From Porphyridium purpureum (lineage: Eukaryota), in assembly GCA_008690995.1 (NCBI GenBank), contig VRMN01000026.1:1-64000 (forward strand): DNA of 64,000 nt, written 5' to 3'. The notes under the pieces were generated by a model. That model saw only the letters and a list, made by a program, of their open reading frames with translations, searched no databases and had not been told where the DNA came from. Position numbers and translations under genes: made by a program. Each line of letters starts with the position of its first letter. Position 1 is the stretch's first letter. This document shows positions 1-64,000 of this stretch, piece after piece.

Positions 1-3
1 CTG

Positions 4-3000
4 TTAACTTTCAAGCCGCTTGAGCACTTCGGCACGGTCCGCGTCTGGTAAACCGCCTAGCAGCTCCGAGATTGATGCACGCACGGCGTCCAGTCGCACC
101 GGCGCAAGCAGCGCATCCAGGTTGGCACTGTTTTCGTCAAACCACTTCAGGAACGCGCGGTCATCGAGCCACACGGCATCGCCGCCCACGAGTGCGCGCA
201 TGACTTCTGTGGCGGCGAGCCAGTCGAGTGCTGCGTTGACTTTCGCGACGTGCTTGCGCAGCTCTAGTTCACGCAGACGGCGCTTTGTGCGCCAGAAAAA
301 GTACTCGCGGGAGCGCTTCCACTCGACAACGTCACGAATGACGCCCTTGGCCAGCATGCGACCCGAACGGTCGTGCAGATCGGCAAACTCGTGAGCAATC
401 TGGAGATAGATTGGCAGCAACAGATTTTCGCGCTTGCTGATAGCAGCCTTGATTTCTGCGCGATCCTTTTCTTCCGTAGCATTCTCAAGCCGCGCGTCAA
501 GCGAAAGCAGCTCAGTGTCCAGGCGATGCATCGCCTTCAGCTGATCGGGCGCGCGAAACTTGACCTCGCAGATGCCCGGCGGCTCCAAAATACCGCCCCG
601 GCTCTGCGTGTCCGCGTACATCTCCATCATCTTTTCATTAATGGTCGGGTCAACGACCACCCATGCACCGCCGCGAAGCTCCGCATTGGGTGGCAGATAG
701 ATCGAGACAGGCATATCATACTTGCGCAGCGCGTCCACAATCATGGCACCAAACTTGAGCACTTCACCAAACATGTCGCGCGTGCCGCCCGAGAAACCAC
801 GCCAGTTCGCAAAAATCATCAGCGGCAAATTCTCACCGCTGAAGTCTTCGATCGCCTGTGCCGTCTTGAAAGCAGAGTCTGGGTACCATACTTGCCCGGC
901 TTGAGGTTCAAGCGTCTCACGCGACGCCGCATTTGCTGGATCGGCCGGGATCACGCGATCAAAGGTGCGCGTTTCGACAGCAATCACTCCGTACGGAATC
1001 CCGCCAAGCCTGGCGCGGCCTACTACTACACTCCTACCCCAGCCAGCTAGGTATTCTTTGAAGCTGCCGGCGTCAAAGAAGCCACGCAACACCTTGCCAT
1101 CCGGCTGCACACTTCCACGCAACATATCACGCACATCGTACGTGGCCCCACCGCCTTTGGGCGGTACAAACTCGACATCGCGGCCGATTGGATCTGCAGG
1201 CGGTCCCGCAAGTATAGGCGGACTGCCGCGTGCTGTCGCCGGCACGTACGCGAGCCAGTCCAAGATCGCAATGACACCTTCCTGGTCGTTCTCGACGAGT
1301 TCGTGCGTCACGCCATTAGGCACCATGATTTGGGGCCCTCCAAGCTGATCCAGTGAAGAGTATACGTCACGCCCTAGAAGCTTGTTCAGCGCCTGGAAGC
1401 CAGTGAGAATGATCGGTCCATTCGTTTGCTGGATGGTGCGCTGGCCCAGTCTCACCAAATAAGCGCCGATGCCAACCGAACGCCCCGTCACGTAGCTCAG
1501 CGTGAAACTTTCGTCGTACGCACGACTAGTCTCTCCAGCGATGAGACCGGAACCCCTCAGGTTCTCGACGCCGATGCCATGTGCAGTGCCAATGATATCT
1601 TTGAGAACGTAACGCACTTCCTCCCCCTTTTCCCCAGAACCCGCGCACATGCGCCTTTCCGCGATGACTGTACCTTCAGGCAACTCATTGTAGTCCTTCT
1701 CTGACAAATACAAGTACTCGAAGCCAAGTGTTGGGTTCGACTCGTCGCGAAACTGCACTTTGAACATCGGTTTCAGCGACTCGACGAGGCCAATACGTGC
1801 ACCGCTGTTGCTCGACAGATAAATGCGCGGAATGCTACGCACACGGGCATACTCGGACGCTTTGAAAAAGAACTCGTCCTCAGCGACGCCAAACGATCCG
1901 GCCTGGAAGGTTACATCATTGGCAATAACCACGATCTCGCGACCAGATGGATATTCTGGTGTCTTGAGCGTGATGAGCCATGCGACCATACCAATCTCAT
2001 TCTGGCCCGGTGCGCGCTCCACAGGAGACAGCTCCTGCGTTTCTTTATCAAGCACAAGTTCGCGCGTCCTCATGAGCGATCCAAATTGTGGTGTGACGGG
2101 CGGGTTAGTCGAGCGCGTGCGAGCTCGCGACCACTGCTTCACGAGTGCAATTTCAAACAAGGCCATGAAATCGTAAGCGTACGTCGATCCGACGCGACGT
2201 GCCGCGCGGCGCTTGAGCTGCTCCGGTCCACTCTTCGTGTAGTACGGCCGCGACGCTGAAGCATTTAGCTGCTGTCCTTGCGCTATTTGCTGCTCCTCGT
2301 ACGGCACATACTGCTCTGTTACGCCAGTGATCGGGTTCTGAATCTCTGCAAAAGCATCGGTCTTAAAGAACGTCCGCTGTGATTGCGCACCCGCGTAACC
2401 GCCTGTCGGCGACGCCCAAAGACGCACTGCCTGCTGAACTTCATTTCCAGTGCTGTCCGCTTCGAATGGCACGCGTATCTTGAGCTCGATGTTTTCCACA
2501 CGCAGTCGGATCAGCCGTTCTGCGTACTTGACCATTAACGCTTCCATATCTGCTCGAAGGTGTCGAACCGTGTGCGCCGGAGGCAACTTTTTCGTGGGTC
2601 CGCCGGTCTGTTCAATGTACGCCGCCCCTTGGACAGGCTGCAATACGTTCAAAAACATGTTACAGGTCGCGGTGGGGTCTACACGCGGGTTCACGATGCC
2701 AGCGTCGAGTTGGTCCATGAGGATGAGCAGCACTTTTTCCATCACGCCAGGTACAGACATATCTGAGTGCGAAATACCTCGCAGAAAGAGGGACTGCGTG
2801 CGAGGCCGTGTGAGTGCCACTTCTTGGTCGCGCTTCTCGGTGCCCAGCCAAAGTTGAGCGTTTCGCAAGTAAATGGGTAGTCGTTGCAGTTCAAAGTTCT
2901 CACTCAGCCGGCTGAGCTCAAGCAAATAGGGGAAGGACGTGCGCATGTCACGTCGCAAGGCGTCTTCTGCATAGTTTTCGCAGAAGTTGAATGAGAACAT

Positions 3001-6000
3001 GCGCGGTGCTTTTGGCGCCTGGTTCACCAGCAAATTGACCGTGCGAACGCCGGCCTCGTTGCGAAGCTGGAGGTTACGCGCCTGCAACAAACCCTCCCAA
3101 CGCGAAATGAAGCCGCGCTCCTCTTCTGAGCCCTGAGGTAACGCACCAACCGGCCCGTTAAAGCTGATGATTAGCGTACCGATCGGCTCCTGCTCCTCCT
3201 CCTTCTTTTCCTTCGTCCACTCTGCCGCAAAGTCATCAATGATCGAAGGGAGCTTGTCTTGTGCGGTCGCCATCGAATCGCACGCCACCAGTCGCCCAAG
3301 CCGCATGGGCGAGCCCCGTACAATGTCTGCGTACGAAAACCGCCACGTTGCCACAATGCCGGAATCTGTGCGCTCGATGTTCAAAGCGTGGATAACATGC
3401 GCACGGTAAACGCGGCGAATGTACACTTCAAGTGCAGCGCGGGCGACTTGCGCGTCCATGTCCAGGAAGAGTGAGCAAAGGAGGTCGACCGACACACTCA
3501 GCGCACGCGACTTGGCAATCTCATCGAGTGCCGTAGAGTCGTTTCCCTTTGACATGATAAACTGGCGCACGTCTGCTAACCGCGAGTTGAAGTCTGGCGT
3601 GCGCAGTGCAGTCAGCAGCTGACCCGCTGCAACTACCACATCTCCATAGTTCTGGCTCTTCAGCTTCGTAAGAGCGGTCAAAGCGGCGTCGAGCTCCGGA
3701 GACAAAAGTGTGTCGTTCGGAAAGCGGTCCGGAAGCGTTCCTAGCTGGCGCAGAAGCGAGAGAACAAGCTCCGCGCGCCGCGGCAGTGTCAGGTGCGCTG
3801 CGATCATTTGGATTGCTGCCGCGTCGCTACCGGCGCTCTTCTTGATTGCCAAAATCGAATCATTGAGCGCGCGTCCGTCAAAATGTTCTTCGACGCGAAC
3901 AAATTCTTCGATGAGCGGCACGAGCCGAGAGATAATGTCGCATGCCGTGACTGGGTCTTCGATTGACTCTTCTGCTGAGCCAGCGTTTGAGTCCACCAAC
4001 TGCTGCAACGCCGGGCCAACGCTTCCTTGGAAACCGTCTAGGATCAGCCGGAGCTTGTACGCCGCGATATCCACCGCATAGCTGCCAGCGCCTGTGCCCG
4101 CCGCGCCCATGCCAAGAGCAAGGACGTCACGGCCTTCGGGTTTGCGAATGTTAAGGACACCATCAAAGTCAGACACAGGCGACGCCTTGGATGGGTCGTC
4201 GAGATCAAGCCGCGCAAGCAGGTCACCTGTCTTGATGATGGAGCCGGCGGCAAGCTCGTGGCGCAGCATGCCGGTCTCGCCTGCTGAGAGCTGCATAATC
4301 ATCTTCATGGCCTCGAGCTCCACGTAAGGCTCGCCCTTCTTCACCGCATCACCATCCTGTTTGAGAAAGCGCACCACCTTGCCCGTTACGTCGCTGCGCA
4401 ATTCAGATGGGTCAAAGATCGTCGGAATCATTACGGTGCTCCCATTGATAATCATGCGCAATCCGAGGGGCTCCTCTACGCCAGAAACTGAATACACATT
4501 CTCACCCATGGTGCACAGTAGGCTCTGGTCCGGCTGCTCACGCACTTTGACGTCTAGCGACCACGTGCTCATCGAGCTTCCAGCTTTTGCCGCGGCCCCA
4601 CTTGCAGAGCTTCCACTCGCGCTATCAAGCAAATTCAGGCGGAGCACGTCTGGCGCCAATCGGCCCACCTCAAAAGTGAAGCGGAGGCCCATGTAGGTGA
4701 TTTCGACGCTAAACTTGTTCAGAGCGTTCAACTCGGACACGAACGTGCTCTGACCACGCGCAAGCTGCTCAAGGCATGCGAGTTTGCCGCGTTTGATGGT
4801 GTCATGGGCGCGATACACAGCTGCAGCAAGAACGGCAGTGTCGCGATCCAGCTCAAATTTGACCGACTTTTCGCGGATCAGACGATCAAGCCATGAGGTA
4901 TCGATAGTATTCTGCTTGAATTCATCAGTCTCAAGCAGTTGCACCAAGTATTCGACCGGATTGCGAATCTCGCCGCGCGCTTCAAGCTCCTTGAGTGCCA
5001 GCACCAATGCCTTGCGCGCATCCTCACGGTTTGCGCCGCTGGCAAAAACATGCCCAAACTGCGAATCGGCAAACTCGTGAATCCCACCCTGCGCACCGAC
5101 TGAAAAGTAGCCCCAGACGTCCGGACTGCTCTGAAATCGCACGCGCTCCACACGACCGCTCGTTGGCTTGAATCCTTCGTCCGGGTTTTCGGCGGTGATG
5201 CGAGCTGCGATGACGTGGCTGCGAAGCGGCTGGTACATTTCGGTCATAAAGTCGATCGGCGAGTCGCCGTATGCATCTGTGCCATCACGTCCGTACAGTC
5301 GTCGGATATCGGGCACGCGCGATAGTGCAATGCCCATCGCTACCTGCAGCTGCGTGGCGGGCATGTTCACGCGTGTGAGGCCCTCCGTCACTGGATGCTC
5401 GACCTGAAGCCGCGGGTTGAGCTCGAGGAAGAAAAACTTTTGCGTGTCCGCATTGTACAGGTACTCCACGGTTCCGGCTCCGCGGTAGCCGATCGATTGC
5501 GTTAAGCGCTGCGCTGCGCGCTCCATTTCCCGGAAGACCGAAGGCTCCACGATAACGGGCGGTCCCTCTTCGAATATTTTTTGAAAGCGGCGCTGCGTGG
5601 AGCAGTCGCGCCCGTTCAGCGCTACCGCGTTGCCGTACTCATCTCCTACGATCTGGACCTCAATGTGTCTCGCGTTCTTGCACAACTGCATCATGAAGAT
5701 CGGACTCCCGGGTACTTCATTTACCACTTGTTCATAATTCGAGCGCAGCTCTGTTTCGTTCGCAGACATGCGAATGCCCTTGCCACCGCCGCCTTCGGAC
5801 GCCTTTGTCATGATCGGGTAGCCGATGCGCTCGGCCACTGCGATCGCCTCGTCAACGTTGTGCACCATCGCTTGCTCAAATATCTCACGCGGGATCGTGC
5901 CGTCCTCTGACAGCTCTGCCGTCAGTCCATCGCCCGACCACGGGATGCTGGGCACGTTGGCCGTTTGTGCCAAAATGTTCGCGCCAATCTTGTCGCCCAG

Positions 6001-6689
6001 CACGGCCATGACGGGACCCGTCGGCCCGATGAACTGGATGCCCAGCTTGGCGAGTGAATTAGGCAATCGAGGGTTCTCAGATGCGTGGCCCCAGCCCGGC
6101 CACACTGCGTCGACGCCCTCGCGCTTCGCCATCGCACAGATCAACTCCACGTTGGCATAGTTGTTACGGTTTGGGCCGCCGGGTACCTCCACAAAAGAAT
6201 CTGCGAGGCGCACAAACTCGGCGTTGGCGTTGAGATCCTCTGGTGTGGCCATCGCAACAAATTCAATCGCTCGCTCCGAGCCTATTTCATAGTACGCCCA
6301 CTTGCGCATGGACAGAATGGCCTTGGTGGCCGCCATGCCGTTGTTCGCGATCAGCACTTTCCGAATGACGCGCTTGCCGCCGCGAGCGTCCACGTACTCC
6401 TGGAGCTGCTTCAGGTTTGTCTGATTCCGCGGCGACGCCGGCGGCGACGCCGATGCCGGTTTTTCCTTCCACGCTAGCAAGCTCATGCGTAACACTCTGG
6501 CGCCGCGCCCGCACGCCCGCCGGCTGATTGCTGCTGGTCCTCGCGCGCTTTCATCCGCTCCACTGGTTTGCGTGAACGACGTGGTTGCTCCGCCACGCCT
6601 TTCATCCATCGCGCAAGCGTCTGAGCGCCGCCGCCGCGGCGCGCGCGCACATGCGCTTGCAAGGGCGGCTGGAACTGAAACGCCAGCAT
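4..6689 (-). CDS. ACC: Homomeric (multidomain) acetyl-CoA carboxylase, probably plastid-targeted; true start uncertain (in-frame ATG at 6609 or 6486, or ATG 6689 if one base is missing at 6678-6680)
   Basis: Biotin carboxylase motifs (KVLIANNGMAATK, WPGWGHASEN, KASEGGGGKGIR, ELNPRLQVEHP), biotin attachment EAMKM, carboxyltransferase motifs (GVENLRGSG, NWRGFSGGTRDM, ELRGGAWVVVD); single uninterrupted ORF. Confidence 0.97.
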
Positions 6690-6796
6690 CGCCGCCGCAC
6701 CACCCTCCCTCCTCCTCATCATCATCTTCTCTCCATCCCCCCCTGTCGGCGGCATCATGCACCGTGGCCCGCACCCCACCTCCCACCACACACGCT

Positions 6797-6843
6797 CAGC
6801 AGCAGCAGCAGCAGCAGCAGCAGCGTCTCTCTCTCTCTCTCTC
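6797..6843. repeat. Compound microsatellite, (CAG)9 followed by (CT)~9, upstream of ACC
   Basis: Directly visible. Confidence 0.9.
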
Positions 6844-7024
6844 CCGTGCTCTCTTGCCCTCTCGTCCCCATCTCTCACCCCACCCCCTTGCGTGAGACCC
6901 GCCTTATCACATCCACAAGCCGAAATCTCCATGTGTTCTGCTTTTGCGTTCTGTTTTCGCGTCGCGCCTCGAGCTCGATCAAGTACACTTGCATTCAAAC
7001 TGAACCTTCACATGGCACTTTTAT

Positions 7025-7322
7025 CGTGGAATATAGTCATCCCTCTCTGCCTGCCTGATGACGTGATGAGGAGTCATCAAATACTTAATGATGACAACTC
7101 TCCGTTGGTTGGTGACCGTAATGGTTAACCACAGTAGTATATCATTCGAGTGTGAGAGACGGCCGACGAGTCGGCGCTCTGTCTCCTTTGGAGGTAAGAG
7201 CTAGGTTGTGTTAAGGAGTAAAGTCGTCTTGTTGTGGACCTCTTGCTTCAGCTAGCCACCAGTAGTTTACTATTGGTACACGTTTGGTATACGCGTGCTT
7301 CACGAAGACGCTATCATCAAAG
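7025..7322 (+). repeat. 5' LTR of the Copia-order element (CG...AG termini)
   Basis: Direct repeat of 31101-31208 plus 36676-36865; identity ends exactly at the TSD and PBS boundaries. Confidence 0.93.
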
Positions 7323-7337
7323 GGTTATGAGCCCAGC
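7323..7337 (+). promoter_or_regulatory. Primer-binding site complementary to the anticodon stem-loop of initiator tRNA-Met (half-tRNA priming, as in Ty5 and copia)
   Basis: GGTTATGAGCCCAGC directly after the LTR. Confidence 0.88.
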
Positions 7338-7571
7338 CTTTGCGCTGCGGTGTTTCCCTCATCTTTCTTCTTCTTGCTTGCTTGACTAACCACCTATTGT
7401 GGTAGTGTTTCTATCATTCGGTCATTCCCCAACTCTACCCTCGATCACGCTTTGGAAAAGCGACTGTGGCAGCGCGACAGCCAAGACGCTGATCGGCGCC
7501 GCGAACATCGAGAAGGAAAAAAGAGGCGCTCGAAGCGCAACTGGTGAGCGCGACGCGCCCAGTGTTTGGTC

Positions 7572-10500
7572 ATGGAATATGACATGGATAGGGCTGCGGG
7601 TGCTAGTACCCCAGCAACACCGTCGCCGGCACGCGGTGGTGCAAACGCCTCGGCAACCCGCCTTGGCGCGGCAGCAAGTGCGCGGCGCGAGTCCGCGCGC
7701 GAGGAAACGAAACGAGAGATGGCGGCGATGCTGAATGCGGCATACGCCCAAATGCATCGCCAACTCTCGGAGGAATTCGGCGCCAAGATGGCGACCGAAC
7801 TGAATACCCGGACGGCGATTGTTCAGAGTGAGCTCGCCGAGCTGCGGAGCGAGAACGTTCGTCTGAGGGCGCTTCGCGATGGATCCGGTGGAAGTGGCGC
7901 TTTGCCGAGCTGCATGCGCCCTGCGGCCATGCTGTACTATGGCGGCGAGCGATCCACTGCGGCCATTATGACCTGGACGGCAGCAGCGCGTTCGCGGGTG
8001 TACAACCCGGCGCGCTCGGATTGGCGGTCGCAGGGCCGTCTTTGGACGGAAACCGAGGAAGAGGAAGCAGTGTCGACGCTTTCGACTCACCTCTTCGGAT
8101 TGGCGCAACTCTGGTACCAGGCATTACAACCTGATCAGAGACCCACCTCGGTAGAAGAGTTTCTGCTCGCGCTTCAGCGGCGCTTCGAGCCAAAAGAAAC
8201 AGAAAATGACGTGCGGGATGAACTGCAAAAGATGAAGCAGGGTGCAATGAGTGTCCAAGATTTTGAAGCTGCATTTAGTGAAGTTTGTCTGCGTATACCA
8301 AATTTGGTAGACAAAGATAAACTTCACTATTTTACAGAATCTCTTGACACTTCTATTGCCACTCACGTAGCGCTTCACTTCCCTCCCACCTATGACGACG
8401 CTTTGCGTTTGGCTTTAGTTGCCGACAAAGTCATATTTAAGCGTGGTCGAGACCAGCAGCCCATCACAGCACGCACGTACCCGTCAGCCATGCAGCCTGC
8501 ATACCACCCCCAGATGAACTATAACCAGCATGGTCCGGTGCCAATGGACTTGGGTACCGCCAGCGGCAGCAGCGCACGGGTGCACGGACGAGGATACAAC
8601 GACTTCCAGCGGGATCGCTCGAACGAGTATCAACAGCAACAGCATGACCAATGGTCACCAGCTGGACCGCAGCGGAACCTGCGTGCGAATCATGCAGAGC
8701 GGTACGCGCAGAGCCGCGCGGACGGACGAGACGGCGGCTGGCGAGAGCCGAGCACGCATGGTTGGAACCGTGGTGGCGGCCAGAACGACGCGCGTGGGCG
8801 CGGACAGAAGCGTGGCGCACCGCAACGAGGCGGTGCCAGTAGACCACGACCGCGACAGACGCCGAAGTCGCAACAAGATGGCAAGAAGAGTAATCAGCGT
8901 GGGCGCTATTACTGCCATCGGTGCTCCGTGTGGGGGCCAGCGACGCACAACTGTGCAGACAGGCGCGATGATCGCGATGCCAATCTCGGCGGAGCCGAGT
9001 TGATGACCGCCAGTGCGGGCAAAGGGTTGCTCAAGGTGAATGCTTGGGTGAACGGCCGGGCGATGAAAGCAGTCATCGATACCGGCGCAACGCACACCTT
9101 TCTGAGCGAGAGCGCATGCGCGATGGTGCGAGTGCGCACAAATAGCACCGCGAATGCCTTGACCATTCGATTGGCAGACGGCACGCAGTGCATGTCTCGC
9201 GGGCGCGCGACAGTGAATCTGGCGGTGCTGGATTCAGCAGAGAAGCAGCAGGACGTGGTTGTGTACAATGGCCACAATGACCTCGTGATCGGTCTCGATT
9301 GGCTTCGAACCAACCGCTTCGAAATGATCATCGGCGGTCACAGTCTTGGCACAGCCGAGGCTGAGCATGTAGAGCAGGACCATTGCGTTCTGCACATGCC
9401 GTCGCGCGACACGTGCGGAATATGCAGCGCGGCAAAGCTGCGGCGCGCGCGTGCTGTGAGGCGAGACGACTCGGTTGGCAAAGAGCGCGGACGAGCGCGC
9501 GAGTTCAACGACGTGGTGTCGATTGACATTGTGGATCCCGGACTGGCAGCCGTGGATGGCAGCAGGTGGCTGCTCACTCACCTCGACGAAGCCACTGGGT
9601 GGTTCTCAGCAATTGGGCTGGCGGACAAGTCCGCCGCTGAGTGCATTCGCGGGTTGACGGAGCTGCAGCGCGGACGTGGTGATTGGCCACGAGTGTTGCG
9701 GTGTGACGAGGGCCGCGAGTTCATGGGCGAATTCGACGGATTCATCGCGGAAAAGGGCGTGAAGAAAGTCACTGGTGTACCTTACCGGGCGAACACGCAC
9801 GCGACGCATGAACGCAAGCATGCAGACTTGAACGGAGCAGTGCGAGCACTGCTGATGCAGTCTGGCTTGCCGACCGCGTGGTATCCGTTCGCCGCCGCCT
9901 ACTTTTGCCTGGCCAGAAACCTCGCCTGGCGCGGCGCAAAGCAGGAGCAGACCAGCTTCGAGCAACGGCTCGGTCTAACATGGCACAAGCCCATCCCTGC
10001 ATTCGGGAGCGGCATTCTCATATACGATGAGAGCCGCGGCAAATTTGAGCCGAAAGGCTTGCCTGCAATCGTCGTTGGGTTCACGGCACCGAGGCCGAAT
10101 GACCCGCGGCAGCCCATAAACCTGCTCGCCCTGCCCATTGCCGACTTGCGGCCATCTGCGATCAGGAAGGTCGGCGAATGGAAGCCACTTCCCGACAAGT
10201 GGCCATTGCGACGTTTGGCACTGCGGCCTCCGGATGAGGCCATTACGACGGGTGATCAATGGTCGCGAGCACGCGACAATGCACCGGACCGTGCATTCTG
10301 CACACAGTGCAAGAAAATAGTCGGTGGGAGCACCGAATGCGAGAAATGCATTTTGGGTCCGGCGCCCAGCCGACGTCACACTGGTGACGGCGCATGCAGG
10401 CAAATGCACTGCCAGTGCTACCGAGACGAGCACGGAAAGCTCGCGTCACGAGCACAGTATCGGCGCATTGAGCTGCCGTGGAGTCCGGCCGAGGACATTG

Positions 10501-12395
10501 CCATATCCGAAGGCATTGCCCGTTTTGGTGAGGACTGGCTTGCCATCGCGGGTAGGCCAGCATTCTTCATGCGCGGCCGCAAACCAGCCGGCTTACGCGC
10601 GCGCGCAGCGGAACTGGGTGTGCTTCCAGTGCACGCAGCAGCAGCGAGCGACGCGACGCGGAACGACGCGACGCGAGCAGAGAGTAGCAGCGACGCAATG
10701 TATACAAGCGCGGCGACAGGGGGACCAGAGGACGAAGCGGCAGGTCTGGGGGTGGCAGAAGTTGTGGCCACAGCGGTGGCGATGGCCACGCCCGCCGGCC
10801 GCCATGCATTAGCATCCGAGCTTCGTGCGCTCACCAGCACCGGCGCTCTGCCTTTCCGCCGCACGATGGACAAGGCAGTGGCGGCGCGCGTTCCGAACGC
10901 GCAATTCGTTAAGTTGAAGCTCCTCTTCAACAAGAAGAATTCAGAAATGCCTTCGTCGTTCCACAAGACGAAGTGCCGCATCGTCGCGCAAGGATGCGTC
11001 GTGCTGGACGCCGATGGGCGTCGCGCGCGCGAAGAACCGTACCCTTTTGATCGCCCACCAGGTTTGCTGGCGATCCGCGCCTCGATGAGCATGGCGCTCA
11101 TGCTCCATGGACCATCCGCCGACGGCGCCTTCTTCGACGTAACGTGTGCCTACCCCAGTGCACCATTGGGCGGCCGTCCGACATTCGGATATCTGCGCGA
11201 CTTGGTCCCGGTCGTGAAGGGTCTAGTCAGCGAAGCCGACTACAGAAAGATGGCCGCATGCAGCGAGCCTGTCGTGGAGCTACCGCAGGCTCTGTACGGA
11301 ATGAAAAGGAGCGGCAGCGACTTCAGCCACGACGCTCGCGAGCGTGTCCGGCGGCTTGGATGGCAAGAATCCAACGCGGACAAGAACCAGTACTGGCGCC
11401 GCGACGCGAACGGCAGCATGCTCACGCTGAGCATGTACGTCGACGATGGCGCACTCTTCGGCAATGCGGATGCGGTACGAGTGGCGGTCAAACAACTGAA
11501 GACCGTCTTCAGAATCGACCAGAAGGTCGAATACATTGCAGACTCGGCGCGTACGCGCCCTATCAAGTATCTCGGCATGCACATCTATCGCGACGGCGGC
11601 CGATGGATACTGGATTCGGGGGTGTACGCCACCCATGTGGCGAACGGCCACACCGCGGACAACTTGCGCGTGCGCAGCACGCCACTCAGCGAGCGGGTCG
11701 ACGACAATGGACCCGGCGGGCGCGCGTGCCCGACAAACAAGCGAACAGTGATTGGCCAACTGCTGTGGCTCAGCCGAACCACGCGAGCAGACATCGCTTA
11801 TGCCACGGCGCATGTGGCGCGTTATGTCGACCGGTGGGGGCCAAGCGCGGATCGCGCGCTCGACGAGATCGTCGGGTATCTGAAGAAGCATGCGGACGTC
11901 TGTCTGCAATACGACATACCCGCGACAGGAAGTCGCGACGTTCGGTTGCACGCGTGGGCTGATGCCGACTTCTCGGCACCGTCATCCACGAGCGGCGCCG
12001 TGCTCTTCATATCGAATGGCAGATGCCGACACCTTGTAGACTGGACCAGTCGGCGCCAGCGGCGCGTCAGCACCTCGACGACCGAGGCTGAGTTGGTAGC
12101 GCTGCACGACGCAGCGCAAGGCAGCGTGTTCCCAGTGGCGACACTGGCGGAAGAACTTTTGAGGCGCTGGCCTCCGATCGTTGTGCGGTGCGACAACGAG
12201 TCGACTTTGCGCGCGGTGGAGCGCGGCCACAGTGACCGGCTACTGCATGCGCCAAAGATGCAGCGCATCTCTCTGAGATGGTTGCACGAGATAGCAGCGG
12301 ACGGACTCGTCAAGTTCGTCTATGTCGCTACGCGCGACAACATCGCTGACGGCTTGACGAAGCCGATTGCCACCGACGTGTTTCGCGGCCATGCA
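7572..12395 (+). CDS. Gag-PR-IN-RT-RH polyprotein of the Copia-order element (5' part; continues at 30836-31060)
   Basis: Retrotrans_gag-like core with GPVPMDLG; protease VIDTGA (~9075); HX3HX7CX2C and DDE integrase (VSIDIVD, LRCDEGREF, HERKH); Copia RT (KCRIVAQG, QALYGMKRSG, MYVDDG at ~11433); Copia RNase H (WADADF, STTEAELVA, CDNES, NIADGLTKP). Confidence 0.95.
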
Positions 12396-12699
12396 TGTTA
12401 CCAATGCTGTGCCTTTATTCTCTCTCTCTTCTTCTTCTTTCTTACCTCTTCTGTCTCCGAGCAAGACCTGACCGGCTAGCCCGGGCAGGCGCGTCGCCTT
12501 TTTATACCCTTACTTCCGCCAGGGACAGCAAGGCGCCAAGAGAAATGACAATGCAAATCATTGGCATTTCTGCGCACGTCTAGAAGTTTCCGGAACCTCT
12601 AGAAGCTTCTAGAAACGGTTAAACGGTCTACCGGTTTAACGGCTTACCGGTTTCGGATTAACCGAACCGTTCTAGGTGACTGGGGTCGAACGGATAACA
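12396..12699 (-). repeat. 3' LTR of Gypsy A1
   Basis: Repeat of 30527-30830, 31209-31501 and 36373-36670; TATAAAAA on the minus strand at ~12506-12499. Confidence 0.95.
12582..12615. promoter_or_regulatory. Two tandem heat-shock elements (nGAAnnTTCnnGAAn) in U3 of the family A LTR, present in all four LTR copies
   Basis: aGAAgtTTCcgGAAc and aGAAgcTTCtaGAAa, about 75-110 bp upstream of the minus-strand TATA box. Confidence 0.75.
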
Positions 12700-12818
12700 T
12701 CTCCCCCCCTCTTGGCTCGACGTCTCGGCGAGACTCCAAACTAAGTTGCATTCTTGGCTCGAGGAACCCGCGCTCCGGGAGAAAACCTCTGCCTAGCAAA
12801 CTTCTCACAATTCCCAAG

Positions 12819-13281
12819 TCATTCAGAGTCAGACTCCTCGATAATTTTCAACAAGTCTGGCTCAGAATCGGACGCCGGCATTTCGTCGGGTACTTCTTCA
12901 TCATTTTCCCCTACCATGTAGTCTTCGCGTCCATAGTATGGCTTCAGATGCTGGGTCGGAAAAACATCATGACAAGCCACACCCTCGGGCAAAATCACTC
13001 GGTAAGCATGCGAGCTTACCTTCTCAATGACAGGCACCGGACCAAGAAACTTTGGTGCCGCCAAATCACTCTTGTTCGGCCGCAGTTGCGGCGCTGTGAC
13101 CAACACTTGATCACCAACTTGAAACTCCCGGGCATCCTTGCGTCGATCGAAGAACTTCTGCATTCTCCCTTGGGCTTCGATCAAATTGTCGCGGACTTCT
13201 TCATGGACTTTGCACAGGCGAAACCAGTGCTCCGCCACGTCCTTCGTCTGCCCGTCGCGCGCAGGCCTCCACCCTTCGCTC
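12819..13281 (-). CDS. C-terminal fragment of Gypsy A1 pol (integrase C-terminus), separated from the rest by the element B insertion
   Basis: Matches the C-terminus of the intact A2 pol (SEGWRPARDG...KIIEESDSE); 29267-26239 plus 13281-12819 gives 1164 codons, the same as A2. Confidence 0.92.
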
Positions 13282-13285
13282 GGTG

Positions 13286-13565
13286 TGCTATGCTGTACAC
13301 CCCATGCACTGTACACATGTAGCACCTGTACTCCATAGTACAGTCCACCCTCCAAAACCCCATCCAAACCCACCACTGAGTTAGATCCAGGGCTTTGCGG
13401 CAGTATATAATCCACGCCGCCGTGCGGCCCGAGCTAAACAAAAAGTAAAGGAGGTATCGAAGTGCGAGGAGAGGTTGGTGTGCCGTTGGTGTCGGGGTTC
13501 GATCCGGGCGGGTGCCTGTAGGTGAGAGAGAGGGGTTGTAGTGGCTGCGGGTGTAGTACACAGCA
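13286..13565 (+). repeat. 5' LTR of Gypsy B
   Basis: Repeat of 25959-26238; GTAC cluster in U3 and TATATAA at ~13404. Confidence 0.95.
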
Positions 13566-13706
13566 TAATTCTAGAATTAGCGTTGCCCCATTCTTGAGTA
13601 ATTTCTTGTGGGAGCGCGCGGGCCGGTCTGGTTGGTGGTCGGGTGGCCCGGAACCAGGGCGACGTGGGGGAGAGGTGCCAGGTCGGGTGGCTCTGGTGTC
13701 TCGTTT

Positions 13707-13998
13707 TGTCACAAACGGAGCTTCTTTTCTTTACTTCTTCTTCTCTCCTCCTCTACCTCCTCTCTTCTTTCTAGCCTTTTTTCTTCGTTCGGCTGCCGCT
13801 CGCTCTGTTTTATACCCGCCTTCCGGCGCCGCAACGGCTTGCCCGGCGGGTTCAGCCCTCGGAATAACCCAATCCCGCGGCCCTCAACATAACTCAGCTG
13901 TACCACACGGTACACCCACAGCTGTACTTTCAGTACACTTAGGGACTGTACCTCTGCGTACTCGCTGTACTGAGACCTGCATCAGGTCGCTCGCGACA
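13707..13998 (-). repeat. 3' LTR of Gypsy C
   Basis: Repeat of 19643-19934. Confidence 0.95.
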
Positions 13999-14526
13999 TC
14001 CCACACTTCCCGCTTATCCACAGCGACCATTGCGATAGCGTGTTCTAAGCCCACGCGCCGCATGCATAGCAGCCGTTCCCGTGCCGCTCAACAGGTTCAA
14101 GCACAATGAGCTGAGATCGAGCGGACGAAGTACAGTGTAAGCTGACAGGGTACAGTGCCAGCAACAGGGCCAAAAAAATAAGGTGGCCGGTGCCGCTCAC
14201 AAGTGACGCCCACTGACAAGACCCCGTACAGGCTGCCATCCCCCTCCCCCGCTAACCTTAAAGGAAAGGTGCGCTGTTACGGCTCTGCCCAATGTCACCC
14301 CGGGGAATTACCCTAGCCACGGATCCCCAGCATTTCACAGGGGCAGTTTTCTCTAATCAGGGAGTGTCTAAGATCCTCTTCAATTCTCGTTTGCCAAACT
14401 GCCGAAATTTAGAGTATATACACCCCCAAATATGGACTCAGGTACAGTATTACTGTACTTCACTGTACACAGACTGTACTTCATTTTGTTCTTTATCATT
14501 CGTTCTACCGTCTTGCTGCGGGCACG

Positions 14527-14660
14527 GCTCCTTCTTTACCGTCCAGCCATGGACACAGCTCCTTCTTTAATGTCCAGCAACGGACACAGCTCCTTCTTTA
14601 TCGTCCAGCAACGGACCCAGCTCCTTCTTTACCGTCCAGCCACGGACACTCCATCTTTAT
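14527..14660. repeat. Tandem minisatellite, ~4.3 copies of a 31-bp unit (GCTCCTTCTTTAccGTCCAGCaAcGGACaCA), in the 3' UTR of Gypsy C
   Basis: Units start at 14527, 14558, 14589 and 14620 with no unique spacers. Confidence 0.9.
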
Positions 14661-14708
14661 TCGAACATTTTTTTTTTGAGAGCAGCGACGGCCGATAGCC
14701 ACCCAGCG

Positions 14709-17700
14709 TCAAACACCTTCTGCCATGTCTCGGTACGCGGCTACCAGCATGGGCGGGAGCGTCTTCTCAGCCTCCCATGTGTCGCCTCGCTTCCCCATAC
14801 CCCGCCATCTCACCTTGTACTCGCGGCCTCCACCCGCAGCCCGATCTTCCACAATTGCCTCCACCACCCAACTTGCATCTCCTCCAGCGAACACGTTCGT
14901 GCCGGCCATGTCTACCACGTCCGGGTCTGCCTTGTGCAAGCGGTTCACATGCACGAGCTGGCCATGGAGCTCTGCGTCATCTCGGCCGTTTGCGCTGACC
15001 ACGACTGCGTGAACCCCGTTCCGCTTTGTGATGCGGAAAGGTCCGAGCCACGGCTTTGTCAGCTTGCGACCCTGCCTCGTACTTGGGCACCACACGTATA
15101 CGATGTCGCCTTCGGCAAACGTTTCCTTGTTCCGATGAATGTTTCTGTCATAGTACCTTGCAAACCTCTCGGCGTTCTCCGACATCTTATTCCCGGCGAG
15201 CCGATAGGCGCGCGCCAGCTGTGCGGAGATATCTTGCGGTTGCTGGCCCCCTTCAACCGCTCGCGGTCCGGCCATGCTTGCCCAGTCCTTGGCTGGCGAC
15301 CCAAACATCATTTCGTACGGCGAGAAGCCGGTGGCTGCGTGGCGCGACGTGTTGTACGCGTAGGTTACAACGGACAGCCACCTATCCCAGTCGCGCGAGC
15401 TTGCACTGACGTACGCCGACAGCATCTTGCACAGGGTCGCATTGAAGCGCTCCACCCTTCCGTTCGTCTGCGGGTGGTAGGCTGTCGTCATGAGCCTCCG
15501 GATTCCGAGTCTGGCGCAAAGCGACGTGATCACCTCACCGACAAAGTTTGAGCCCCGGTCGGACAAGATGGACTCCGGCGGGCCAAAGACAGTCAACCAC
15601 GTCTGCAGGAAACTCCGCGCCACGGTCTCTGCCTTCTCGTCCGGGAGCGCCACGGCAACCGCCCATCGCGTCCAAGCATCCATCATGACGAGCACCTTGA
15701 TATTTCCCGTTCGCGTCTCCGGACTGATGGTGAGGATGTCCATGCCTACAATTTCAAAGCGTCTGGACGCCGAGTACTGCACCATCGCCGCGTTCCGGCG
15801 GGGTGGTGGTGCCTTGCGCGCTATGCACTCGTGGCAGCACCGAACGAACTTCCGAACGTCTTCTGTCCACCCGGGCCACCACCACTGCGCGTCGGCTATC
15901 CTCGCCGCCGTCCTCGCCGTCCCCATGTGAGCCGACAGCGGGGCTCCGTGATAGACATTCAGAACTGCCGACACAAGGGCGTCAGGGACCACCCGCCTGG
16001 GCATGTCTTTCAGCAACGCAAACACAATCCCGTCTTCGTCCACGATATACTCAGGGAAGGAGTACTTTGACGCGGGGCCTGATAGGTTCTTGAGCTCAGC
16101 GCAGATCTGCTCGTCCTCTGCGTACGCTGCTCTGAGCTCGTCGTCCGTGGGCACAGCGTATAGCGCCCCACTGTCTTGCGTGTCCCGTACCTCCCGGACC
16201 TCTTCTTCCGTGCCAGTGTCCAGAGGAGTACGCGATAGCGCATCGGCCACGATATTCGCTGCGCCTGGCTTGTGCTTCACGTCAAACTCGAAATCTTGCA
16301 CGCGCATGATCCACCTTGCCGTCCGACCCCGTGGCTCTTTCTGGCGAAGCAGCCACAGCAGCGCCGAGTGATCCGTCACGAGAATGAACTTCTTGCCGAA
16401 CAGATAGTGCCTGAACTTTTCCATGGATAGTATGGCACCCAAGCACTCTTGCTCCGTGACGCTGTAGTTCAGCTCTGCGCCTCGGAATGCCCTTGAGTAA
16501 AAGGCCACCGGGCGCCGCTGGTCCCCTTGAAGCAAGACCGCGCCAATGCCCACCTGGCTCGCGTCGACTTCAAGAACCATCTCGGCGGCCGGATTGAATG
16601 CAACCAGGACTGCGCTACCGTCGTCCATCGGATCACCTAGCGCATGGCGTAGGTCTATGAACGCGGCGCGCTGGTCGTCCCCGAATCTGCTCGCCCACTC
16701 TGCGCCACCAGCCGTCTTCCGGTGGAAGCCACCTTTCTTGTCCGTCAATCCGAGCCCAGTCAGCGCCCGCCTCAGCGGGAGGGCGCGCTCCTCGAAGTTC
16801 GGTATGAAGTTACGAAACCAGCCGACCAGTCCCAGGAACCGCTGCAGGTCCTTCGCTTCTTCTGGCTCTGGCCACTCCAGGATTGCCCGCGTCTTATCTA
16901 CCCCAGGCCGCAAACCTTGCGGGCCAATGCGATGGCCCAGAAACTGTACTTCTGCCAGAGCAATCTTGCACTTGCGGGCCGACAGTGTAAGCCCCGACGC
17001 CGCGAACCTTCGCAAGATCTGACGAAGTCCTTCCACATGTTCCTCGAAGGTCTCATGTCCCACTGTCAGATCGTCAATGTAGATCTGCGCGTGTGCATGG
17101 CGCATAGGGCCCAAAATCCGGTTGTTGAGTCGCTGGAAAGTTGGCGGACTATTGCAGCAGCCCTGCGGCAGACGCGTGTATTCAAATAGCCCCTCACGTG
17201 TGATCATGGCAGTCAAATGCATGCTTTCTGGCGCAAGGGGCACCTGGAAAAACCCGTCCTTGAGATCGAGAGCGCTCTTCCATCGGCGCCTCGAAAGCCA
17301 GTCGAGCATCTCCCCAACGTCTGGGATTGGGTACCTGTCCTTGATTGTGATTGCATTGAGCGGGCGAAAGTCGGTAGTCATCCGATACGATCCATCTGGT
17401 TTCCGGATCAGTACGTTGGCTGCTGCACACTCCGACGTGCTCGGCTGCAGCACTCCCTTAGCGACAAGGGCTTCGACCAGGCTGCGCTCGGCCTCGTTCT
17501 CGGCCTCTGAGCGCCTGCGCACTTTGGCCACCAGAGGGCGCTGGCCCGGTTCGACAGTGATGGTGTGTTCCACCAGGTCCGTCAATCCCATGGACGGCCT
17601 GAACAGCACCCACGCCTCAGCTAGGACGTCGCCGACTCGTTTGCGCTGCTCGGGCTCGAGATGCCCAAGCTCGATGGCCGCGGCGTTGCGCAGGGCTTCC

Positions 17701-18317
17701 TCTTTCTCGGCCGCGTGCTTCTGCTCCAGCTGGGCGATTCGACGATCAATCTCGCCCGGTTCTTCAAGATGACCGATGTGTTCTGGGCCCGGCAGACCAC
17801 TCACTTGCTCGAACGGTAGAGAACCTCCACGCTTGAAGAACACAGCTTGACCTGGCAGCACGGCCGCGACTTCTCGAACCTGGAAGTCCCAGCCGATCAA
17901 GAGATCTGTCTTGAGGTGTTCCGCCACTCGGACCGTCTCGCACGGAAAAACGAAAGACCCGAGATGCAGATCCAGAAACCCAACGCTGACTCTGCCCAAG
18001 GAGGCGCCGTCCGGCCCTCGCGCTCCCCAACTTGACGGCTGCGTTTTCAAGCCGAGCCGGTCAGCCACGCTCGGGCTCACCCATGTTGAGTTTGCGCCCG
18101 TGTCCAGAACTGCCAGTGCAACCACTGCCTGGCCACATGCGGTGAGCTTCACCCGCAACGTCGGACTGTTGTCCGCACGCACGGCTAGCTCCGAGTCGCC
18201 GTCTTGTTCCTTGGCGTACGCCGCGCCTTGCAACTCTGCCTCACCTGAGGCATCGCCCGGCTCCCACCATTCCATGCAGGGGGCAGCTACTGCTTGCTGC
18301 CCCACTGCCCGTTTTTT
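14709..18317 (-). CDS. Gypsy C pol (PR-RT-RH-IN-chromodomain), entered by -1 frameshift from gag
   Basis: VLDTGA; YIDD; VDAS RNase H; HX6H...CX2C and DDE integrase; GPF; C-terminal chromodomain WVVEAIVEDR...EYKVRWRG...DTWE. Confidence 0.95.
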   Translation of the reverse strand, partial: KKRAVGQQAVAAPCMEWWEPGDASGEAELQGAAYAKEQDGDSELAVRADNSPTLRVKLTACGQAVVALAVLDTGANSTWVSPSVADRLGLKTQPSSWGARGPDGASLGRVSVGFLDLHLGSFVFPCETVRVAEHLKTDLLIGWDFQVREVAAVLPGQAVFFKRGGSLPFEQVSGLPGPEHIGHLEEPGEIDRRIAQLEQKHAAEKEEALRNAAAIELGHLEPEQRKRVGDVLAEAWVLFRPSMGLTDLVEHTITVEPGQRPLVAKVRRRSEAENEAERSLVEALVAKGVLQPSTSECAAANVLIRKPDGSYRMTTDFRPLNAITIKDRYPIPDVGEMLDWLSRRRWKSALDLKDGFFQVPLAPESMHLTAMITREGLFEYTRLPQGCCNSPPTFQRLNNRILGPMRHAHAQIYIDDLTVGHETFEEHVEGLRQILRRFAASGLTLSARKCKIALAEVQFLGHRIGPQGLRPGVDKTRAILEWPEPEEAKDLQRFLGLVGWFRNFIPNFEERALPLRRALTGLGLTDKKGGFHRKTAGGAEWASRFGDDQRAAFIDLRHALGDPMDDGSAVLVAFNPAAEMVLEVDASQVGIGAVLLQGDQRRPVAFYSRAFRGAELNYSVTEQECLGAILSMEKFRHYLFGKKFILVTDHSALLWLLRQKEPRGRTARWIMRVQDFEFDVKHKPGAANIVADALSRTPLDTGTEEEVREVRDTQDSGALYAVPTDDELRAAYAEDEQICAELKNLSGPASKYSFPEYIVDEDGIVFALLKDMPRRVVPDALVSAVLNVYHGAPLSAHMGTARTAARIADAQWWWPGWTEDVRKFVRCCHECIARKAPPPRRNAAMVQYSASRRFEIVGMDILTISPETRTGNIKVLVMMDAWTRWAVAVALPDEKAETVARSFLQTWLTVFGPPESILSDRGSNFVGEVITSLCARLGIRRLMTTAYHPQTNGRVERFNATLCKMLSAYVSASSRDWDRWLSVVTYAYNTSRHAATGFSPYEMMFGSPAKDWASMAGPRAVEGGQQPQDISAQLARAYRLAGNKMSENAERFARYYDRNIHRNKETFAEGDIVYVWCPSTRQGRKLTKPWLGPFRITKRNGVHAVVVSANGRDDAELHGQLVHVNRLHKADPDVVDMAGTNVFAGGDASWVVEAIVEDRAAGGGREYKVRWRGMGKRGDTWEAEKTLPPMLVAAYRDMAEGV

Positions 18318-19585
18318 GGTCCGTGGCTCAAGCCACCGTCCGAATACGGCGCGCGTGGTGCTCCACCTTGGCCCGCGGGGCGATGCACTCCCCCATCGGC
18401 CCTTGGCCATCCATTGCGGCAATCCCTCTTCAAGTGTCCAAGTTCGCCGCACTGCCAGCACTGCGGCTGTCCGGGCAGAGCAGTCGGAAGGGCTTGGCGC
18501 TTGGCCTGTGGCCCAAAGCTCTCAACCTGGTATACATCCTCTGCGTACAGGCCGTAGTCACGACCGCGCTTCTGGATCGTCGTGCCCGGGACCTCGCCTA
18601 TGCGGCCCACTCTCTCGCGGCCAAGCGGGCGTTGCTGGCCAAACGGAGGAAGCGAGCGACTCGGTAGACCCTTCAAACCATCTTCACCGACGTGGTCTAC
18701 CAGAGCTGAGCGCAGCTTGGTGAACGAGACGCTCACGCCGATCATGCGGACCGTGTTCTTCAAGAACGCGGAGTCCATGGCTTCGATCAACACGTCCTTC
18801 TTGTCCTCGTCGTCCATCTTGAGCCCGTCAGCCTTGGTCTCCAGGTCGTTCAGAAAGACACTCAAGCTGGCTTTCCCCGGTTGGAACTTCATGCGGCGGA
18901 GCTCGGCTTTCAAAGCCTGGCGGTGCTCGACATTGAAAAACATGGACTCCAGTGCCTTCCACACACGGTTCGCTGCGCCGGGCCCTGCCGCATCGACATC
19001 TTTGATCACGGCTTGGTACCTTGACACCGCGGGCCCACCAAAGCAAGCGCTGATGTGCTCCGCGACATTGTCCCTTGCGAGGCCAAGTGTGTCCGCGTGC
19101 GACTCCCAGCAGGTACGCGACGCGAAGAAATGAGCGTCACCTGGGGCCTTGATAAGAACTTGAGCACTGCGGACCGCCTCGCGAAAGGTTGCTGCGAGCT
19201 TCAACTGCTCCTCCCAGAACGACCGATCCGTGGTACGGCCCGAGGTCTGCGCCGAGTTGCGGCTGTGCGCCTGGGCCTCCAGTTCAGCAACGCGAGCGCG
19301 AAGGGCCATCACTTCGGCTCCGCCCGGTGCAGCTAGGTCTCCAACCGGGACAACGGACTCTGCGTCGGCTGCGGCTTCCAGGTGACCTGGCGTCCCCTGC
19401 TCATTGTCGACAGCTTCACCCTGGTGCTCCACGACAGGCCCGTCTTCTGGCGCTGGGCCCCCGGCACGAGCGGCCCCTGCTTCGATGATCGCGGATCCGC
19501 TGCGTGGCTCCCCAAGTCCTGCCACAACTGCTGCCTCGCGAGGCCCACCTGCCTCTCCAACTCCTGCCCCACGCCCACGCGCCAT
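18287..19585 (-). CDS. Gypsy C gag
   Basis: Capsid-like region and CCHC knuckle CWQCGELGHLKRDC; overlaps pol at the A_AAA_AAC heptamer (18317-18311). Confidence 0.88.
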   Translation of the reverse strand: MARGRGAGVGEAGGPREAAVVAGLGEPRSGSAIIEAGAARAGGPAPEDGPVVEHQGEAVDNEQGTPGHLEAAADAESVVPVGDLAAPGGAEVMALRARVAELEAQAHSRNSAQTSGRTTDRSFWEEQLKLAATFREAVRSAQVLIKAPGDAHFFASRTCWESHADTLGLARDNVAEHISACFGGPAVSRYQAVIKDVDAAGPGAANRVWKALESMFFNVEHRQALKAELRRMKFQPGKASLSVFLNDLETKADGLKMDDEDKKDVLIEAMDSAFLKNTVRMIGVSVSFTKLRSALVDHVGEDGLKGLPSRSLPPFGQQRPLGRERVGRIGEVPGTTIQKRGRDYGLYAEDVYQVESFGPQAKRQALPTALPGQPQCWQCGELGHLKRDCRNGWPRADGGVHRPAGQGGAPRAPYSDGGLSHGPKNGQWGSKQ

Positions 19586-19642
19586 CCTATCCCACTCCCA
19601 ACCCCACACTTCCTCGCTCCCACACGACCAATTTGCAAATTA

Positions 19643-19934
19643 TGTCACAAACGGAGCTTCTTTTCTTTACTTCTTCTTCTCTCCTCCTCTACCTACTCTC
19701 TTCTTCCTAGCCTTTTTTCTTCGTTCGGCTGCCGCTCGCTCTGTTTTATACCCGCCTTCCGGCGCCGCAACGGCTTGCCCGGCGGGTTCAGCCCTCGGAA
19801 TAACCCAATCCCGCGGCCCTCAACATAACTCAGCTGTACCACACGGTACACCCACAGCTGTACTTTCAGTACACTTAGGGACTGTACCTCTGCGTACTCG
19901 CTGTACTGAGACCTGCATCAGGTCGCTCGCGACA
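19643..19934 (-). repeat. 5' LTR of Gypsy C
   Basis: Repeat of 13707-13998. Confidence 0.95.
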
Positions 19935-20066
19935 GTTTGAAGTCGGGTGGCTTTGAAAAGATAGTTCTGTTTGGTTTTTGAACTTGCGTGGGAAGCCGGG
20001 TGGCTTCAGCACACGCATTGCACACTTTTGCGTTTGATTTCTAGGGACTGACTGATTATCTGATTT

Positions 20067-21278
20067 ATGTCCGGACGCCTGTCGGATATCTTGGGGGAAA
20101 TGGCCGGGCGTCCAACTGTAGCGAGCGTCACGGCTGATGTGGCGGCACTCCAGGGACGTGTAGAGCTGATCGCATCCGGCCAGGAGCAGCTGCGCGAAAG
20201 CATTGACCAGATACGTCAGAGAATGGAGATGATCTTTCAGCGTCTCGGACCGCAGCTGGACGAACCGACGATTGCGGACGCGCAGGATCGCGGTTCTCGG
20301 CCAAGATCCGCCGAACATGGTGCCGAGCCACCGGGGGAGCCCAGCCGCGCGTCCAGAATCGGGACTGCACTGGCGGTCTCTGATGGTTCGAGCCTGTTGA
20401 CAATGTCCACTGAGGAGCTCCGGCTCATCAAACTCGAGCAAGAAATGAAGAGGTCGGTCATTCTCGAGATGAAAGACTGTCGCATCCGTCACGCGCGTGA
20501 TCTCAGGTTCGAAACCACGTATTTGACCTGGGTGGAAGCATGTCGCCACATTCCAGCCGACCTCACGGCAAAGTTTGTGGTTCTAGCTTTTGCGGATTCG
20601 GCTGAGCAGGTTTATCGCACTGCCGAGAAGAACGGCGAGCTTGCGACGGAGTACTCGGCTCAGCAGCGTTGGGCGTGGGCGCGTTCGGTTTTCTGGTCTC
20701 CTCAGCTTTTGGAATCTGTGGAACAAGAGTACTGCGAGAGGAAATGGACGAAGGGCGAGTCAGTGGCAAACTATCACCGCGCCGTGTACGAGCTCGGCGC
20801 TGCTCTTGGGAAATCCGAGGCGTCGATGAAGAGCGACTTTGTTCGAGGACTTCCTCGAGATATTCAACAGATGGGTCGTCTCCACGCTGCCACAGAAACA
20901 TTCTTCGGAATGATTTTACCGTTGGAGAAAAACTACGGGTCGACACTGGAGAAGGGACGAAGCTTTGCCCAAGGGAGACCGGTTTTCCGTCCACCGGGGG
21001 CTGCGGTCAATGTACTTCATGATTCCGAACCAAATCTTGGGGGTGTACCTCCTGACCCGGCGAAGGAGACAGAGGATCAAAAGTTGATCGAAGTGGAGTT
21101 CCTGGCGGACCGGGTGGCAGCCGTTTTGGGCGTGCCCGGAATCGGGGGGAACCGTTTAATGGCCAACTCGGATCGAGTGGTGTGTCGCCGCTGCCAAGGG
21201 ACAGGACACTATGCCGGAGACTGCCTGGCGCCAGCACCGGTGCGCAGAGCTACCTCGGCGGCGCCTGCGAGCGAGTGA
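20067..21278 (+). CDS. Gypsy B gag
   Basis: Capsid-like region (GESVANYH...FVRGLP) and CCHC knuckle CRRCQGTGHYAGDC; ends in TGA in frame with pol. Confidence 0.88.
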   Translation: MSGRLSDILGEMAGRPTVASVTADVAALQGRVELIASGQEQLRESIDQIRQRMEMIFQRLGPQLDEPTIADAQDRGSRPRSAEHGAEPPGEPSRASRIGTALAVSDGSSLLTMSTEELRLIKLEQEMKRSVILEMKDCRIRHARDLRFETTYLTWVEACRHIPADLTAKFVVLAFADSAEQVYRTAEKNGELATEYSAQQRWAWARSVFWSPQLLESVEQEYCERKWTKGESVANYHRAVYELGAALGKSEASMKSDFVRGLPRDIQQMGRLHAATETFFGMILPLEKNYGSTLEKGRSFAQGRPVFRPPGAAVNVLHDSEPNLGGVPPDPAKETEDQKLIEVEFLADRVAAVLGVPGIGGNRLMANSDRVVCRRCQGTGHYAGDCLAPAPVRRATSAAPASE

Positions 21279-24200
21279 CTACGCGGACGCGTGGTAGCGT
21301 GGAATGGGAGGGCCGTGGATGAGGCCATGGAAGCGTTGGGATATCGCAAGCCCAGCGTAGGTGAAGAGAACACCGAAATTCGAACAAGTTCCGTGATTGG
21401 TGATCTAGCTCTCGGGCCGAAGCGAATCCTGCGAGCGAGTCCAACCTTGGAAGTCTTAAACCATCTGGTGGAATCTGCTTCTGGCAGAGTCCCGTACGTG
21501 CGCGTGTTGGCCAAAGCACGTGTCATGCGATCGGGTCGCACGCCTGTCAAGGTCTCGGGATCTGCCGTAGATGCTCTTGCCGACACGGGTGCTGTAGGGA
21601 TTGCCGGTGTATATGCGCGAGCAAAGTGGGTCAGTTCTCTAGGAGCCGTAATACAGGACGTGGCGCAGGAGTGTCGAACTGCAGGCGGAAGCTCCCTCGG
21701 TATTGTCGGAGCATCAGAGCTTCAGCTACAAATTGGCCAGTCAATGTACCAGGTGCGCGCATTAGTTGCCGAAGATCTTATCGAAGATCTTATCCTGGGA
21801 TGGGATTTCTGGGTTGCTAATGCTAACGCGCTTTCCTTTGGCAAGGGCGAGCTCGAAATGAAAGACGGCGCCACGATTCGCCTCTTAGAGGGAGCGCCTG
21901 CAAAATCACTGAACTTAATTGATTGCGTTGGGGTAGAGCAAAGAGACGCAAGTAAGCTCGGGAGTCCAAACGTAATGCAAGAGGACGAAGAGGAGACGCG
22001 TGCTCGCATTATGGATGTAGACCTCAGCCACGTAGACGTGCTTCACCAAAGTGGTCTTCGGGCGGTGTTGCTCAAGCACTGGAGGGTGTTCCGGGACCGT
22101 CCAGGTCGCACACGGTCTACTGAGCACTCCATTGCTATTGATCCAGGCGCACGTCTTACCCCGGCCCGCCTGCGTAGATTGTCTGAAGTTGAAAGAGAGG
22201 CCGAGAGCACGCTAGTCCAGCGTTTATTATCTTTGGGCATCCTCGAGCCTTGCTCGGGCCCATATGCCAGCGCGAACGTTATCATTCGAAAGCCAAACGG
22301 TAAGTGGCGGCTGACTACGGATTTCCGCCAATTGAACAGCCACACCGTTCCAGATAGATACCCAATCCCTGACGTGCGCGAATGCTTAGATTGGATGGGA
22401 CGCTTCCTCCCGTGTGGAGTCTTCTCTGTGATGGACCTGGCTGACGGTTTCTTCCAAGTTCCCCTCGCGGAGTCCTCGCGGGACTTCACCGGTATGATAA
22501 CGGCGGAGGGACTGTTCCGCTACACAGTCCTTGCACAGGGCCTCCGAAACTCGCCCGCTACCTTCCAGAGACTTGTGAACACGATACTTGGGTCGCTTCG
22601 ATGGAAACACATCCTGATGTACATAGACGATATGTTGACAGGGACCAAAACGATAGAAAAACATTTGGAGGTCCTAGACGTAGTGCTAAGCAAGTTCCAG
22701 GAAGAGAACATGACATTTTCCCTTCAAAAGTGCAAATTCGCTACGGCAAGGCTCAGTTTCCTGGGACATGAAGTGGAAGAAGGCCGCATTCGGCCGGGGG
22801 GAAAAAGTACGGCAGCCATTCTCAAGTGGCCTTACCCTAAGGGCCCAACAGAGCTGCTGCGTTTCTTAGGGCTTGTGAATTGGTTCAGGGACTTCATACC
22901 CAGGTTCTCGGATCGCGCGGCGCCGCTCCGGAGAGCGCTGGATGGCTTGGACGTCAATGCAAAGAAGGCACACCGCAATACGGATCTAGAGTGCGCCGGC
23001 TGGCAGGCACGCTTTGGGGAAGACGCGCGCTGCGCTTTCGACGGATTCAAAGAGGTGCTCACGTCGGACAAAGTGATGCTGGTGTTGGCGGATCCGAACG
23101 CGCCAAAGGTTCTCGACACCGACGCCTCTCAGATAGGACTGGGCGGTGCGTTGTATCAGGAGATGCCGGACGGGAAGCTTGCGCCAATCTCTTTTTTGTC
23201 GCGGACTTTGACGTCGGCGGAGCAAAATTATACGGTCACCGAGCTGGAGTGCCTTGCAGTAGTTTGGTGTCTCAAAAAGGTACGACACTATGTTTTCGGC
23301 ACAACCGTACGCATTCGCACTGACCATGAACCTCTCCGTTGGCTCCTGTCCATGAAAGAGCCAAGAGGAAGGCTGGCGCGCTGGGCACTGACAATTCAGG
23401 ACTTTTCGTTTACCATCGAGCATGTTAAAGGCCGCTTGAATCGAGTGCCGGACGCACTGTCACGTCTCGAACTGAACGCAGTGCGCACGCGTGCGCGACG
23501 AGATCCCGTCGCAGAGGATTCTGCAGTACCGACAGATGAAGATGATCCGCACGCGATTGGTCAAGCCGTGGGCTACGAGCTCCCATCTCCGGAGAGGCTC
23601 AAGGCAGCGTACAGGGAGGACGAGCTGCTATCGAAAGAGCTCGCGGCATTGCAAAAGTCCCCACGAGTATATTCCTATCCGGAGTACTATCTGGACGAAA
23701 GTGGACTTGCGTGGGCCGCGCTGAAAGACAAACCGCGCAAGGTAGTCCCTGATGGACTAGTGGGCAGTATTTTAGATGTCTACCACTCAGCACCTTTCAG
23801 CGGGCATTTCGGAGTGTCCAAGACGGCGGCACGTATATCCGACGCGGAGTTTTGGTGGCCTGGCTGGCTGCAAGACGTCTTGGAGTTCGTAAAGCAATGT
23901 AGAACTTGCGCCGCGCGAAAGGGCTCACCGACCCCTGTCACAAGCCACCGCATGGGAAAGCGGGTCGTTACCCGGCGGTTCGAGGTCGTTGCTGCGGACG
24001 TTTTAACGGTAACGCCGAGAACAAGCACTGGATACTCAAAAATCCTGGTAGTGAGCGACCTTTTCACTCGGTTCACCATAGCAATATGTGTGCGAGACGA
24101 GCGGGCAGAGACCATTGCCGAGGCTTTTTTGGATCGTTGGGCTGCAATCTTTGGCCTACCGGAAGCTCTTCTGAGCGACAACGGGCCCTGTTTTCGAGCC

Positions 24201-25076
24201 GATGTTCTACGCCAGTTATGCAAGATGCTGCGCGTTAGAAAGCTGTTTACGACAGCGTACAACCCACAAGCCAACGGGGCGGTCGAACGCTTTAACAGGA
24301 CACTCTGCGACATGCTTTCTTCGTGGGTCACGGAGGACGATTGGGATTTGTGGTTGCCTGCCTGTGTGGCCGCGTTCAACCAGACTAGACACAGCACGAC
24401 GCAGAGGACGCCTTACGAGCTCATGTTCGGACGAGAGGCCAATTCATGGCTGGGACCCTTCAACCCGGCCGCCGAAGGGGAAGTAGCGCCACAAGACAGC
24501 GCAAGAAAGGAGGACGCCTTTGTGATTCTGTTGCGCAACAGGCTCGAGGCCTTGCACAACGCAGTAGTTGAAAATGATGCCACCCGGGACGCCCGACGTC
24601 GAGAGCTTAACGCGTCATGTCGAATTGTTGACGTTGAACCGGGGGACTGTGTGTTCGTTTGGAAGCCGCCGCTGGGCAGGGAGGGCCGAAAGCTGGCGGA
24701 CCCTTGGGTAGGCCCTTTTGAAGTTGAGCGTGCTGACGAGCATCGCGCATGGCTCAAGACGCATGACGGCAAAGAATTCTTCGTGCATCGCCGACGGCTG
24801 AAGAGAGTGGACCGAGCGCTACTGAGCAACGATACATTGCGCTCGACCAGCCTGGGAAACGCCGACGGTGACATCGTTGAGGTGTCAGGTCTGAAAGCCA
24901 GGCGCGAACGGAGCGACGGGGCCGAGTATCTTGTGGCTTGGAAGGGGGCAAGGAAGAAGGACTGGACGTGGGAAAGTTCCTCTGCCCTGCCGCCGGCCCT
25001 TGTGTGGGCGTTCAACCGCGGCAGCTTGCACCGCGGCACTGCATTGCGATCCACGTCGGGCGAGAGCTTTCTATAG
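21279..25076 (+). CDS. Gypsy B pol (PR-RT-RH-IN-chromodomain), probably reached by stop-codon readthrough
   Basis: LADTGA; YIDD; TDAS; HX6H...CX2C and DDE integrase; GPF; chromodomain EYLVAWKG...WTWE (~24870-25015); same frame as gag. Confidence 0.95.
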   Translation, partial: LRGRVVAWNGRAVDEAMEALGYRKPSVGEENTEIRTSSVIGDLALGPKRILRASPTLEVLNHLVESASGRVPYVRVLAKARVMRSGRTPVKVSGSAVDALADTGAVGIAGVYARAKWVSSLGAVIQDVAQECRTAGGSSLGIVGASELQLQIGQSMYQVRALVAEDLIEDLILGWDFWVANANALSFGKGELEMKDGATIRLLEGAPAKSLNLIDCVGVEQRDASKLGSPNVMQEDEEETRARIMDVDLSHVDVLHQSGLRAVLLKHWRVFRDRPGRTRSTEHSIAIDPGARLTPARLRRLSEVEREAESTLVQRLLSLGILEPCSGPYASANVIIRKPNGKWRLTTDFRQLNSHTVPDRYPIPDVRECLDWMGRFLPCGVFSVMDLADGFFQVPLAESSRDFTGMITAEGLFRYTVLAQGLRNSPATFQRLVNTILGSLRWKHILMYIDDMLTGTKTIEKHLEVLDVVLSKFQEENMTFSLQKCKFATARLSFLGHEVEEGRIRPGGKSTAAILKWPYPKGPTELLRFLGLVNWFRDFIPRFSDRAAPLRRALDGLDVNAKKAHRNTDLECAGWQARFGEDARCAFDGFKEVLTSDKVMLVLADPNAPKVLDTDASQIGLGGALYQEMPDGKLAPISFLSRTLTSAEQNYTVTELECLAVVWCLKKVRHYVFGTTVRIRTDHEPLRWLLSMKEPRGRLARWALTIQDFSFTIEHVKGRLNRVPDALSRLELNAVRTRARRDPVAEDSAVPTDEDDPHAIGQAVGYELPSPERLKAAYREDELLSKELAALQKSPRVYSYPEYYLDESGLAWAALKDKPRKVVPDGLVGSILDVYHSAPFSGHFGVSKTAARISDAEFWWPGWLQDVLEFVKQCRTCAARKGSPTPVTSHRMGKRVVTRRFEVVAADVLTVTPRTSTGYSKILVVSDLFTRFTIAICVRDERAETIAEAFLDRWAAIFGLPEALLSDNGPCFRADVLRQLCKMLRVRKLFTTAYNPQANGAVERFNRTLCDMLSSWVTEDDWDLWLPACVAAFNQTRHSTTQRTPYELMFGREANSWLGPFNPAAEGEVAPQDSARKEDAFVILLRNRLEALHNAVVENDATRDARRRELNASCRIVDVEPGDCVFVWKPPLGREGRKLADPWVGPFEVERADEHRAWLKTHDGKEFFVHRRRLKRVDRALLSNDTLRSTSLGNADGDIVEVSGLKARRERSDGAEYLVAWKGARKKDWTWESSSALPPALVWAFNRGSLHRGTALRSTSGESFL

Positions 25077-25173
25077 TCGGTCCGGGCCGCCGGCGTGTGG
25101 CAAGAGCCTCGGCCTCCTTTCGCGCTGCCTCTCTATCCTTCCCGACCTTCGACTGTGAGAAAGGCGGAGGCTC

Positions 25174-25369
25174 ATCCGTTTATCCGTTTATCCGTTTATC
25201 CGTTTATCCGTTTATCCGTTTATCCGTTTATCCGTTTATCCGTTTATCCGTTTATCCGTTTATCCGTTTATCCGTTTATCCGTTTATCCGTTTATCCGTT
25301 TATCCGTTTATCCGTTTATCCGTTTATCCGTATCGGCGTATCGGCGTATCGGCGTATCGGCGTATCGGC
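25174..25369. repeat. Octamer tandem array, (ATCCGTTT)~19.5 then (TATCGGCG)~5, in the 3' UTR of Gypsy B
   Basis: Directly visible. Confidence 0.95.
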
Positions 25370-25958
25370 TCACAGGGTGGGTACAGTGAGGATATGGTGT
25401 TGAGAGGCAGGCGGTGTCAACGGATGAGCAACGAGTGTCTGGAGGTTCCAGGGCGAGAGAAGCTCTGCTTTGGTGATGACTGGCTTCGTGGGCCTCATCT
25501 AGGTTACAATATTGCATTTCGCGCACTTTCGCCGCGTCGTTTGGCCGCAAATCAGGAATTTCTGTTCATGGTGGGTCGGCAAATGTTGCACATCGCCGAG
25601 GTTTCCGCAAGCGCCCTCCCTCGCGGGAAAAGGCTTCAATCAACTCCTCTTGAGTGTTGCTTGAGCCTGCACCTCTATCTCGGAACCTTGGATCACCGGA
25701 ATGTGCTCGTCTGGAGTCGGCACCAGAAAACCGAAAACTCACGGGGAAGAGGTACACAGACGCCGCCGCGTACACCCGGGTCGCATGGGTTTTCCGTCGT
25801 TCACAATATTTTTTGCTTGTTTGGGGCTGGCCGGCGGTCGTTTTCCGCGACCCCTTTGCCCGGTTTCCCGCGTGGTTTTCCTCCGGGCTAGCCAGCCTCC
25901 CTTTCCTCTCTTCCCGGTCCCCGAGCGCGCACAAGCGGTTGAGGCGGTGGGGGAGATG

Positions 25959-26238
25959 TGCTATGCTGTACACCCCATGCACTGTACACATGTAGCACCT
26001 GTACTCCATAGTACAGTCCACCCTCCAAAACCCCATCCAAACCCACCACTGAGTTAGATCCAGGGCTTTGCGGCAGTATATAATCCACGCCGCCGTGCGG
26101 CCCGAGCTAAACAAAAAGTAAAGGAGGTATCGAAGTGCGAGGAGAGGTTGGTGTGCCGTTGGTGTCGGGGTTCGATCCGGGCGGGTGCCTGTAGGTGAGA
26201 GAGAGGGGTTGTAGTGGCTGCGGGTGTAGTACACAGCA
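25959..26238 (+). repeat. 3' LTR of Gypsy B
   Basis: Repeat of 13286-13565. Confidence 0.95.
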
Positions 26239-29174
26239 GGTGGAAACCAAGGATCCCTTCCATACACCACTTTGAATGGCGCGAATCCAGTGGCACTGCT
26301 TGGTGCAGAGTTGTACGCAAACTCGTACAACGGCAAGTCTCGCACCCAGCCACTATTCGTCGCCATCAACTTGAGCATTTCCCGAATCACGCGGTTCACT
26401 CGCTCAGTTTGGCCATCAGTTTGCGGATGGTTGGCGGTAGACATAGCCAACTTCATACCCACCCGCTTGCTCAACTGCTGCCAAAACGTGGACGTAAACA
26501 GCGGATCTCGGTCCGATACAATTGACTTGGGGTATCCGAAACGGCTCACGACGTGCTTCACGAACAAGTCAGCACAACGCTTTGCTGTCAAGTCCTTGCG
26601 CGTCGGGATGAACAGCGCCATCTTCGAATAGCGATCCACCACAGTCATGATTGCATCACAGCTGCCTTCGCTCCGAGGCAGCTCCGTCACAAAGTCCATC
26701 GAAATGTCGACCCAAGGTCCTTCTGGGATCGACAAGGGCTTCAGCTTTCCAAACGACCGATTCTCTGACTTTGTCACTTGGCATGCGTGACAAGTCTTCA
26801 CAAAACGGCTCACGTCTCGCTTCATCTTTGGCCAGTAGAAGCGAGTGATCAAAGATGCATACGTTGTGTCGGCTCCACGGTGCCCTGCTGTCGGGATATC
26901 GTGTTGGAGTTGCATGACACGCTCTCTGAACTTCCTCGGCACGCAAACGCGATTCCTCAAGTACAAGAGCCCAGCTTCGGTTCGAAAACCTTGGTGGGTC
27001 GGTAAATCCCCCATCAAAGTACCAAAGTCCGGGTCACTCGAGTACGAACCCACGAATGCTTGGAAACCCGCACCAAATTCATCACATCGAACTTGGTACT
27101 CTAGCGCATGTAACTCCGGCTTTCTCGACAAAGCATCGGCTACCACGTTCGACTTTCCCTTCACATAGTCGATTGTGATATCAAACTCGGCTAAAACGTC
27201 CAGCCACCGTGCTTGCCGGCCATTCAGCTCCTTCTGCGTCATCAAATGTTTCAACGCCTCATGATCTGTATGAAGCACAAACTTTGCCCCGTACAGATAA
27301 GGTCGAAACTCTCGCAGACAGTGAATGACGGCCATGAGCTCACCTTCATAGCTGCTGTACCTGGTCTCTCGGTCCAGCAGCTTCCTTGACGTAAACGCGA
27401 CCGGTCTGCCTTCCTGTGCCAGCCATCCCCCCACCGCGACTTCGGAGCGGTCTGTGTACACCTCAAATGGCTTTTCAGGGTCTGGCAAGGCCAACACCGG
27501 CGCTTCCGTCAACATCCCGACAATCTTCTTGAAGGCCGACTTGCCTTCATCTCCCAGTTCGATCAGCTGCTTCTTCGACTTTGCGTGCTGCAACAGCGAA
27601 GTCAGCGGCGCCACCACGGTAGAGTATCCTTTGACAAACCTGCGAAACCAGTTTGTCATTCCCAAAAAGGATCTCAACTCCGTCACCGTCTTTGGCACTG
27701 GCCAATCTCTCAAAGCTTCCACCTTCCGTGGATCCATCTTCACGCAACCGTTGCCGACAATGTTCCCCAGGTATTCGACTTCAGAAACGAAGAAGCTGCA
27801 CTTCTTGCGCTTCAAACGATACCCCGCCTTTTGCAAGCGCGACAACACTTCCTTCAGGACCTCGCCGTGCGACTGCCTATCCTTCGTAAAGACCAAAATA
27901 TCGTCCAAGTAGACAATGACGGTCTTGTCCAGCAGATCTGCAAACAGCTCGTTCATGGCCCTCTGGAAAGTTGCCGGCGCGTTGCAAAGACCAAACGGCA
28001 TCACACGGAACTCGAACTGTCCGTACCTGGTCTGGAACGCGGTCTTCGGCACGTCCTCTCTCCGAACACGCAACTGGTGGTATCCCGATGCCAAATCCAA
28101 CTTTGAGAAACAGTGAGCTGCTCCCAGTCGATCCAGCAACTCATCCATGTTCGGCAACGGATACCGGTCCTTCACAGTTGCGTCGTTCAACGCCCGATAA
28201 TCAACGCACATCCTCATGCTGCCGTCTTTCTTCTTCACGAACAGCACGGGTGCTCCAAACGGGCTCTGACTCGGCTGGACGAATCCTTTGTCCAGCAAGT
28301 CATCCAAAGTCTCTCGGAGGACTTTCAACTCCGCAGGGCTCAGTCGGTAGACCCTGCCCACTCTCACAGGCTTCTCATCTTTCAGCCTAATCACATGCTC
28401 CACTGTTCGGCTCTCAGGCAGCCCTCGTGGCTCCTCGAACAGATTTTCGAAATCCTTGAGCATCTTTCTCACAGAGTCAGCGTCTTTGCGCTCCACTGAA
28501 CAGGGCTCCTCCCTTCCTTTCAGCACGCCGAGGTAGCACTCTTCTACCTCCTGACTCTTCAACAGCCGACGGAGCTCTTTCCGCGGCACCAGCATCTGCG
28601 TCATGCTCCAGGCCTTCTTCTCTCCGTAGGCCAACATGCCAGACTGCCAATCAATCACTGGGTTCTCCCGCTTCAGCCACTCCATGCCCAGAATTGCGTC
28701 TTGTCCCGCAATCCGGCAAATGGCAAAGTTAGCGGCCCCTGAGTACCCATCGCTCAGTTCAAACTTGACATTGGAGACTTCTCCGGCTGTTTCCAATACA
28801 GACCCATCCGCTAGGGTCACATGATCTCTCTTCCACGACGCCTTCTGCTTCAGGCCGTCGGATTTCAGCACAAAGTCCACGCTCATAAAGTTGTCCGTCG
28901 CACCACTGTCAATCAAAAACGTGGCCTCTCCATCGGACTTGTGCACTTTTCCTCGAACTCGAAGAAGCATGGCAGCTCCCATCCCTCCAAGTTCCTTGAT
29001 CACGGGCTGATTTGCGCTCGAGTTTCGCCCACAAGGTGTCGGACAGCCAGACCTTGGCTTACCAAGGCCACCACAGCGGTCTCCATTGCCGCCCCTAGAG
29101 GTCTCGTAACGTCTGCGAGCCTCCTTTCCCTCTGACTGTCCGAGGAACCTTTCTACTCGAGCTCCTCGTTTTTT
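26239..29174 (-). CDS. Gypsy A1 pol (PR-RT-RH-IN), N-terminal part, disrupted by element B
   Basis: LIDSGA; YLDD; HDIPTAGH...CHAC; DDE integrase (ISMDFV, VSDRD, QTER); near-identical to A2 pol. Confidence 0.94.
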
Positions 29175-29959
29175 GACTCCAGCGAGTCTCCCTCCAGCTG
29201 GTGGATAGTCTTCCTTGCCTCGGGACACTTCCTCGCGATGTGTCCCGGCCTTCCACAATTCCAGCATTTGAGCTCGGTACGAACACGCCTCTGACCCTGC
29301 ACATGTCCCAGCTCCATCGGGACAGGTCCTTCCTGCGCTGCACGACCGAAAAATGGCGCCCTCACACTTGAATCACGCACGCCGCGGGTCGCATGAATGG
29401 CGTCGTCCACGACCACCGCCACCTGCGCAGCCTCCGCGAACGTACTCACTCCTCGCTTGTACACTTCCAAGCGCACCTCGGGCTTCAGACCCCTCACAAA
29501 GCGGTCCATCATTTCTGCGTCCGACAAGTCCGGAATCACAAGTGCCGCGTCCTGAAAAGCCGCCACATACGCATGGGCCGGGCCTTTCTGCGAAAGACGC
29601 GTCAACTTGTCCCTTGCACGCCTGATCGAATCCTGCGGCGTGAACCGAGCACTCACGAGGGCAGCAAAATCATTCCACGTCGTGGGGATCTCCTGCGGGT
29701 AGCGTTCGCAGTTTAGAACCCACCAATGAAGCGCCTCTCCCTCGAAGTAGTCTGATGCCAAGTCCACAGCACGCCTCTCCGCAAGCAGACGTTTCTCCAA
29801 ATCGTCCGGGTGGATGCTCTCCAACAACCGGCCCAAGATCTTCTTTCTCGCCTGGAACAACCACGTCTTCACAACCAGAAGGTCACGCTTCCCGTCGAAC
29901 TTCATCAGACGGGCCTCCTTCGGGCCACGTGGTCCCAGCGTCTCCGAATCAATCTCCAT
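29153..29959 (-). CDS. Gypsy A1 gag
   Basis: Retrotrans_gag-like core, GPVPMELG, CCHC knuckle CWNCGRPGHIARKC; slippery heptamer at 29174-29168. Confidence 0.92.
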   Translation of the reverse strand: MEIDSETLGPRGPKEARLMKFDGKRDLLVVKTWLFQARKKILGRLLESIHPDDLEKRLLAERRAVDLASDYFEGEALHWWVLNCERYPQEIPTTWNDFAALVSARFTPQDSIRRARDKLTRLSQKGPAHAYVAAFQDAALVIPDLSDAEMMDRFVRGLKPEVRLEVYKRGVSTFAEAAQVAVVVDDAIHATRGVRDSSVRAPFFGRAAQEGPVPMELGHVQGQRRVRTELKCWNCGRPGHIARKCPEARKTIHQLEGDSLESKNEELE

Positions 29960-30526
29960 GCTTCCTGGGCACAAGCACGCTCAACGATCACGACAACACG
30001 AACAGCAAGCCTCCGATGCTCACTTTCTCCAACAGCTGCGCGCAACACGAACGGGCTCCGTCGCCCTCACGAACACAAACCGACACACGAAGCTGTCCTC
30101 TCACGCACACACACGCACAGCAATCTTCTCACGCACACACAACAAAGCACACAGCAATCCTCCTCTGTTGCGCTGGATGGGGAGCGGCCCGGGCCTTTGC
30201 ACTGGGGCGGGGATTATAGATGCGATCTTGTATGGAGGTGTTCGGCGCCTACCTTCGCAAAGGTGGTCGTGCGACACTAGGATGAATCCTAGTGAAGGCT
30301 GACCGTTACGGCTCTTGCCTACTAATACGTGCTAAGGCAGAGAGCGAGTCCGCCGTCAAGGCCTAGGCCTATCGTACAGCCAAGACTGAGACCCGCTTCC
30401 ACCCGTCGCACCCTCCGGATCGACTTACTCGAACCCCCTTACCCGCAGACTCTCCCACCCAGGCAACCCCAGAGAAACTCTAAGAGAACCTTAGAGCAAC
30501 CCCAGGTAACCAGCGATGATACCAAA

Positions 30527-30830
30527 TGTTACCAATGCTGTGCCTTTATTCTCTCTCTCTTCTTCTTCTTTCTTACCTCTTCTGTCTCCGAGCAAGACCT
30601 GACCGGCTAGCCCGGGCAGGCGCGTCGCCTTTTTATACCCTTACTTCCGCCAGGGACAGCAAGGCGCCAAGAGAAATGACAATGCAAATCATTGGCATTT
30701 CTGCGCACGTCTAGAAGTTTCCGGAACCTCTAGAAGCTTCTAGAAACGGTTAAACGGTCTACCGGTTTAACGGCTTACCGGTTTCGGATTAACCGAACCG
30801 TTCTAGGTGACTGGGGTCGAACGGATAACA
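30527..30830 (-). repeat. 5' LTR of Gypsy A1
   Basis: Repeat of 12396-12699; followed on the minus strand by TTTGGTATCA (tRNA-iMet 3'-end PBS). Confidence 0.95.
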
Positions 30831-30835
30831 ATGCA

Positions 30836-31060
30836 GCCGCGTGGGGCCTGTACGGTGCAAGCTTATCCCTTGGCATCGCCCAGCGTATGACGCATGCTCG
30901 CTCCGCCGCAAACCGTGGCAACGCCTTCGCGATGCTCATGCAGCCCGACGACTGCGACGATGACGCTGGCATGCGCGGCTATGCGTACAGCCATGCTGAT
31001 GAGAAGATGTCGTGTGACAATGATTCGTACACCCGCTGGCACCTTGTCGAGCGAGTGTGA
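30836..31060 (+). CDS. 3' remainder (74 aa plus stop) of the Copia-order polyprotein
   Basis: Removing A1 and one TSD copy restores the frame ...FRGHA-AAWGLYGASL...HLVERV*. Confidence 0.85.
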   Translation, partial: AAWGLYGASLSLGIAQRMTHARSAANRGNAFAMLMQPDDCDDDAGMRGYAYSHADEKMSCDNDSYTRWHLVERV

Positions 31061-31621
31061 TTCGTTCCTGTGCAGCCAGCGCAGAAGTGATGAGGGGGTG
31101 CGTGGAATATAGTCATCCCTCTCTGCCTGCCTGATGACGTGATGTGGAGTCATCAAATACTTAATGATGACAACTCTCCGTTGGTTGGTGACCGTAATGG
31201 TTAACCACTGTTACCAATGCTGTGCCTTTTACTCTCTCTTTGCCTTCTTCTTCTGTCTCCGAGCAAGACCTGACCGGCTAGTCCGGGCAGGCGCGTCGCC
31301 TTTTTATACCCTTACTTCCGCCAGGGACAGCAAGGCGCCAAGAGAAATGACAATGCAAACCATTGGCATTTCTGCGCGCGTCTAGAAGGTTCTGGAACCT
31401 CTAGAAGCTTCTAGAAACGGTTCAACGGTCTACCGGTTTAACGGCTTACCGGTTTCGGATTAACCGAACCGTTCTAGGTGACTGGGGTCGAACGGATAAC
31501 ACCTCCCCCCCCTCTTGGCTCGACGTCTCGGCGAGACTCCAAACTAAGTTGCATTCTTGGCTCGAGGAACCCGCGCTCCGGGAAAAAACCTCTGCCTAGC
31601 AAACATCTCACAATTCCCAAG

Positions 31622-34600
31622 TCATTCAGAGTCAGACTCTTCGATAATTTTCAACAAGTCTGGCTCAGAATCGGACGCTGGCAGGTCGTCGGGTACTTCT
31701 TCATCATTTTCCCCTGCCCTGTATTCTTCGCGTCCATAGTATGGCTTCAGATGCTGGATCGGAAAAACATCATGACAAGCCACACCCTCGGGCAAAACCA
31801 CTCGGTAAGCATGCGAGCTTACCTTCTCAATGACAGGTACCGGACCAAGAAACTTTGGTGCCGCCAAATCACTCTTGTTCGGCCGCAGTTGCGGCGCCGT
31901 GATCAACACTTGATCACCAACTTGAAACTCCCGGGCATCCTTGCTTCGATCGAAGAACTTCTGCATTCTCCCCTGGGCTTCGATCAAATTGTCGCGGACT
32001 TCTTCATGGACTTTGCACAGGCGAAACCAGTGCTCCGCCATGTCCTTCGTCTGTCCGTCGCGCGCAGGCCTCCACCCTTCGCTCGGTGGAAACCAAGGAT
32101 CCCGTCCATACACCACTTTGAACGGCGCGAATCCAGTGGCACTGCTTGGTGCAGAGTTGTATGCAAACTCGTACAACGGCAAGTCTCGCACCCAGCCACT
32201 ATTCGTCGCCATCAACTTGAGCATTTCCCGAATCACGCGGTTCACTCGCTCAGTTTGGCCATCAGTTTGCGGATGGTTGGCGGTAGACATAGCCAACTTC
32301 ATACCCACCCGCTTGCTCAACTGCTGCCAAAACGTGGACGTAAACAGCGGATCTCGGTCCGATACAATTGACTTGGGGTATCCGAAACGGCTCACGACGT
32401 GCTTCACGAACAAGTCAGCACAACGCTTTGCTGTCAAGTCCTTGCGCGTCGGGATGAACAACGCCATCTTCGAAAAGCGATCCACCACAGTCATGATTGC
32501 ATCACAGCTGCCTTCGCTCCGAGGCAGCTCCGTCACGAAGTCCATCGAAATGTCGACCCAAGGTCCTTCTGGGATCGACAAGGGCTTCAGCTTTCCAAAC
32601 GACCGATTCTCAGACTTTGTCACTTGGCACGCGTGACAAGTCTTCACAAAACGGCTCACGTCTCGCTTCATCTTTGGCCAGTAAAAGCAAGTGATCAAAG
32701 ATGCATACGTCGTGTCGGCTCCACGGTGTCCTGCTGTCGGGATATCGTGGTGGAGCTGCATGACACGCTCTCTGAACTTCCTCGGCACGCAAACGCGATT
32801 CCTCAAGTACAAGAGCCCAGCTTCGGTTCGAAAACCCTGGTGGGTCGGTAAGTCACCCATCAAAGTACCAAAGTCTGGGTCACTCGAGTACGAACCCACG
32901 AATGCCTGGAAACCCGCACCAAATTCATCACACCGAACTTGGTACTCTAGCGCGTGCAACTCCGGCTTCCTCGACAAAGCATCGGCTACCACGTTCGACT
33001 TGCCTTTCACGTAGTCGATCGTGATGTCAAACTCGGCCAAAAAGTCCAACCACCGTGCTTGCCGGCCATTCAGCTCCTTCTGCGTCATCAGATGTTTCAA
33101 CGCCTCATGATCCGTATGAAGCACAAACTTTGCCCCGTACAGATAAGGTCGAAACTCTCGCAGACAGTGAATGACGGCCATGAGCTCACCTTCATAGCTG
33201 CTGTACCTGGTCTCTCGGTCCAGCAGCTTCCTTGACGTAAACGCGACCGGTCTGCCTTCCTGTGCCAGCCATCCCCCCACCGCGACTTCAGAGCGGTCCG
33301 TGTACACCTCAAATGGCTTTTCAGGGTCTGGCAAGGCCAACACCGGCGCTTCCGTCAACATCCCGACAATCTTCTTGAAGGCCGACTTGCCTTCATCTCC
33401 CAGCTCGATCAGCTGCTTCTTCGACTTTGCGTTCTGCAACAGCGAAGTCAGCGGCGCCACGACGGTAGAGTATCCTTTGACAAATCTCCGAAACCAGTTT
33501 GTCATTCCCAAAAAGGATCTCAACTCCGTCACCGTCTTTGGCACTGGCCAATCTTTCAAAGCTTCCACCTTCCGTGGATCCATCTTCACGCAACCGTTGC
33601 CGACAATGTTCCCCAGGTATTCGACTTCAGAAACGAAAAAGCTGCACTTCTTGCGCTTCAAATGATACCCCGCCCTTTGCAAGCGCGACAACACTTCCTT
33701 CAGGACCTCGCCGTGCGACTGCCTATCCTTGGTAAAGACCAAAATATCGTCCAAGTAGACAATGACGGTCTTGTCCAGCAGATCTGCAAACAGCTCGTTC
33801 ATGGCCCTCTGAAAAGTTGCCGGCGCGTTGCAAAGACCAAACGGCATCACACGGAACTCGAACTGTCCGTACCTGGTCTGGAACGCGGTCTTCGGCACGT
33901 CCTCTCCCCGAACACGCAACTGGTGGTATCCCGATGCCAAATCCAACTTTGAGAAACAATGAGCTGCTCCCAGTCGATCCAGCAACTCATCCATGTTCGG
34001 CAACGGATACCGGTCCTTCACAGTTGCGTCGTTCAACGCCCGATAATCAACGCACATCCTCATGCTGCCGTCTTTCTTCTTCACGAACAGCACGGGTGCT
34101 CCAAACGGGCTCTGACTCGGCTGGACGAATCCCTTGTCCAGCAAGTCATCCAAAGTCTCTCGGAGGACTTTCAACTCCGCAGGGCTCAGTCGGTAGACCC
34201 TGCCCACTCTCACAGGCTTCTCATCTTTCAGCCTAATCACATGCTCCACTGTTCGGCTCTCAGGCAGCCCACGTGGCTCCTCGAACAGATTTTCGAAATC
34301 ATTGAGCATCTTTCTCACAGAGTCAGCGTCTTTGCGCTCCACTGAACAGGGCTCCTCCCTTCCTTTCAGCACGCCGAGGTAGCACTCTTGTACCTCCTGA
34401 CTCTTCAACAGCCGACGGAGCTCTTTCCGCGGCACCAGCATCTGCGTCATGCTCCAGGCCTTCTTCTCTCCGTAGGCCAACATGCCAGACTGCCAATCAA
34501 TCACTGGGTTCTCCCGCTTCAGCCACTCCATGCCCAAGATTGCGTCTTGTCCCGCAATCCGGCAAATGGCAAAGTTAGCGGCTCCCGAGTACCCATCACT

Positions 34601-35020
34601 CAGTGTAAACTTGACATTGGAAACTTCTCCGGCTGTTTCCAATACGGACCCATCCGCTAGGGTCACATGATCTCTCTTCCACGACGCCTTCTGCTTCAGG
34701 CCGTCGGATTTCTGCACAAAGTCCACGCTCATGAAGTTGTCCGTCGCGCCACTGTCAATCAAAAACGTGGCCTCTCCATCGGACGTGTGCACTTTTCCTC
34801 GAACTCGAAGCAGCATGGCAGCTCCCATCCCTCCAAGTTCCTTGATCACGGGCTGATTTGCGCTCGAGTTTCGCCCACAAGGTTTCGGACAGCCAGACCT
34901 TGGCTTACCAAGGCCACCACAGCGGTCTTCATTGCCGCCCCTAGAGATCTCGTAACGTCTGCGAGCCTCCTTTCCCTCTGACTGTCCGAGGAACCTCTCT
35001 ACTCGAGCTCCTCGTTTTTT
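31622..35020 (-). CDS. Gypsy A2 pol (PR-RT-RH-IN; no chromodomain seen), entered by -1 frameshift
   Basis: Uninterrupted 1163-aa ORF with LIDSGA, YLDD, RNase H and DDE integrase. Confidence 0.95.
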   Translation of the reverse strand, partial: KKRGARVERFLGQSEGKEARRRYEISRGGNEDRCGGLGKPRSGCPKPCGRNSSANQPVIKELGGMGAAMLLRVRGKVHTSDGEATFLIDSGATDNFMSVDFVQKSDGLKQKASWKRDHVTLADGSVLETAGEVSNVKFTLSDGYSGAANFAICRIAGQDAILGMEWLKRENPVIDWQSGMLAYGEKKAWSMTQMLVPRKELRRLLKSQEVQECYLGVLKGREEPCSVERKDADSVRKMLNDFENLFEEPRGLPESRTVEHVIRLKDEKPVRVGRVYRLSPAELKVLRETLDDLLDKGFVQPSQSPFGAPVLFVKKKDGSMRMCVDYRALNDATVKDRYPLPNMDELLDRLGAAHCFSKLDLASGYHQLRVRGEDVPKTAFQTRYGQFEFRVMPFGLCNAPATFQRAMNELFADLLDKTVIVYLDDILVFTKDRQSHGEVLKEVLSRLQRAGYHLKRKKCSFFVSEVEYLGNIVGNGCVKMDPRKVEALKDWPVPKTVTELRSFLGMTNWFRRFVKGYSTVVAPLTSLLQNAKSKKQLIELGDEGKSAFKKIVGMLTEAPVLALPDPEKPFEVYTDRSEVAVGGWLAQEGRPVAFTSRKLLDRETRYSSYEGELMAVIHCLREFRPYLYGAKFVLHTDHEALKHLMTQKELNGRQARWLDFLAEFDITIDYVKGKSNVVADALSRKPELHALEYQVRCDEFGAGFQAFVGSYSSDPDFGTLMGDLPTHQGFRTEAGLLYLRNRVCVPRKFRERVMQLHHDIPTAGHRGADTTYASLITCFYWPKMKRDVSRFVKTCHACQVTKSENRSFGKLKPLSIPEGPWVDISMDFVTELPRSEGSCDAIMTVVDRFSKMALFIPTRKDLTAKRCADLFVKHVVSRFGYPKSIVSDRDPLFTSTFWQQLSKRVGMKLAMSTANHPQTDGQTERVNRVIREMLKLMATNSGWVRDLPLYEFAYNSAPSSATGFAPFKVVYGRDPWFPPSEGWRPARDGQTKDMAEHWFRLCKVHEEVRDNLIEAQGRMQKFFDRSKDAREFQVGDQVLITAPQLRPNKSDLAAPKFLGPVPVIEKVSSHAYRVVLPEGVACHDVFPIQHLKPYYGREEYRAGENDEEVPDDLPASDSEPDLLKIIEESDSE

Positions 35021-35805
35021 GACTCCAGCGAGTCTCCCTCCAGCTGCTGGATAGTCTTCCTTGCCTCGGGACACTTCCTGGCGATGTGTCCCGGCTTTCC
35101 ACAATTCCAGCACATGACCTCGGTACGAGCACGCCTCTGACCCTGCACATGTCCCAGCTCCATCGGGACGGGTCCTTCCTGCGCTGCGCGACCGAAAAAT
35201 GGCGTCCTCACACTTGAATCACGCACGCCGCGAGTCGCATGAATGGCGTCGTCCACGACCACCGCCACCTGCGCAGCCTCCGCGAACGTACTCACTCCTC
35301 GCTTGTACACTTCCAAGCGGACCTCGGGCTTCAGACCCCTCACGAAGCGGTCCATCATTTCTGCGTCCGACAAGTCCGGAATCACAAGTGCCGCGTCCTG
35401 AAAAGCCGCCACGTACGCATGGGCCGGGCCTTTCTGCGAAAGACGCGTCAACTTGTCCCTTGCACGCCTGATCGAATCATGCGGCGTGAACCGAGCACTC
35501 ACGAGGGCAGCAAAATCATTCCACGTCGTGGGGATCTCCTGCGGGTAGCGCTCGCAGTTCAGAACCCACCAATGAAGCGCCTCTCCCTCGAAGTAGTCTG
35601 ATGCCAAGTCCACAGCACGCCTCTCCGCAAGCAGACGTTTCTCCAAATCGTCCGGGTGGATGCTCTCCAACAACCGGCCCAAGATCTTCTTTCTCGCCTG
35701 GAACAACCACGTCTTCACAACCAGAAGGTCACGCTTCCCGTCGAACCTCATCAGACGGGCCTCCTTCGGGCCACGTGGTCCCAGCGTCTCCGAATCAATC
35801 TCCAT
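34999..35805 (-). CDS. Gypsy A2 gag
   Basis: Near-identical to A1 gag; CWNCGKPGHIARKC; heptamer at 35020-35014. Confidence 0.92.
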   Translation of the reverse strand: MEIDSETLGPRGPKEARLMRFDGKRDLLVVKTWLFQARKKILGRLLESIHPDDLEKRLLAERRAVDLASDYFEGEALHWWVLNCERYPQEIPTTWNDFAALVSARFTPHDSIRRARDKLTRLSQKGPAHAYVAAFQDAALVIPDLSDAEMMDRFVRGLKPEVRLEVYKRGVSTFAEAAQVAVVVDDAIHATRGVRDSSVRTPFFGRAAQEGPVPMELGHVQGQRRARTEVMCWNCGKPGHIARKCPEARKTIQQLEGDSLESKNEELE

Positions 35806-37534
35806 GCTTTCTGGACACAAGCACACTCAACGACGACAACGACACGAACAGCAAGCCTCCGATGCTCACTTTCTCCAACAGCTGCGCGCACCACGAACGG
35901 GCTCGGTCGCCCTCACGACCACAAATCGACACACGAAGCGGTCCTCTCACTCACACACACGCACAGCAACCCTCTCACGCACACACAACAAAGCACACAG
36001 CAATCCTCCTCTGTTGCGCTGGATGGGGAGCGGCCCGGGCCTTTGCACTGGGGCGGGGATTATAGATGCGATCTTGTATGGAGGTGTTCGGCGCCTACCT
36101 TCGCAAAGGTGGTCGTGCGACACTAGGATGAATCCTAGTGAAGGCTGACCGTTACGGCTCTTGCCTACTAATACGTGCTAAGGTAGAGAGCGAGTCCGCC
36201 GTCAAGGCCTAGGCCTATCGTACAGCCAAGACTGAGACCCGCTTCCACCCGTCGCACCCTCCGGATCGACTTACTCGAACCCCCTTACCCGCAGACTCTC
36301 CCACCCAGGCAACCCCAGAGAAACTCTAAAAGAACCTTAGAGCAACCCCAGGTAACCAGCGATGATACCAAATGTTACCAATGCTGTGCCTTTATTCTCT
36401 CTCTGCGTCTTCTTACCTCTTCTGTCTCCGAGCAAGACCTGACCGGCTAGTCCGGGCAGGCGCGTCGCCTTTTTATACCCTTACTTCCGCCAGGGACAGC
36501 AAGGCGCCAAGAGAAATGACAATGCAAACCATTGGCATTTCTGCGCGCGTCTAGAAGGTTCTGGAACCTCTAGAAGCTTCTAGAAACGGTTCAACGGTCT
36601 ACCGGTTTAACGGCTTACCGGTTTCGGATTAACCGAACCGTTCTAGGTGACTGGGGTCGAACGGATAACAACCACAGTAGTATATCATTCGAGTGTGAGA
36701 GACGGCCGACGAGTCGGCGCTCTGTCTCCTTTGGAGGTAAGAGCTAGGTTGTGTTAAGGAGTAAAGTCGTCTTGTTGTGGACCTCTTGCTTCAGCTAGCC
36801 ACCAGTAGTTTACTATTGGTACACGTTTGGTATACGCGTGCTTCACGAAGACGCTATCATCAAAGTTTATACCCAAAACACCCTTTTTCCATAGACGTCA
36901 TCGGTTCTCTGTCGCCCTCCTTTCGGATCGACTCCGCGCGGCGTTTGTTTCTTTCCGGTTTGGTTGGTTCTCATTCTTTCTCATCATAGCAAACGCACCC
37001 TGCGTCTTGACGCGGTTCGGAAGGAGCGCGTGCGTGAGTGATACGTGCGGCTACCGGCTTCCGCAACGATAAGAGTACACTGTACACTACTGAAATGGAG
37101 AGGTGCGAACTGTACACCTGTTGGGCGTGGAGGTTCTGCGGAACGCGGATGAGGTACTGCGCGATGGTTCTCAGCACGAGGAAGTGCTGGGCGTGACCCT
37201 GGAAGTAACTGGGCATGCGGGTTAGATTCAGGGTTGCGGGAAAGCGCGCGCGAAGTTGGAGTGGGGGAGGGGGAAGGAGCGGAAGACGCAGAGGGAGAGA
37301 GCAAGGCGGCGAGAAAGGTCGAGGTGGCGTGCGGGCGGGAGCGCGTGCGGGGAAGGAGCTCAGCGTTGCGTCTTTCTGCGCGACTCATATAGTTCTTTGC
37401 TTGTTGCGCTGGACGAGTGGCGCGTCGGTTCGTGGGGGAGGTTGCGTGGGTGGACGTGAAGAACGCAACAGAGCGGTGGTTGCGCGACGGTCGAGCTGGG
37501 TGTCTCGTGTGAGACGCTGCTGCGGACATTTGCG

Positions 37535-39607
37535 ATGGATCTCGAGCAGCAAGCAAGCGAGCTGGCCGAGCAGCGCGCCAAGATCATGCGGGAACTGCAA
37601 GAGCTGGAAACGCACGGAACAGGAGAGGATGGGGGGCTTTCAAGCGTCGAACTTGCGGTCAAGACTGATGAAGAAACGGCGCAAACGCCGTCCGCCCCAC
37701 AGCCCCATGCCGAGGAGGCCAAGTATCCTGCGGGTTTCGAAAGTTCGGTGCGGGACGCAAGCACGGCACGCCCGTCGCGAGGTACGGGCGGTTCCGCGGC
37801 TTTGGCTTCAACGCCGCAAACCGCCCAGCAAGAAAACTCAGCGGGACAAAGACAAACCTCGGCACAAGAAAGGGCGCCTATAAATAAGCATGGCGGTAAG
37901 AATTTCTACGAATTACTGCTCGATTGCGAGAAGGAAGTGCGGGATGCGAAGGGCTTCTCGGACCTCGAAGCGGCGGCACGCGGGGAGATCAAGGTTTTGC
38001 GCGTCCGCAAGGGCGAGTCGGCACCAAAGCACGCCAAGTTGCTGTGTAAAGTACCCAACACGGGAGTGGATTTTACAGTACCCATCAACGTCGTCGGCTA
38101 TTCGGACGTCGTGAAGACGCCGATCTGCCTGAATGAAATCCGGGACAAAATTCGGCAGGGCGAATACTGGAAGGCGGAGCAATACCTGCAGGATATGGAG
38201 CTTCTTGCGCGCAACACGCACGCGTTCAACCGAGGCCCGGATGTAGATTGGATCTGTCAGCATGCCGATATTATGCTAGAGGTAGCGCACGACGCCGTGC
38301 TTGCCCGCGGAGAGGCGTTGGACGCTGCTGAGAAGGAGCTTGAAACCGGACTGGTTGTTCCTCCGGAGCGCGCCAAGCGCAACTCGAATCGTAACTCGCT
38401 CGATTCCGATAGGCCCAGAGGTTTTGGTGGCTCGCCCGCGGGGAAACAACAGCAGCAGGAGGAATTGCCAGAGGTTGACTCGATGATCCAGATTTATTCG
38501 AGCACGCACCGTAAGTGGCGCACAGCGCGGCTGATGTCTTACAACCGCGACAGAACGAGGGCGGTCGTATATTATGAGGAGCTTGGTGGTGAGGGGGAGG
38601 TCGACATGGTGCACGGTAAGTGGAAGCTGGCGCCCGTTGAACCGCAGACACTTGCCAAAACGAGCATCACCTCGACACAGGCAACAGTTCAGCAGCAGGC
38701 TTCGCCGCAGCGTCGAGCGTCTGGTTCCAGCGGCGGTGAGCACAAGCGCAGGCGGACAACAGATGAACCAGCACAGCTTTCGCTTGCCGTGGATGAAGGC
38801 CTACTTGATAGGTTGGAAGAGATCAAGTCAACGGTTGGCGAGCAACTCACTGCGCAGGTGCGCGGGATTGACGCCAAACTGGAGACGCTCAGCCAGCCGG
38901 TAGTGGAATTTGACGACGCCAAGCTTGGCGTGTTGCTTGATAAGCTTGAGTCGCGTTGCCGTGTACTCATTGAGACAGCCAAAATTGAGATCGATACCAA
39001 GCTGACCTTGCTTTTAGCGCAGAAGGAGGCCCGAATGATAGAAGCCGTGGACCGAGTGGTAAACAGCCGGATGGAAGAGTGGGTCGCGCGTATGGATGCA
39101 GATCGTAAGGCGCGCCACCACCACCACCATCATCACGGTAGCCGTGGTAGTATCCACAAGGACGCTAATCACTCGAACTCGGTCGGCGATAGAAGCACGG
39201 CGGAGCAGCCTGGGACAGCAGGGGGGGCGTCTCGTGGATTCGAACTTTCAGACAGTTTGTCAAAAAGTCCGCCTGTCTATGAGCAACTACCGATCGGCTC
39301 GCGGCTTTCGCCTCGTGCGGCGGCCGTGTTGGGAGTGGATTCGGGCATTCTGATGAATGGCGGCGTCGAGCTCAGCGCGCACCATGACGAACCTACGTCT
39401 GAAGGTAATGGCGCTGCCGGAATGCGCTCCGCAGGAAATGCTGAAGCGGTGAAGCCTGGTCCTGCTTTGCAAAAGCAGTTCTACGGAGACGATGTCGTAG
39501 AGCTGGAGACGGCGGCCGTCGCAGAGGAGCCTGAGCCTGAGCCTGCGCTTACGATGGACACCGAGGGGCATCCAAATCAACGTGTACATATGGACATAGA
39601 GCCTTAA
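37535..39607 (+). CDS. Bromodomain-containing protein with a possible Tudor/Agenet-like domain and coiled coil
   Basis: GYSDVVKTPICLNEIRDKI...Y...YLQDMELLARNTHAFN (bromodomain ZA/BC loops); IQIYS...KWRTARLMSYN...AVVYYEE. Confidence 0.8.
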   Translation: MDLEQQASELAEQRAKIMRELQELETHGTGEDGGLSSVELAVKTDEETAQTPSAPQPHAEEAKYPAGFESSVRDASTARPSRGTGGSAALASTPQTAQQENSAGQRQTSAQERAPINKHGGKNFYELLLDCEKEVRDAKGFSDLEAAARGEIKVLRVRKGESAPKHAKLLCKVPNTGVDFTVPINVVGYSDVVKTPICLNEIRDKIRQGEYWKAEQYLQDMELLARNTHAFNRGPDVDWICQHADIMLEVAHDAVLARGEALDAAEKELETGLVVPPERAKRNSNRNSLDSDRPRGFGGSPAGKQQQQEELPEVDSMIQIYSSTHRKWRTARLMSYNRDRTRAVVYYEELGGEGEVDMVHGKWKLAPVEPQTLAKTSITSTQATVQQQASPQRRASGSSGGEHKRRRTTDEPAQLSLAVDEGLLDRLEEIKSTVGEQLTAQVRGIDAKLETLSQPVVEFDDAKLGVLLDKLESRCRVLIETAKIEIDTKLTLLLAQKEARMIEAVDRVVNSRMEEWVARMDADRKARHHHHHHHGSRGSIHKDANHSNSVGDRSTAEQPGTAGGASRGFELSDSLSKSPPVYEQLPIGSRLSPRAAAVLGVDSGILMNGGVELSAHHDEPTSEGNGAAGMRSAGNAEAVKPGPALQKQFYGDDVVELETAAVAEEPEPEPALTMDTEGHPNQRVHMDIEP

Positions 39608-39838
39608 ATCCGGCGCGAGGTAGGCACAATGAGCAAGGGGGAGTGAAGCACCAATGATCACGGGATTCGTAGGTTTAATTCAGAAACAGTGTAAGTTTAA
39701 AAACGGACCAGCAACGGATCAACGTCGAGCTCCCGAGATGAACCGTGAACGGCAATGCGGTTCCCCTGAAGAAGTCTGGCAAAGGCCGATACATGGAAAA
39801 ACATCCGGCATATGATGCAAAACCCGGCGGTATCAGGC

Positions 39839-41317
39839 TCACAGGAGAAGCTTTCCTACTTGACCACTGCTTACTACATCGCGAGCAACTATGCGGCTTT
39901 TTTCATCGAAGCTGACAATGTCGTCAAGCGTTGGGGTGGCCATCCACTCGTTCTTGTGCTTCTCCATCACGGCTTCGATCACCTTGCTGATTTCCAAGTA
40001 GTGAATTTTCTCCTGGCGAAAGAGTTCGACGGCGGCCTCGTTCGCTGCGTTGAGCACAGCTGGCATGGTGCCGCCCTTGCGGCCTGCGGCATACGCGAGT
40101 TCCATGCAGGGATACTTTTCGTGGTCGGGTGCCCTGAAAGTTAGCGAACCTTGTTTGACCAAGTCGAGCCGCTCGTACGGCATTTCTACGCGGTTGGGCC
40201 ACGACATGGCGTACAAAAGTGGCAAGCGCATGTCCGGCCACCCAAGCTGCGCAATCACCGACGTGTCCTTGAACTCCACCATGCTGTGAATAATCGACTG
40301 CGGATGTACCACGATCTCAATGTCGTCATAGCTGGCGCCAAATAAATAGTGCGCTTCGATGACCTCGAGGCCCTTGTTCATCAGCGTGGCCGAGTCGATC
40401 GTGATCTTGGCACCCATGCTCCAATTAGGGTGCTTCAGCGCGTCTGCCACTGTCACTTTCTTCAAGTCCTCAACTGGCCAGTCGCGGAACGCACCGCCGG
40501 ACGCGGTCAAGATCACCTTGGACAGCGACTTGTTCGGCGCGCCCTGCAGGCACTGGAAAATCGCGGAATGCTCGGAATCGGCAGGCGTCATCATGACGCC
40601 GTGCTCGTGCACCAACGGCACGATGACGGGGCCGCCAGCAATTAGCGTCTCCTTGTTCGACAAAGCAATATCCTTGCCGCTCTTAATGGCCGCCACCGTG
40701 GGGAGCAGACCTGCACAGCCAACAATGCCCGTCACGACGACGTCAGCATCCCCGTACGCAGCCACCTCGACTACGCCGGCGTTGCCCGTCACAACCTTGG
40801 TACTGGGGAGCAGGCTCGCGAGCTTGCCTTTCAGCTCCGAGTAGAGGCTTTCGCGCTGGATGCACACAATTTGCGGCTTGAATTCGAGGGCCTGCTCGAC
40901 CAGGAGGTCAACATTCGAGCCTGCGGTGAGACCAACGATGGAGAACATATCTGGCCGCTCGCGCACAATATCGAGCGTCTGGGTGCCGATGGAGCCCGAG
41001 CAGCCGAGCAGCGTTACCTTCTTATGCTGCGACGCGCTGCTTTGGACGCCGGGCGCGTGCTCGTACGCCACGCTAGCCACCCTATCGCTTGCCAGCTTGG
41101 TGAAAATCGGCGCCGCGGCCACCGTGCTGCCTTCTTCGGTTTTCGGCACCGTCGCCGTCATCCGGGTCATGTGCTTGGACGACGGCTCCACGCGTGTGCG
41201 CCGCTGACGCCGCCAGTATGTCCGCGGCTGCCGCGACGCAATCTCACATGTTCGCGCTCGATCACCCACACGAGGACCCGCTCCTGCGCTCGCGCCGCTC
41301 ACCACAAATGCTGCCAT
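39839..41317 (-). CDS. dxr: 1-deoxy-D-xylulose-5-phosphate reductoisomerase, plastid-targeted
   Basis: [63 protein letters not shown]-terminal MAAFVV transit-like peptide. Confidence 0.98.
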
Positions 41318-41572
41318 ATCTCTGTATTTCATCCGCGGCGCCCGCGTCACCAACCAACACGCCACGGCCACCACGTTTGTCTGGTCCCTCTTGGTTTCCT
41401 ATTCCGTCTCTGTCTCGCTCTCGACCGCAACACAACCGCGCTTCGGAGATTAGAATTTCTGGCAGCCGTGAACGCCAAACCATCGAGGTACAGTTAGCCC
41501 TGGAGTACAGTGACGTTTGTGGAGGTACACTAGAGCACGCGTTTGTACACTCCGGGCAAGAGCTGCGGCAAC

Positions 41573-43258
41573 TCAAGGCTGTGGTGCCGAGTGTGCTGAG
41601 GGTTGAAGCCAGCTCAACAGGATGTCGGTGAGGATGCGGTCGCCGTTCCGCGTGATCGCGTCTTCATCCAGCGAGTGCGACGCAGTGTCCGTGTGAGGAT
41701 CAGAACTGGCACTGGCGCCCGCGCTCGCGCTGGGAGATGTGCCGCTAATGCTCTGGCCTCGTGCGTCTGCGCCAGCCACCGTCGGATACATGGCGTAGCA
41801 CGTCTGCGCGGCGCTGCTGAGTGCGCCCAGCGCGGTGCCAAAGTGTGTCGTACTGTATGCGTCCCCGGCAAAGTAGATGGCGCCGTGTGCGGGATCGCGC
41901 AGATGTGCGAAATCCTCTTCGGTGCAGTCCAGAGCGGGGTACACGTGCGAGCCAAGCGTGTACGGATTGGCGGCCCAGCGGGAAACCAGCACTTGGCTCG
42001 ATACCCGCTGAGGAGTCACAAATCGACCGATCATATTCGTCAGACTCTTCAGGACAAGGTCTCGGCATTCGTCGTCGTCCAGACCTTCCACCATCTTTGA
42101 CAGCACATCGTTGCAGTATGCGACGAAAAGCAATTTCCCGCATCGCAGCGTACGCGCGTGGAAATACAGCGGTTTGTTCTCGAACTCTTCCGATTCGGCC
42201 AGTACATTCATGAAAGTTGAGTGCCGCTCATAGTCAAGCGGAGAGTCATCGAGCAAAAACGAAATCTTGTTCGCACAGCCCATTCGAAAATTTTCCAAGC
42301 TTGCTTGCTTTGAGCTAGGAAGTTCCGGTTCGAACGTGATTTGCTTGCTCTTCAGTACGCCGACCGAAACCGTGCATAGGCATTTGGACGCGATGTACAC
42401 TTCACCGGTCTGCGTTTCAATCCGAACCCGTGTGTTCGTATGCGCCTTGGTGCCGGACTCTGGTGTGGCCGATGTGAGAACGCTGATCTTAGAAACCGCG
42501 CAGCTATATTTCACGACGACTTGATTGTCCAAAAACTTTACAAGGCCGTCCAATTCGTACATACTGCGATGATAATCAGGCAACGCTGAGCGAAATAGAC
42601 TATTTTTGGTAAGAACACGCTTGCTGACTTTGCGCAGGCTTGCACCACAGTACAGTGTCGAGCTGGCCTTATACCAATTCACAAGGCTATCCTCCTCCGT
42701 CTTGATATATTCCTGCCTCCTGAAATGTTCCAAGATCGCGTATACCGACTTTTTGTTCGCAAGCGTTGCTCCCGCCGCCGACAATGCGGCTTGTGTTTGG
42801 TGATGAACTTCGACAGCCTGTCGCTTGACCGCTCGCTCCGTATGATCTGTGGAATCCTCAGTTTGAACGAATTTCCATGCATTCTCCACAGCGTTACGCC
42901 ACAAGATCAAAGCGCTCACCCCCAATTTTGCGCTTGCTTTCTTTTCGTTCAGGAACATACATGAGCCAGCGGCCTGGCACCGCTTGTCCTGTCCATTTTG
43001 ACGCGCTGTGGTCCCTACCCGTTGAAGATCCCTTGCCGTAGACTCAGGGAGCTCATGCAAGCACGCCACGCCCATGGGCACTTCCACGCTCACGCTTGGG
43101 TGAGTGCTAGGAAAGGACGCCGACACACATCGACCTCCCGACTTTTCCTGCGCCTCCAGGACGACCACGCGTTTGCCTTGGGATGACAGCCACGCCGCCG
43201 CCGCCAGCCCCGCCAGTCCGGCGCCAACAATCACCACGTCGTATGGCTCTGTCTGCAT
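41573..43258 (-). CDS. Flavin-containing amine oxidase (polyamine oxidase/LSD1-like family)
   Basis: VVIVGAGLAGLAAA...LEAQEKSGGR FAD-binding motif; TVSVGVLK...FEPELP; SRWAANPYTLGS; IYFAGDA. Confidence 0.88.
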   Translation of the reverse strand: MQTEPYDVVIVGAGLAGLAAAAWLSSQGKRVVVLEAQEKSGGRCVSASFPSTHPSVSVEVPMGVACLHELPESTARDLQRVGTTARQNGQDKRCQAAGSCMFLNEKKASAKLGVSALILWRNAVENAWKFVQTEDSTDHTERAVKRQAVEVHHQTQAALSAAGATLANKKSVYAILEHFRRQEYIKTEEDSLVNWYKASSTLYCGASLRKVSKRVLTKNSLFRSALPDYHRSMYELDGLVKFLDNQVVVKYSCAVSKISVLTSATPESGTKAHTNTRVRIETQTGEVYIASKCLCTVSVGVLKSKQITFEPELPSSKQASLENFRMGCANKISFLLDDSPLDYERHSTFMNVLAESEEFENKPLYFHARTLRCGKLLFVAYCNDVLSKMVEGLDDDECRDLVLKSLTNMIGRFVTPQRVSSQVLVSRWAANPYTLGSHVYPALDCTEEDFAHLRDPAHGAIYFAGDAYSTTHFGTALGALSSAAQTCYAMYPTVAGADARGQSISGTSPSASAGASASSDPHTDTASHSLDEDAITRNGDRILTDILLSWLQPSAHSAPQP

Positions 43259-43291
43259 GGTCGGTCGTGAAAGCACCAACGCCAGGCTCCT

Positions 43292-46200
43292 TTATTGATT
43301 CGCTGAGTAACTGGCCAAGAACGCGTCGAGTTTTGACGAACTGGTGATGTAGCGCGAGGCTTCTGCGCCATCCTGTGCTACGAGGTCAACGCTTGATCTT
43401 GCGCCTGCATCGCTGGGACGCAGTGAACGTATAGAGTCTCGAAAGGAGTAAAACCGAGCTCCATATTCGACAAGCCAAGCCGGATCAACTTGCGTGCACA
43501 CGGACATGTACTCCTTCTGTGTCATGATGAGTTCGTGGTAGACAAGATAATCAGGCAAGTACCCAGAATTGGCTAGTGCACTCCCCGGATGAACGCAGCA
43601 TGGAAAGTTGGAGCGAAGCGAAGTGTATTCGACCAGATTTCTGCGCCGCGCCGCCTGCCAAAAGTACGCTTCGCAGACGCTTCGGCGAACAAGCTCCCAA
43701 TTTGCGCCGCACGAAGCGCACGCCAAGCCGAGCTGTGCCAAAATATCCTGGAGTTGACGGCGCACCTCGGCTGCTCGCTGCATGCTCTTGGCATTGATGA
43801 AATGTTGTCGACACCATGCCGCCGAGTCGCAGGTGGACACACCTGCAGCGCTGGTGCGACTCATCGAGCGCCAGCGCTCGTACACGTGCAGAAAAGTGAG
43901 GTGGTCACTTTCAGCCACAAGAAATTTTTCACGAGCAGCGTCGCTCTGCTGCTCGGCACCGCGCGGGCGGAGAAAAATGGTCGGCACAGACAGCATGGCA
44001 ACAATAGTCAGCATTTCCGACGCACAGCCTAGCTTCGCACCAGAAAGGAGCATTGCAGATAGGGGCGGATCAAGAGGAAAGGCCACCATCATACGCCCTG
44101 TGTCCGTGATGCGGCCCTCGTCGTCCAATGCGCTCAGCGTCCACAGGTCCAGCATAGACTTGGCCACATTCTCCGATGGCGGCGAGTCCATGAAAGAAAA
44201 GCTCATCAGGTCCGAAATTCCAAGCGACTTGAGTAGAAGTACGATGTGCGAGAGGCTCGTCCGCTGAATTTCCGGTACCGACCCAACGTGAAGCTCCTCT
44301 GTGTACGCGAGCTCGGTGTACAGCCGATAACACTTACCCGGACCCGTTCTGCCGGCTCGACCAGCGCGTTGCTGTGCAGACGCTTGCGAAATCGGACACA
44401 GAAGCAACATGTCCATGCCTACCTTGGCATTGTACGTCTTCATTTTACAGTAGCCGGAGTCGATCACGTACTGGATGCCGTCCACCGTGAGCGAGGTTTC
44501 AGCAATATTGGTGGCAACAATCACTTTCCGCGAACCTTCTGGTGGCGGCTCAAAGATTTTAGCTTGCAAGTCTGCTTGCAACTGCGAATAGATGGGCAAG
44601 ATCAGCATGGGCGGAGGACTTTCCAAAAGCATCATCCGTTCAGCAAGCGTTCCGCATACTGCATCTATGTCTTCTTGGCCAGTCATGAAGACCAAAATAT
44701 CGCCTGGAACGGGAGCTTGTACATGAATCTGCATTACCTGTCTGACGGCTGCCTCGGCATAATCGTGCGGCAAAGTCCGCGAAAAGAAAGTGTCCACTGG
44801 GTGCGTGCGTCCTGGAATGTGGAAAATCGGACACATCCCGAAAAACGCGCTGAACTTGTGCGCGTCCAGTGTAGCTGAAGTGACTACTACACGAAGGTCC
44901 ATGCGGCGCTTCACAATATCTCTCAACACCCCAAACAGAATGTCCGTGTTCAAGCTCCGTTCATGTGCTTCGTCCATGATTACATATGAATACTTGTCCA
45001 GCTCCGGGTCTGTCAGCGTTTCTCGGAGCAAAATCCCATCGGTCATGAATTTGATCCGCGTTTCGGCGGATGTTTCGTCCTCAAACCGAATCGTGTACCC
45101 AACATTTCTGCCGAGTTTCACGCACATCTCATCGGCCACACGCTGTGCGACAGACACAGCGGCAACTCGGCGCGGTTGTGTACAACCAATCATACCTCTG
45201 GGCGAACCACGAGTCTCTTCGTAAATGTACTGCGCCAGCTGCGTGGTTTTCCCGCTGCCCGTTTCGCCGACAATCACGACAACTGCGTTTTCACGGATCA
45301 AACGCATCAGATTATCCCGCACCGAAAAAATGGGCAGCTGCCTCCTCTTCTCTTGGATCTCGCCCAACGCGCTTGCTCGGTTGGAATTTTCATTATTCCG
45401 CAAATGCGCTGAAAAAGTTGCTGCTTTAAATGCATCCGTATCTGCGAGCAAGGTGTGTCTCTCGTGCGCCTCGCGCCTCGAAGTGCGCTCATGGTCTTCC
45501 TTTTCTTTTGCGCCAACCTGTGCACCTTCCAGCTTCCAGTATTTGACCTTTGCTGACCCTTGTGCACGCTCGCGCTTCTCTCGAAACGCTGCAATCAACT
45601 CACTACCTTTTCGCGCCAGCACAGCCATGTCGCTTGTTGGGTCTTTGATTGGACTTACGGCGCTCAATTGCGTCGTGTGATGAACGCGCCCGTTCAAGAA
45701 TGGCGGCACGTTCTCTCTGACTATGATTCTTCTCTGCACATCCAGCGTATCATCAAGCTGCTCGCCCTCGCGGAATGAGCTCAAGGACACTGAAGCATCT
45801 ATTCCGGAAATGCGCTGCATCTGCTGCTCTTCCCATCTGCAAGCATCATCCTGCGCCGCAGCCGCACGGGCACTGATTCTTACTCCTGAATCGCGCCTCA
45901 ATGTGTGCTCACGCTGGTTAACCCCAGCAACGCTGCTCTTCCTCTCAAACGTGAGCAGCGCCGACGGCTCTCCGTCCTCGTGCGTGTACCAAGCACGGTC
46001 CGCGTCGACGTCATCTCGCGCATTTTCGTCCTCCGCTTCCGAAAGCGGTGCAAATCGCGATTGCTTTGTCCGTCTCTTTCTGTCAGTACCGCTGACGCCG
46101 CCGTCTACCTGTGTCATGCTACCAGTTGAGGCGCCAGCCGCAGGCGGATGTCTCAATACCGCCTGTTCATGAATTTGCACGTCCGCCTCGGCATCATCCT

Positions 46201-46300
46201 GCTCGTCATCATGCAGTCCCAGCAACGACGAGGATGGCGTCCGCGCCTTGTGCGACGCACCCAGCCTGCGCTTGCGCTTTGCAAAGCCGTGCGTGTCCAT
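43292..46300 (-). CDS. PRP16: Pre-mRNA splicing DEAH-box RNA helicase PRP16/DHX38
   Basis: GETGSGKTTQ, DEAHERSLNTD, TSAT, QRAGRAGR; PRP16-type N-terminal motifs (DRAWY, PPFLNGR...PIKDPTSDMAVLARKGS). Confidence 0.93.
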   Translation of the reverse strand: MDTHGFAKRKRRLGASHKARTPSSSLLGLHDDEQDDAEADVQIHEQAVLRHPPAAGASTGSMTQVDGGVSGTDRKRRTKQSRFAPLSEAEDENARDDVDADRAWYTHEDGEPSALLTFERKSSVAGVNQREHTLRRDSGVRISARAAAAQDDACRWEEQQMQRISGIDASVSLSSFREGEQLDDTLDVQRRIIVRENVPPFLNGRVHHTTQLSAVSPIKDPTSDMAVLARKGSELIAAFREKRERAQGSAKVKYWKLEGAQVGAKEKEDHERTSRREAHERHTLLADTDAFKAATFSAHLRNNENSNRASALGEIQEKRRQLPIFSVRDNLMRLIRENAVVVIVGETGSGKTTQLAQYIYEETRGSPRGMIGCTQPRRVAAVSVAQRVADEMCVKLGRNVGYTIRFEDETSAETRIKFMTDGILLRETLTDPELDKYSYVIMDEAHERSLNTDILFGVLRDIVKRRMDLRVVVTSATLDAHKFSAFFGMCPIFHIPGRTHPVDTFFSRTLPHDYAEAAVRQVMQIHVQAPVPGDILVFMTGQEDIDAVCGTLAERMMLLESPPPMLILPIYSQLQADLQAKIFEPPPEGSRKVIVATNIAETSLTVDGIQYVIDSGYCKMKTYNAKVGMDMLLLCPISQASAQQRAGRAGRTGPGKCYRLYTELAYTEELHVGSVPEIQRTSLSHIVLLLKSLGISDLMSFSFMDSPPSENVAKSMLDLWTLSALDDEGRITDTGRMMVAFPLDPPLSAMLLSGAKLGCASEMLTIVAMLSVPTIFLRPRGAEQQSDAAREKFLVAESDHLTFLHVYERWRSMSRTSAAGVSTCDSAAWCRQHFINAKSMQRAAEVRRQLQDILAQLGLACASCGANWELVRRSVCEAYFWQAARRRNLVEYTSLRSNFPCCVHPGSALANSGYLPDYLVYHELIMTQKEYMSVCTQVDPAWLVEYGARFYSFRDSIRSLRPSDAGARSSVDLVAQDGAEASRYITSSSKLDAFLASYSANQ

Positions 46301-46382
46301 TCATCCGCTCACCTCGACATTCTTGTACTCCCGTCACGTGTCGAAGCCAAACTTTTTATTTCTGCGCGCGCTCGAGAGCGCG

Positions 46383-47546
46383 TTATTTGTTCCGCATGGG
46401 GACGTCCACGGTACCAAAGACATCAACGTTGTGAGCGAGGTAGCTGAGTTCGGCAGCATCGACATGAGCGCGTCGCCGCTGAATGTAGCGCATGACAGTA
46501 TCCTGGTCAATTTTGCTCGAACACATCTCGGAACCGCTGAGTGTGTCTTCAATAAAGGACAAAATACAGTGCAAGAAGTACGCCTCGTTCTCCTCGTAAC
46601 GCGGACCCGCGGTCTGAAAACCCGTGCTTGGCATCACCACCCATGCTGAACTGCCTGCGCAAAGAATGTTGCCGCCGGCGCGCGGGATATATTCGAGCAG
46701 TTTGCGTCCTGCCCGGCTTTGTGAAACGGTAGCCCCAGATTCGTTCACCATGTCCATGTGCGCATGGAATTCCTGCTCGATCTCCTCGTCTTCATGCAAG
46801 CTCGGACTGAAATGTGTCGTCCCATCAAAGTTGATGGGAAAGTAGAACATTCCTCTCGCTTTCAAGCATGAGAATAGGATCGGCAGGGATGCACGGATAT
46901 CCACAAGGTCGAGAAACGCCGCCGCGATCAGCAGATCGAAAGGCGCATTTTCTTGCTCCTCATGTTCACTTGACTTGCTCCTCGTGCAATACTGCAAAGC
47001 GTCAGCGCACACAAACTCAATGCAAGCGGGTCCTATGGTGCTGGACTCTCCGACGCAAATCTGCATGTCCATTGCCGCGTTGCGTTTCTCGAACGATGCT
47101 TTCGCATGCACCGAATGATCGCCGGCCACGGAGACTGACACTGATTCACGATCTTGAGAATCCGCGCGACGTGATACGTGCGTTTTGCCCGGCGATCGAG
47201 CCAGCGCCTTGTCTCCTAGAAGTCTGAGCAGACCTCGTCGCGCAGCTTCCAGGTTTTCCAGTTTGTTGTCGACCAGCACGTAGCGCAGCTTGCGCCTGCC
47301 TCGCCTCGCGCAGGTGAGGAACCTCACGCACATATCGCCGACGCCACATCCGACCTCGAGGACCCGGAATTCATCATCACGGGCGGCGGGCGGCGTTACA
47401 GCAACCTTGTCGAGGAGCGCATCCCACACGCGCGCATTCAGCGCGCGCGCGTCCACGCTCCGTTTCGAGTGAAGGTATGCGACATAGTTGAACCCAACCT
47501 GTGCAAACGAAAAGTGCTGCGAAGGATCACACGCTGCAGACTCCAT
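46383..47546 (-). CDS. Class I SAM-dependent methyltransferase, prokaryote-like family
   Basis: VLEVGCGVG motif I; YLHSKRSVDARALN; FDLLIAAAFLDL; YFPINFDGTTHFSP. Confidence 0.82.
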   Translation of the reverse strand: MESAACDPSQHFSFAQVGFNYVAYLHSKRSVDARALNARVWDALLDKVAVTPPAARDDEFRVLEVGCGVGDMCVRFLTCARRGRRKLRYVLVDNKLENLEAARRGLLRLLGDKALARSPGKTHVSRRADSQDRESVSVSVAGDHSVHAKASFEKRNAAMDMQICVGESSTIGPACIEFVCADALQYCTRSKSSEHEEQENAPFDLLIAAAFLDLVDIRASLPILFSCLKARGMFYFPINFDGTTHFSPSLHEDEEIEQEFHAHMDMVNESGATVSQSRAGRKLLEYIPRAGGNILCAGSSAWVVMPSTGFQTAGPRYEENEAYFLHCILSFIEDTLSGSEMCSSKIDQDTVMRYIQRRRAHVDAAELSYLAHNVDVFGTVDVPMRNK

Positions 47547-47694
47547 GAGTACAACTTTGTTTATATGTTGAAGGCAACCCGCTTGAAAAGTCGCGTGGTG
47601 TAGTTCAAGGTAAGATGAGGTGTCCTCTTTCCGCCTGTGTCCGAGACCTGCGACTTGAAAAATGCAGCTCACAGTAGGACAAAGTGCAGTTCGC

Positions 47695-48525
47695 TCACCT
47701 ACTCTGGGTAGAGAACCACCAGTCCATGAGTACTGCTCGGCACTGCAGGCACTCGAGCTCTGATTGTAGCAGAGTTCGGATATCATTACCATCGTCATCC
47801 ACACGGTAAGCCCGGTCATGCAGATATTCGGGTTTCAGCATGACAGAGTTTTTGATCACCGCGACACCGCCGATGAGTCTCTGGTTCGAAAGCGAGCTGT
47901 TGATGAGCCACCCAGAACCATGTCCTCGGTCATCACAATCGTTGTCGTCGTTCAGAAATTGCAGGCTGTCGACATCGCTCCTCGCAATACCAAGCTCACG
48001 CAAAAGCACGTCGTACGCTGTGTCGATCAGGCTTCGTTGGTCCACACGCCCGCCCGGGAAATCGAGCGTGGCTCGACCAATGCCAGGCCGGAACTGCATC
48101 TTCGGAAACACGAGGCGGTTGCGGTGAACCGTCAGTATCACAAGAGAGTCTGCGCGCTCGATGCGCCAGTAGTCCAACAAGGCGCTTTCGTGATTGCGCA
48201 GTCTCTCAAGGATGATCGTCATCCACGGCGATTGGATCGTGGCGAGCGTCGCGACCAGTTCCCAAGGAGACACCTTGCTTTCCTCCCTCTGTCGCGAGTC
48301 CGCCCTCGAGACGTTGGATGGGTCCACAGTGAGTACACATCGCTGCCTTCCTCTCGCGTATCGAGTCTGCGGGTGTCTCAAACTCACGCGCTTCTCGCTT
48401 CTTAAACCATCCTCACCCCAGCCACTCCGCGCTCGTGACGTGGCCGCTCTTGCCAGGCAAGAATGGCCCACGGCAAACGCTGCGCGGCGGACTTCTAGGC
48501 CCCGATCGTGCCGCTCTCTCTTCAT
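47695..48525 (-). CDS. Nudix hydrolase-like protein with a possible organelle-targeting N-terminus
   Basis: DYWRIERADS...FRPGIGRATLDFPGGRVD...LLRELGI (degenerate Nudix box). Confidence 0.75.
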   Translation of the reverse strand: MKRERHDRGLEVRRAAFAVGHSCLARAATSRARSGWGEDGLRSEKRVSLRHPQTRYARGRQRCVLTVDPSNVSRADSRQREESKVSPWELVATLATIQSPWMTIILERLRNHESALLDYWRIERADSLVILTVHRNRLVFPKMQFRPGIGRATLDFPGGRVDQRSLIDTAYDVLLRELGIARSDVDSLQFLNDDNDCDDRGHGSGWLINSSLSNQRLIGGVAVIKNSVMLKPEYLHDRAYRVDDDGNDIRTLLQSELECLQCRAVLMDWWFSTQSR

Positions 48526-48642
48526 TCATCTGCTGTTTCCATGGGACGGAACTGTCTCGGACACCCACATTGACGAGCGCCTTGTGTGCACTGCGAGACA
48601 CGGAAGGTTGAAGCGAGCCGGCGTCCGGGCAAGAGCGCAAAC

Positions 48643-50502
48643 ATGTCGAAACTTGCGCAGGCACTTGAGGAAGGCCAAGAGGATGTGGGCCGAGAAGGGA
48701 TGTCCGAGAGCGGCCACGCGGGCATGGAAACGTGGGACGACGCGGCAATCCAGAAGCAGGCTCGCGAGGAGGAGGAGAAGCGTGCGTATCTCGATCAGGT
48801 GATTCAGCGCCCTGATTGGGATTCCGAGCAAGATGTAGCAAAGGTCAGGGGCGCGCTCGTGGCACTGCTCGATGAGCTGCGTGAATCCAACTCGTTCAGG
48901 CAGCAGGCTACGCAAGGCGAAGCCGCACGCCTGGGACAGGAAGACGCGGCAAGCAAAAATGGCGCGGTACACGCGCACGAGGTGACTGGAGCAGGAATCA
49001 CAGAATCCCATGACGATGGGTCGAATAAGGCGGACGATTCTGACGATGAAGATGATGACAGCGATGATGACATGGACGATGAGGATGCAGATATTGAGGA
49101 GCGGGCCAGGTACATTCCTTTGCGGCTCACCCATTCCGAGCGAAAGCTTTTGAGACTAGTCTCAGCGGCGCTGAACGTGTGCGAATACACGGACAATGTG
49201 GATGTGCTGATAACCAAGACTCAGCGTCGGCATCGAATGCACGCGCAGTTGCGTGAGATCTGCGCTGTTTTGAGTGGGCTACTTGTGGCGAGCGATTTTG
49301 AGGCCGGACAGAAAGTTGTCGAAGCACGCGAGTTTTCAGATATGCAAGATTTCTATCAGAATGCGTTCGAGGTGGCACGCCGCCATAAGGTGTCCAACCC
49401 GGAGCGTTTGCGCTCGGATTACGGGAAACTGATGTATCTACTACAGGACGCAGTAAGTGCAGAGGTAAACGCGATGCTCGAGTTCAACCCTGTCACCCCA
49501 TTGCGCACAGTTTATTCCGTGCTCCATGAAGCTGGCCTCGGGCAGATGCTCCGAGATCCGCGGATGCGTGTCGCGACGATGGAAATTTCGCCCATGGGCA
49601 AGACGCGTCCGCAAATCCAGGCTGAAATTAGGAACAAGGAGCGTGCCATCAAGTCCCTCGTTCGGTCGTTTGCCAGCTCAGCGACCGAGTCTGTGGCCAG
49701 CACAGTGGAGCAGTGTATTTACTCCATTGGGGACAACAGTTCGTTTCTGCTCGCGTCGCGACAACCTTGCGACGAGATGATTCATCTTCTCGAGCACTTG
49801 TTTCATCCAGAAAAAATGGCGTCCGCAGATCCTGCCATGATGCTTAGTATTGTACGCGGACGCGACGGCGCACGCCTGACGCATGACCACCGGCGACAGT
49901 ACAATTATGTGCTGCAGTCATTGCGGTTGTGGCGAGAGATTTCACACCGCATGTTCAAATTGTGGTACCTTGCTGAGCAGGACTTGCTTGATCCCGATGT
50001 TCCTTATAGCTTGCGCAACACGGGGCAGGGCTTGCACAGGGTGCAAGGTGCGCATCGCGTGTACAGAGAAATGAACTCAATCGTCACCAAAGTGCAGCGC
50101 GCCATGGGGGATGCATGGGTGGGCAGCAGTGTGATTCACCTGGGTGACCATAATGTGCCGAATGCGCTTACCTTCATCGATAAGTACGCCCAGGTCCCGC
50201 GCATTTTGAACCCGGTCTTGAATGTGATCCGAACTCTGCCAGAGTTGTGCAAGCGTGACCACCAGGTCAAAGAGTACATCGAACGTTCGTTTTCTGGTGT
50301 CAGGCAGGTTCAGACCGCAATTCTGCGAGATTTTTTCCGCCACGCGTTTGACGGCTCTGGCGCCGATAATTTTATGGACGCTGGAAGCTGCATAGATGGC
50401 CGGCTCACGAGTGCCTGGAATTGGTGCAGCAGCATCGAGAAGAAGTCGTATTTTCCGGTCTTTTTATTGACGGGCTTCTCCGGTTTTGATGGACAGTTTT
50501 AG
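48643..50502 (+). CDS. UPF0652/DUF2009 family protein
   Basis: ERARYIPLRLT..ERKLLRL...LNVCEYTDNVD, WVGSSVIHLGDHNVPNAL, HAFDGSGADNF.DAGSCIDGRLTSAWNWCS recognised as this conserved eukaryotic family. Confidence 0.85.
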   Translation: MSKLAQALEEGQEDVGREGMSESGHAGMETWDDAAIQKQAREEEEKRAYLDQVIQRPDWDSEQDVAKVRGALVALLDELRESNSFRQQATQGEAARLGQEDAASKNGAVHAHEVTGAGITESHDDGSNKADDSDDEDDDSDDDMDDEDADIEERARYIPLRLTHSERKLLRLVSAALNVCEYTDNVDVLITKTQRRHRMHAQLREICAVLSGLLVASDFEAGQKVVEAREFSDMQDFYQNAFEVARRHKVSNPERLRSDYGKLMYLLQDAVSAEVNAMLEFNPVTPLRTVYSVLHEAGLGQMLRDPRMRVATMEISPMGKTRPQIQAEIRNKERAIKSLVRSFASSATESVASTVEQCIYSIGDNSSFLLASRQPCDEMIHLLEHLFHPEKMASADPAMMLSIVRGRDGARLTHDHRRQYNYVLQSLRLWREISHRMFKLWYLAEQDLLDPDVPYSLRNTGQGLHRVQGAHRVYREMNSIVTKVQRAMGDAWVGSSVIHLGDHNVPNALTFIDKYAQVPRILNPVLNVIRTLPELCKRDHQVKEYIERSFSGVRQVQTAILRDFFRHAFDGSGADNFMDAGSCIDGRLTSAWNWCSSIEKKSYFPVFLLTGFSGFDGQF

Positions 50503-50825
50503 GATACGCGTGGCTCGGGTCTGGAGGAGTAACCTGATTTTATATGCTCCTGAGGGGCAAACCGGTGTGATTTCCTTCCAAACTGTGTCAGCGAGTGCCT
50601 GCAATGTCTTCAGAATCCCTGATTCGCGCACAACCAAAGACAGCAAATCATCGAGAACAATGGTCAGCCGCGCCAAAAGTAAAAGAGAAAACATTTTTGA
50701 GGATCACGCCGAGGAAAGTTGCGTGCTGGACTTTGAAGTGCCGGGCTTCTCCCTACTGGCTCGCCAATCACTTGACTTATCGTCACGACAGATTATGCCT
50801 TATGCGAAAGAGTCAACTGTCCCAT

Positions 50826-52553
50826 TTAATTCGCACTCACGTCAACAGCAGCGTGAGGCTCTGAGTCTGAATCAGAAGCGGGGCCAGGGGCATTAGCGGC
50901 TAGACTTCCGGCAGAAGATGAAGCTGACGACGTGGATGTCTCAACCGCTCCCGGCTGTCCCGATGCCAATTTGGCCTTTTCTTCCGGCGGAAAGATTTGC
51001 TGGGCCATGACACGGAGTGCTGAGACGCCGCGGATCTCACGATCAAAAAATTGAATGGGTGAAACTGCTAAGCTTTGGAACTCTCGCGTAACGTACGCCA
51101 TGTTAGCCTGCTGCTCCTTACGGCGAGTGGAGCAAAATTCGCAGTCTGTATTCTCTGGCTGCACTTGGTTCAGAAATACGTGTTCAACAGGAATCTGTTG
51201 AGCTCGAAGCTCTTCGATCAAACGCGCGCTCTCAGCGATAGCCATCATATTCGGAATTGTGGCCACTATGAACTCTGTTTGGGCCTCGTCGCGAAAGATT
51301 TCGCGCACACGACGCATAGAACGTTTCTGTTCCTCCAAATCTTGGCTATCCATGATGTCGTCAAGGCCTCCATCATCCCCGCCAAACACACTCTGAAACT
51401 GTTTCAACATGCCACCCATAGACGAGCGCATCCCCGAAAGCTTGCCCAGGAAGGAGTCCATGAAGTCAGGCAATGACAGCAGGCGCAAAGTGTGTCCCGT
51501 GGGGGCCGTATCAAAAACGATGCGGTCGTACTGTGCGTCCTGTGGATCATTTTCCACAAACTTGACAATTTCCATGACGGCCATGGCCTCATCAAAGCCT
51601 GGCGGAAGTGTATCCAAAAGATCCTCCATCCCTGGCATCCCCATTCCACCCATTCCACCCAGACCGCCCGAATCCTTCAGGAAACTCATATCCGTCTTCA
51701 CATCGTCCGGGTTGATTTCTTGGATAAAGAGGTTCGGCATGTCCGGCACGCCTACAACCTTCCCGTTTGAAAAATTCGCCGGCAGCCCAAAGATATCGCA
51801 TACAGAGTGAGCTGGATCTGTGGACACCAAGAGGACTTTCTCACCCTGGTCAGCAAAACGCACCGCGACAGCCGACGACATGCTTGTCTTCCCCACGCCG
51901 CCCTTGCCCCCCATGAGAATGAACTTCTTCTTGCTCTTCAGGATGTCGTTCGCGTTTTCACACGTTTTGTGCACTTTCGGTCTGGCCTTTCGCTGCGCGG
52001 GCGCTGACGGCGGTGCAGCGTCTGCCCTGTTTTCTCTTACGTCTGAACCCACAACGCCGTTCCCACCGGCTCGGTACGCAGTCGATCCGGTACGCTGTCG
52101 CGCAGTCAGCAGACTCCACAATTTCGTCAGCACCAGCGCAACCGCAAACCCGAACCCGACCTTGACGACAGTGGACTGCCCATTGATACGCCTCCACCAC
52201 GAGCGGTCCTCGCCGGTAGGAGACACTGACACGTATGTCTTTGTCGTGCTGCTACTACCTTGTGCGCTGTCGTCAGCATTGGTGGAAGATGGAGCGGGTG
52301 TTTGAGACGTCCCCGCCTGCATGCCTTCTGTCTGCACGGCGCCATCGGTCTCTGGCCCACCACTGGCCGGCTTTGACGGCACTGGTGCGGCATGAACCTG
52401 GTTACGCGGCACGCGGATCAGCACGCGGCGCCTTGCATTCGGCTCTGGCGCGGCGGCCATGCGAAGCTCGCACGCACGCAGGACACCAACCGAGCCGCGC
52501 GGCCCGCCGCGCAGGGCGGCCGACGAAACCGCAATGAAGCTTGCGCTTGTCAT
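50826..52553 (-). CDS. ArsA/GET3-family ATPase with a transit-like N-terminus and a hydrophobic segment
   Basis: GGKGGVGKTS, STDPAHS, PGFDEAMA, FDTAPTGHTLRLL, CEFC zinc-dimer motif. Confidence 0.92.
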   Translation of the reverse strand: MTSASFIAVSSAALRGGPRGSVGVLRACELRMAAAPEPNARRRVLIRVPRNQVHAAPVPSKPASGGPETDGAVQTEGMQAGTSQTPAPSSTNADDSAQGSSSTTKTYVSVSPTGEDRSWWRRINGQSTVVKVGFGFAVALVLTKLWSLLTARQRTGSTAYRAGGNGVVGSDVRENRADAAPPSAPAQRKARPKVHKTCENANDILKSKKKFILMGGKGGVGKTSMSSAVAVRFADQGEKVLLVSTDPAHSVCDIFGLPANFSNGKVVGVPDMPNLFIQEINPDDVKTDMSFLKDSGGLGGMGGMGMPGMEDLLDTLPPGFDEAMAVMEIVKFVENDPQDAQYDRIVFDTAPTGHTLRLLSLPDFMDSFLGKLSGMRSSMGGMLKQFQSVFGGDDGGLDDIMDSQDLEEQKRSMRRVREIFRDEAQTEFIVATIPNMMAIAESARLIEELRAQQIPVEHVFLNQVQPENTDCEFCSTRRKEQQANMAYVTREFQSLAVSPIQFFDREIRGVSALRVMAQQIFPPEEKAKLASGQPGAVETSTSSASSSAGSLAANAPGPASDSDSEPHAAVDVSAN

Positions 52554-52700
52554 TCCGGCGCTGCTGAGATAGGACGCACGTGCGCGAAGCGAATGTGGCT
52601 CCACCGCAGCGTCCGCGGGATCAAAGTTGAGCGCACGCAGCCGCGGGCGACACACATGAGGAGAGGTACAGTGAGTGTTCAGTGTTAAGAAGGGGGAGCT

Positions 52701-55700
52701 TTAGTGGTCTGGCGTCGGAGTGTGCATGGTCTTCACGTGCTTGCGCAGGTTCGATCGCGTGCTGAAGGGCATCTGGCACACGTCACACTGATGGTTGCGC
52801 GCGCGCAAGTGCACAATCTTCTCATGCGTCTGCGCGTGCTGCTTCAGTGAAAATACCTGGTCGCAGCCCTCGTAATGGCATCGGAAGCGCTTCACGGCGT
52901 GGTGCACTACGTCGATGTGCCGACGCAGGTTGGAGCGGCGGTTCGACGTCACCTCGCAGTACTTGCACGAAAACACGGACGAACCGTCCGGCAATCGTTT
53001 GGTCACCACCTCTTCCTTTGGAGCGGTCTGCGCCGATCCTGACAGGTCTCCCACGTCCAAATGCGGTTGCGCAAAAGATCCTACTTTAGATTGTTGCAGC
53101 AGTGGCAGATGCAATGACGTTTGCGGCTGTGGCGACGAACGCCGATGCAGCAACTCTGTTTGCGGGTGCGGTCCCTGATGATGTTCATGCTGCCGGTGCC
53201 ACTGATACTGCTGTTGCCAGTAGTCATTCTGGTGAAGTTGTTGCTGCTGCTGCTCTCGCTGGTGCGCAGAAAACTCAGCGGACGAAGTTCCAGTCCCCGC
53301 ATCCTGATTGAAACGCTGCCCTAGCTGAGGAGCACCCACTTTCAGAGTCAAACCTGCGTGCGAAACCAATGGGACATGATGACGATAACCAGACTGCGCC
53401 TGCGGTTGCATCTGTCGCTGCGTCTGTGGTTGCGTCTGTGGTTGCGCCTGTGGCTGCATCTCTGAATGGATTGGGGAATGAGAGCGCGATCGTAAGGCTT
53501 CCCAGGCACCTTCACCTGAGGACGCGGCCATTTGATCCGAGCCCACCATCAAACCCGGCTGACCACCCGACTGGTAAAGAGGCCGGACACCGCGCTCTGA
53601 TGTGCCGCTCGCGTGCAGACCATGGCTTACATTAGCATTCCAAGAAGATGGCGCGCCATACTCGGAGGGCTGCTGCTGGTGCGGGGGTACTTGGGAGGAA
53701 TGGCCGGAATGAGGTTGACTCAGAGGATGCACCCAATGCACGGGATGAGGCTGGAGCACCGGATCTACCATCGAAGGATTAAAGCTTTGGTGCGAATCAA
53801 GCAGCGCTTGATTGGGCCAAGTGCACTGGCGGCCAGATTCATGGGATAGACTGCTCCCGTGCCTCGGCGCATCAGAGCTTCCCAATCTTGCCAGACTCTC
53901 GAAAGGTGCCCCGATGTATCGTGCAGCTGGGTCCACAAATTCACCCGGCGACTGCATAGATTCACCTCGCACCGGAGGACGGGAGCTCCCCCACGTATCA
54001 ACAAAACCCTGCTTATAAACGCCCGCGTTCTCGCCAGCCCACGAAGCGGGCATCGGCTGATCGCCAGGACCCATCCACTGAGTTTGACCAAAATAGCCGG
54101 GCGTTGCGTCTCTACATCCCTGCAGCCGTAGCGTATCTGACGTGCGTTCGGGAAATGACGAAAACGCAGGCGTGGGCCCTTGTGCGTACGGAGCACCTGA
54201 TCGAGCGTGAATCGGGCTGACTCCTAAACCGCGCAGCAGGCTGCTCTGGGACCGAGCACGACCTCGTTCGCCATTCTGCGTCGAGGATGAAAACGAGAGG
54301 CGGTCGCTCGCTCCCAGACCCTGGAACAGCTCGGGTGACTGCCAGCGGGCTGGGCCTTCCATGGGCGGTTGACTTGTCTCACGGTGTTCGTCTCTCACTG
54401 GAACAACAGGAATTGGTTCCAGACCCATGTCATCACCCTCCCCTCTGCCCGGATGAGGCAACAAAGAAGGCAGTCCAGCACCCCGGAAGAATCCTGTTGC
54501 AACAGGATAGACTTGACTTGCTGAAACAATCTGCTCGCCGCTATCAGACACTTTCATCCTCTTTGATGACCTCGCTACTATCTGGTCTTCCTCAGTTGCT
54601 GGAAAATTCCGGGTGGGAAAATCAGACACCGAACTTTGACCATTTTCGTGCACAGTGACATCAGAACTTTTCCGAAAAAGCTGCACATCACAGTCATCTA
54701 CGGCTGACAGAGAGCTGAAATGACTCAGATGTTCCATGGCGCATGTTCTTTCTGCCTGTTCTGTCGATTCAGTCGCCGGCAAAATAGTCGGCTCGCCCTG
54801 TGAAGGTGACTTTACAAGGGCACGCTCGACACATACATCCATGTCTGCGTCACCGGCAAAAATCCTTGCCACCGTGCTTTTTCGTTTCTTGGCCTGTTGC
54901 AATCCATCCAATGGCTGCCCTACATCCGTAGACCGTCCGGATTCTAGACAGTTGTTGCCATTCGTCGAATTCGGCGTACCCAGAACCCGAGTGTACTTGG
55001 TTTCGAATGCCGTGATGAAATACATGAAGCGACACTTTGAGCTGAAGGCTCGATCCTCCATTGTGCCTAGCTTGGCAGACAGCTTCGGCTCACACGGTAC
55101 GGCCCAAGCAAGGCGCTGCGCAAAGGCGGCCTCGTACCAGTCGCTACCAATGACCGAATAGGAATTCTCCCTGAGAACGCAGCCCGTCTCGGAAATGAGC
55201 GACGACAGCGCCACTCTGCGGCCGCTTAGCGCCCTCGTGTACCTTTCGCGAAATTGAAGCCAATCAAACGTGGTGCCGACGGCGCCGAACTCGAGAGGTT
55301 CCCGATTCGACGCGGATCTATTTAAGGGGAGTGTGGAGGACGAGCCAGTGTCCACAGTTGCATTTGCGTCATTGCCTACGCTGCCCATGTTGATAGACAC
55401 CAAACCTTTGAATGCGCGTTGGCGCAACGCTGGGGGGCACGAGCACACCTCGGCTTCCACATAGTGGCAAAACGGGCATACGCGCGGCATAAAGTCTCGC
55501 GCACGCGCTACCACCTGCCACGATTTGACTGCCTCTACGCCGGCGTGGCGCCCCTCACGCCCTTCAGTGCAGGCGATCAGGGATGACCCGGAGCCACCGT
55601 CGCGAGCCTGCAGCATCAAACTTTCAGTGTGGACGGCGTCGTCGAAGCCTGCAAGCAAGGAGAAAATTCGGCGCTTGCCGTACGAGCTTTGACACGCGAG

Positions 55701-56126
55701 GAAAACGCCGTTGCTGGCGTTCATCTTGACCGCTCCACGAATACAATACGGCGCGGCATTTTTCTTGACGGACCGCACTTGTCGCGGCGGTTTCTCGCCG
55801 AACAGAAGACACAACATGATGCCGTCGTCCGGCAAGGCCAAAATCGGGATGATGATTCCATCGTTGATATCATTTGTGACGGAGAGCTCACGCGCGGATG
55901 GCGCCACGATCTCGGAGACAAGCAACGCGTTGTGCAACGCAGTGGCGGAAACAACCTGCTCGTCGCGACTGCTTAGCCAGTCGGCGACGGCGGGCGTGCG
56001 CAGCCACCCAAAGTTTTCCAACAAGACGCTCATTTTGTTCTCGCCGTTGTGCACGCTTCCTATCTCGCTCATCCCGGCAGGCCGATACGGCACGCGGCTC
56101 CTCGGGACGGGCTCGCAATCGGTCAT
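52701..56126 (-). CDS. C2H2 zinc-finger transcription factor with three C-terminal fingers
   Basis: CKYC...HIDVVH, CHYEGC...HEKIVH, CDVC...HVKTMH; Gln-rich region; N-terminal CPFC...CSC motif; start codon uncertain. Confidence 0.88.
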   Translation of the reverse strand: MTDCEPVPRSRVPYRPAGMSEIGSVHNGENKMSVLLENFGWLRTPAVADWLSSRDEQVVSATALHNALLVSEIVAPSARELSVTNDINDGIIIPILALPDDGIMLCLLFGEKPPRQVRSVKKNAAPYCIRGAVKMNASNGVFLACQSSYGKRRIFSLLAGFDDAVHTESLMLQARDGGSGSSLIACTEGREGRHAGVEAVKSWQVVARARDFMPRVCPFCHYVEAEVCSCPPALRQRAFKGLVSINMGSVGNDANATVDTGSSSTLPLNRSASNREPLEFGAVGTTFDWLQFRERYTRALSGRRVALSSLISETGCVLRENSYSVIGSDWYEAAFAQRLAWAVPCEPKLSAKLGTMEDRAFSSKCRFMYFITAFETKYTRVLGTPNSTNGNNCLESGRSTDVGQPLDGLQQAKKRKSTVARIFAGDADMDVCVERALVKSPSQGEPTILPATESTEQAERTCAMEHLSHFSSLSAVDDCDVQLFRKSSDVTVHENGQSSVSDFPTRNFPATEEDQIVARSSKRMKVSDSGEQIVSASQVYPVATGFFRGAGLPSLLPHPGRGEGDDMGLEPIPVVPVRDEHRETSQPPMEGPARWQSPELFQGLGASDRLSFSSSTQNGERGRARSQSSLLRGLGVSPIHARSGAPYAQGPTPAFSSFPERTSDTLRLQGCRDATPGYFGQTQWMGPGDQPMPASWAGENAGVYKQGFVDTWGSSRPPVRGESMQSPGEFVDPAARYIGAPFESLARLGSSDAPRHGSSLSHESGRQCTWPNQALLDSHQSFNPSMVDPVLQPHPVHWVHPLSQPHSGHSSQVPPHQQQPSEYGAPSSWNANVSHGLHASGTSERGVRPLYQSGGQPGLMVGSDQMAASSGEGAWEALRSRSHSPIHSEMQPQAQPQTQPQTQRQMQPQAQSGYRHHVPLVSHAGLTLKVGAPQLGQRFNQDAGTGTSSAEFSAHQREQQQQQLHQNDYWQQQYQWHRQHEHHQGPHPQTELLHRRSSPQPQTSLHLPLLQQSKVGSFAQPHLDVGDLSGSAQTAPKEEVVTKRLPDGSSVFSCKYCEVTSNRRSNLRRHIDVVHHAVKRFRCHYEGCDQVFSLKQHAQTHEKIVHLRARNHQCDVCQMPFSTRSNLRKHVKTMHTPTPDH

Positions 56127-58288
56127 CGCATTGCCAGCTCGCTTGCCGTTCAACTCTGCGGCACCCACCGCACTTTCACCTACACGTCGCCCCTTATCAG
56201 TGTGCGGGCGAGACCTTGCGCCTGCTTATCCGCCGCACAGCCTCGCTCCGCCCTATTCTGCGCCCGTGATTTCTCACACCTGTGGCGCGCGCGTGAGAAC
56301 ATCTTTCCGGGTGAGCTGAGCGTGCGTGTGTGTTAAGCTCTGCGGACGGTCCCTCCAACGCGCATGTGGGGTGTGAGCGTTTGTTGCCAGACTTCGAACT
56401 TTGCATCACAAAACCACGAAATCAACCCCCCCTTGAAAAAAAACACGGAAAATTACTTTTTCGCAGTACTTTTGGAATTTCCTTCTTCCCCCCTTCGTCT
56501 AGGACGTCCGCACGCCAAAGGTGAGTCGTGTGTGTGTGAGAGAGAGAGAGAGGGAGGTCATGACGATGCTGGTGCTGGTGATAAGATGATGAGCATAAGC
56601 GGTTCTGCGCGACGTCGCGGTTGCAAGTGTCGCCGCTCACCACAGCCCTCATTCCAATCCACCTATCCGCCGACAGCTGCTGAAACCAATGAGTAAAATG
56701 AGCGGAATGAGCGAATGACCACATGACCTACTGCGTGTGTGCCTGATAGGGCGTCGAAACTAGAGACAGGATGGTGAGGACGCGCGTTCCATTTTGTGGT
56801 GCTACACACGTTCGTGCTCACTCGCTCACCCTCCTCCCCTCACTCCCTCCTCCGCATCGTCGCTCTTTTGCGGTAGCCTTGGGTGAGCAGAGCGGCACAT
56901 AAACATTAAGGATCATGTGTGCGCATGGTGTCCCCCCCCCCTCCGTCGTTCCTCCCACGTTCGGGTGGGTGCGTGCACGTCAAATTGCCGATGAAATCAA
57001 AACGTCTTGTATTCTACGCCGACTCACACGGCCTGACGGAAGCTTGGTTGTTTGGTTTCAGCTCATGACGTGGAAACACACGCAAATGCGCCGGTCGCAG
57101 CGCGCACGCAAAGCACTCGTACAAGCGTGCCGCTTTTGGGGGTGTGAGCACTGAACACTATAGACGTGCACTGTACTCTTCGCACGAGCTGGCGCGCGGC
57201 CACGTGTGAGCGCTCGCAGGCCGCGCAGAGAGGCGCGTTGCGCTCGGACTACACGGTGTGAGCGGTGGATTGAAGCGCGAGTCGTGCACCGGCGTTCTGC
57301 TCACGCAAACAGATGGCCGCGTCAGACCGGACTCTGGCTTTGTATCTCGAAGCAAGCCTGCATCGCCGCGGCATTCGATGACGGTGTGCGCCGATTTGCG
57401 CGCAGCTCTCTGCACAAGCCTGCTCTGCAGCGAGCGCACAGCACACGAGGGGCACTTGGCTTCGATTCGGCTGGTGATGTCGCACGTTCTGAGCGTTCTA
57501 TGCAGTGGCGCGCACGCTACCACAACGCTGCACCCGCCGTGACCGCGCGTCCTGGTCGCACCCACGCGCCAAAGGCTTCAGCATGCCTGCGTTGAAGACA
57601 ATTCCTTCTTGGAAGATGATTTGTTCCACCAGACGTGCATCCAGGTCAAGAGCACCTTCGCTTGCGCAAGTTCTGAAATAACGGAACATGCGGGGGAGTG
57701 TGCGGACCGTGGGAAGGAATAGAGCTGCTCGAGGCCGCCACTGGCATGATACGATAAATCTTCATGTGGGGACCGCCAGCGACGCGGGCAGGTGGCTGTG
57801 CACTTCTTGGCCCTCTCGCTCTGCGGGTCGAGATCACTCTCAAGTGCCTGCGATTGCGGGTCGATGGATTGGTGATCGACGTGGACACGCGCACCTAGAT
57901 AAAAAGAGCGCGCGACATGCAGAGCGCGTTCTTTTTATCTCTGTGAAAGCGGCGCGGTTCTACTTTGCAGAGGACAGATGCTCCGCCGGATGGAGGAATA
58001 TAAAAGCTCGCCGGCTACCCCGGCAACGACGGCGCGAGGCACGGCTTGCGACCGCCGTCGTGACAGAACATCTAGGCCCCCGTCATCGAGAAAGGAGTGG
58101 AGCAAGCCAGGGGTAAAGCAAGCAAACCAGCGAATCATTGAAGACGACGCTGTGAGTGACAAGCAAAGTCCTACCTGTGAAACTGACAGGGTGCACCAGC
58201 AAGCTGGCGCTGGGTTTGGCGGTGTGGCAAGGGACTTGAAATTGTGGTGACAGTTGACTGCTGGCCGACCAGTCATACACCCGTGAGA

Positions 58289-59740
58289 ATGGTGCGAGCA
58301 GGCTTCATCGCCGTGCTTGCAGTAGCTTGGCTCGTTGTGTCGTGGAGTGTTGCTGCCTCACACGACGAGTACGCTGCACCGCGCAGTCAGTACGACCCTC
58401 GAGACGAGCACGGTTATTCCGACTACGGCCGTCCTGGATACGACTTCTACGCTGGACCAGAGGATGATCCGTATCTCTCTGGCTGCTGTACGCAAGAAGA
58501 AGAGAAGTGCGGGTACAAGCTTGTGGAAAAGGACGTTTACTGCTATACCGCGCCGTTCAGATACCACCAGAGTGAGGGCGCGTATCATGACGAGTATCTG
58601 TCACATGCACATCATGCAGGAGACGGAGCCGTCGGCCGAGAGATTGATCTTTCATATGTTGACAGCCTGCACAAGTCTCGCAAGGAAAATCGCGAGGAAT
58701 ATGCGCTCGTTCAAATCCTGTACAAGTGCGCGAAGCTTGGCTACAAGTTCGTGCCAGAAATCAAGTATGACGAATACTGCGAGCGCACTGACTCGGTGTG
58801 GGGCCACGACGGCGAGTGGCACGACGTAAGCTACTTTGAGCCATGCGCAAAGGTGGTACCCAAGAGCGTCGCGTATGAATTTTTCGGCACGTGTTCGCGC
58901 GAGGAGTACCGCAAGATTGACGTTGCATTTGTCAAGGCTAGCGACCCAGATTATGGCGTCTTTTGCAAACCGCACTTTGTGTGGAAGTGGCTGTGCGAGT
59001 CGACCCCTGAACAAAAGTACTATGTTGCCGCCGATGATGCCGCTGGCCTCAAAGTTGATGGCGGTGTGCCCGTGAATAATACCCAGCAAGCGAACGACGA
59101 GCTCATCTTTGATGGAGGCATTCCTCCTGGCCAGGACGGGTCTGGAAGTCCCGGCAGCGGTGGTTCGGATGGAGGTGCTGGTCCAGGCTCTGGTGATGGT
59201 GACGGATCTGGATCTGGATCTGGTGGCGGATCTGGTGACGAATCTGGCGGCTCAGATGGTGGGAATACAGACCCATTTGGCCCGGGGGGTGAAGATGGCG
59301 GCCTTGCAGGCCCAGATGATGGCAATGGCGAGTCGTCTGCGCCGGGCTCCCCAGAAGGAGCAACATCAAACGCAAGCGCGTCAGGGTTATCAGGTGGCGC
59401 AATTGCAGGAATCATTGTCGGAGCTCTGGTAGGCGCCGCGCTTCTTTTGGCTATTGTGTTGTTTGCGTACAAGAAGCGACATCCGGGCACTGACGATGGC
59501 ACTGGACAAGACCCGGAAGCAGCAGCCACATCAGCCGATGGAACTCAGGAGCAGGCCTTTGTTGAGCGCGATGAAGCTGTCGCCATGGATGCGGGAGAGG
59601 CACAAGCACCCGCGGCGCCGCCTGGTTCTCCCGCCCTTCCGGAGCGCGACCCGCAGCCGCAGCCGCAGCCGCCAAGCGATCAGGATTTTGGAGTCGCTCA
59701 TGGAGACGTTCGCACTGAGAATGATGCGATTGCTGCGTGA
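58289..59740 (+). CDS. Type I single-pass membrane protein: signal peptide, Cys/Tyr-rich ectodomain, Gly/Ser/Asp stalk, TM helix, acidic tail
   Basis: MVRAGFIAVLAVAWLVVSWSVAA; GLSGGAIAGIIVGALVGAALLLAIVLFAYKKR. Confidence 0.85.
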   Translation: MVRAGFIAVLAVAWLVVSWSVAASHDEYAAPRSQYDPRDEHGYSDYGRPGYDFYAGPEDDPYLSGCCTQEEEKCGYKLVEKDVYCYTAPFRYHQSEGAYHDEYLSHAHHAGDGAVGREIDLSYVDSLHKSRKENREEYALVQILYKCAKLGYKFVPEIKYDEYCERTDSVWGHDGEWHDVSYFEPCAKVVPKSVAYEFFGTCSREEYRKIDVAFVKASDPDYGVFCKPHFVWKWLCESTPEQKYYVAADDAAGLKVDGGVPVNNTQQANDELIFDGGIPPGQDGSGSPGSGGSDGGAGPGSGDGDGSGSGSGGGSGDESGGSDGGNTDPFGPGGEDGGLAGPDDGNGESSAPGSPEGATSNASASGLSGGAIAGIIVGALVGAALLLAIVLFAYKKRHPGTDDGTGQDPEAAATSADGTQEQAFVERDEAVAMDAGEAQAPAAPPGSPALPERDPQPQPQPPSDQDFGVAHGDVRTENDAIAA

Positions 59741-60103
59741 TGCCTCCATCGCGGTCGATTGAACAGTGACTAAGACCGAGGCCGTGCATCGCGGGCCTGT
59801 TTCGAGTTTCGAGAAGCCAGAACAAGTAGCGACCTGGCTGTGCAGCGGCGCGAAATGCGCACGCGAGCAAGTGAACCAATATTTGTAAGTGTCGGTGTGT
59901 CATTTGTGCACGCGCATTTGTTTGTAGCATAAAGACGCGTGTCTAAGACTCCCTCACTCTTTCGGAGCGCTGGTTTCGGATTCCGCGAACTCGAGCCTCA
60001 CGGATCTCGACTTCGCGTACTTCATTCAACGCGAAACAATTAAGAGTCGCCGAGTTCGCGGCAGGCCGTGAAGCTGAAACATCACGCGGGAGACTGGTGT
60101 GCG

Positions 60104-60448
60104 ATGGGAGAGGACGGGGAAAAGAAGGGGGAGCGGCAGGCGGCGACAGCCGACCTGGACCGCGTGACGGATTATGTAGAGGACCGTGAACTAGACGCGG
60201 ACAGGTTCGCATCGGTGCAGAAATCGATGGACGCCATGTTCGGCAGCAGCGCCGCGGCCGCGGCGTCGCGCAAGAGTAAAGGTAGCAAGGCCCAGGAAGG
60301 GAAGGAGCTGCATGCGTTGAAGGTCGCGCCCGAGCACATAAAGCTAGTCATGGAACACCTCGAGCTCGATGAGCCGGCGGCCGAGCTGGCGCTTAAGCGC
60401 CATGGCGGCGACGTGCGCGCGACGCTGCACAGCTTACTTTCGATGTAG
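60104..60448 (+). CDS. HYPK: Huntingtin-interacting protein K-like (NatA-associated, UBA-like C-terminus)
   Basis: DLDRVTDYVEDRE motif and KV..EHIKLVMEHLELD...AELALKRHGGDV. Confidence 0.85.
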   Translation: MGEDGEKKGERQAATADLDRVTDYVEDRELDADRFASVQKSMDAMFGSSAAAAASRKSKGSKAQEGKELHALKVAPEHIKLVMEHLELDEPAAELALKRHGGDVRATLHSLLSM

Positions 60449-60512
60449 GAGCGTGTAGACGACATAAAATCACGGCAAAAGCGCGAGTGCGTCTCCATTC
60501 TGTGTATTGATA

Positions 60513-62538
60513 CTAATATCTCTTGCTGCCGGAGCGCGAGCGTGAAGAAGCGTCACCCGATGCCGCGCCAGTGCCACTGTAGCTGCTTGATTGCTTCGAA
60601 AATGCACGAGTGATGAATGAAGACTTACTCTTCTGCATTTTGGCAAACTGCGCCTGGCTCATTCGCTCGATCAGAATTCGCGCTTGCTGTGCCAGTTCGG
60701 GATCGTCTTGGAAACGCCGCAAAATACCGTCAAGATGGTCTTCGAGCCGCTGCCCCAGCAAATCTTTCGCGTACGAGTCGGTCAAATTCACAAGCGCCGC
60801 GCAGCCGTGCATCTGAATGCCATGAATCTCTGGGAAACTGATAAGCGTTGAAATGAGCGTATCGGCCATGACCGAGCGAACTGCCGACTTTTTGGATTCA
60901 CGCACCTGAAACGCGAGGTTTCGGAACACGCGGCAGCCCGTCTCCTGGACGCTTGAGTTCAGATGGTGTAGTTTCATCACTCCCGCCACAGTTTCTACGC
61001 ATCCGCATTCGACCGCAAGTTTTTCATTTCTGGGGCTCAAATACAAACAGTTGCTGAGTGCAAGCAGCGCGTTCAGCGTTGGCAGCGGCTCAATTTGCAG
61101 TCGCACGATACACATCTTGATGACTTCAACGGCACGACAGCGCGCCATGCGGTCGCGGTTGTCCTTGGTAAACGCCAGGTAGCGCAACGTGATGCATCCT
61201 TCCGCGAGCAGCGTGATCTGCGAATCAAATTGGCGCATCGCTGCCGCAATGACTTCGATACCGCCCATCTCACCAATATGTTGCTGCATCGGCGCGCTAT
61301 CGCACGACAGTACACAAAGCGTGCGAATCGCTTGCTCCATGAACTGCATGAGTAGCCGCAATTCAACCGCCTGGTCGGCAAAACCGCCCTTGACCGCGAC
61401 CATCTCCATATTATGGATGATCGGTGCCACCCCTCCTGCCTGCACCACATCTGACTTGCAATCTGTGTTTTCTAGCGCGTGGTGCTCGATCACTGCCATG
61501 CAATTGTTTTGAAAACCGACAATCGACCGAACGGAGGACGCTGACGCCGTGCTTGATTGCTCCAAACGCCACCGCTTCATTACATCCACCAGTAGGCCCA
61601 TAACACCTTTTTCGAAGAACTGTGACTCGATTTCGCGGGTCAGGGGATGATACGACGGATGGGGTCCGGCCTCGTCAGTGGCCCCATCTAGGGCGGACTC
61701 CGCAAATCCTTCGCTGTTATTTTCATCTCCCTTTGTGCCTTTCGTGATACCTCGTTCTTCGCTTGCGCGCAAAGAGCACATCACGAGCGACCCAATGAAA
61801 AAAACCACAGCCTCTGCCATGGAGTACGAATCTGCGAAAGAGTGTGCTGCTGATACGGCCAATGCAATGGCCCCGTCTCGCACGATTTCTAGAATTCGTT
61901 CATTCTCGGCCCGTACCGAGTCAAACACGGTCCCGAGAAGCTTCAAGCCAGCGACTTGCGTTGTTTCGTCCAGCCGATGCGTTGACATGGCGAGAACTAC
62001 GAGAGCCGGGCCGTCGCCACGAATAAATTGCGTTGCGCTGGCCACGCTATGCTCACAAATGGAGCGCAGGTTTGAAATGCAGCGCTGTTGAACGTGCAAG
62101 GTCTTTGCGCCTACATCACTCTGCATGGCATCTACGGCAACTCCGACCAGTCCGTCCGAGGGCGTCGCGGACGGGCTCAATGTCGCGGGTGAGCTGCGAG
62201 ACGTTGTTCGCTGCGCGGCCGGAGGACTGGTGCCAAACGCCTCATTTGCGTCTGCATCTGATCTTATGCGCTGAGCACTAGACTGCGTACGCCAAAGCGG
62301 GATTTGCGCCGGCCTCTGCTGCGGTTGGAGCGCGTCGCCCTTGTTCAGGAGACCACTGGAATAAGCTTCGGATGCCGCGGACTGGACGGAGCGTACGGAA
62401 TCTGCATGCTGTGCTGCAAATCTGACGCCCTGTGGAGACTTGTCCGCATTTTTGAGGGTCACATCGTTCAAATTGAGCAAGCTGTCCACAGAGTCGGTGA
62501 CGCCAGGGTTGCGCGGGTTGGAAGATGCAGCTGCAGCT

Positions 62539-62569
<31 letters not shown>

Positions 62570-62858
62570 GAGCATGTTGCACCACCAGACTACTCAAAGA
62601 CACGGGTCCTCGCGGTGGCGAGCGCACATGATTAGCGGCAGCATTTGCATGACTGCTTGTCCGTCCGGGAGGCGACGTCGGCCCGGACGACGTCTTTCTT
62701 GTCGACATGCCACTGGGCGGCTTGGCGCCGTGTCGGGAAGGCTGCGGCGGCGGCGACTGGACACCCGCTGTTGCATCATGCACCCTACGCCCGTTTATCG
62801 GGGCATGCAGCAGCTGTCCCGCAAAGTCGTCGTTGTCGTCGTCGTCTTGAATCTCCAT
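60513..62858 (-). CDS. Armadillo-repeat protein with a low-complexity N-terminus
   Basis: Repeated GG(I/V)..(I/V)..(A)M...H......Q..GC..L.NL patterns. Confidence 0.85.
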
Positions 62859-63192
62859 GCTTCACGCTCGCAGCCATGTCCCTCACCGCACCCCGTGGCT
62901 CGCGCTCAGCAGCACTGCGCACTGACACAAGAATGCTGCATTGCATACCAATTATTCATTCCAAACCCAGGTTCCGTGATGGCATTTTAATGCAGCATTT
63001 CCATGACCGCGTGTACACTTTAGGTGTACTTGGGTGTACACGGGTCAGTACGATGAAAAATGGCCAGTTTGGGTGGGTACAGCTTGATTATGTTTCCAGG
63101 CGGTTGAAAGTTGAAGCCGGACAACGTTTTTGGCGTTTGTCGGTTGATGGTGCGTAGAGGCGGCAGGGAGGAAAGAGGGGGATCCTCAACGC

Positions 63193-64000
63193 ATGCGAAC
63201 GATGGGAACGATGGATGAGGGAACGGCCGCGAAGAATGAGACTGACAGTGGTGCGGCTGACGGCGTTACCCCGCGAGGAGACGTGAGAGAAACTACGGCG
63301 AAGAAGGAACGGGCTCGACACCGGCAGAACAACCGACGCCGCAGTAGCAACGCCACACCAAACGCGGGCCACAATGGTGAGCACGCGCACTCGCGTGCGC
63401 TAAATCAAGCTGCGGAGAAGGCCAGGGCTCATGAGAACCAGGGAACGGAGCGTGGGAGGAAGAGTCAGGCAGCGGAAGTGGCCCCAGACGCGGCGCTGCC
63501 AGAAAAAGTGCCAGGCGATCCGCGGAAGATCGCAGGCGCTCCGTTGGGCAAGGCGCAGCTCGCTGCCATGGGCAAAGGAGTGCAGTACGGGCGCAACACA
63601 GAGAACTTTGATCCCGCATCGACTCTTGTCCGCCCGTCGATGCGCATTTTGGTAGGCAGCCCCTCGGCTGAAAAATACGATCGCCCGATCAAGCACGACG
63701 ATGTGGTCATTGTACCCGAGTTCTTCTGCGCAGAAAATGACTGGTCTCTATACTATACACTGATTGAAGAAATGACTGCCGTGCAGACTGGCGCAAGAGA
63801 GCAAAAGGGTAGTGAGTGGATCAGCTGGCACGAAGGAGCGCATTTAATCTGCAAGAACCCCACGGGCAGCAAGACGTTTGCCATGATTCAGGACAGAATG
63901 GGCGACTATTTCGGTATTTCAAGGAAGAGCGTGGGCACGCGCTTCAATTGGTATCGCGACGCATCAGACTGGAAGCCGTTTCACCATGATTCGGCAGCTT
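63193..64000 (+). CDS. 2OG-Fe(II) oxygenase (AlkB-like), truncated by the window end
   Basis: Open frame from ATG 63193 to the window end, translated by hand: ...ISWHEGAHL...TRFNWYRDASDWKPFHHDSAA (N-x-Y and HxD motifs). Confidence 0.8.
   Translation, partial: MRTMGTMDEGTAAKNETDSGAADGVTPRGDVRETTAKKERARHRQNNRRRSSNATPNAGHNGEHAHSRALNQAAEKARAHENQGTERGRKSQAAEVAPDAALPEKVPGDPRKIAGAPLGKAQLAAMGKGVQYGRNTENFDPASTLVRPSMRILVGSPSAEKYDRPIKHDDVVIVPEFFCAENDWSLYYTLIEEMTAVQTGAREQKGSEWISWHEGAHLICKNPTGSKTFAMIQDRMGDYFGISRKSVGTRFNWYRDASDWKPFHHDSAA

Follow-up and report, generated by a model that had tools for sequence, protein, structure and literature searches.

The DNA analysed here (the window) comprises the first 64,000 nucleotides of Porphyridium purpureum contig VRMN01000026.1 and harbors on its plus strand an LTR retrotransposon flanked by two copies of the target site duplication (TSD) TTTAT (7020–7024 and 36866–36870). 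The 5' LTR of 298 bp (7025–7322) was delimited by self-BLAST and its boundaries, with loose ends at 7023–7025 and 7322 in other sequencing runs; the right end at 7322 was seen again in 5 of 8 runs. A polypurine tract (31083–31098) followed by TG, both recognized by sequence, precedes a 3' LTR whose first 108 bp (31101–31208) show one mismatch to the 5' LTR and whose last 190 bp (36676–36865) show none. The LTR identity of 297/298 bears out the nearly identical LTRs of the initial annotation and, together with relatives that are 96–99.9% identical, supports recent mobility of the family. The LTR termini are CG...AG instead of TG...CA, the latter being usual, though not universal, for Ty1/Copia elements. 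A putative primer binding site (PBS; GGTTATGAGCCC, 7323–7337) begins at 7323 and presumably fits a half tRNA-iMet; its reverse complement includes a CAT anticodon arm, supporting the earlier assignment to the Copia-type half-tRNA class. No tRNA genes were found within the 64-kb window.

An open frame extends from 7548 to 12479, with an ATG at 7572 and 1635 amino acids as read. The ORF had been taken to be intact, but a Gypsy element inserted at 12396, directly past the RNase H motif ADGLTKP, interrupts it and cuts off 74 C-terminal codons. The single Gag-Pol ORF up to this insertion (7572–12395) thus covers codons 1–1608 of the 1682 present in uninterrupted family copies, the open frame's final 27 codons being Gypsy LTR. 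The displaced last 74 codons and the stop lie at 30836–31060 on the plus strand; translated separately, this stretch corresponds to the C-terminal end of the copies with 1682 aa. The inserted element, Gypsy A (12396–30830, minus strand, TSD ATGCA), contains two further Gypsy elements, and a second Gypsy A (31209–36670, minus strand, TSD ACCAC) sits inside the 3' LTR, making four Gypsy insertions nested at the locus. Gypsy A enters copies of the family repeatedly, as seen from its two insertions here and, in other runs, from loose ends at positions 8151 and 10475.

A Pfam scan of the ORF returned, in this order, Retrotrans_gag (3.6e-12), Ty3_capsid (1.2e-10), gag-asp_proteas (1.3e-10), RVP_2, rve and RVT_2, the last with an E-value of 4.2e-6 but falling short of its curated cut-off; Retrotran_gag_2, Pol_BBD, gag_pre-integrs and RVT_1 gave no match at E ≤ 0.05. 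All domains lie on the plus strand. The Gag N-terminus is predicted to form a long helix (residues 25–104, 7644–7883) in an AlphaFold2 model of family member P0021. It is followed by a Ty3/Gypsy-type capsid with CA-NTD and CA-CTD (7917–8555; PF03732 3.6e-12, PF19259 1.2e-10, HH profile and capsid fold) that ends in a PVPMDLG motif, and by an atypical zinc knuckle, C-x2-C-x7-H-x-C (8913–8954, by sequence), whose spacing is identical in P0003, with P0031 having a canonical CCHC. The aspartic protease (9027–9347; PF13975 1.3e-10, PF08284 1.3e-6) is of the Gypsy type, with DTG at 9078 and, in place of the absent LLS motif, the ILG-type motif VIG at 9285; PF22936 did not match it. The junction between Gypsy-type and Copia-type sequence would fall in the interval 9303–9380, between VIGLDW (9285–9302) and the integrase HHCC (9381–9425), in agreement with the 9330–9380 initially proposed. 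The integrase (9381–10130; PF00665, IN tree and spacing) is Copia-type, with an HHCC of the form H-x3-H-x6-C-x2-C, D652, D712-35-E747 and GKFEPKG; the top PDB match of the family profile was the yeast integrase chain 7z0h_W (1.9e-9), which we take to be of Ty1 origin. A weak Myb-like stretch between integrase and reverse transcriptase (10476–10550; PF00249, E 0.017) is stronger in the relative P0030 (3.3e-5). Next come a Copia-type reverse transcriptase (10800–11950; RVT_2 4.2e-6 and trees) with YVDD at 11436 and a Copia-type RNase H (11955–12365; sequence and trees) with DADF, STTEAE, CDNES and ADGLTKP. The pol order is PR-IN-RT-RH, as in Ty1/Copia, and the RVT_1-type reverse transcriptase and RT-RH-IN order of Ty3/Gypsy are both absent. 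GC3 was 0.54 in the capsid versus 0.70–0.74 in PR, IN, RT and RH, without a step at the junction. RNA run X22, of which about 20% was read and which has no DNA-contamination control, contributed 161 reads on the element, a weak signal with a depth below 3 over Gag-PR-IN and mates mostly first-mate on minus.

At a locus with four nested Gypsy insertions, an assembly error might mimic such a polyprotein, as might a dead nested insertion that by chance remains in frame. Yet the protease-integrase junction is present in 13 of the 15 cluster members listed, which bear the name Porphyridium purpureum, and individual contigs cross it in 5 of 8 sequencing runs, which speaks strongly against misassembly. 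The same layout also occurs in several other P. purpureum families (33–54% RT-RH identity) and in metagenome proteins, and we consider an artefact extremely improbable. A word-index search with Gag-PR (residues 110–595) retrieved only the element itself and the Gypsy polyprotein P0029, and a Gag-alignment search, confined to proteins of 2679–5000 aa and hence silent on distribution, retrieved nothing. Metagenome locus searches found relatives in 0 of 554 candidates, the one match among 172 in a second search being false and bacterial (L001), and viral-contig locus searches found relatives in 0 of 2 and 0 of 82. An Atlas search with residues 110–900 returned mixed matches that were not informative.

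The Copia nature of the IN-RT-RH block, as initially annotated, was confirmed by Pfam order, by RVT_2 without RVT_1 and by the trees. In the RT-RH tree, all five rows with a Gypsy-type protease fall inside a 15-row clade (100/99) in which 10 rows have no protease in their record; a single change of state suffices, with a Copia protease in 17 other rows. Since Copia elements with the usual LLS-type protease surround this clade, the Gypsy-type Gag and protease would be the derived state. The IN+RT+RH tree, rooted on four Gypsy rows, places the clade within a short-HHCC Copia lineage (100/99 and 97/95) and separates 31 Copia rows from the Gypsy rows at 100/100; in the IN tree, 44 Copia rows and four Gypsy rows split at 100/99. 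This short-HHCC lineage (P0039, P0182, P0053, P0064 and P0086, from protists and metagenomes), with the Cladocopium protein P0012 near its base, contains the nearest pol relatives of the element (33–35% RT-RH identity for P0039). It shares the HHCC spacing and a similar Cys-rich stretch past the integrase core, but its Gag is of the Copia type (HH comparison with canonical Copia, 97%) and its protease of the LLS type. The short HHCC was also considered as a scar of the junction; this was ruled out because sisters with Copia proteases have it too. Within the IN tree, P0185, with a Gypsy-type protease, and P0064, with a Copia-type one, pair at 94/88, which is at odds with a single clean origin.

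The Gypsy character proposed earlier for Gag and protease was upheld by Pfam (PF03732, PF19259, PF13975/PF08284), by HH profiles and by the protease tree. All five clade Gags score 39–94 bits on a Gypsy profile and no more than 21 on each of the two Copia profiles. For Gag, hhalign gave 99.2% over 198 columns for clade versus Gypsy, 25% for clade versus sister lineage and 97.2% over 244 columns for sister versus canonical Copia; counting against the assignment, canonical Copia versus clade reached 86.9% over 96 columns. All nine clade proteases score higher on the Gypsy profile, built from four sequences, than on the sister-lineage or canonical Copia profiles, and the corresponding hhalign values were 96.7% (clade/Gypsy), 79.0% (clade/sister) and 98.3% (sister/canonical). 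The clade proteases carry an I[LVI]G motif and the other Copia rows mostly an L[LF]S-type one; the GyDB marker table gives ILG for 0 of 69 Ty1/Copia elements, 62 having LLS and 7 having lost the motif (PMC2774666). The protease tree unites the nine clade rows with the four Gypsy rows at 98/95, while forcing clade and sister proteases together was not rejected in an AU test (p 0.065). Profiles thus place Gag and protease with Gypsy, and trees place IN and RT with Copia, as had been anticipated, with the reservation that the AU tests narrowly missed rejecting the alternatives (p 0.05–0.08) and only four Gypsy references were included. The predicted capsid fold, by comparison, does not appear to separate the two superfamilies: Foldseek ranked dArc first (1.9e-5; Copia capsid 1.4e-2), and VIA yielded Z-scores of 13.8 for the PEG10 CTD (rmsd 4.5, 90 aligned), 12.4 for the Drosophila Copia capsid (rmsd 7.2, 159 aligned) and about 11 for dArc. 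A single-sequence PDB search with the capsid found dArc1 alone, at E 0.65.

The initial annotation had aligned these domains with the window's own Gypsy A. The likeness holds insofar as the two Gags align at 25% identity over 221 aa (E 1e-12), but it is distant (27% in the capsid, 21% in the protease). Gypsy A as the direct donor is rejected on the 27% capsid identity and on a DNA comparison of the element with Gypsy A in which, the LTR aside, no match improved on E 2.

Could a Ty3-like Gag and an ILG protease instead be primitive, retained by an early Copia branch that never had the usual Gag and LLS protease? All clan AA proteases other than those of Copia are described as having ILG (PMC2774666), and the best-named PDB matches of the protease are host DDI1 proteins. 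AU tests did not clearly reject moving the clade to the Gypsy root (p 0.050, borderline, for IN+RT+RH; 0.070 for IN). However, the clade is nested rather than basal in the IN and IN+RT+RH trees, and its Gags match Gypsy A and P0029 by BLAST but not those of the window's Gypsy B and C, which places them inside Gypsy diversity. In addition, the P0187 capsid reaches 42% identity to Gypsy A, more than could survive a divergence as ancient as that between Copia and Gypsy. We therefore regard retention as improbable. A slightly smaller chance is given to a Gypsy element whose domains follow a Copia-like order or one that acquired a Copia pol block, although the latter would need a single crossover only. 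The Gmr1 clade offers a precedent, with an ILG protease directly before the integrase, as here (PMC2774666), but its enzymes are Gypsy, while reverse transcriptase, RNase H and integrase are Copia-type here by Pfam and trees, which speaks against a rearranged Gypsy. A Gypsy chassis is also at odds with the half-tRNA PBS; Gypsy A has the usual TGGTATCA type, and thus the leader would be Copia-like as well.

We consider it likely, with a probability of about 0.85, that the locus holds a recent copy of a multi-copy Ty1/Copia element whose clade ancestor swapped its Gag-protease for that of a Gypsy; the core claim of the initial annotation, that a Copia lineage took over a Gypsy capsid-protease module, is supported by the nesting of the clade among elements with LLS-type proteases. 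A reading of the chimera itself as recent, or as made with the neighbouring Gypsy A, finds no support: the swap predates families that are now at 33–54% RT-RH identity. The ancestor of the whole clade would have exchanged its own Gag-protease module as a unit, since a protease adapted to the cleavage sites in its own capsid would have obliged the two parts to move jointly. With a Copia-type PBS lying upstream of the module and a Copia integrase downstream of it, two crossovers are suggested, the first within the leader and the second between the protease and the integrase. Template switching inside a shared particle may have produced them, or else a nested insertion on the same strand followed by deletion. 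The element would work as a normal Copia, with half-tRNA-iMet priming and with Copia enzymes carrying out reverse transcription and integration, but these would be housed in a Ty3-type particle, and the Gypsy-type protease would cleave the single Gag-Pol polyprotein.

Repeated exchange of Gag and protease between Gypsy A-like elements and the Copia clade could add to this ancestral swap. In the capsid, P0187 shows 42% identity to Gypsy A versus 28–38% to its clade mates and joins Gypsy A in the capsid tree (87/86); in the protease, P0197 shows 40% identity to Gypsy A versus 24–33% to its clade mates; the clade proteases require three changes on the protease tree, and the recurrent insertion of Gypsy A into family copies fits as well. 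Against this, capsid monophyly of the clade was not rejected (p-AU 0.084), slow evolution of P0187 and P0197 from one Gypsy A-like donor would give the same pattern, and the direction of exchange is unreadable from nine rows. We would rate repeated exchange a little short of even odds.

Half-tRNA-primed Ty1/Copia elements (Pseudoviridae) include Drosophila copia, yeast Ty5, Osser and Bryco (PMC5371799, PMC6317226), and among the plant elements surveyed, half-tRNA priming is exclusive to Copia (PMC6317226). The element has in common with them the PR-IN-RT-RH order, an RVT_2 reverse transcriptase, Copia RNase H and integrase, a single ORF, a 5-bp TSD and a half-tRNA-Met type PBS. It differs in its Retrotrans_gag/Ty3_capsid instead of Retrotran_gag_2, ILG instead of LLS, a very short HHCC, the lack of a GAG-pre-integrase domain and its CG...AG LTR ends. 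With Ty3/Gypsy (Metaviridae; Gypsy A/chromovirus-like elements, Ty3 Gag, dArc, PEG10) it shares the sequence type of capsid and protease, the PM[DE]LG motif past the capsid and the ILG protease motif, but it has no Gypsy reverse transcriptase, RNase H or C-terminal integrase, no full-tRNA PBS and no Gag/Pol frameshift of the Gypsy A kind. From Porphyra yezoensis, a 'copia-like retrotransposon encoding gypsy-like integrase' has reportedly been described (by title, Peddigari et al. 2008, J Mol Evol 66:72). This would likewise be a red-algal Copia proposed as a Copia/Gypsy mosaic; going by the title, however, its integrase is Gypsy-like, whereas the present element combines a Copia-type integrase with a Gypsy-type Gag and protease. 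In GyDB, GalEa and PyRE1G1 have LLS proteases, and LLS or lost motifs are given across GalEa/PyRE1G1/CoDi (PMC2774666); the GalEa PBS, TGGTAGCAGAGC, is unlike that of the element.

Our literature search found no paper describing a Copia element with Gypsy-type Gag and protease. No division within the LTR retrotransposons is deeper than that between Copia and Gypsy, and both Gag and protease serve as superfamily markers. The REXdb survey states that elements with signs of chimerism were dropped as likely mispredictions (PMC6317226), and caution is advisable where annotation pipelines discard such elements. It seems possible rather than probable that in Porphyridium capsid-protease modules have been exchanged between Copia and Gypsy elements on more than one occasion, so that particle and enzyme modules evolve separably across superfamilies, and that the Gypsy-shelled clade is the dominant form of this Copia lineage in the alga and integrates with non-TG/CA ends. 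A natural, intact system of this kind may reveal by what route a foreign protease came to recognize IN and RT sites new to it, and how a nucleocapsid of the Ty3 type copes with a half-tRNA primer. A successful and diversified clade of Gypsy-shelled Copia elements indicates that particle assembly and polyprotein processing are separable from reverse transcription and integration.

The 1635-aa product of the open frame at 7548–12479 (+ strand), counted from the ATG at 7572, belongs to an element that is Copia by its pol and fails the Copia markers for Gag and protease. A Pfam scan assigned Retrotrans_gag to residues 171–258 (3.6e-12), Ty3_capsid to 162–283 (1.2e-10), gag-asp_proteas to 490–579 (1.3e-10), rve to 646–739 and RVT_2 to 1231–1363 (4.2e-6, below the curated cut-off), in agreement with the chimeric make-up proposed in the initial annotation. 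Retrotran_gag_2, Pol_BBD, gag_pre-integrs and RVT_1 were not detected at E ≤ 0.05; the first three were all detected in four of four canonical Copia controls. The resemblance to the Gag of Gypsy A, a Ty3/Gypsy element nested twice in this copy, had been drawn by eye and is now substantiated by 25% identity over 221 aa (E 1e-12).

The enzymes fall with Copia in all phylogenies, as had been anticipated. Integrase sequences separated 44 Copia from 4 Gypsy rows (100/99), and in a Gypsy-rooted tree of concatenated integrase, reverse transcriptase (RT) and RNase H (RH) the clade of related families was nested within the short-HHCC Copia lineage (100/99, then 97/95); a tree with the clade moved to the root gave p 0.050. 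The integrase HHCC motif (9381–9425) has very short spacing and lacks a GAG-pre-integrase domain, and since sister elements with Copia proteases show the same spacing, this is a lineage trait. A Cys/His-rich stretch past the integrase core (10299–10420) carries no Pfam name, is kept in P0003, P0004, P0039, P0037, P0185 and P0187, and is possibly an extra zinc module of the lineage. Between integrase and RT lies a Myb-like stretch (10476–10550; E 0.017 here, 3.3e-5 in P0030), with similarly W-spaced text in P0003, P0031 and P0043, that could be a targeting domain.

For the protease, profiles were built from 4 Gypsy, 18 sister (short-HHCC lineage with LLS-type proteases) and 20 canonical Copia sequences, and all 9 clade rows scored best on the Gypsy profile, above both others. 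Comparison by hhalign gave 96.7% for clade against Gypsy, 86.2% against canonical, 79.0% against sister, and 98.3% for sister against canonical. The expected grouping of the protease with Gypsy was recovered (98/95), but a forced union of clade and sister proteases is not rejected (p 0.065). With Gag, 5/5 clade rows reached 39–94 bits on the Gypsy profile and no more than 21 on those of Copia; hhalign yielded 99.2% over 198 columns for clade/Gypsy, 86.9% over 96 for clade/canonical, 25% for clade/sister and 97.2% over 244 for sister/canonical. Against the PDB, a seven-protein clade profile matched the capsids of dArc and PEG10 as well as DDI1 proteases; once Gypsy A was included in it, Ty3 Gag came top and the match to the Copia VLP protein was confined to the zinc knuckle. 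In the Atlas, Retrotrans_gag clusters ranked first (0.93), at 128–136 shared features, below its guide of 170. An AlphaFold2 model (pLDDT 72) predicts a two-domain capsid fold, for which Foldseek placed dArc top, but in VIA second place went to the capsid of Drosophila Copia (Z 12.4), so that the fold does not tell the superfamilies apart.

A HMMER search of 1.84 billion representative sequences with the integrase–RT–RH block recovered Gypsy-type Gag and protease ahead of Copia enzymes in P0003, P0031, P0048, P0065 and P0187, and a Gypsy-type protease in P0197, whose record lacks Gag; all six are P. purpureum records. In P0092/P0185 (JGI) and P0063 (ENA), too, the same integrase follows a Gypsy-type protease. 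The closest relatives beyond these (P0039, P0182, P0053, P0064, P0086 and others) keep the short HHCC with LLS-type proteases. Among five of the Gypsy-protease families, RT–RH identity is 33–54%. In an RT–RH tree of 40 rows chosen from the matches (513 columns), a 15-row clade (100/99) holds all 5 Gypsy-protease rows, the other 10 having no protease in the record, and a single change of protease state is required against 17 rows with Copia protease; two further trees agree in outline. The layout is a clade trait rather than a one-off, and the capture is older than the divergence of the families. In the trees, P0045 and P0047 combine RT–RH from within the clade with a canonical Copia integrase, possibly a further module swap; P0033 and P0181, also from P. 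purpureum, repeat integrase C-terminal, RT and RH blocks in one frame, as either tandem arrays or assembly repeats.

Misassembly of the protease–integrase junction is excluded. The element's protein belongs to a 16-member cluster whose named members are P. purpureum; in 13 of the 15 members listed, at 96.3–99.9% identity to the protein of this copy, protease and integrase share a single frame, and single contigs cross the junction in five of eight sequencing runs (X4, 8582–11131; X2, 9220–9833; X14, 9080–9542; X8, 7293–10528; X9, 8805–10609).

The Copia clade of several families, with its Gag–protease module of Gypsy type, is real, and we favor, at a probability of roughly 85%, an old replacement as the source of that module. 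For this family, Gypsy A was rejected as the immediate source (27% identity in capsid, 21% in protease), and no DNA match to it outside the LTR fell below E 2. Exchange between Gypsy A-like elements and the clade may have recurred, as hinted by the P0187 capsid (42%) and the P0197 protease (40%), each closer to Gypsy A than to its clade mates, although capsid monophyly of the clade is not rejected (p 0.084). Replacement itself probably involved two crossovers, because the element's PBS is Copia-type and that of Gypsy A is the usual TGGTATCA type. Gypsy A often nests in this family, with two insertions here, on the strand opposite to the element, and loose ends at 8151 and 10475 in other runs.

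The window copy is young but damaged. As claimed earlier, its LTRs are nearly identical (297/298 bases; TSD TTTAT). The ORF is not intact: beyond the 5' LTR (7025–7322, +, PBS directly after), Gypsy A (12396–30830, opposite strand, TSD ATGCA) cuts it just past the RNase H ADGLTKP motif, displacing the last 74 codons to 30836–31060 (+), which are followed by the PPT and a 3' LTR (+) split into 31101–31208 and 36676–36865 by a second Gypsy A (TSD ACCAC). Contigs of runs X1 and X14 link 12395 to the LTR via 265 bases, the uninterrupted form; the family's full-length protein has 1682 aa. The LTR termini are CG...AG (7020–7030, 7315–7325, 31095–31105, 36860–36870), possibly through unusual end processing by the integrase. 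A loose end at 7322, the right terminus, was seen again in 5/8 runs (X2, X4, X8, X15, X22); left flanks at three different sites all terminate in T ahead of CGTGG, and the left end may therefore be one base longer. A PPT and TG directly precede the 3' LTR, whose right end has AAG past a CA. Four young Gypsy insertions, Gypsy A counting twice, are nested at 12396–36670, the third with LTRs at 13284–13565/25957–26238 and the fourth near 13704–13998/19640–19934; two of their pol frames contain chromodomains, and near a nested Gypsy 3' end an 8-bp unit (ATCCGTTT) is repeated perfectly in tandem, about 20 times, at 25174–25331. Long unbroken host frames flank the nest (4–6795 and 37460–62861), encoding acetyl-CoA carboxylase, whose frame starts about 230 bp away, a bromodomain protein, DXP reductoisomerase, flavin oxidoreductase, DEAH helicase, DUF2009 and ArsA ATPase.

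Peddigari reportedly described a gypsy-like integrase in Porphyra in 2008. In the accessible portions of the following sources, LLS marks Copia proteases and ILG all others, with ILG in 0/69 Copia rows of the supplement table, and the cross-family likenesses named are Gmr1 and the CoDi-A chromodomains (Llorens 2009, PMC2774666); recombination between Copia lineages is reported, half-tRNA priming (background in PMC5371799) is confined to Copia, elements of chimeric appearance were removed from the survey and the word Rhodophyta is absent (Neumann 2019, PMC6317226); and protease exchangeability is speculated upon (Muszewska 2011, PMC3248453). The available text on GalEa, CoPorcru and CoDi elements (Piednoel 2013, PMC3587641; Donnart 2017, PMC5445492; Maumus 2009, PMC2806351) mentions no Gypsy Gag–protease for them, and that of PMC2836005, PMC5029228, PMC5776459 and PMC8282616 holds nothing on this layout. 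As far as it is accessible, the P. purpureum genome paper gives LTR elements as 8% and uses neither copia nor gypsy in its main text (PMC6811547). We found no prior description of the layout in the openly readable literature; Repbase reports or subscription papers could hold one.

Expression of the element is only hinted at by 161 RNA reads (depth <3 over Gag, protease and integrase). It would work like a Copia element: one Gag-Pol polyprotein would build a Ty3-type particle, the Gypsy-type protease would free capsid, integrase and RT–RH, and half of a tRNA-iMet would prime Copia-type reverse transcription.
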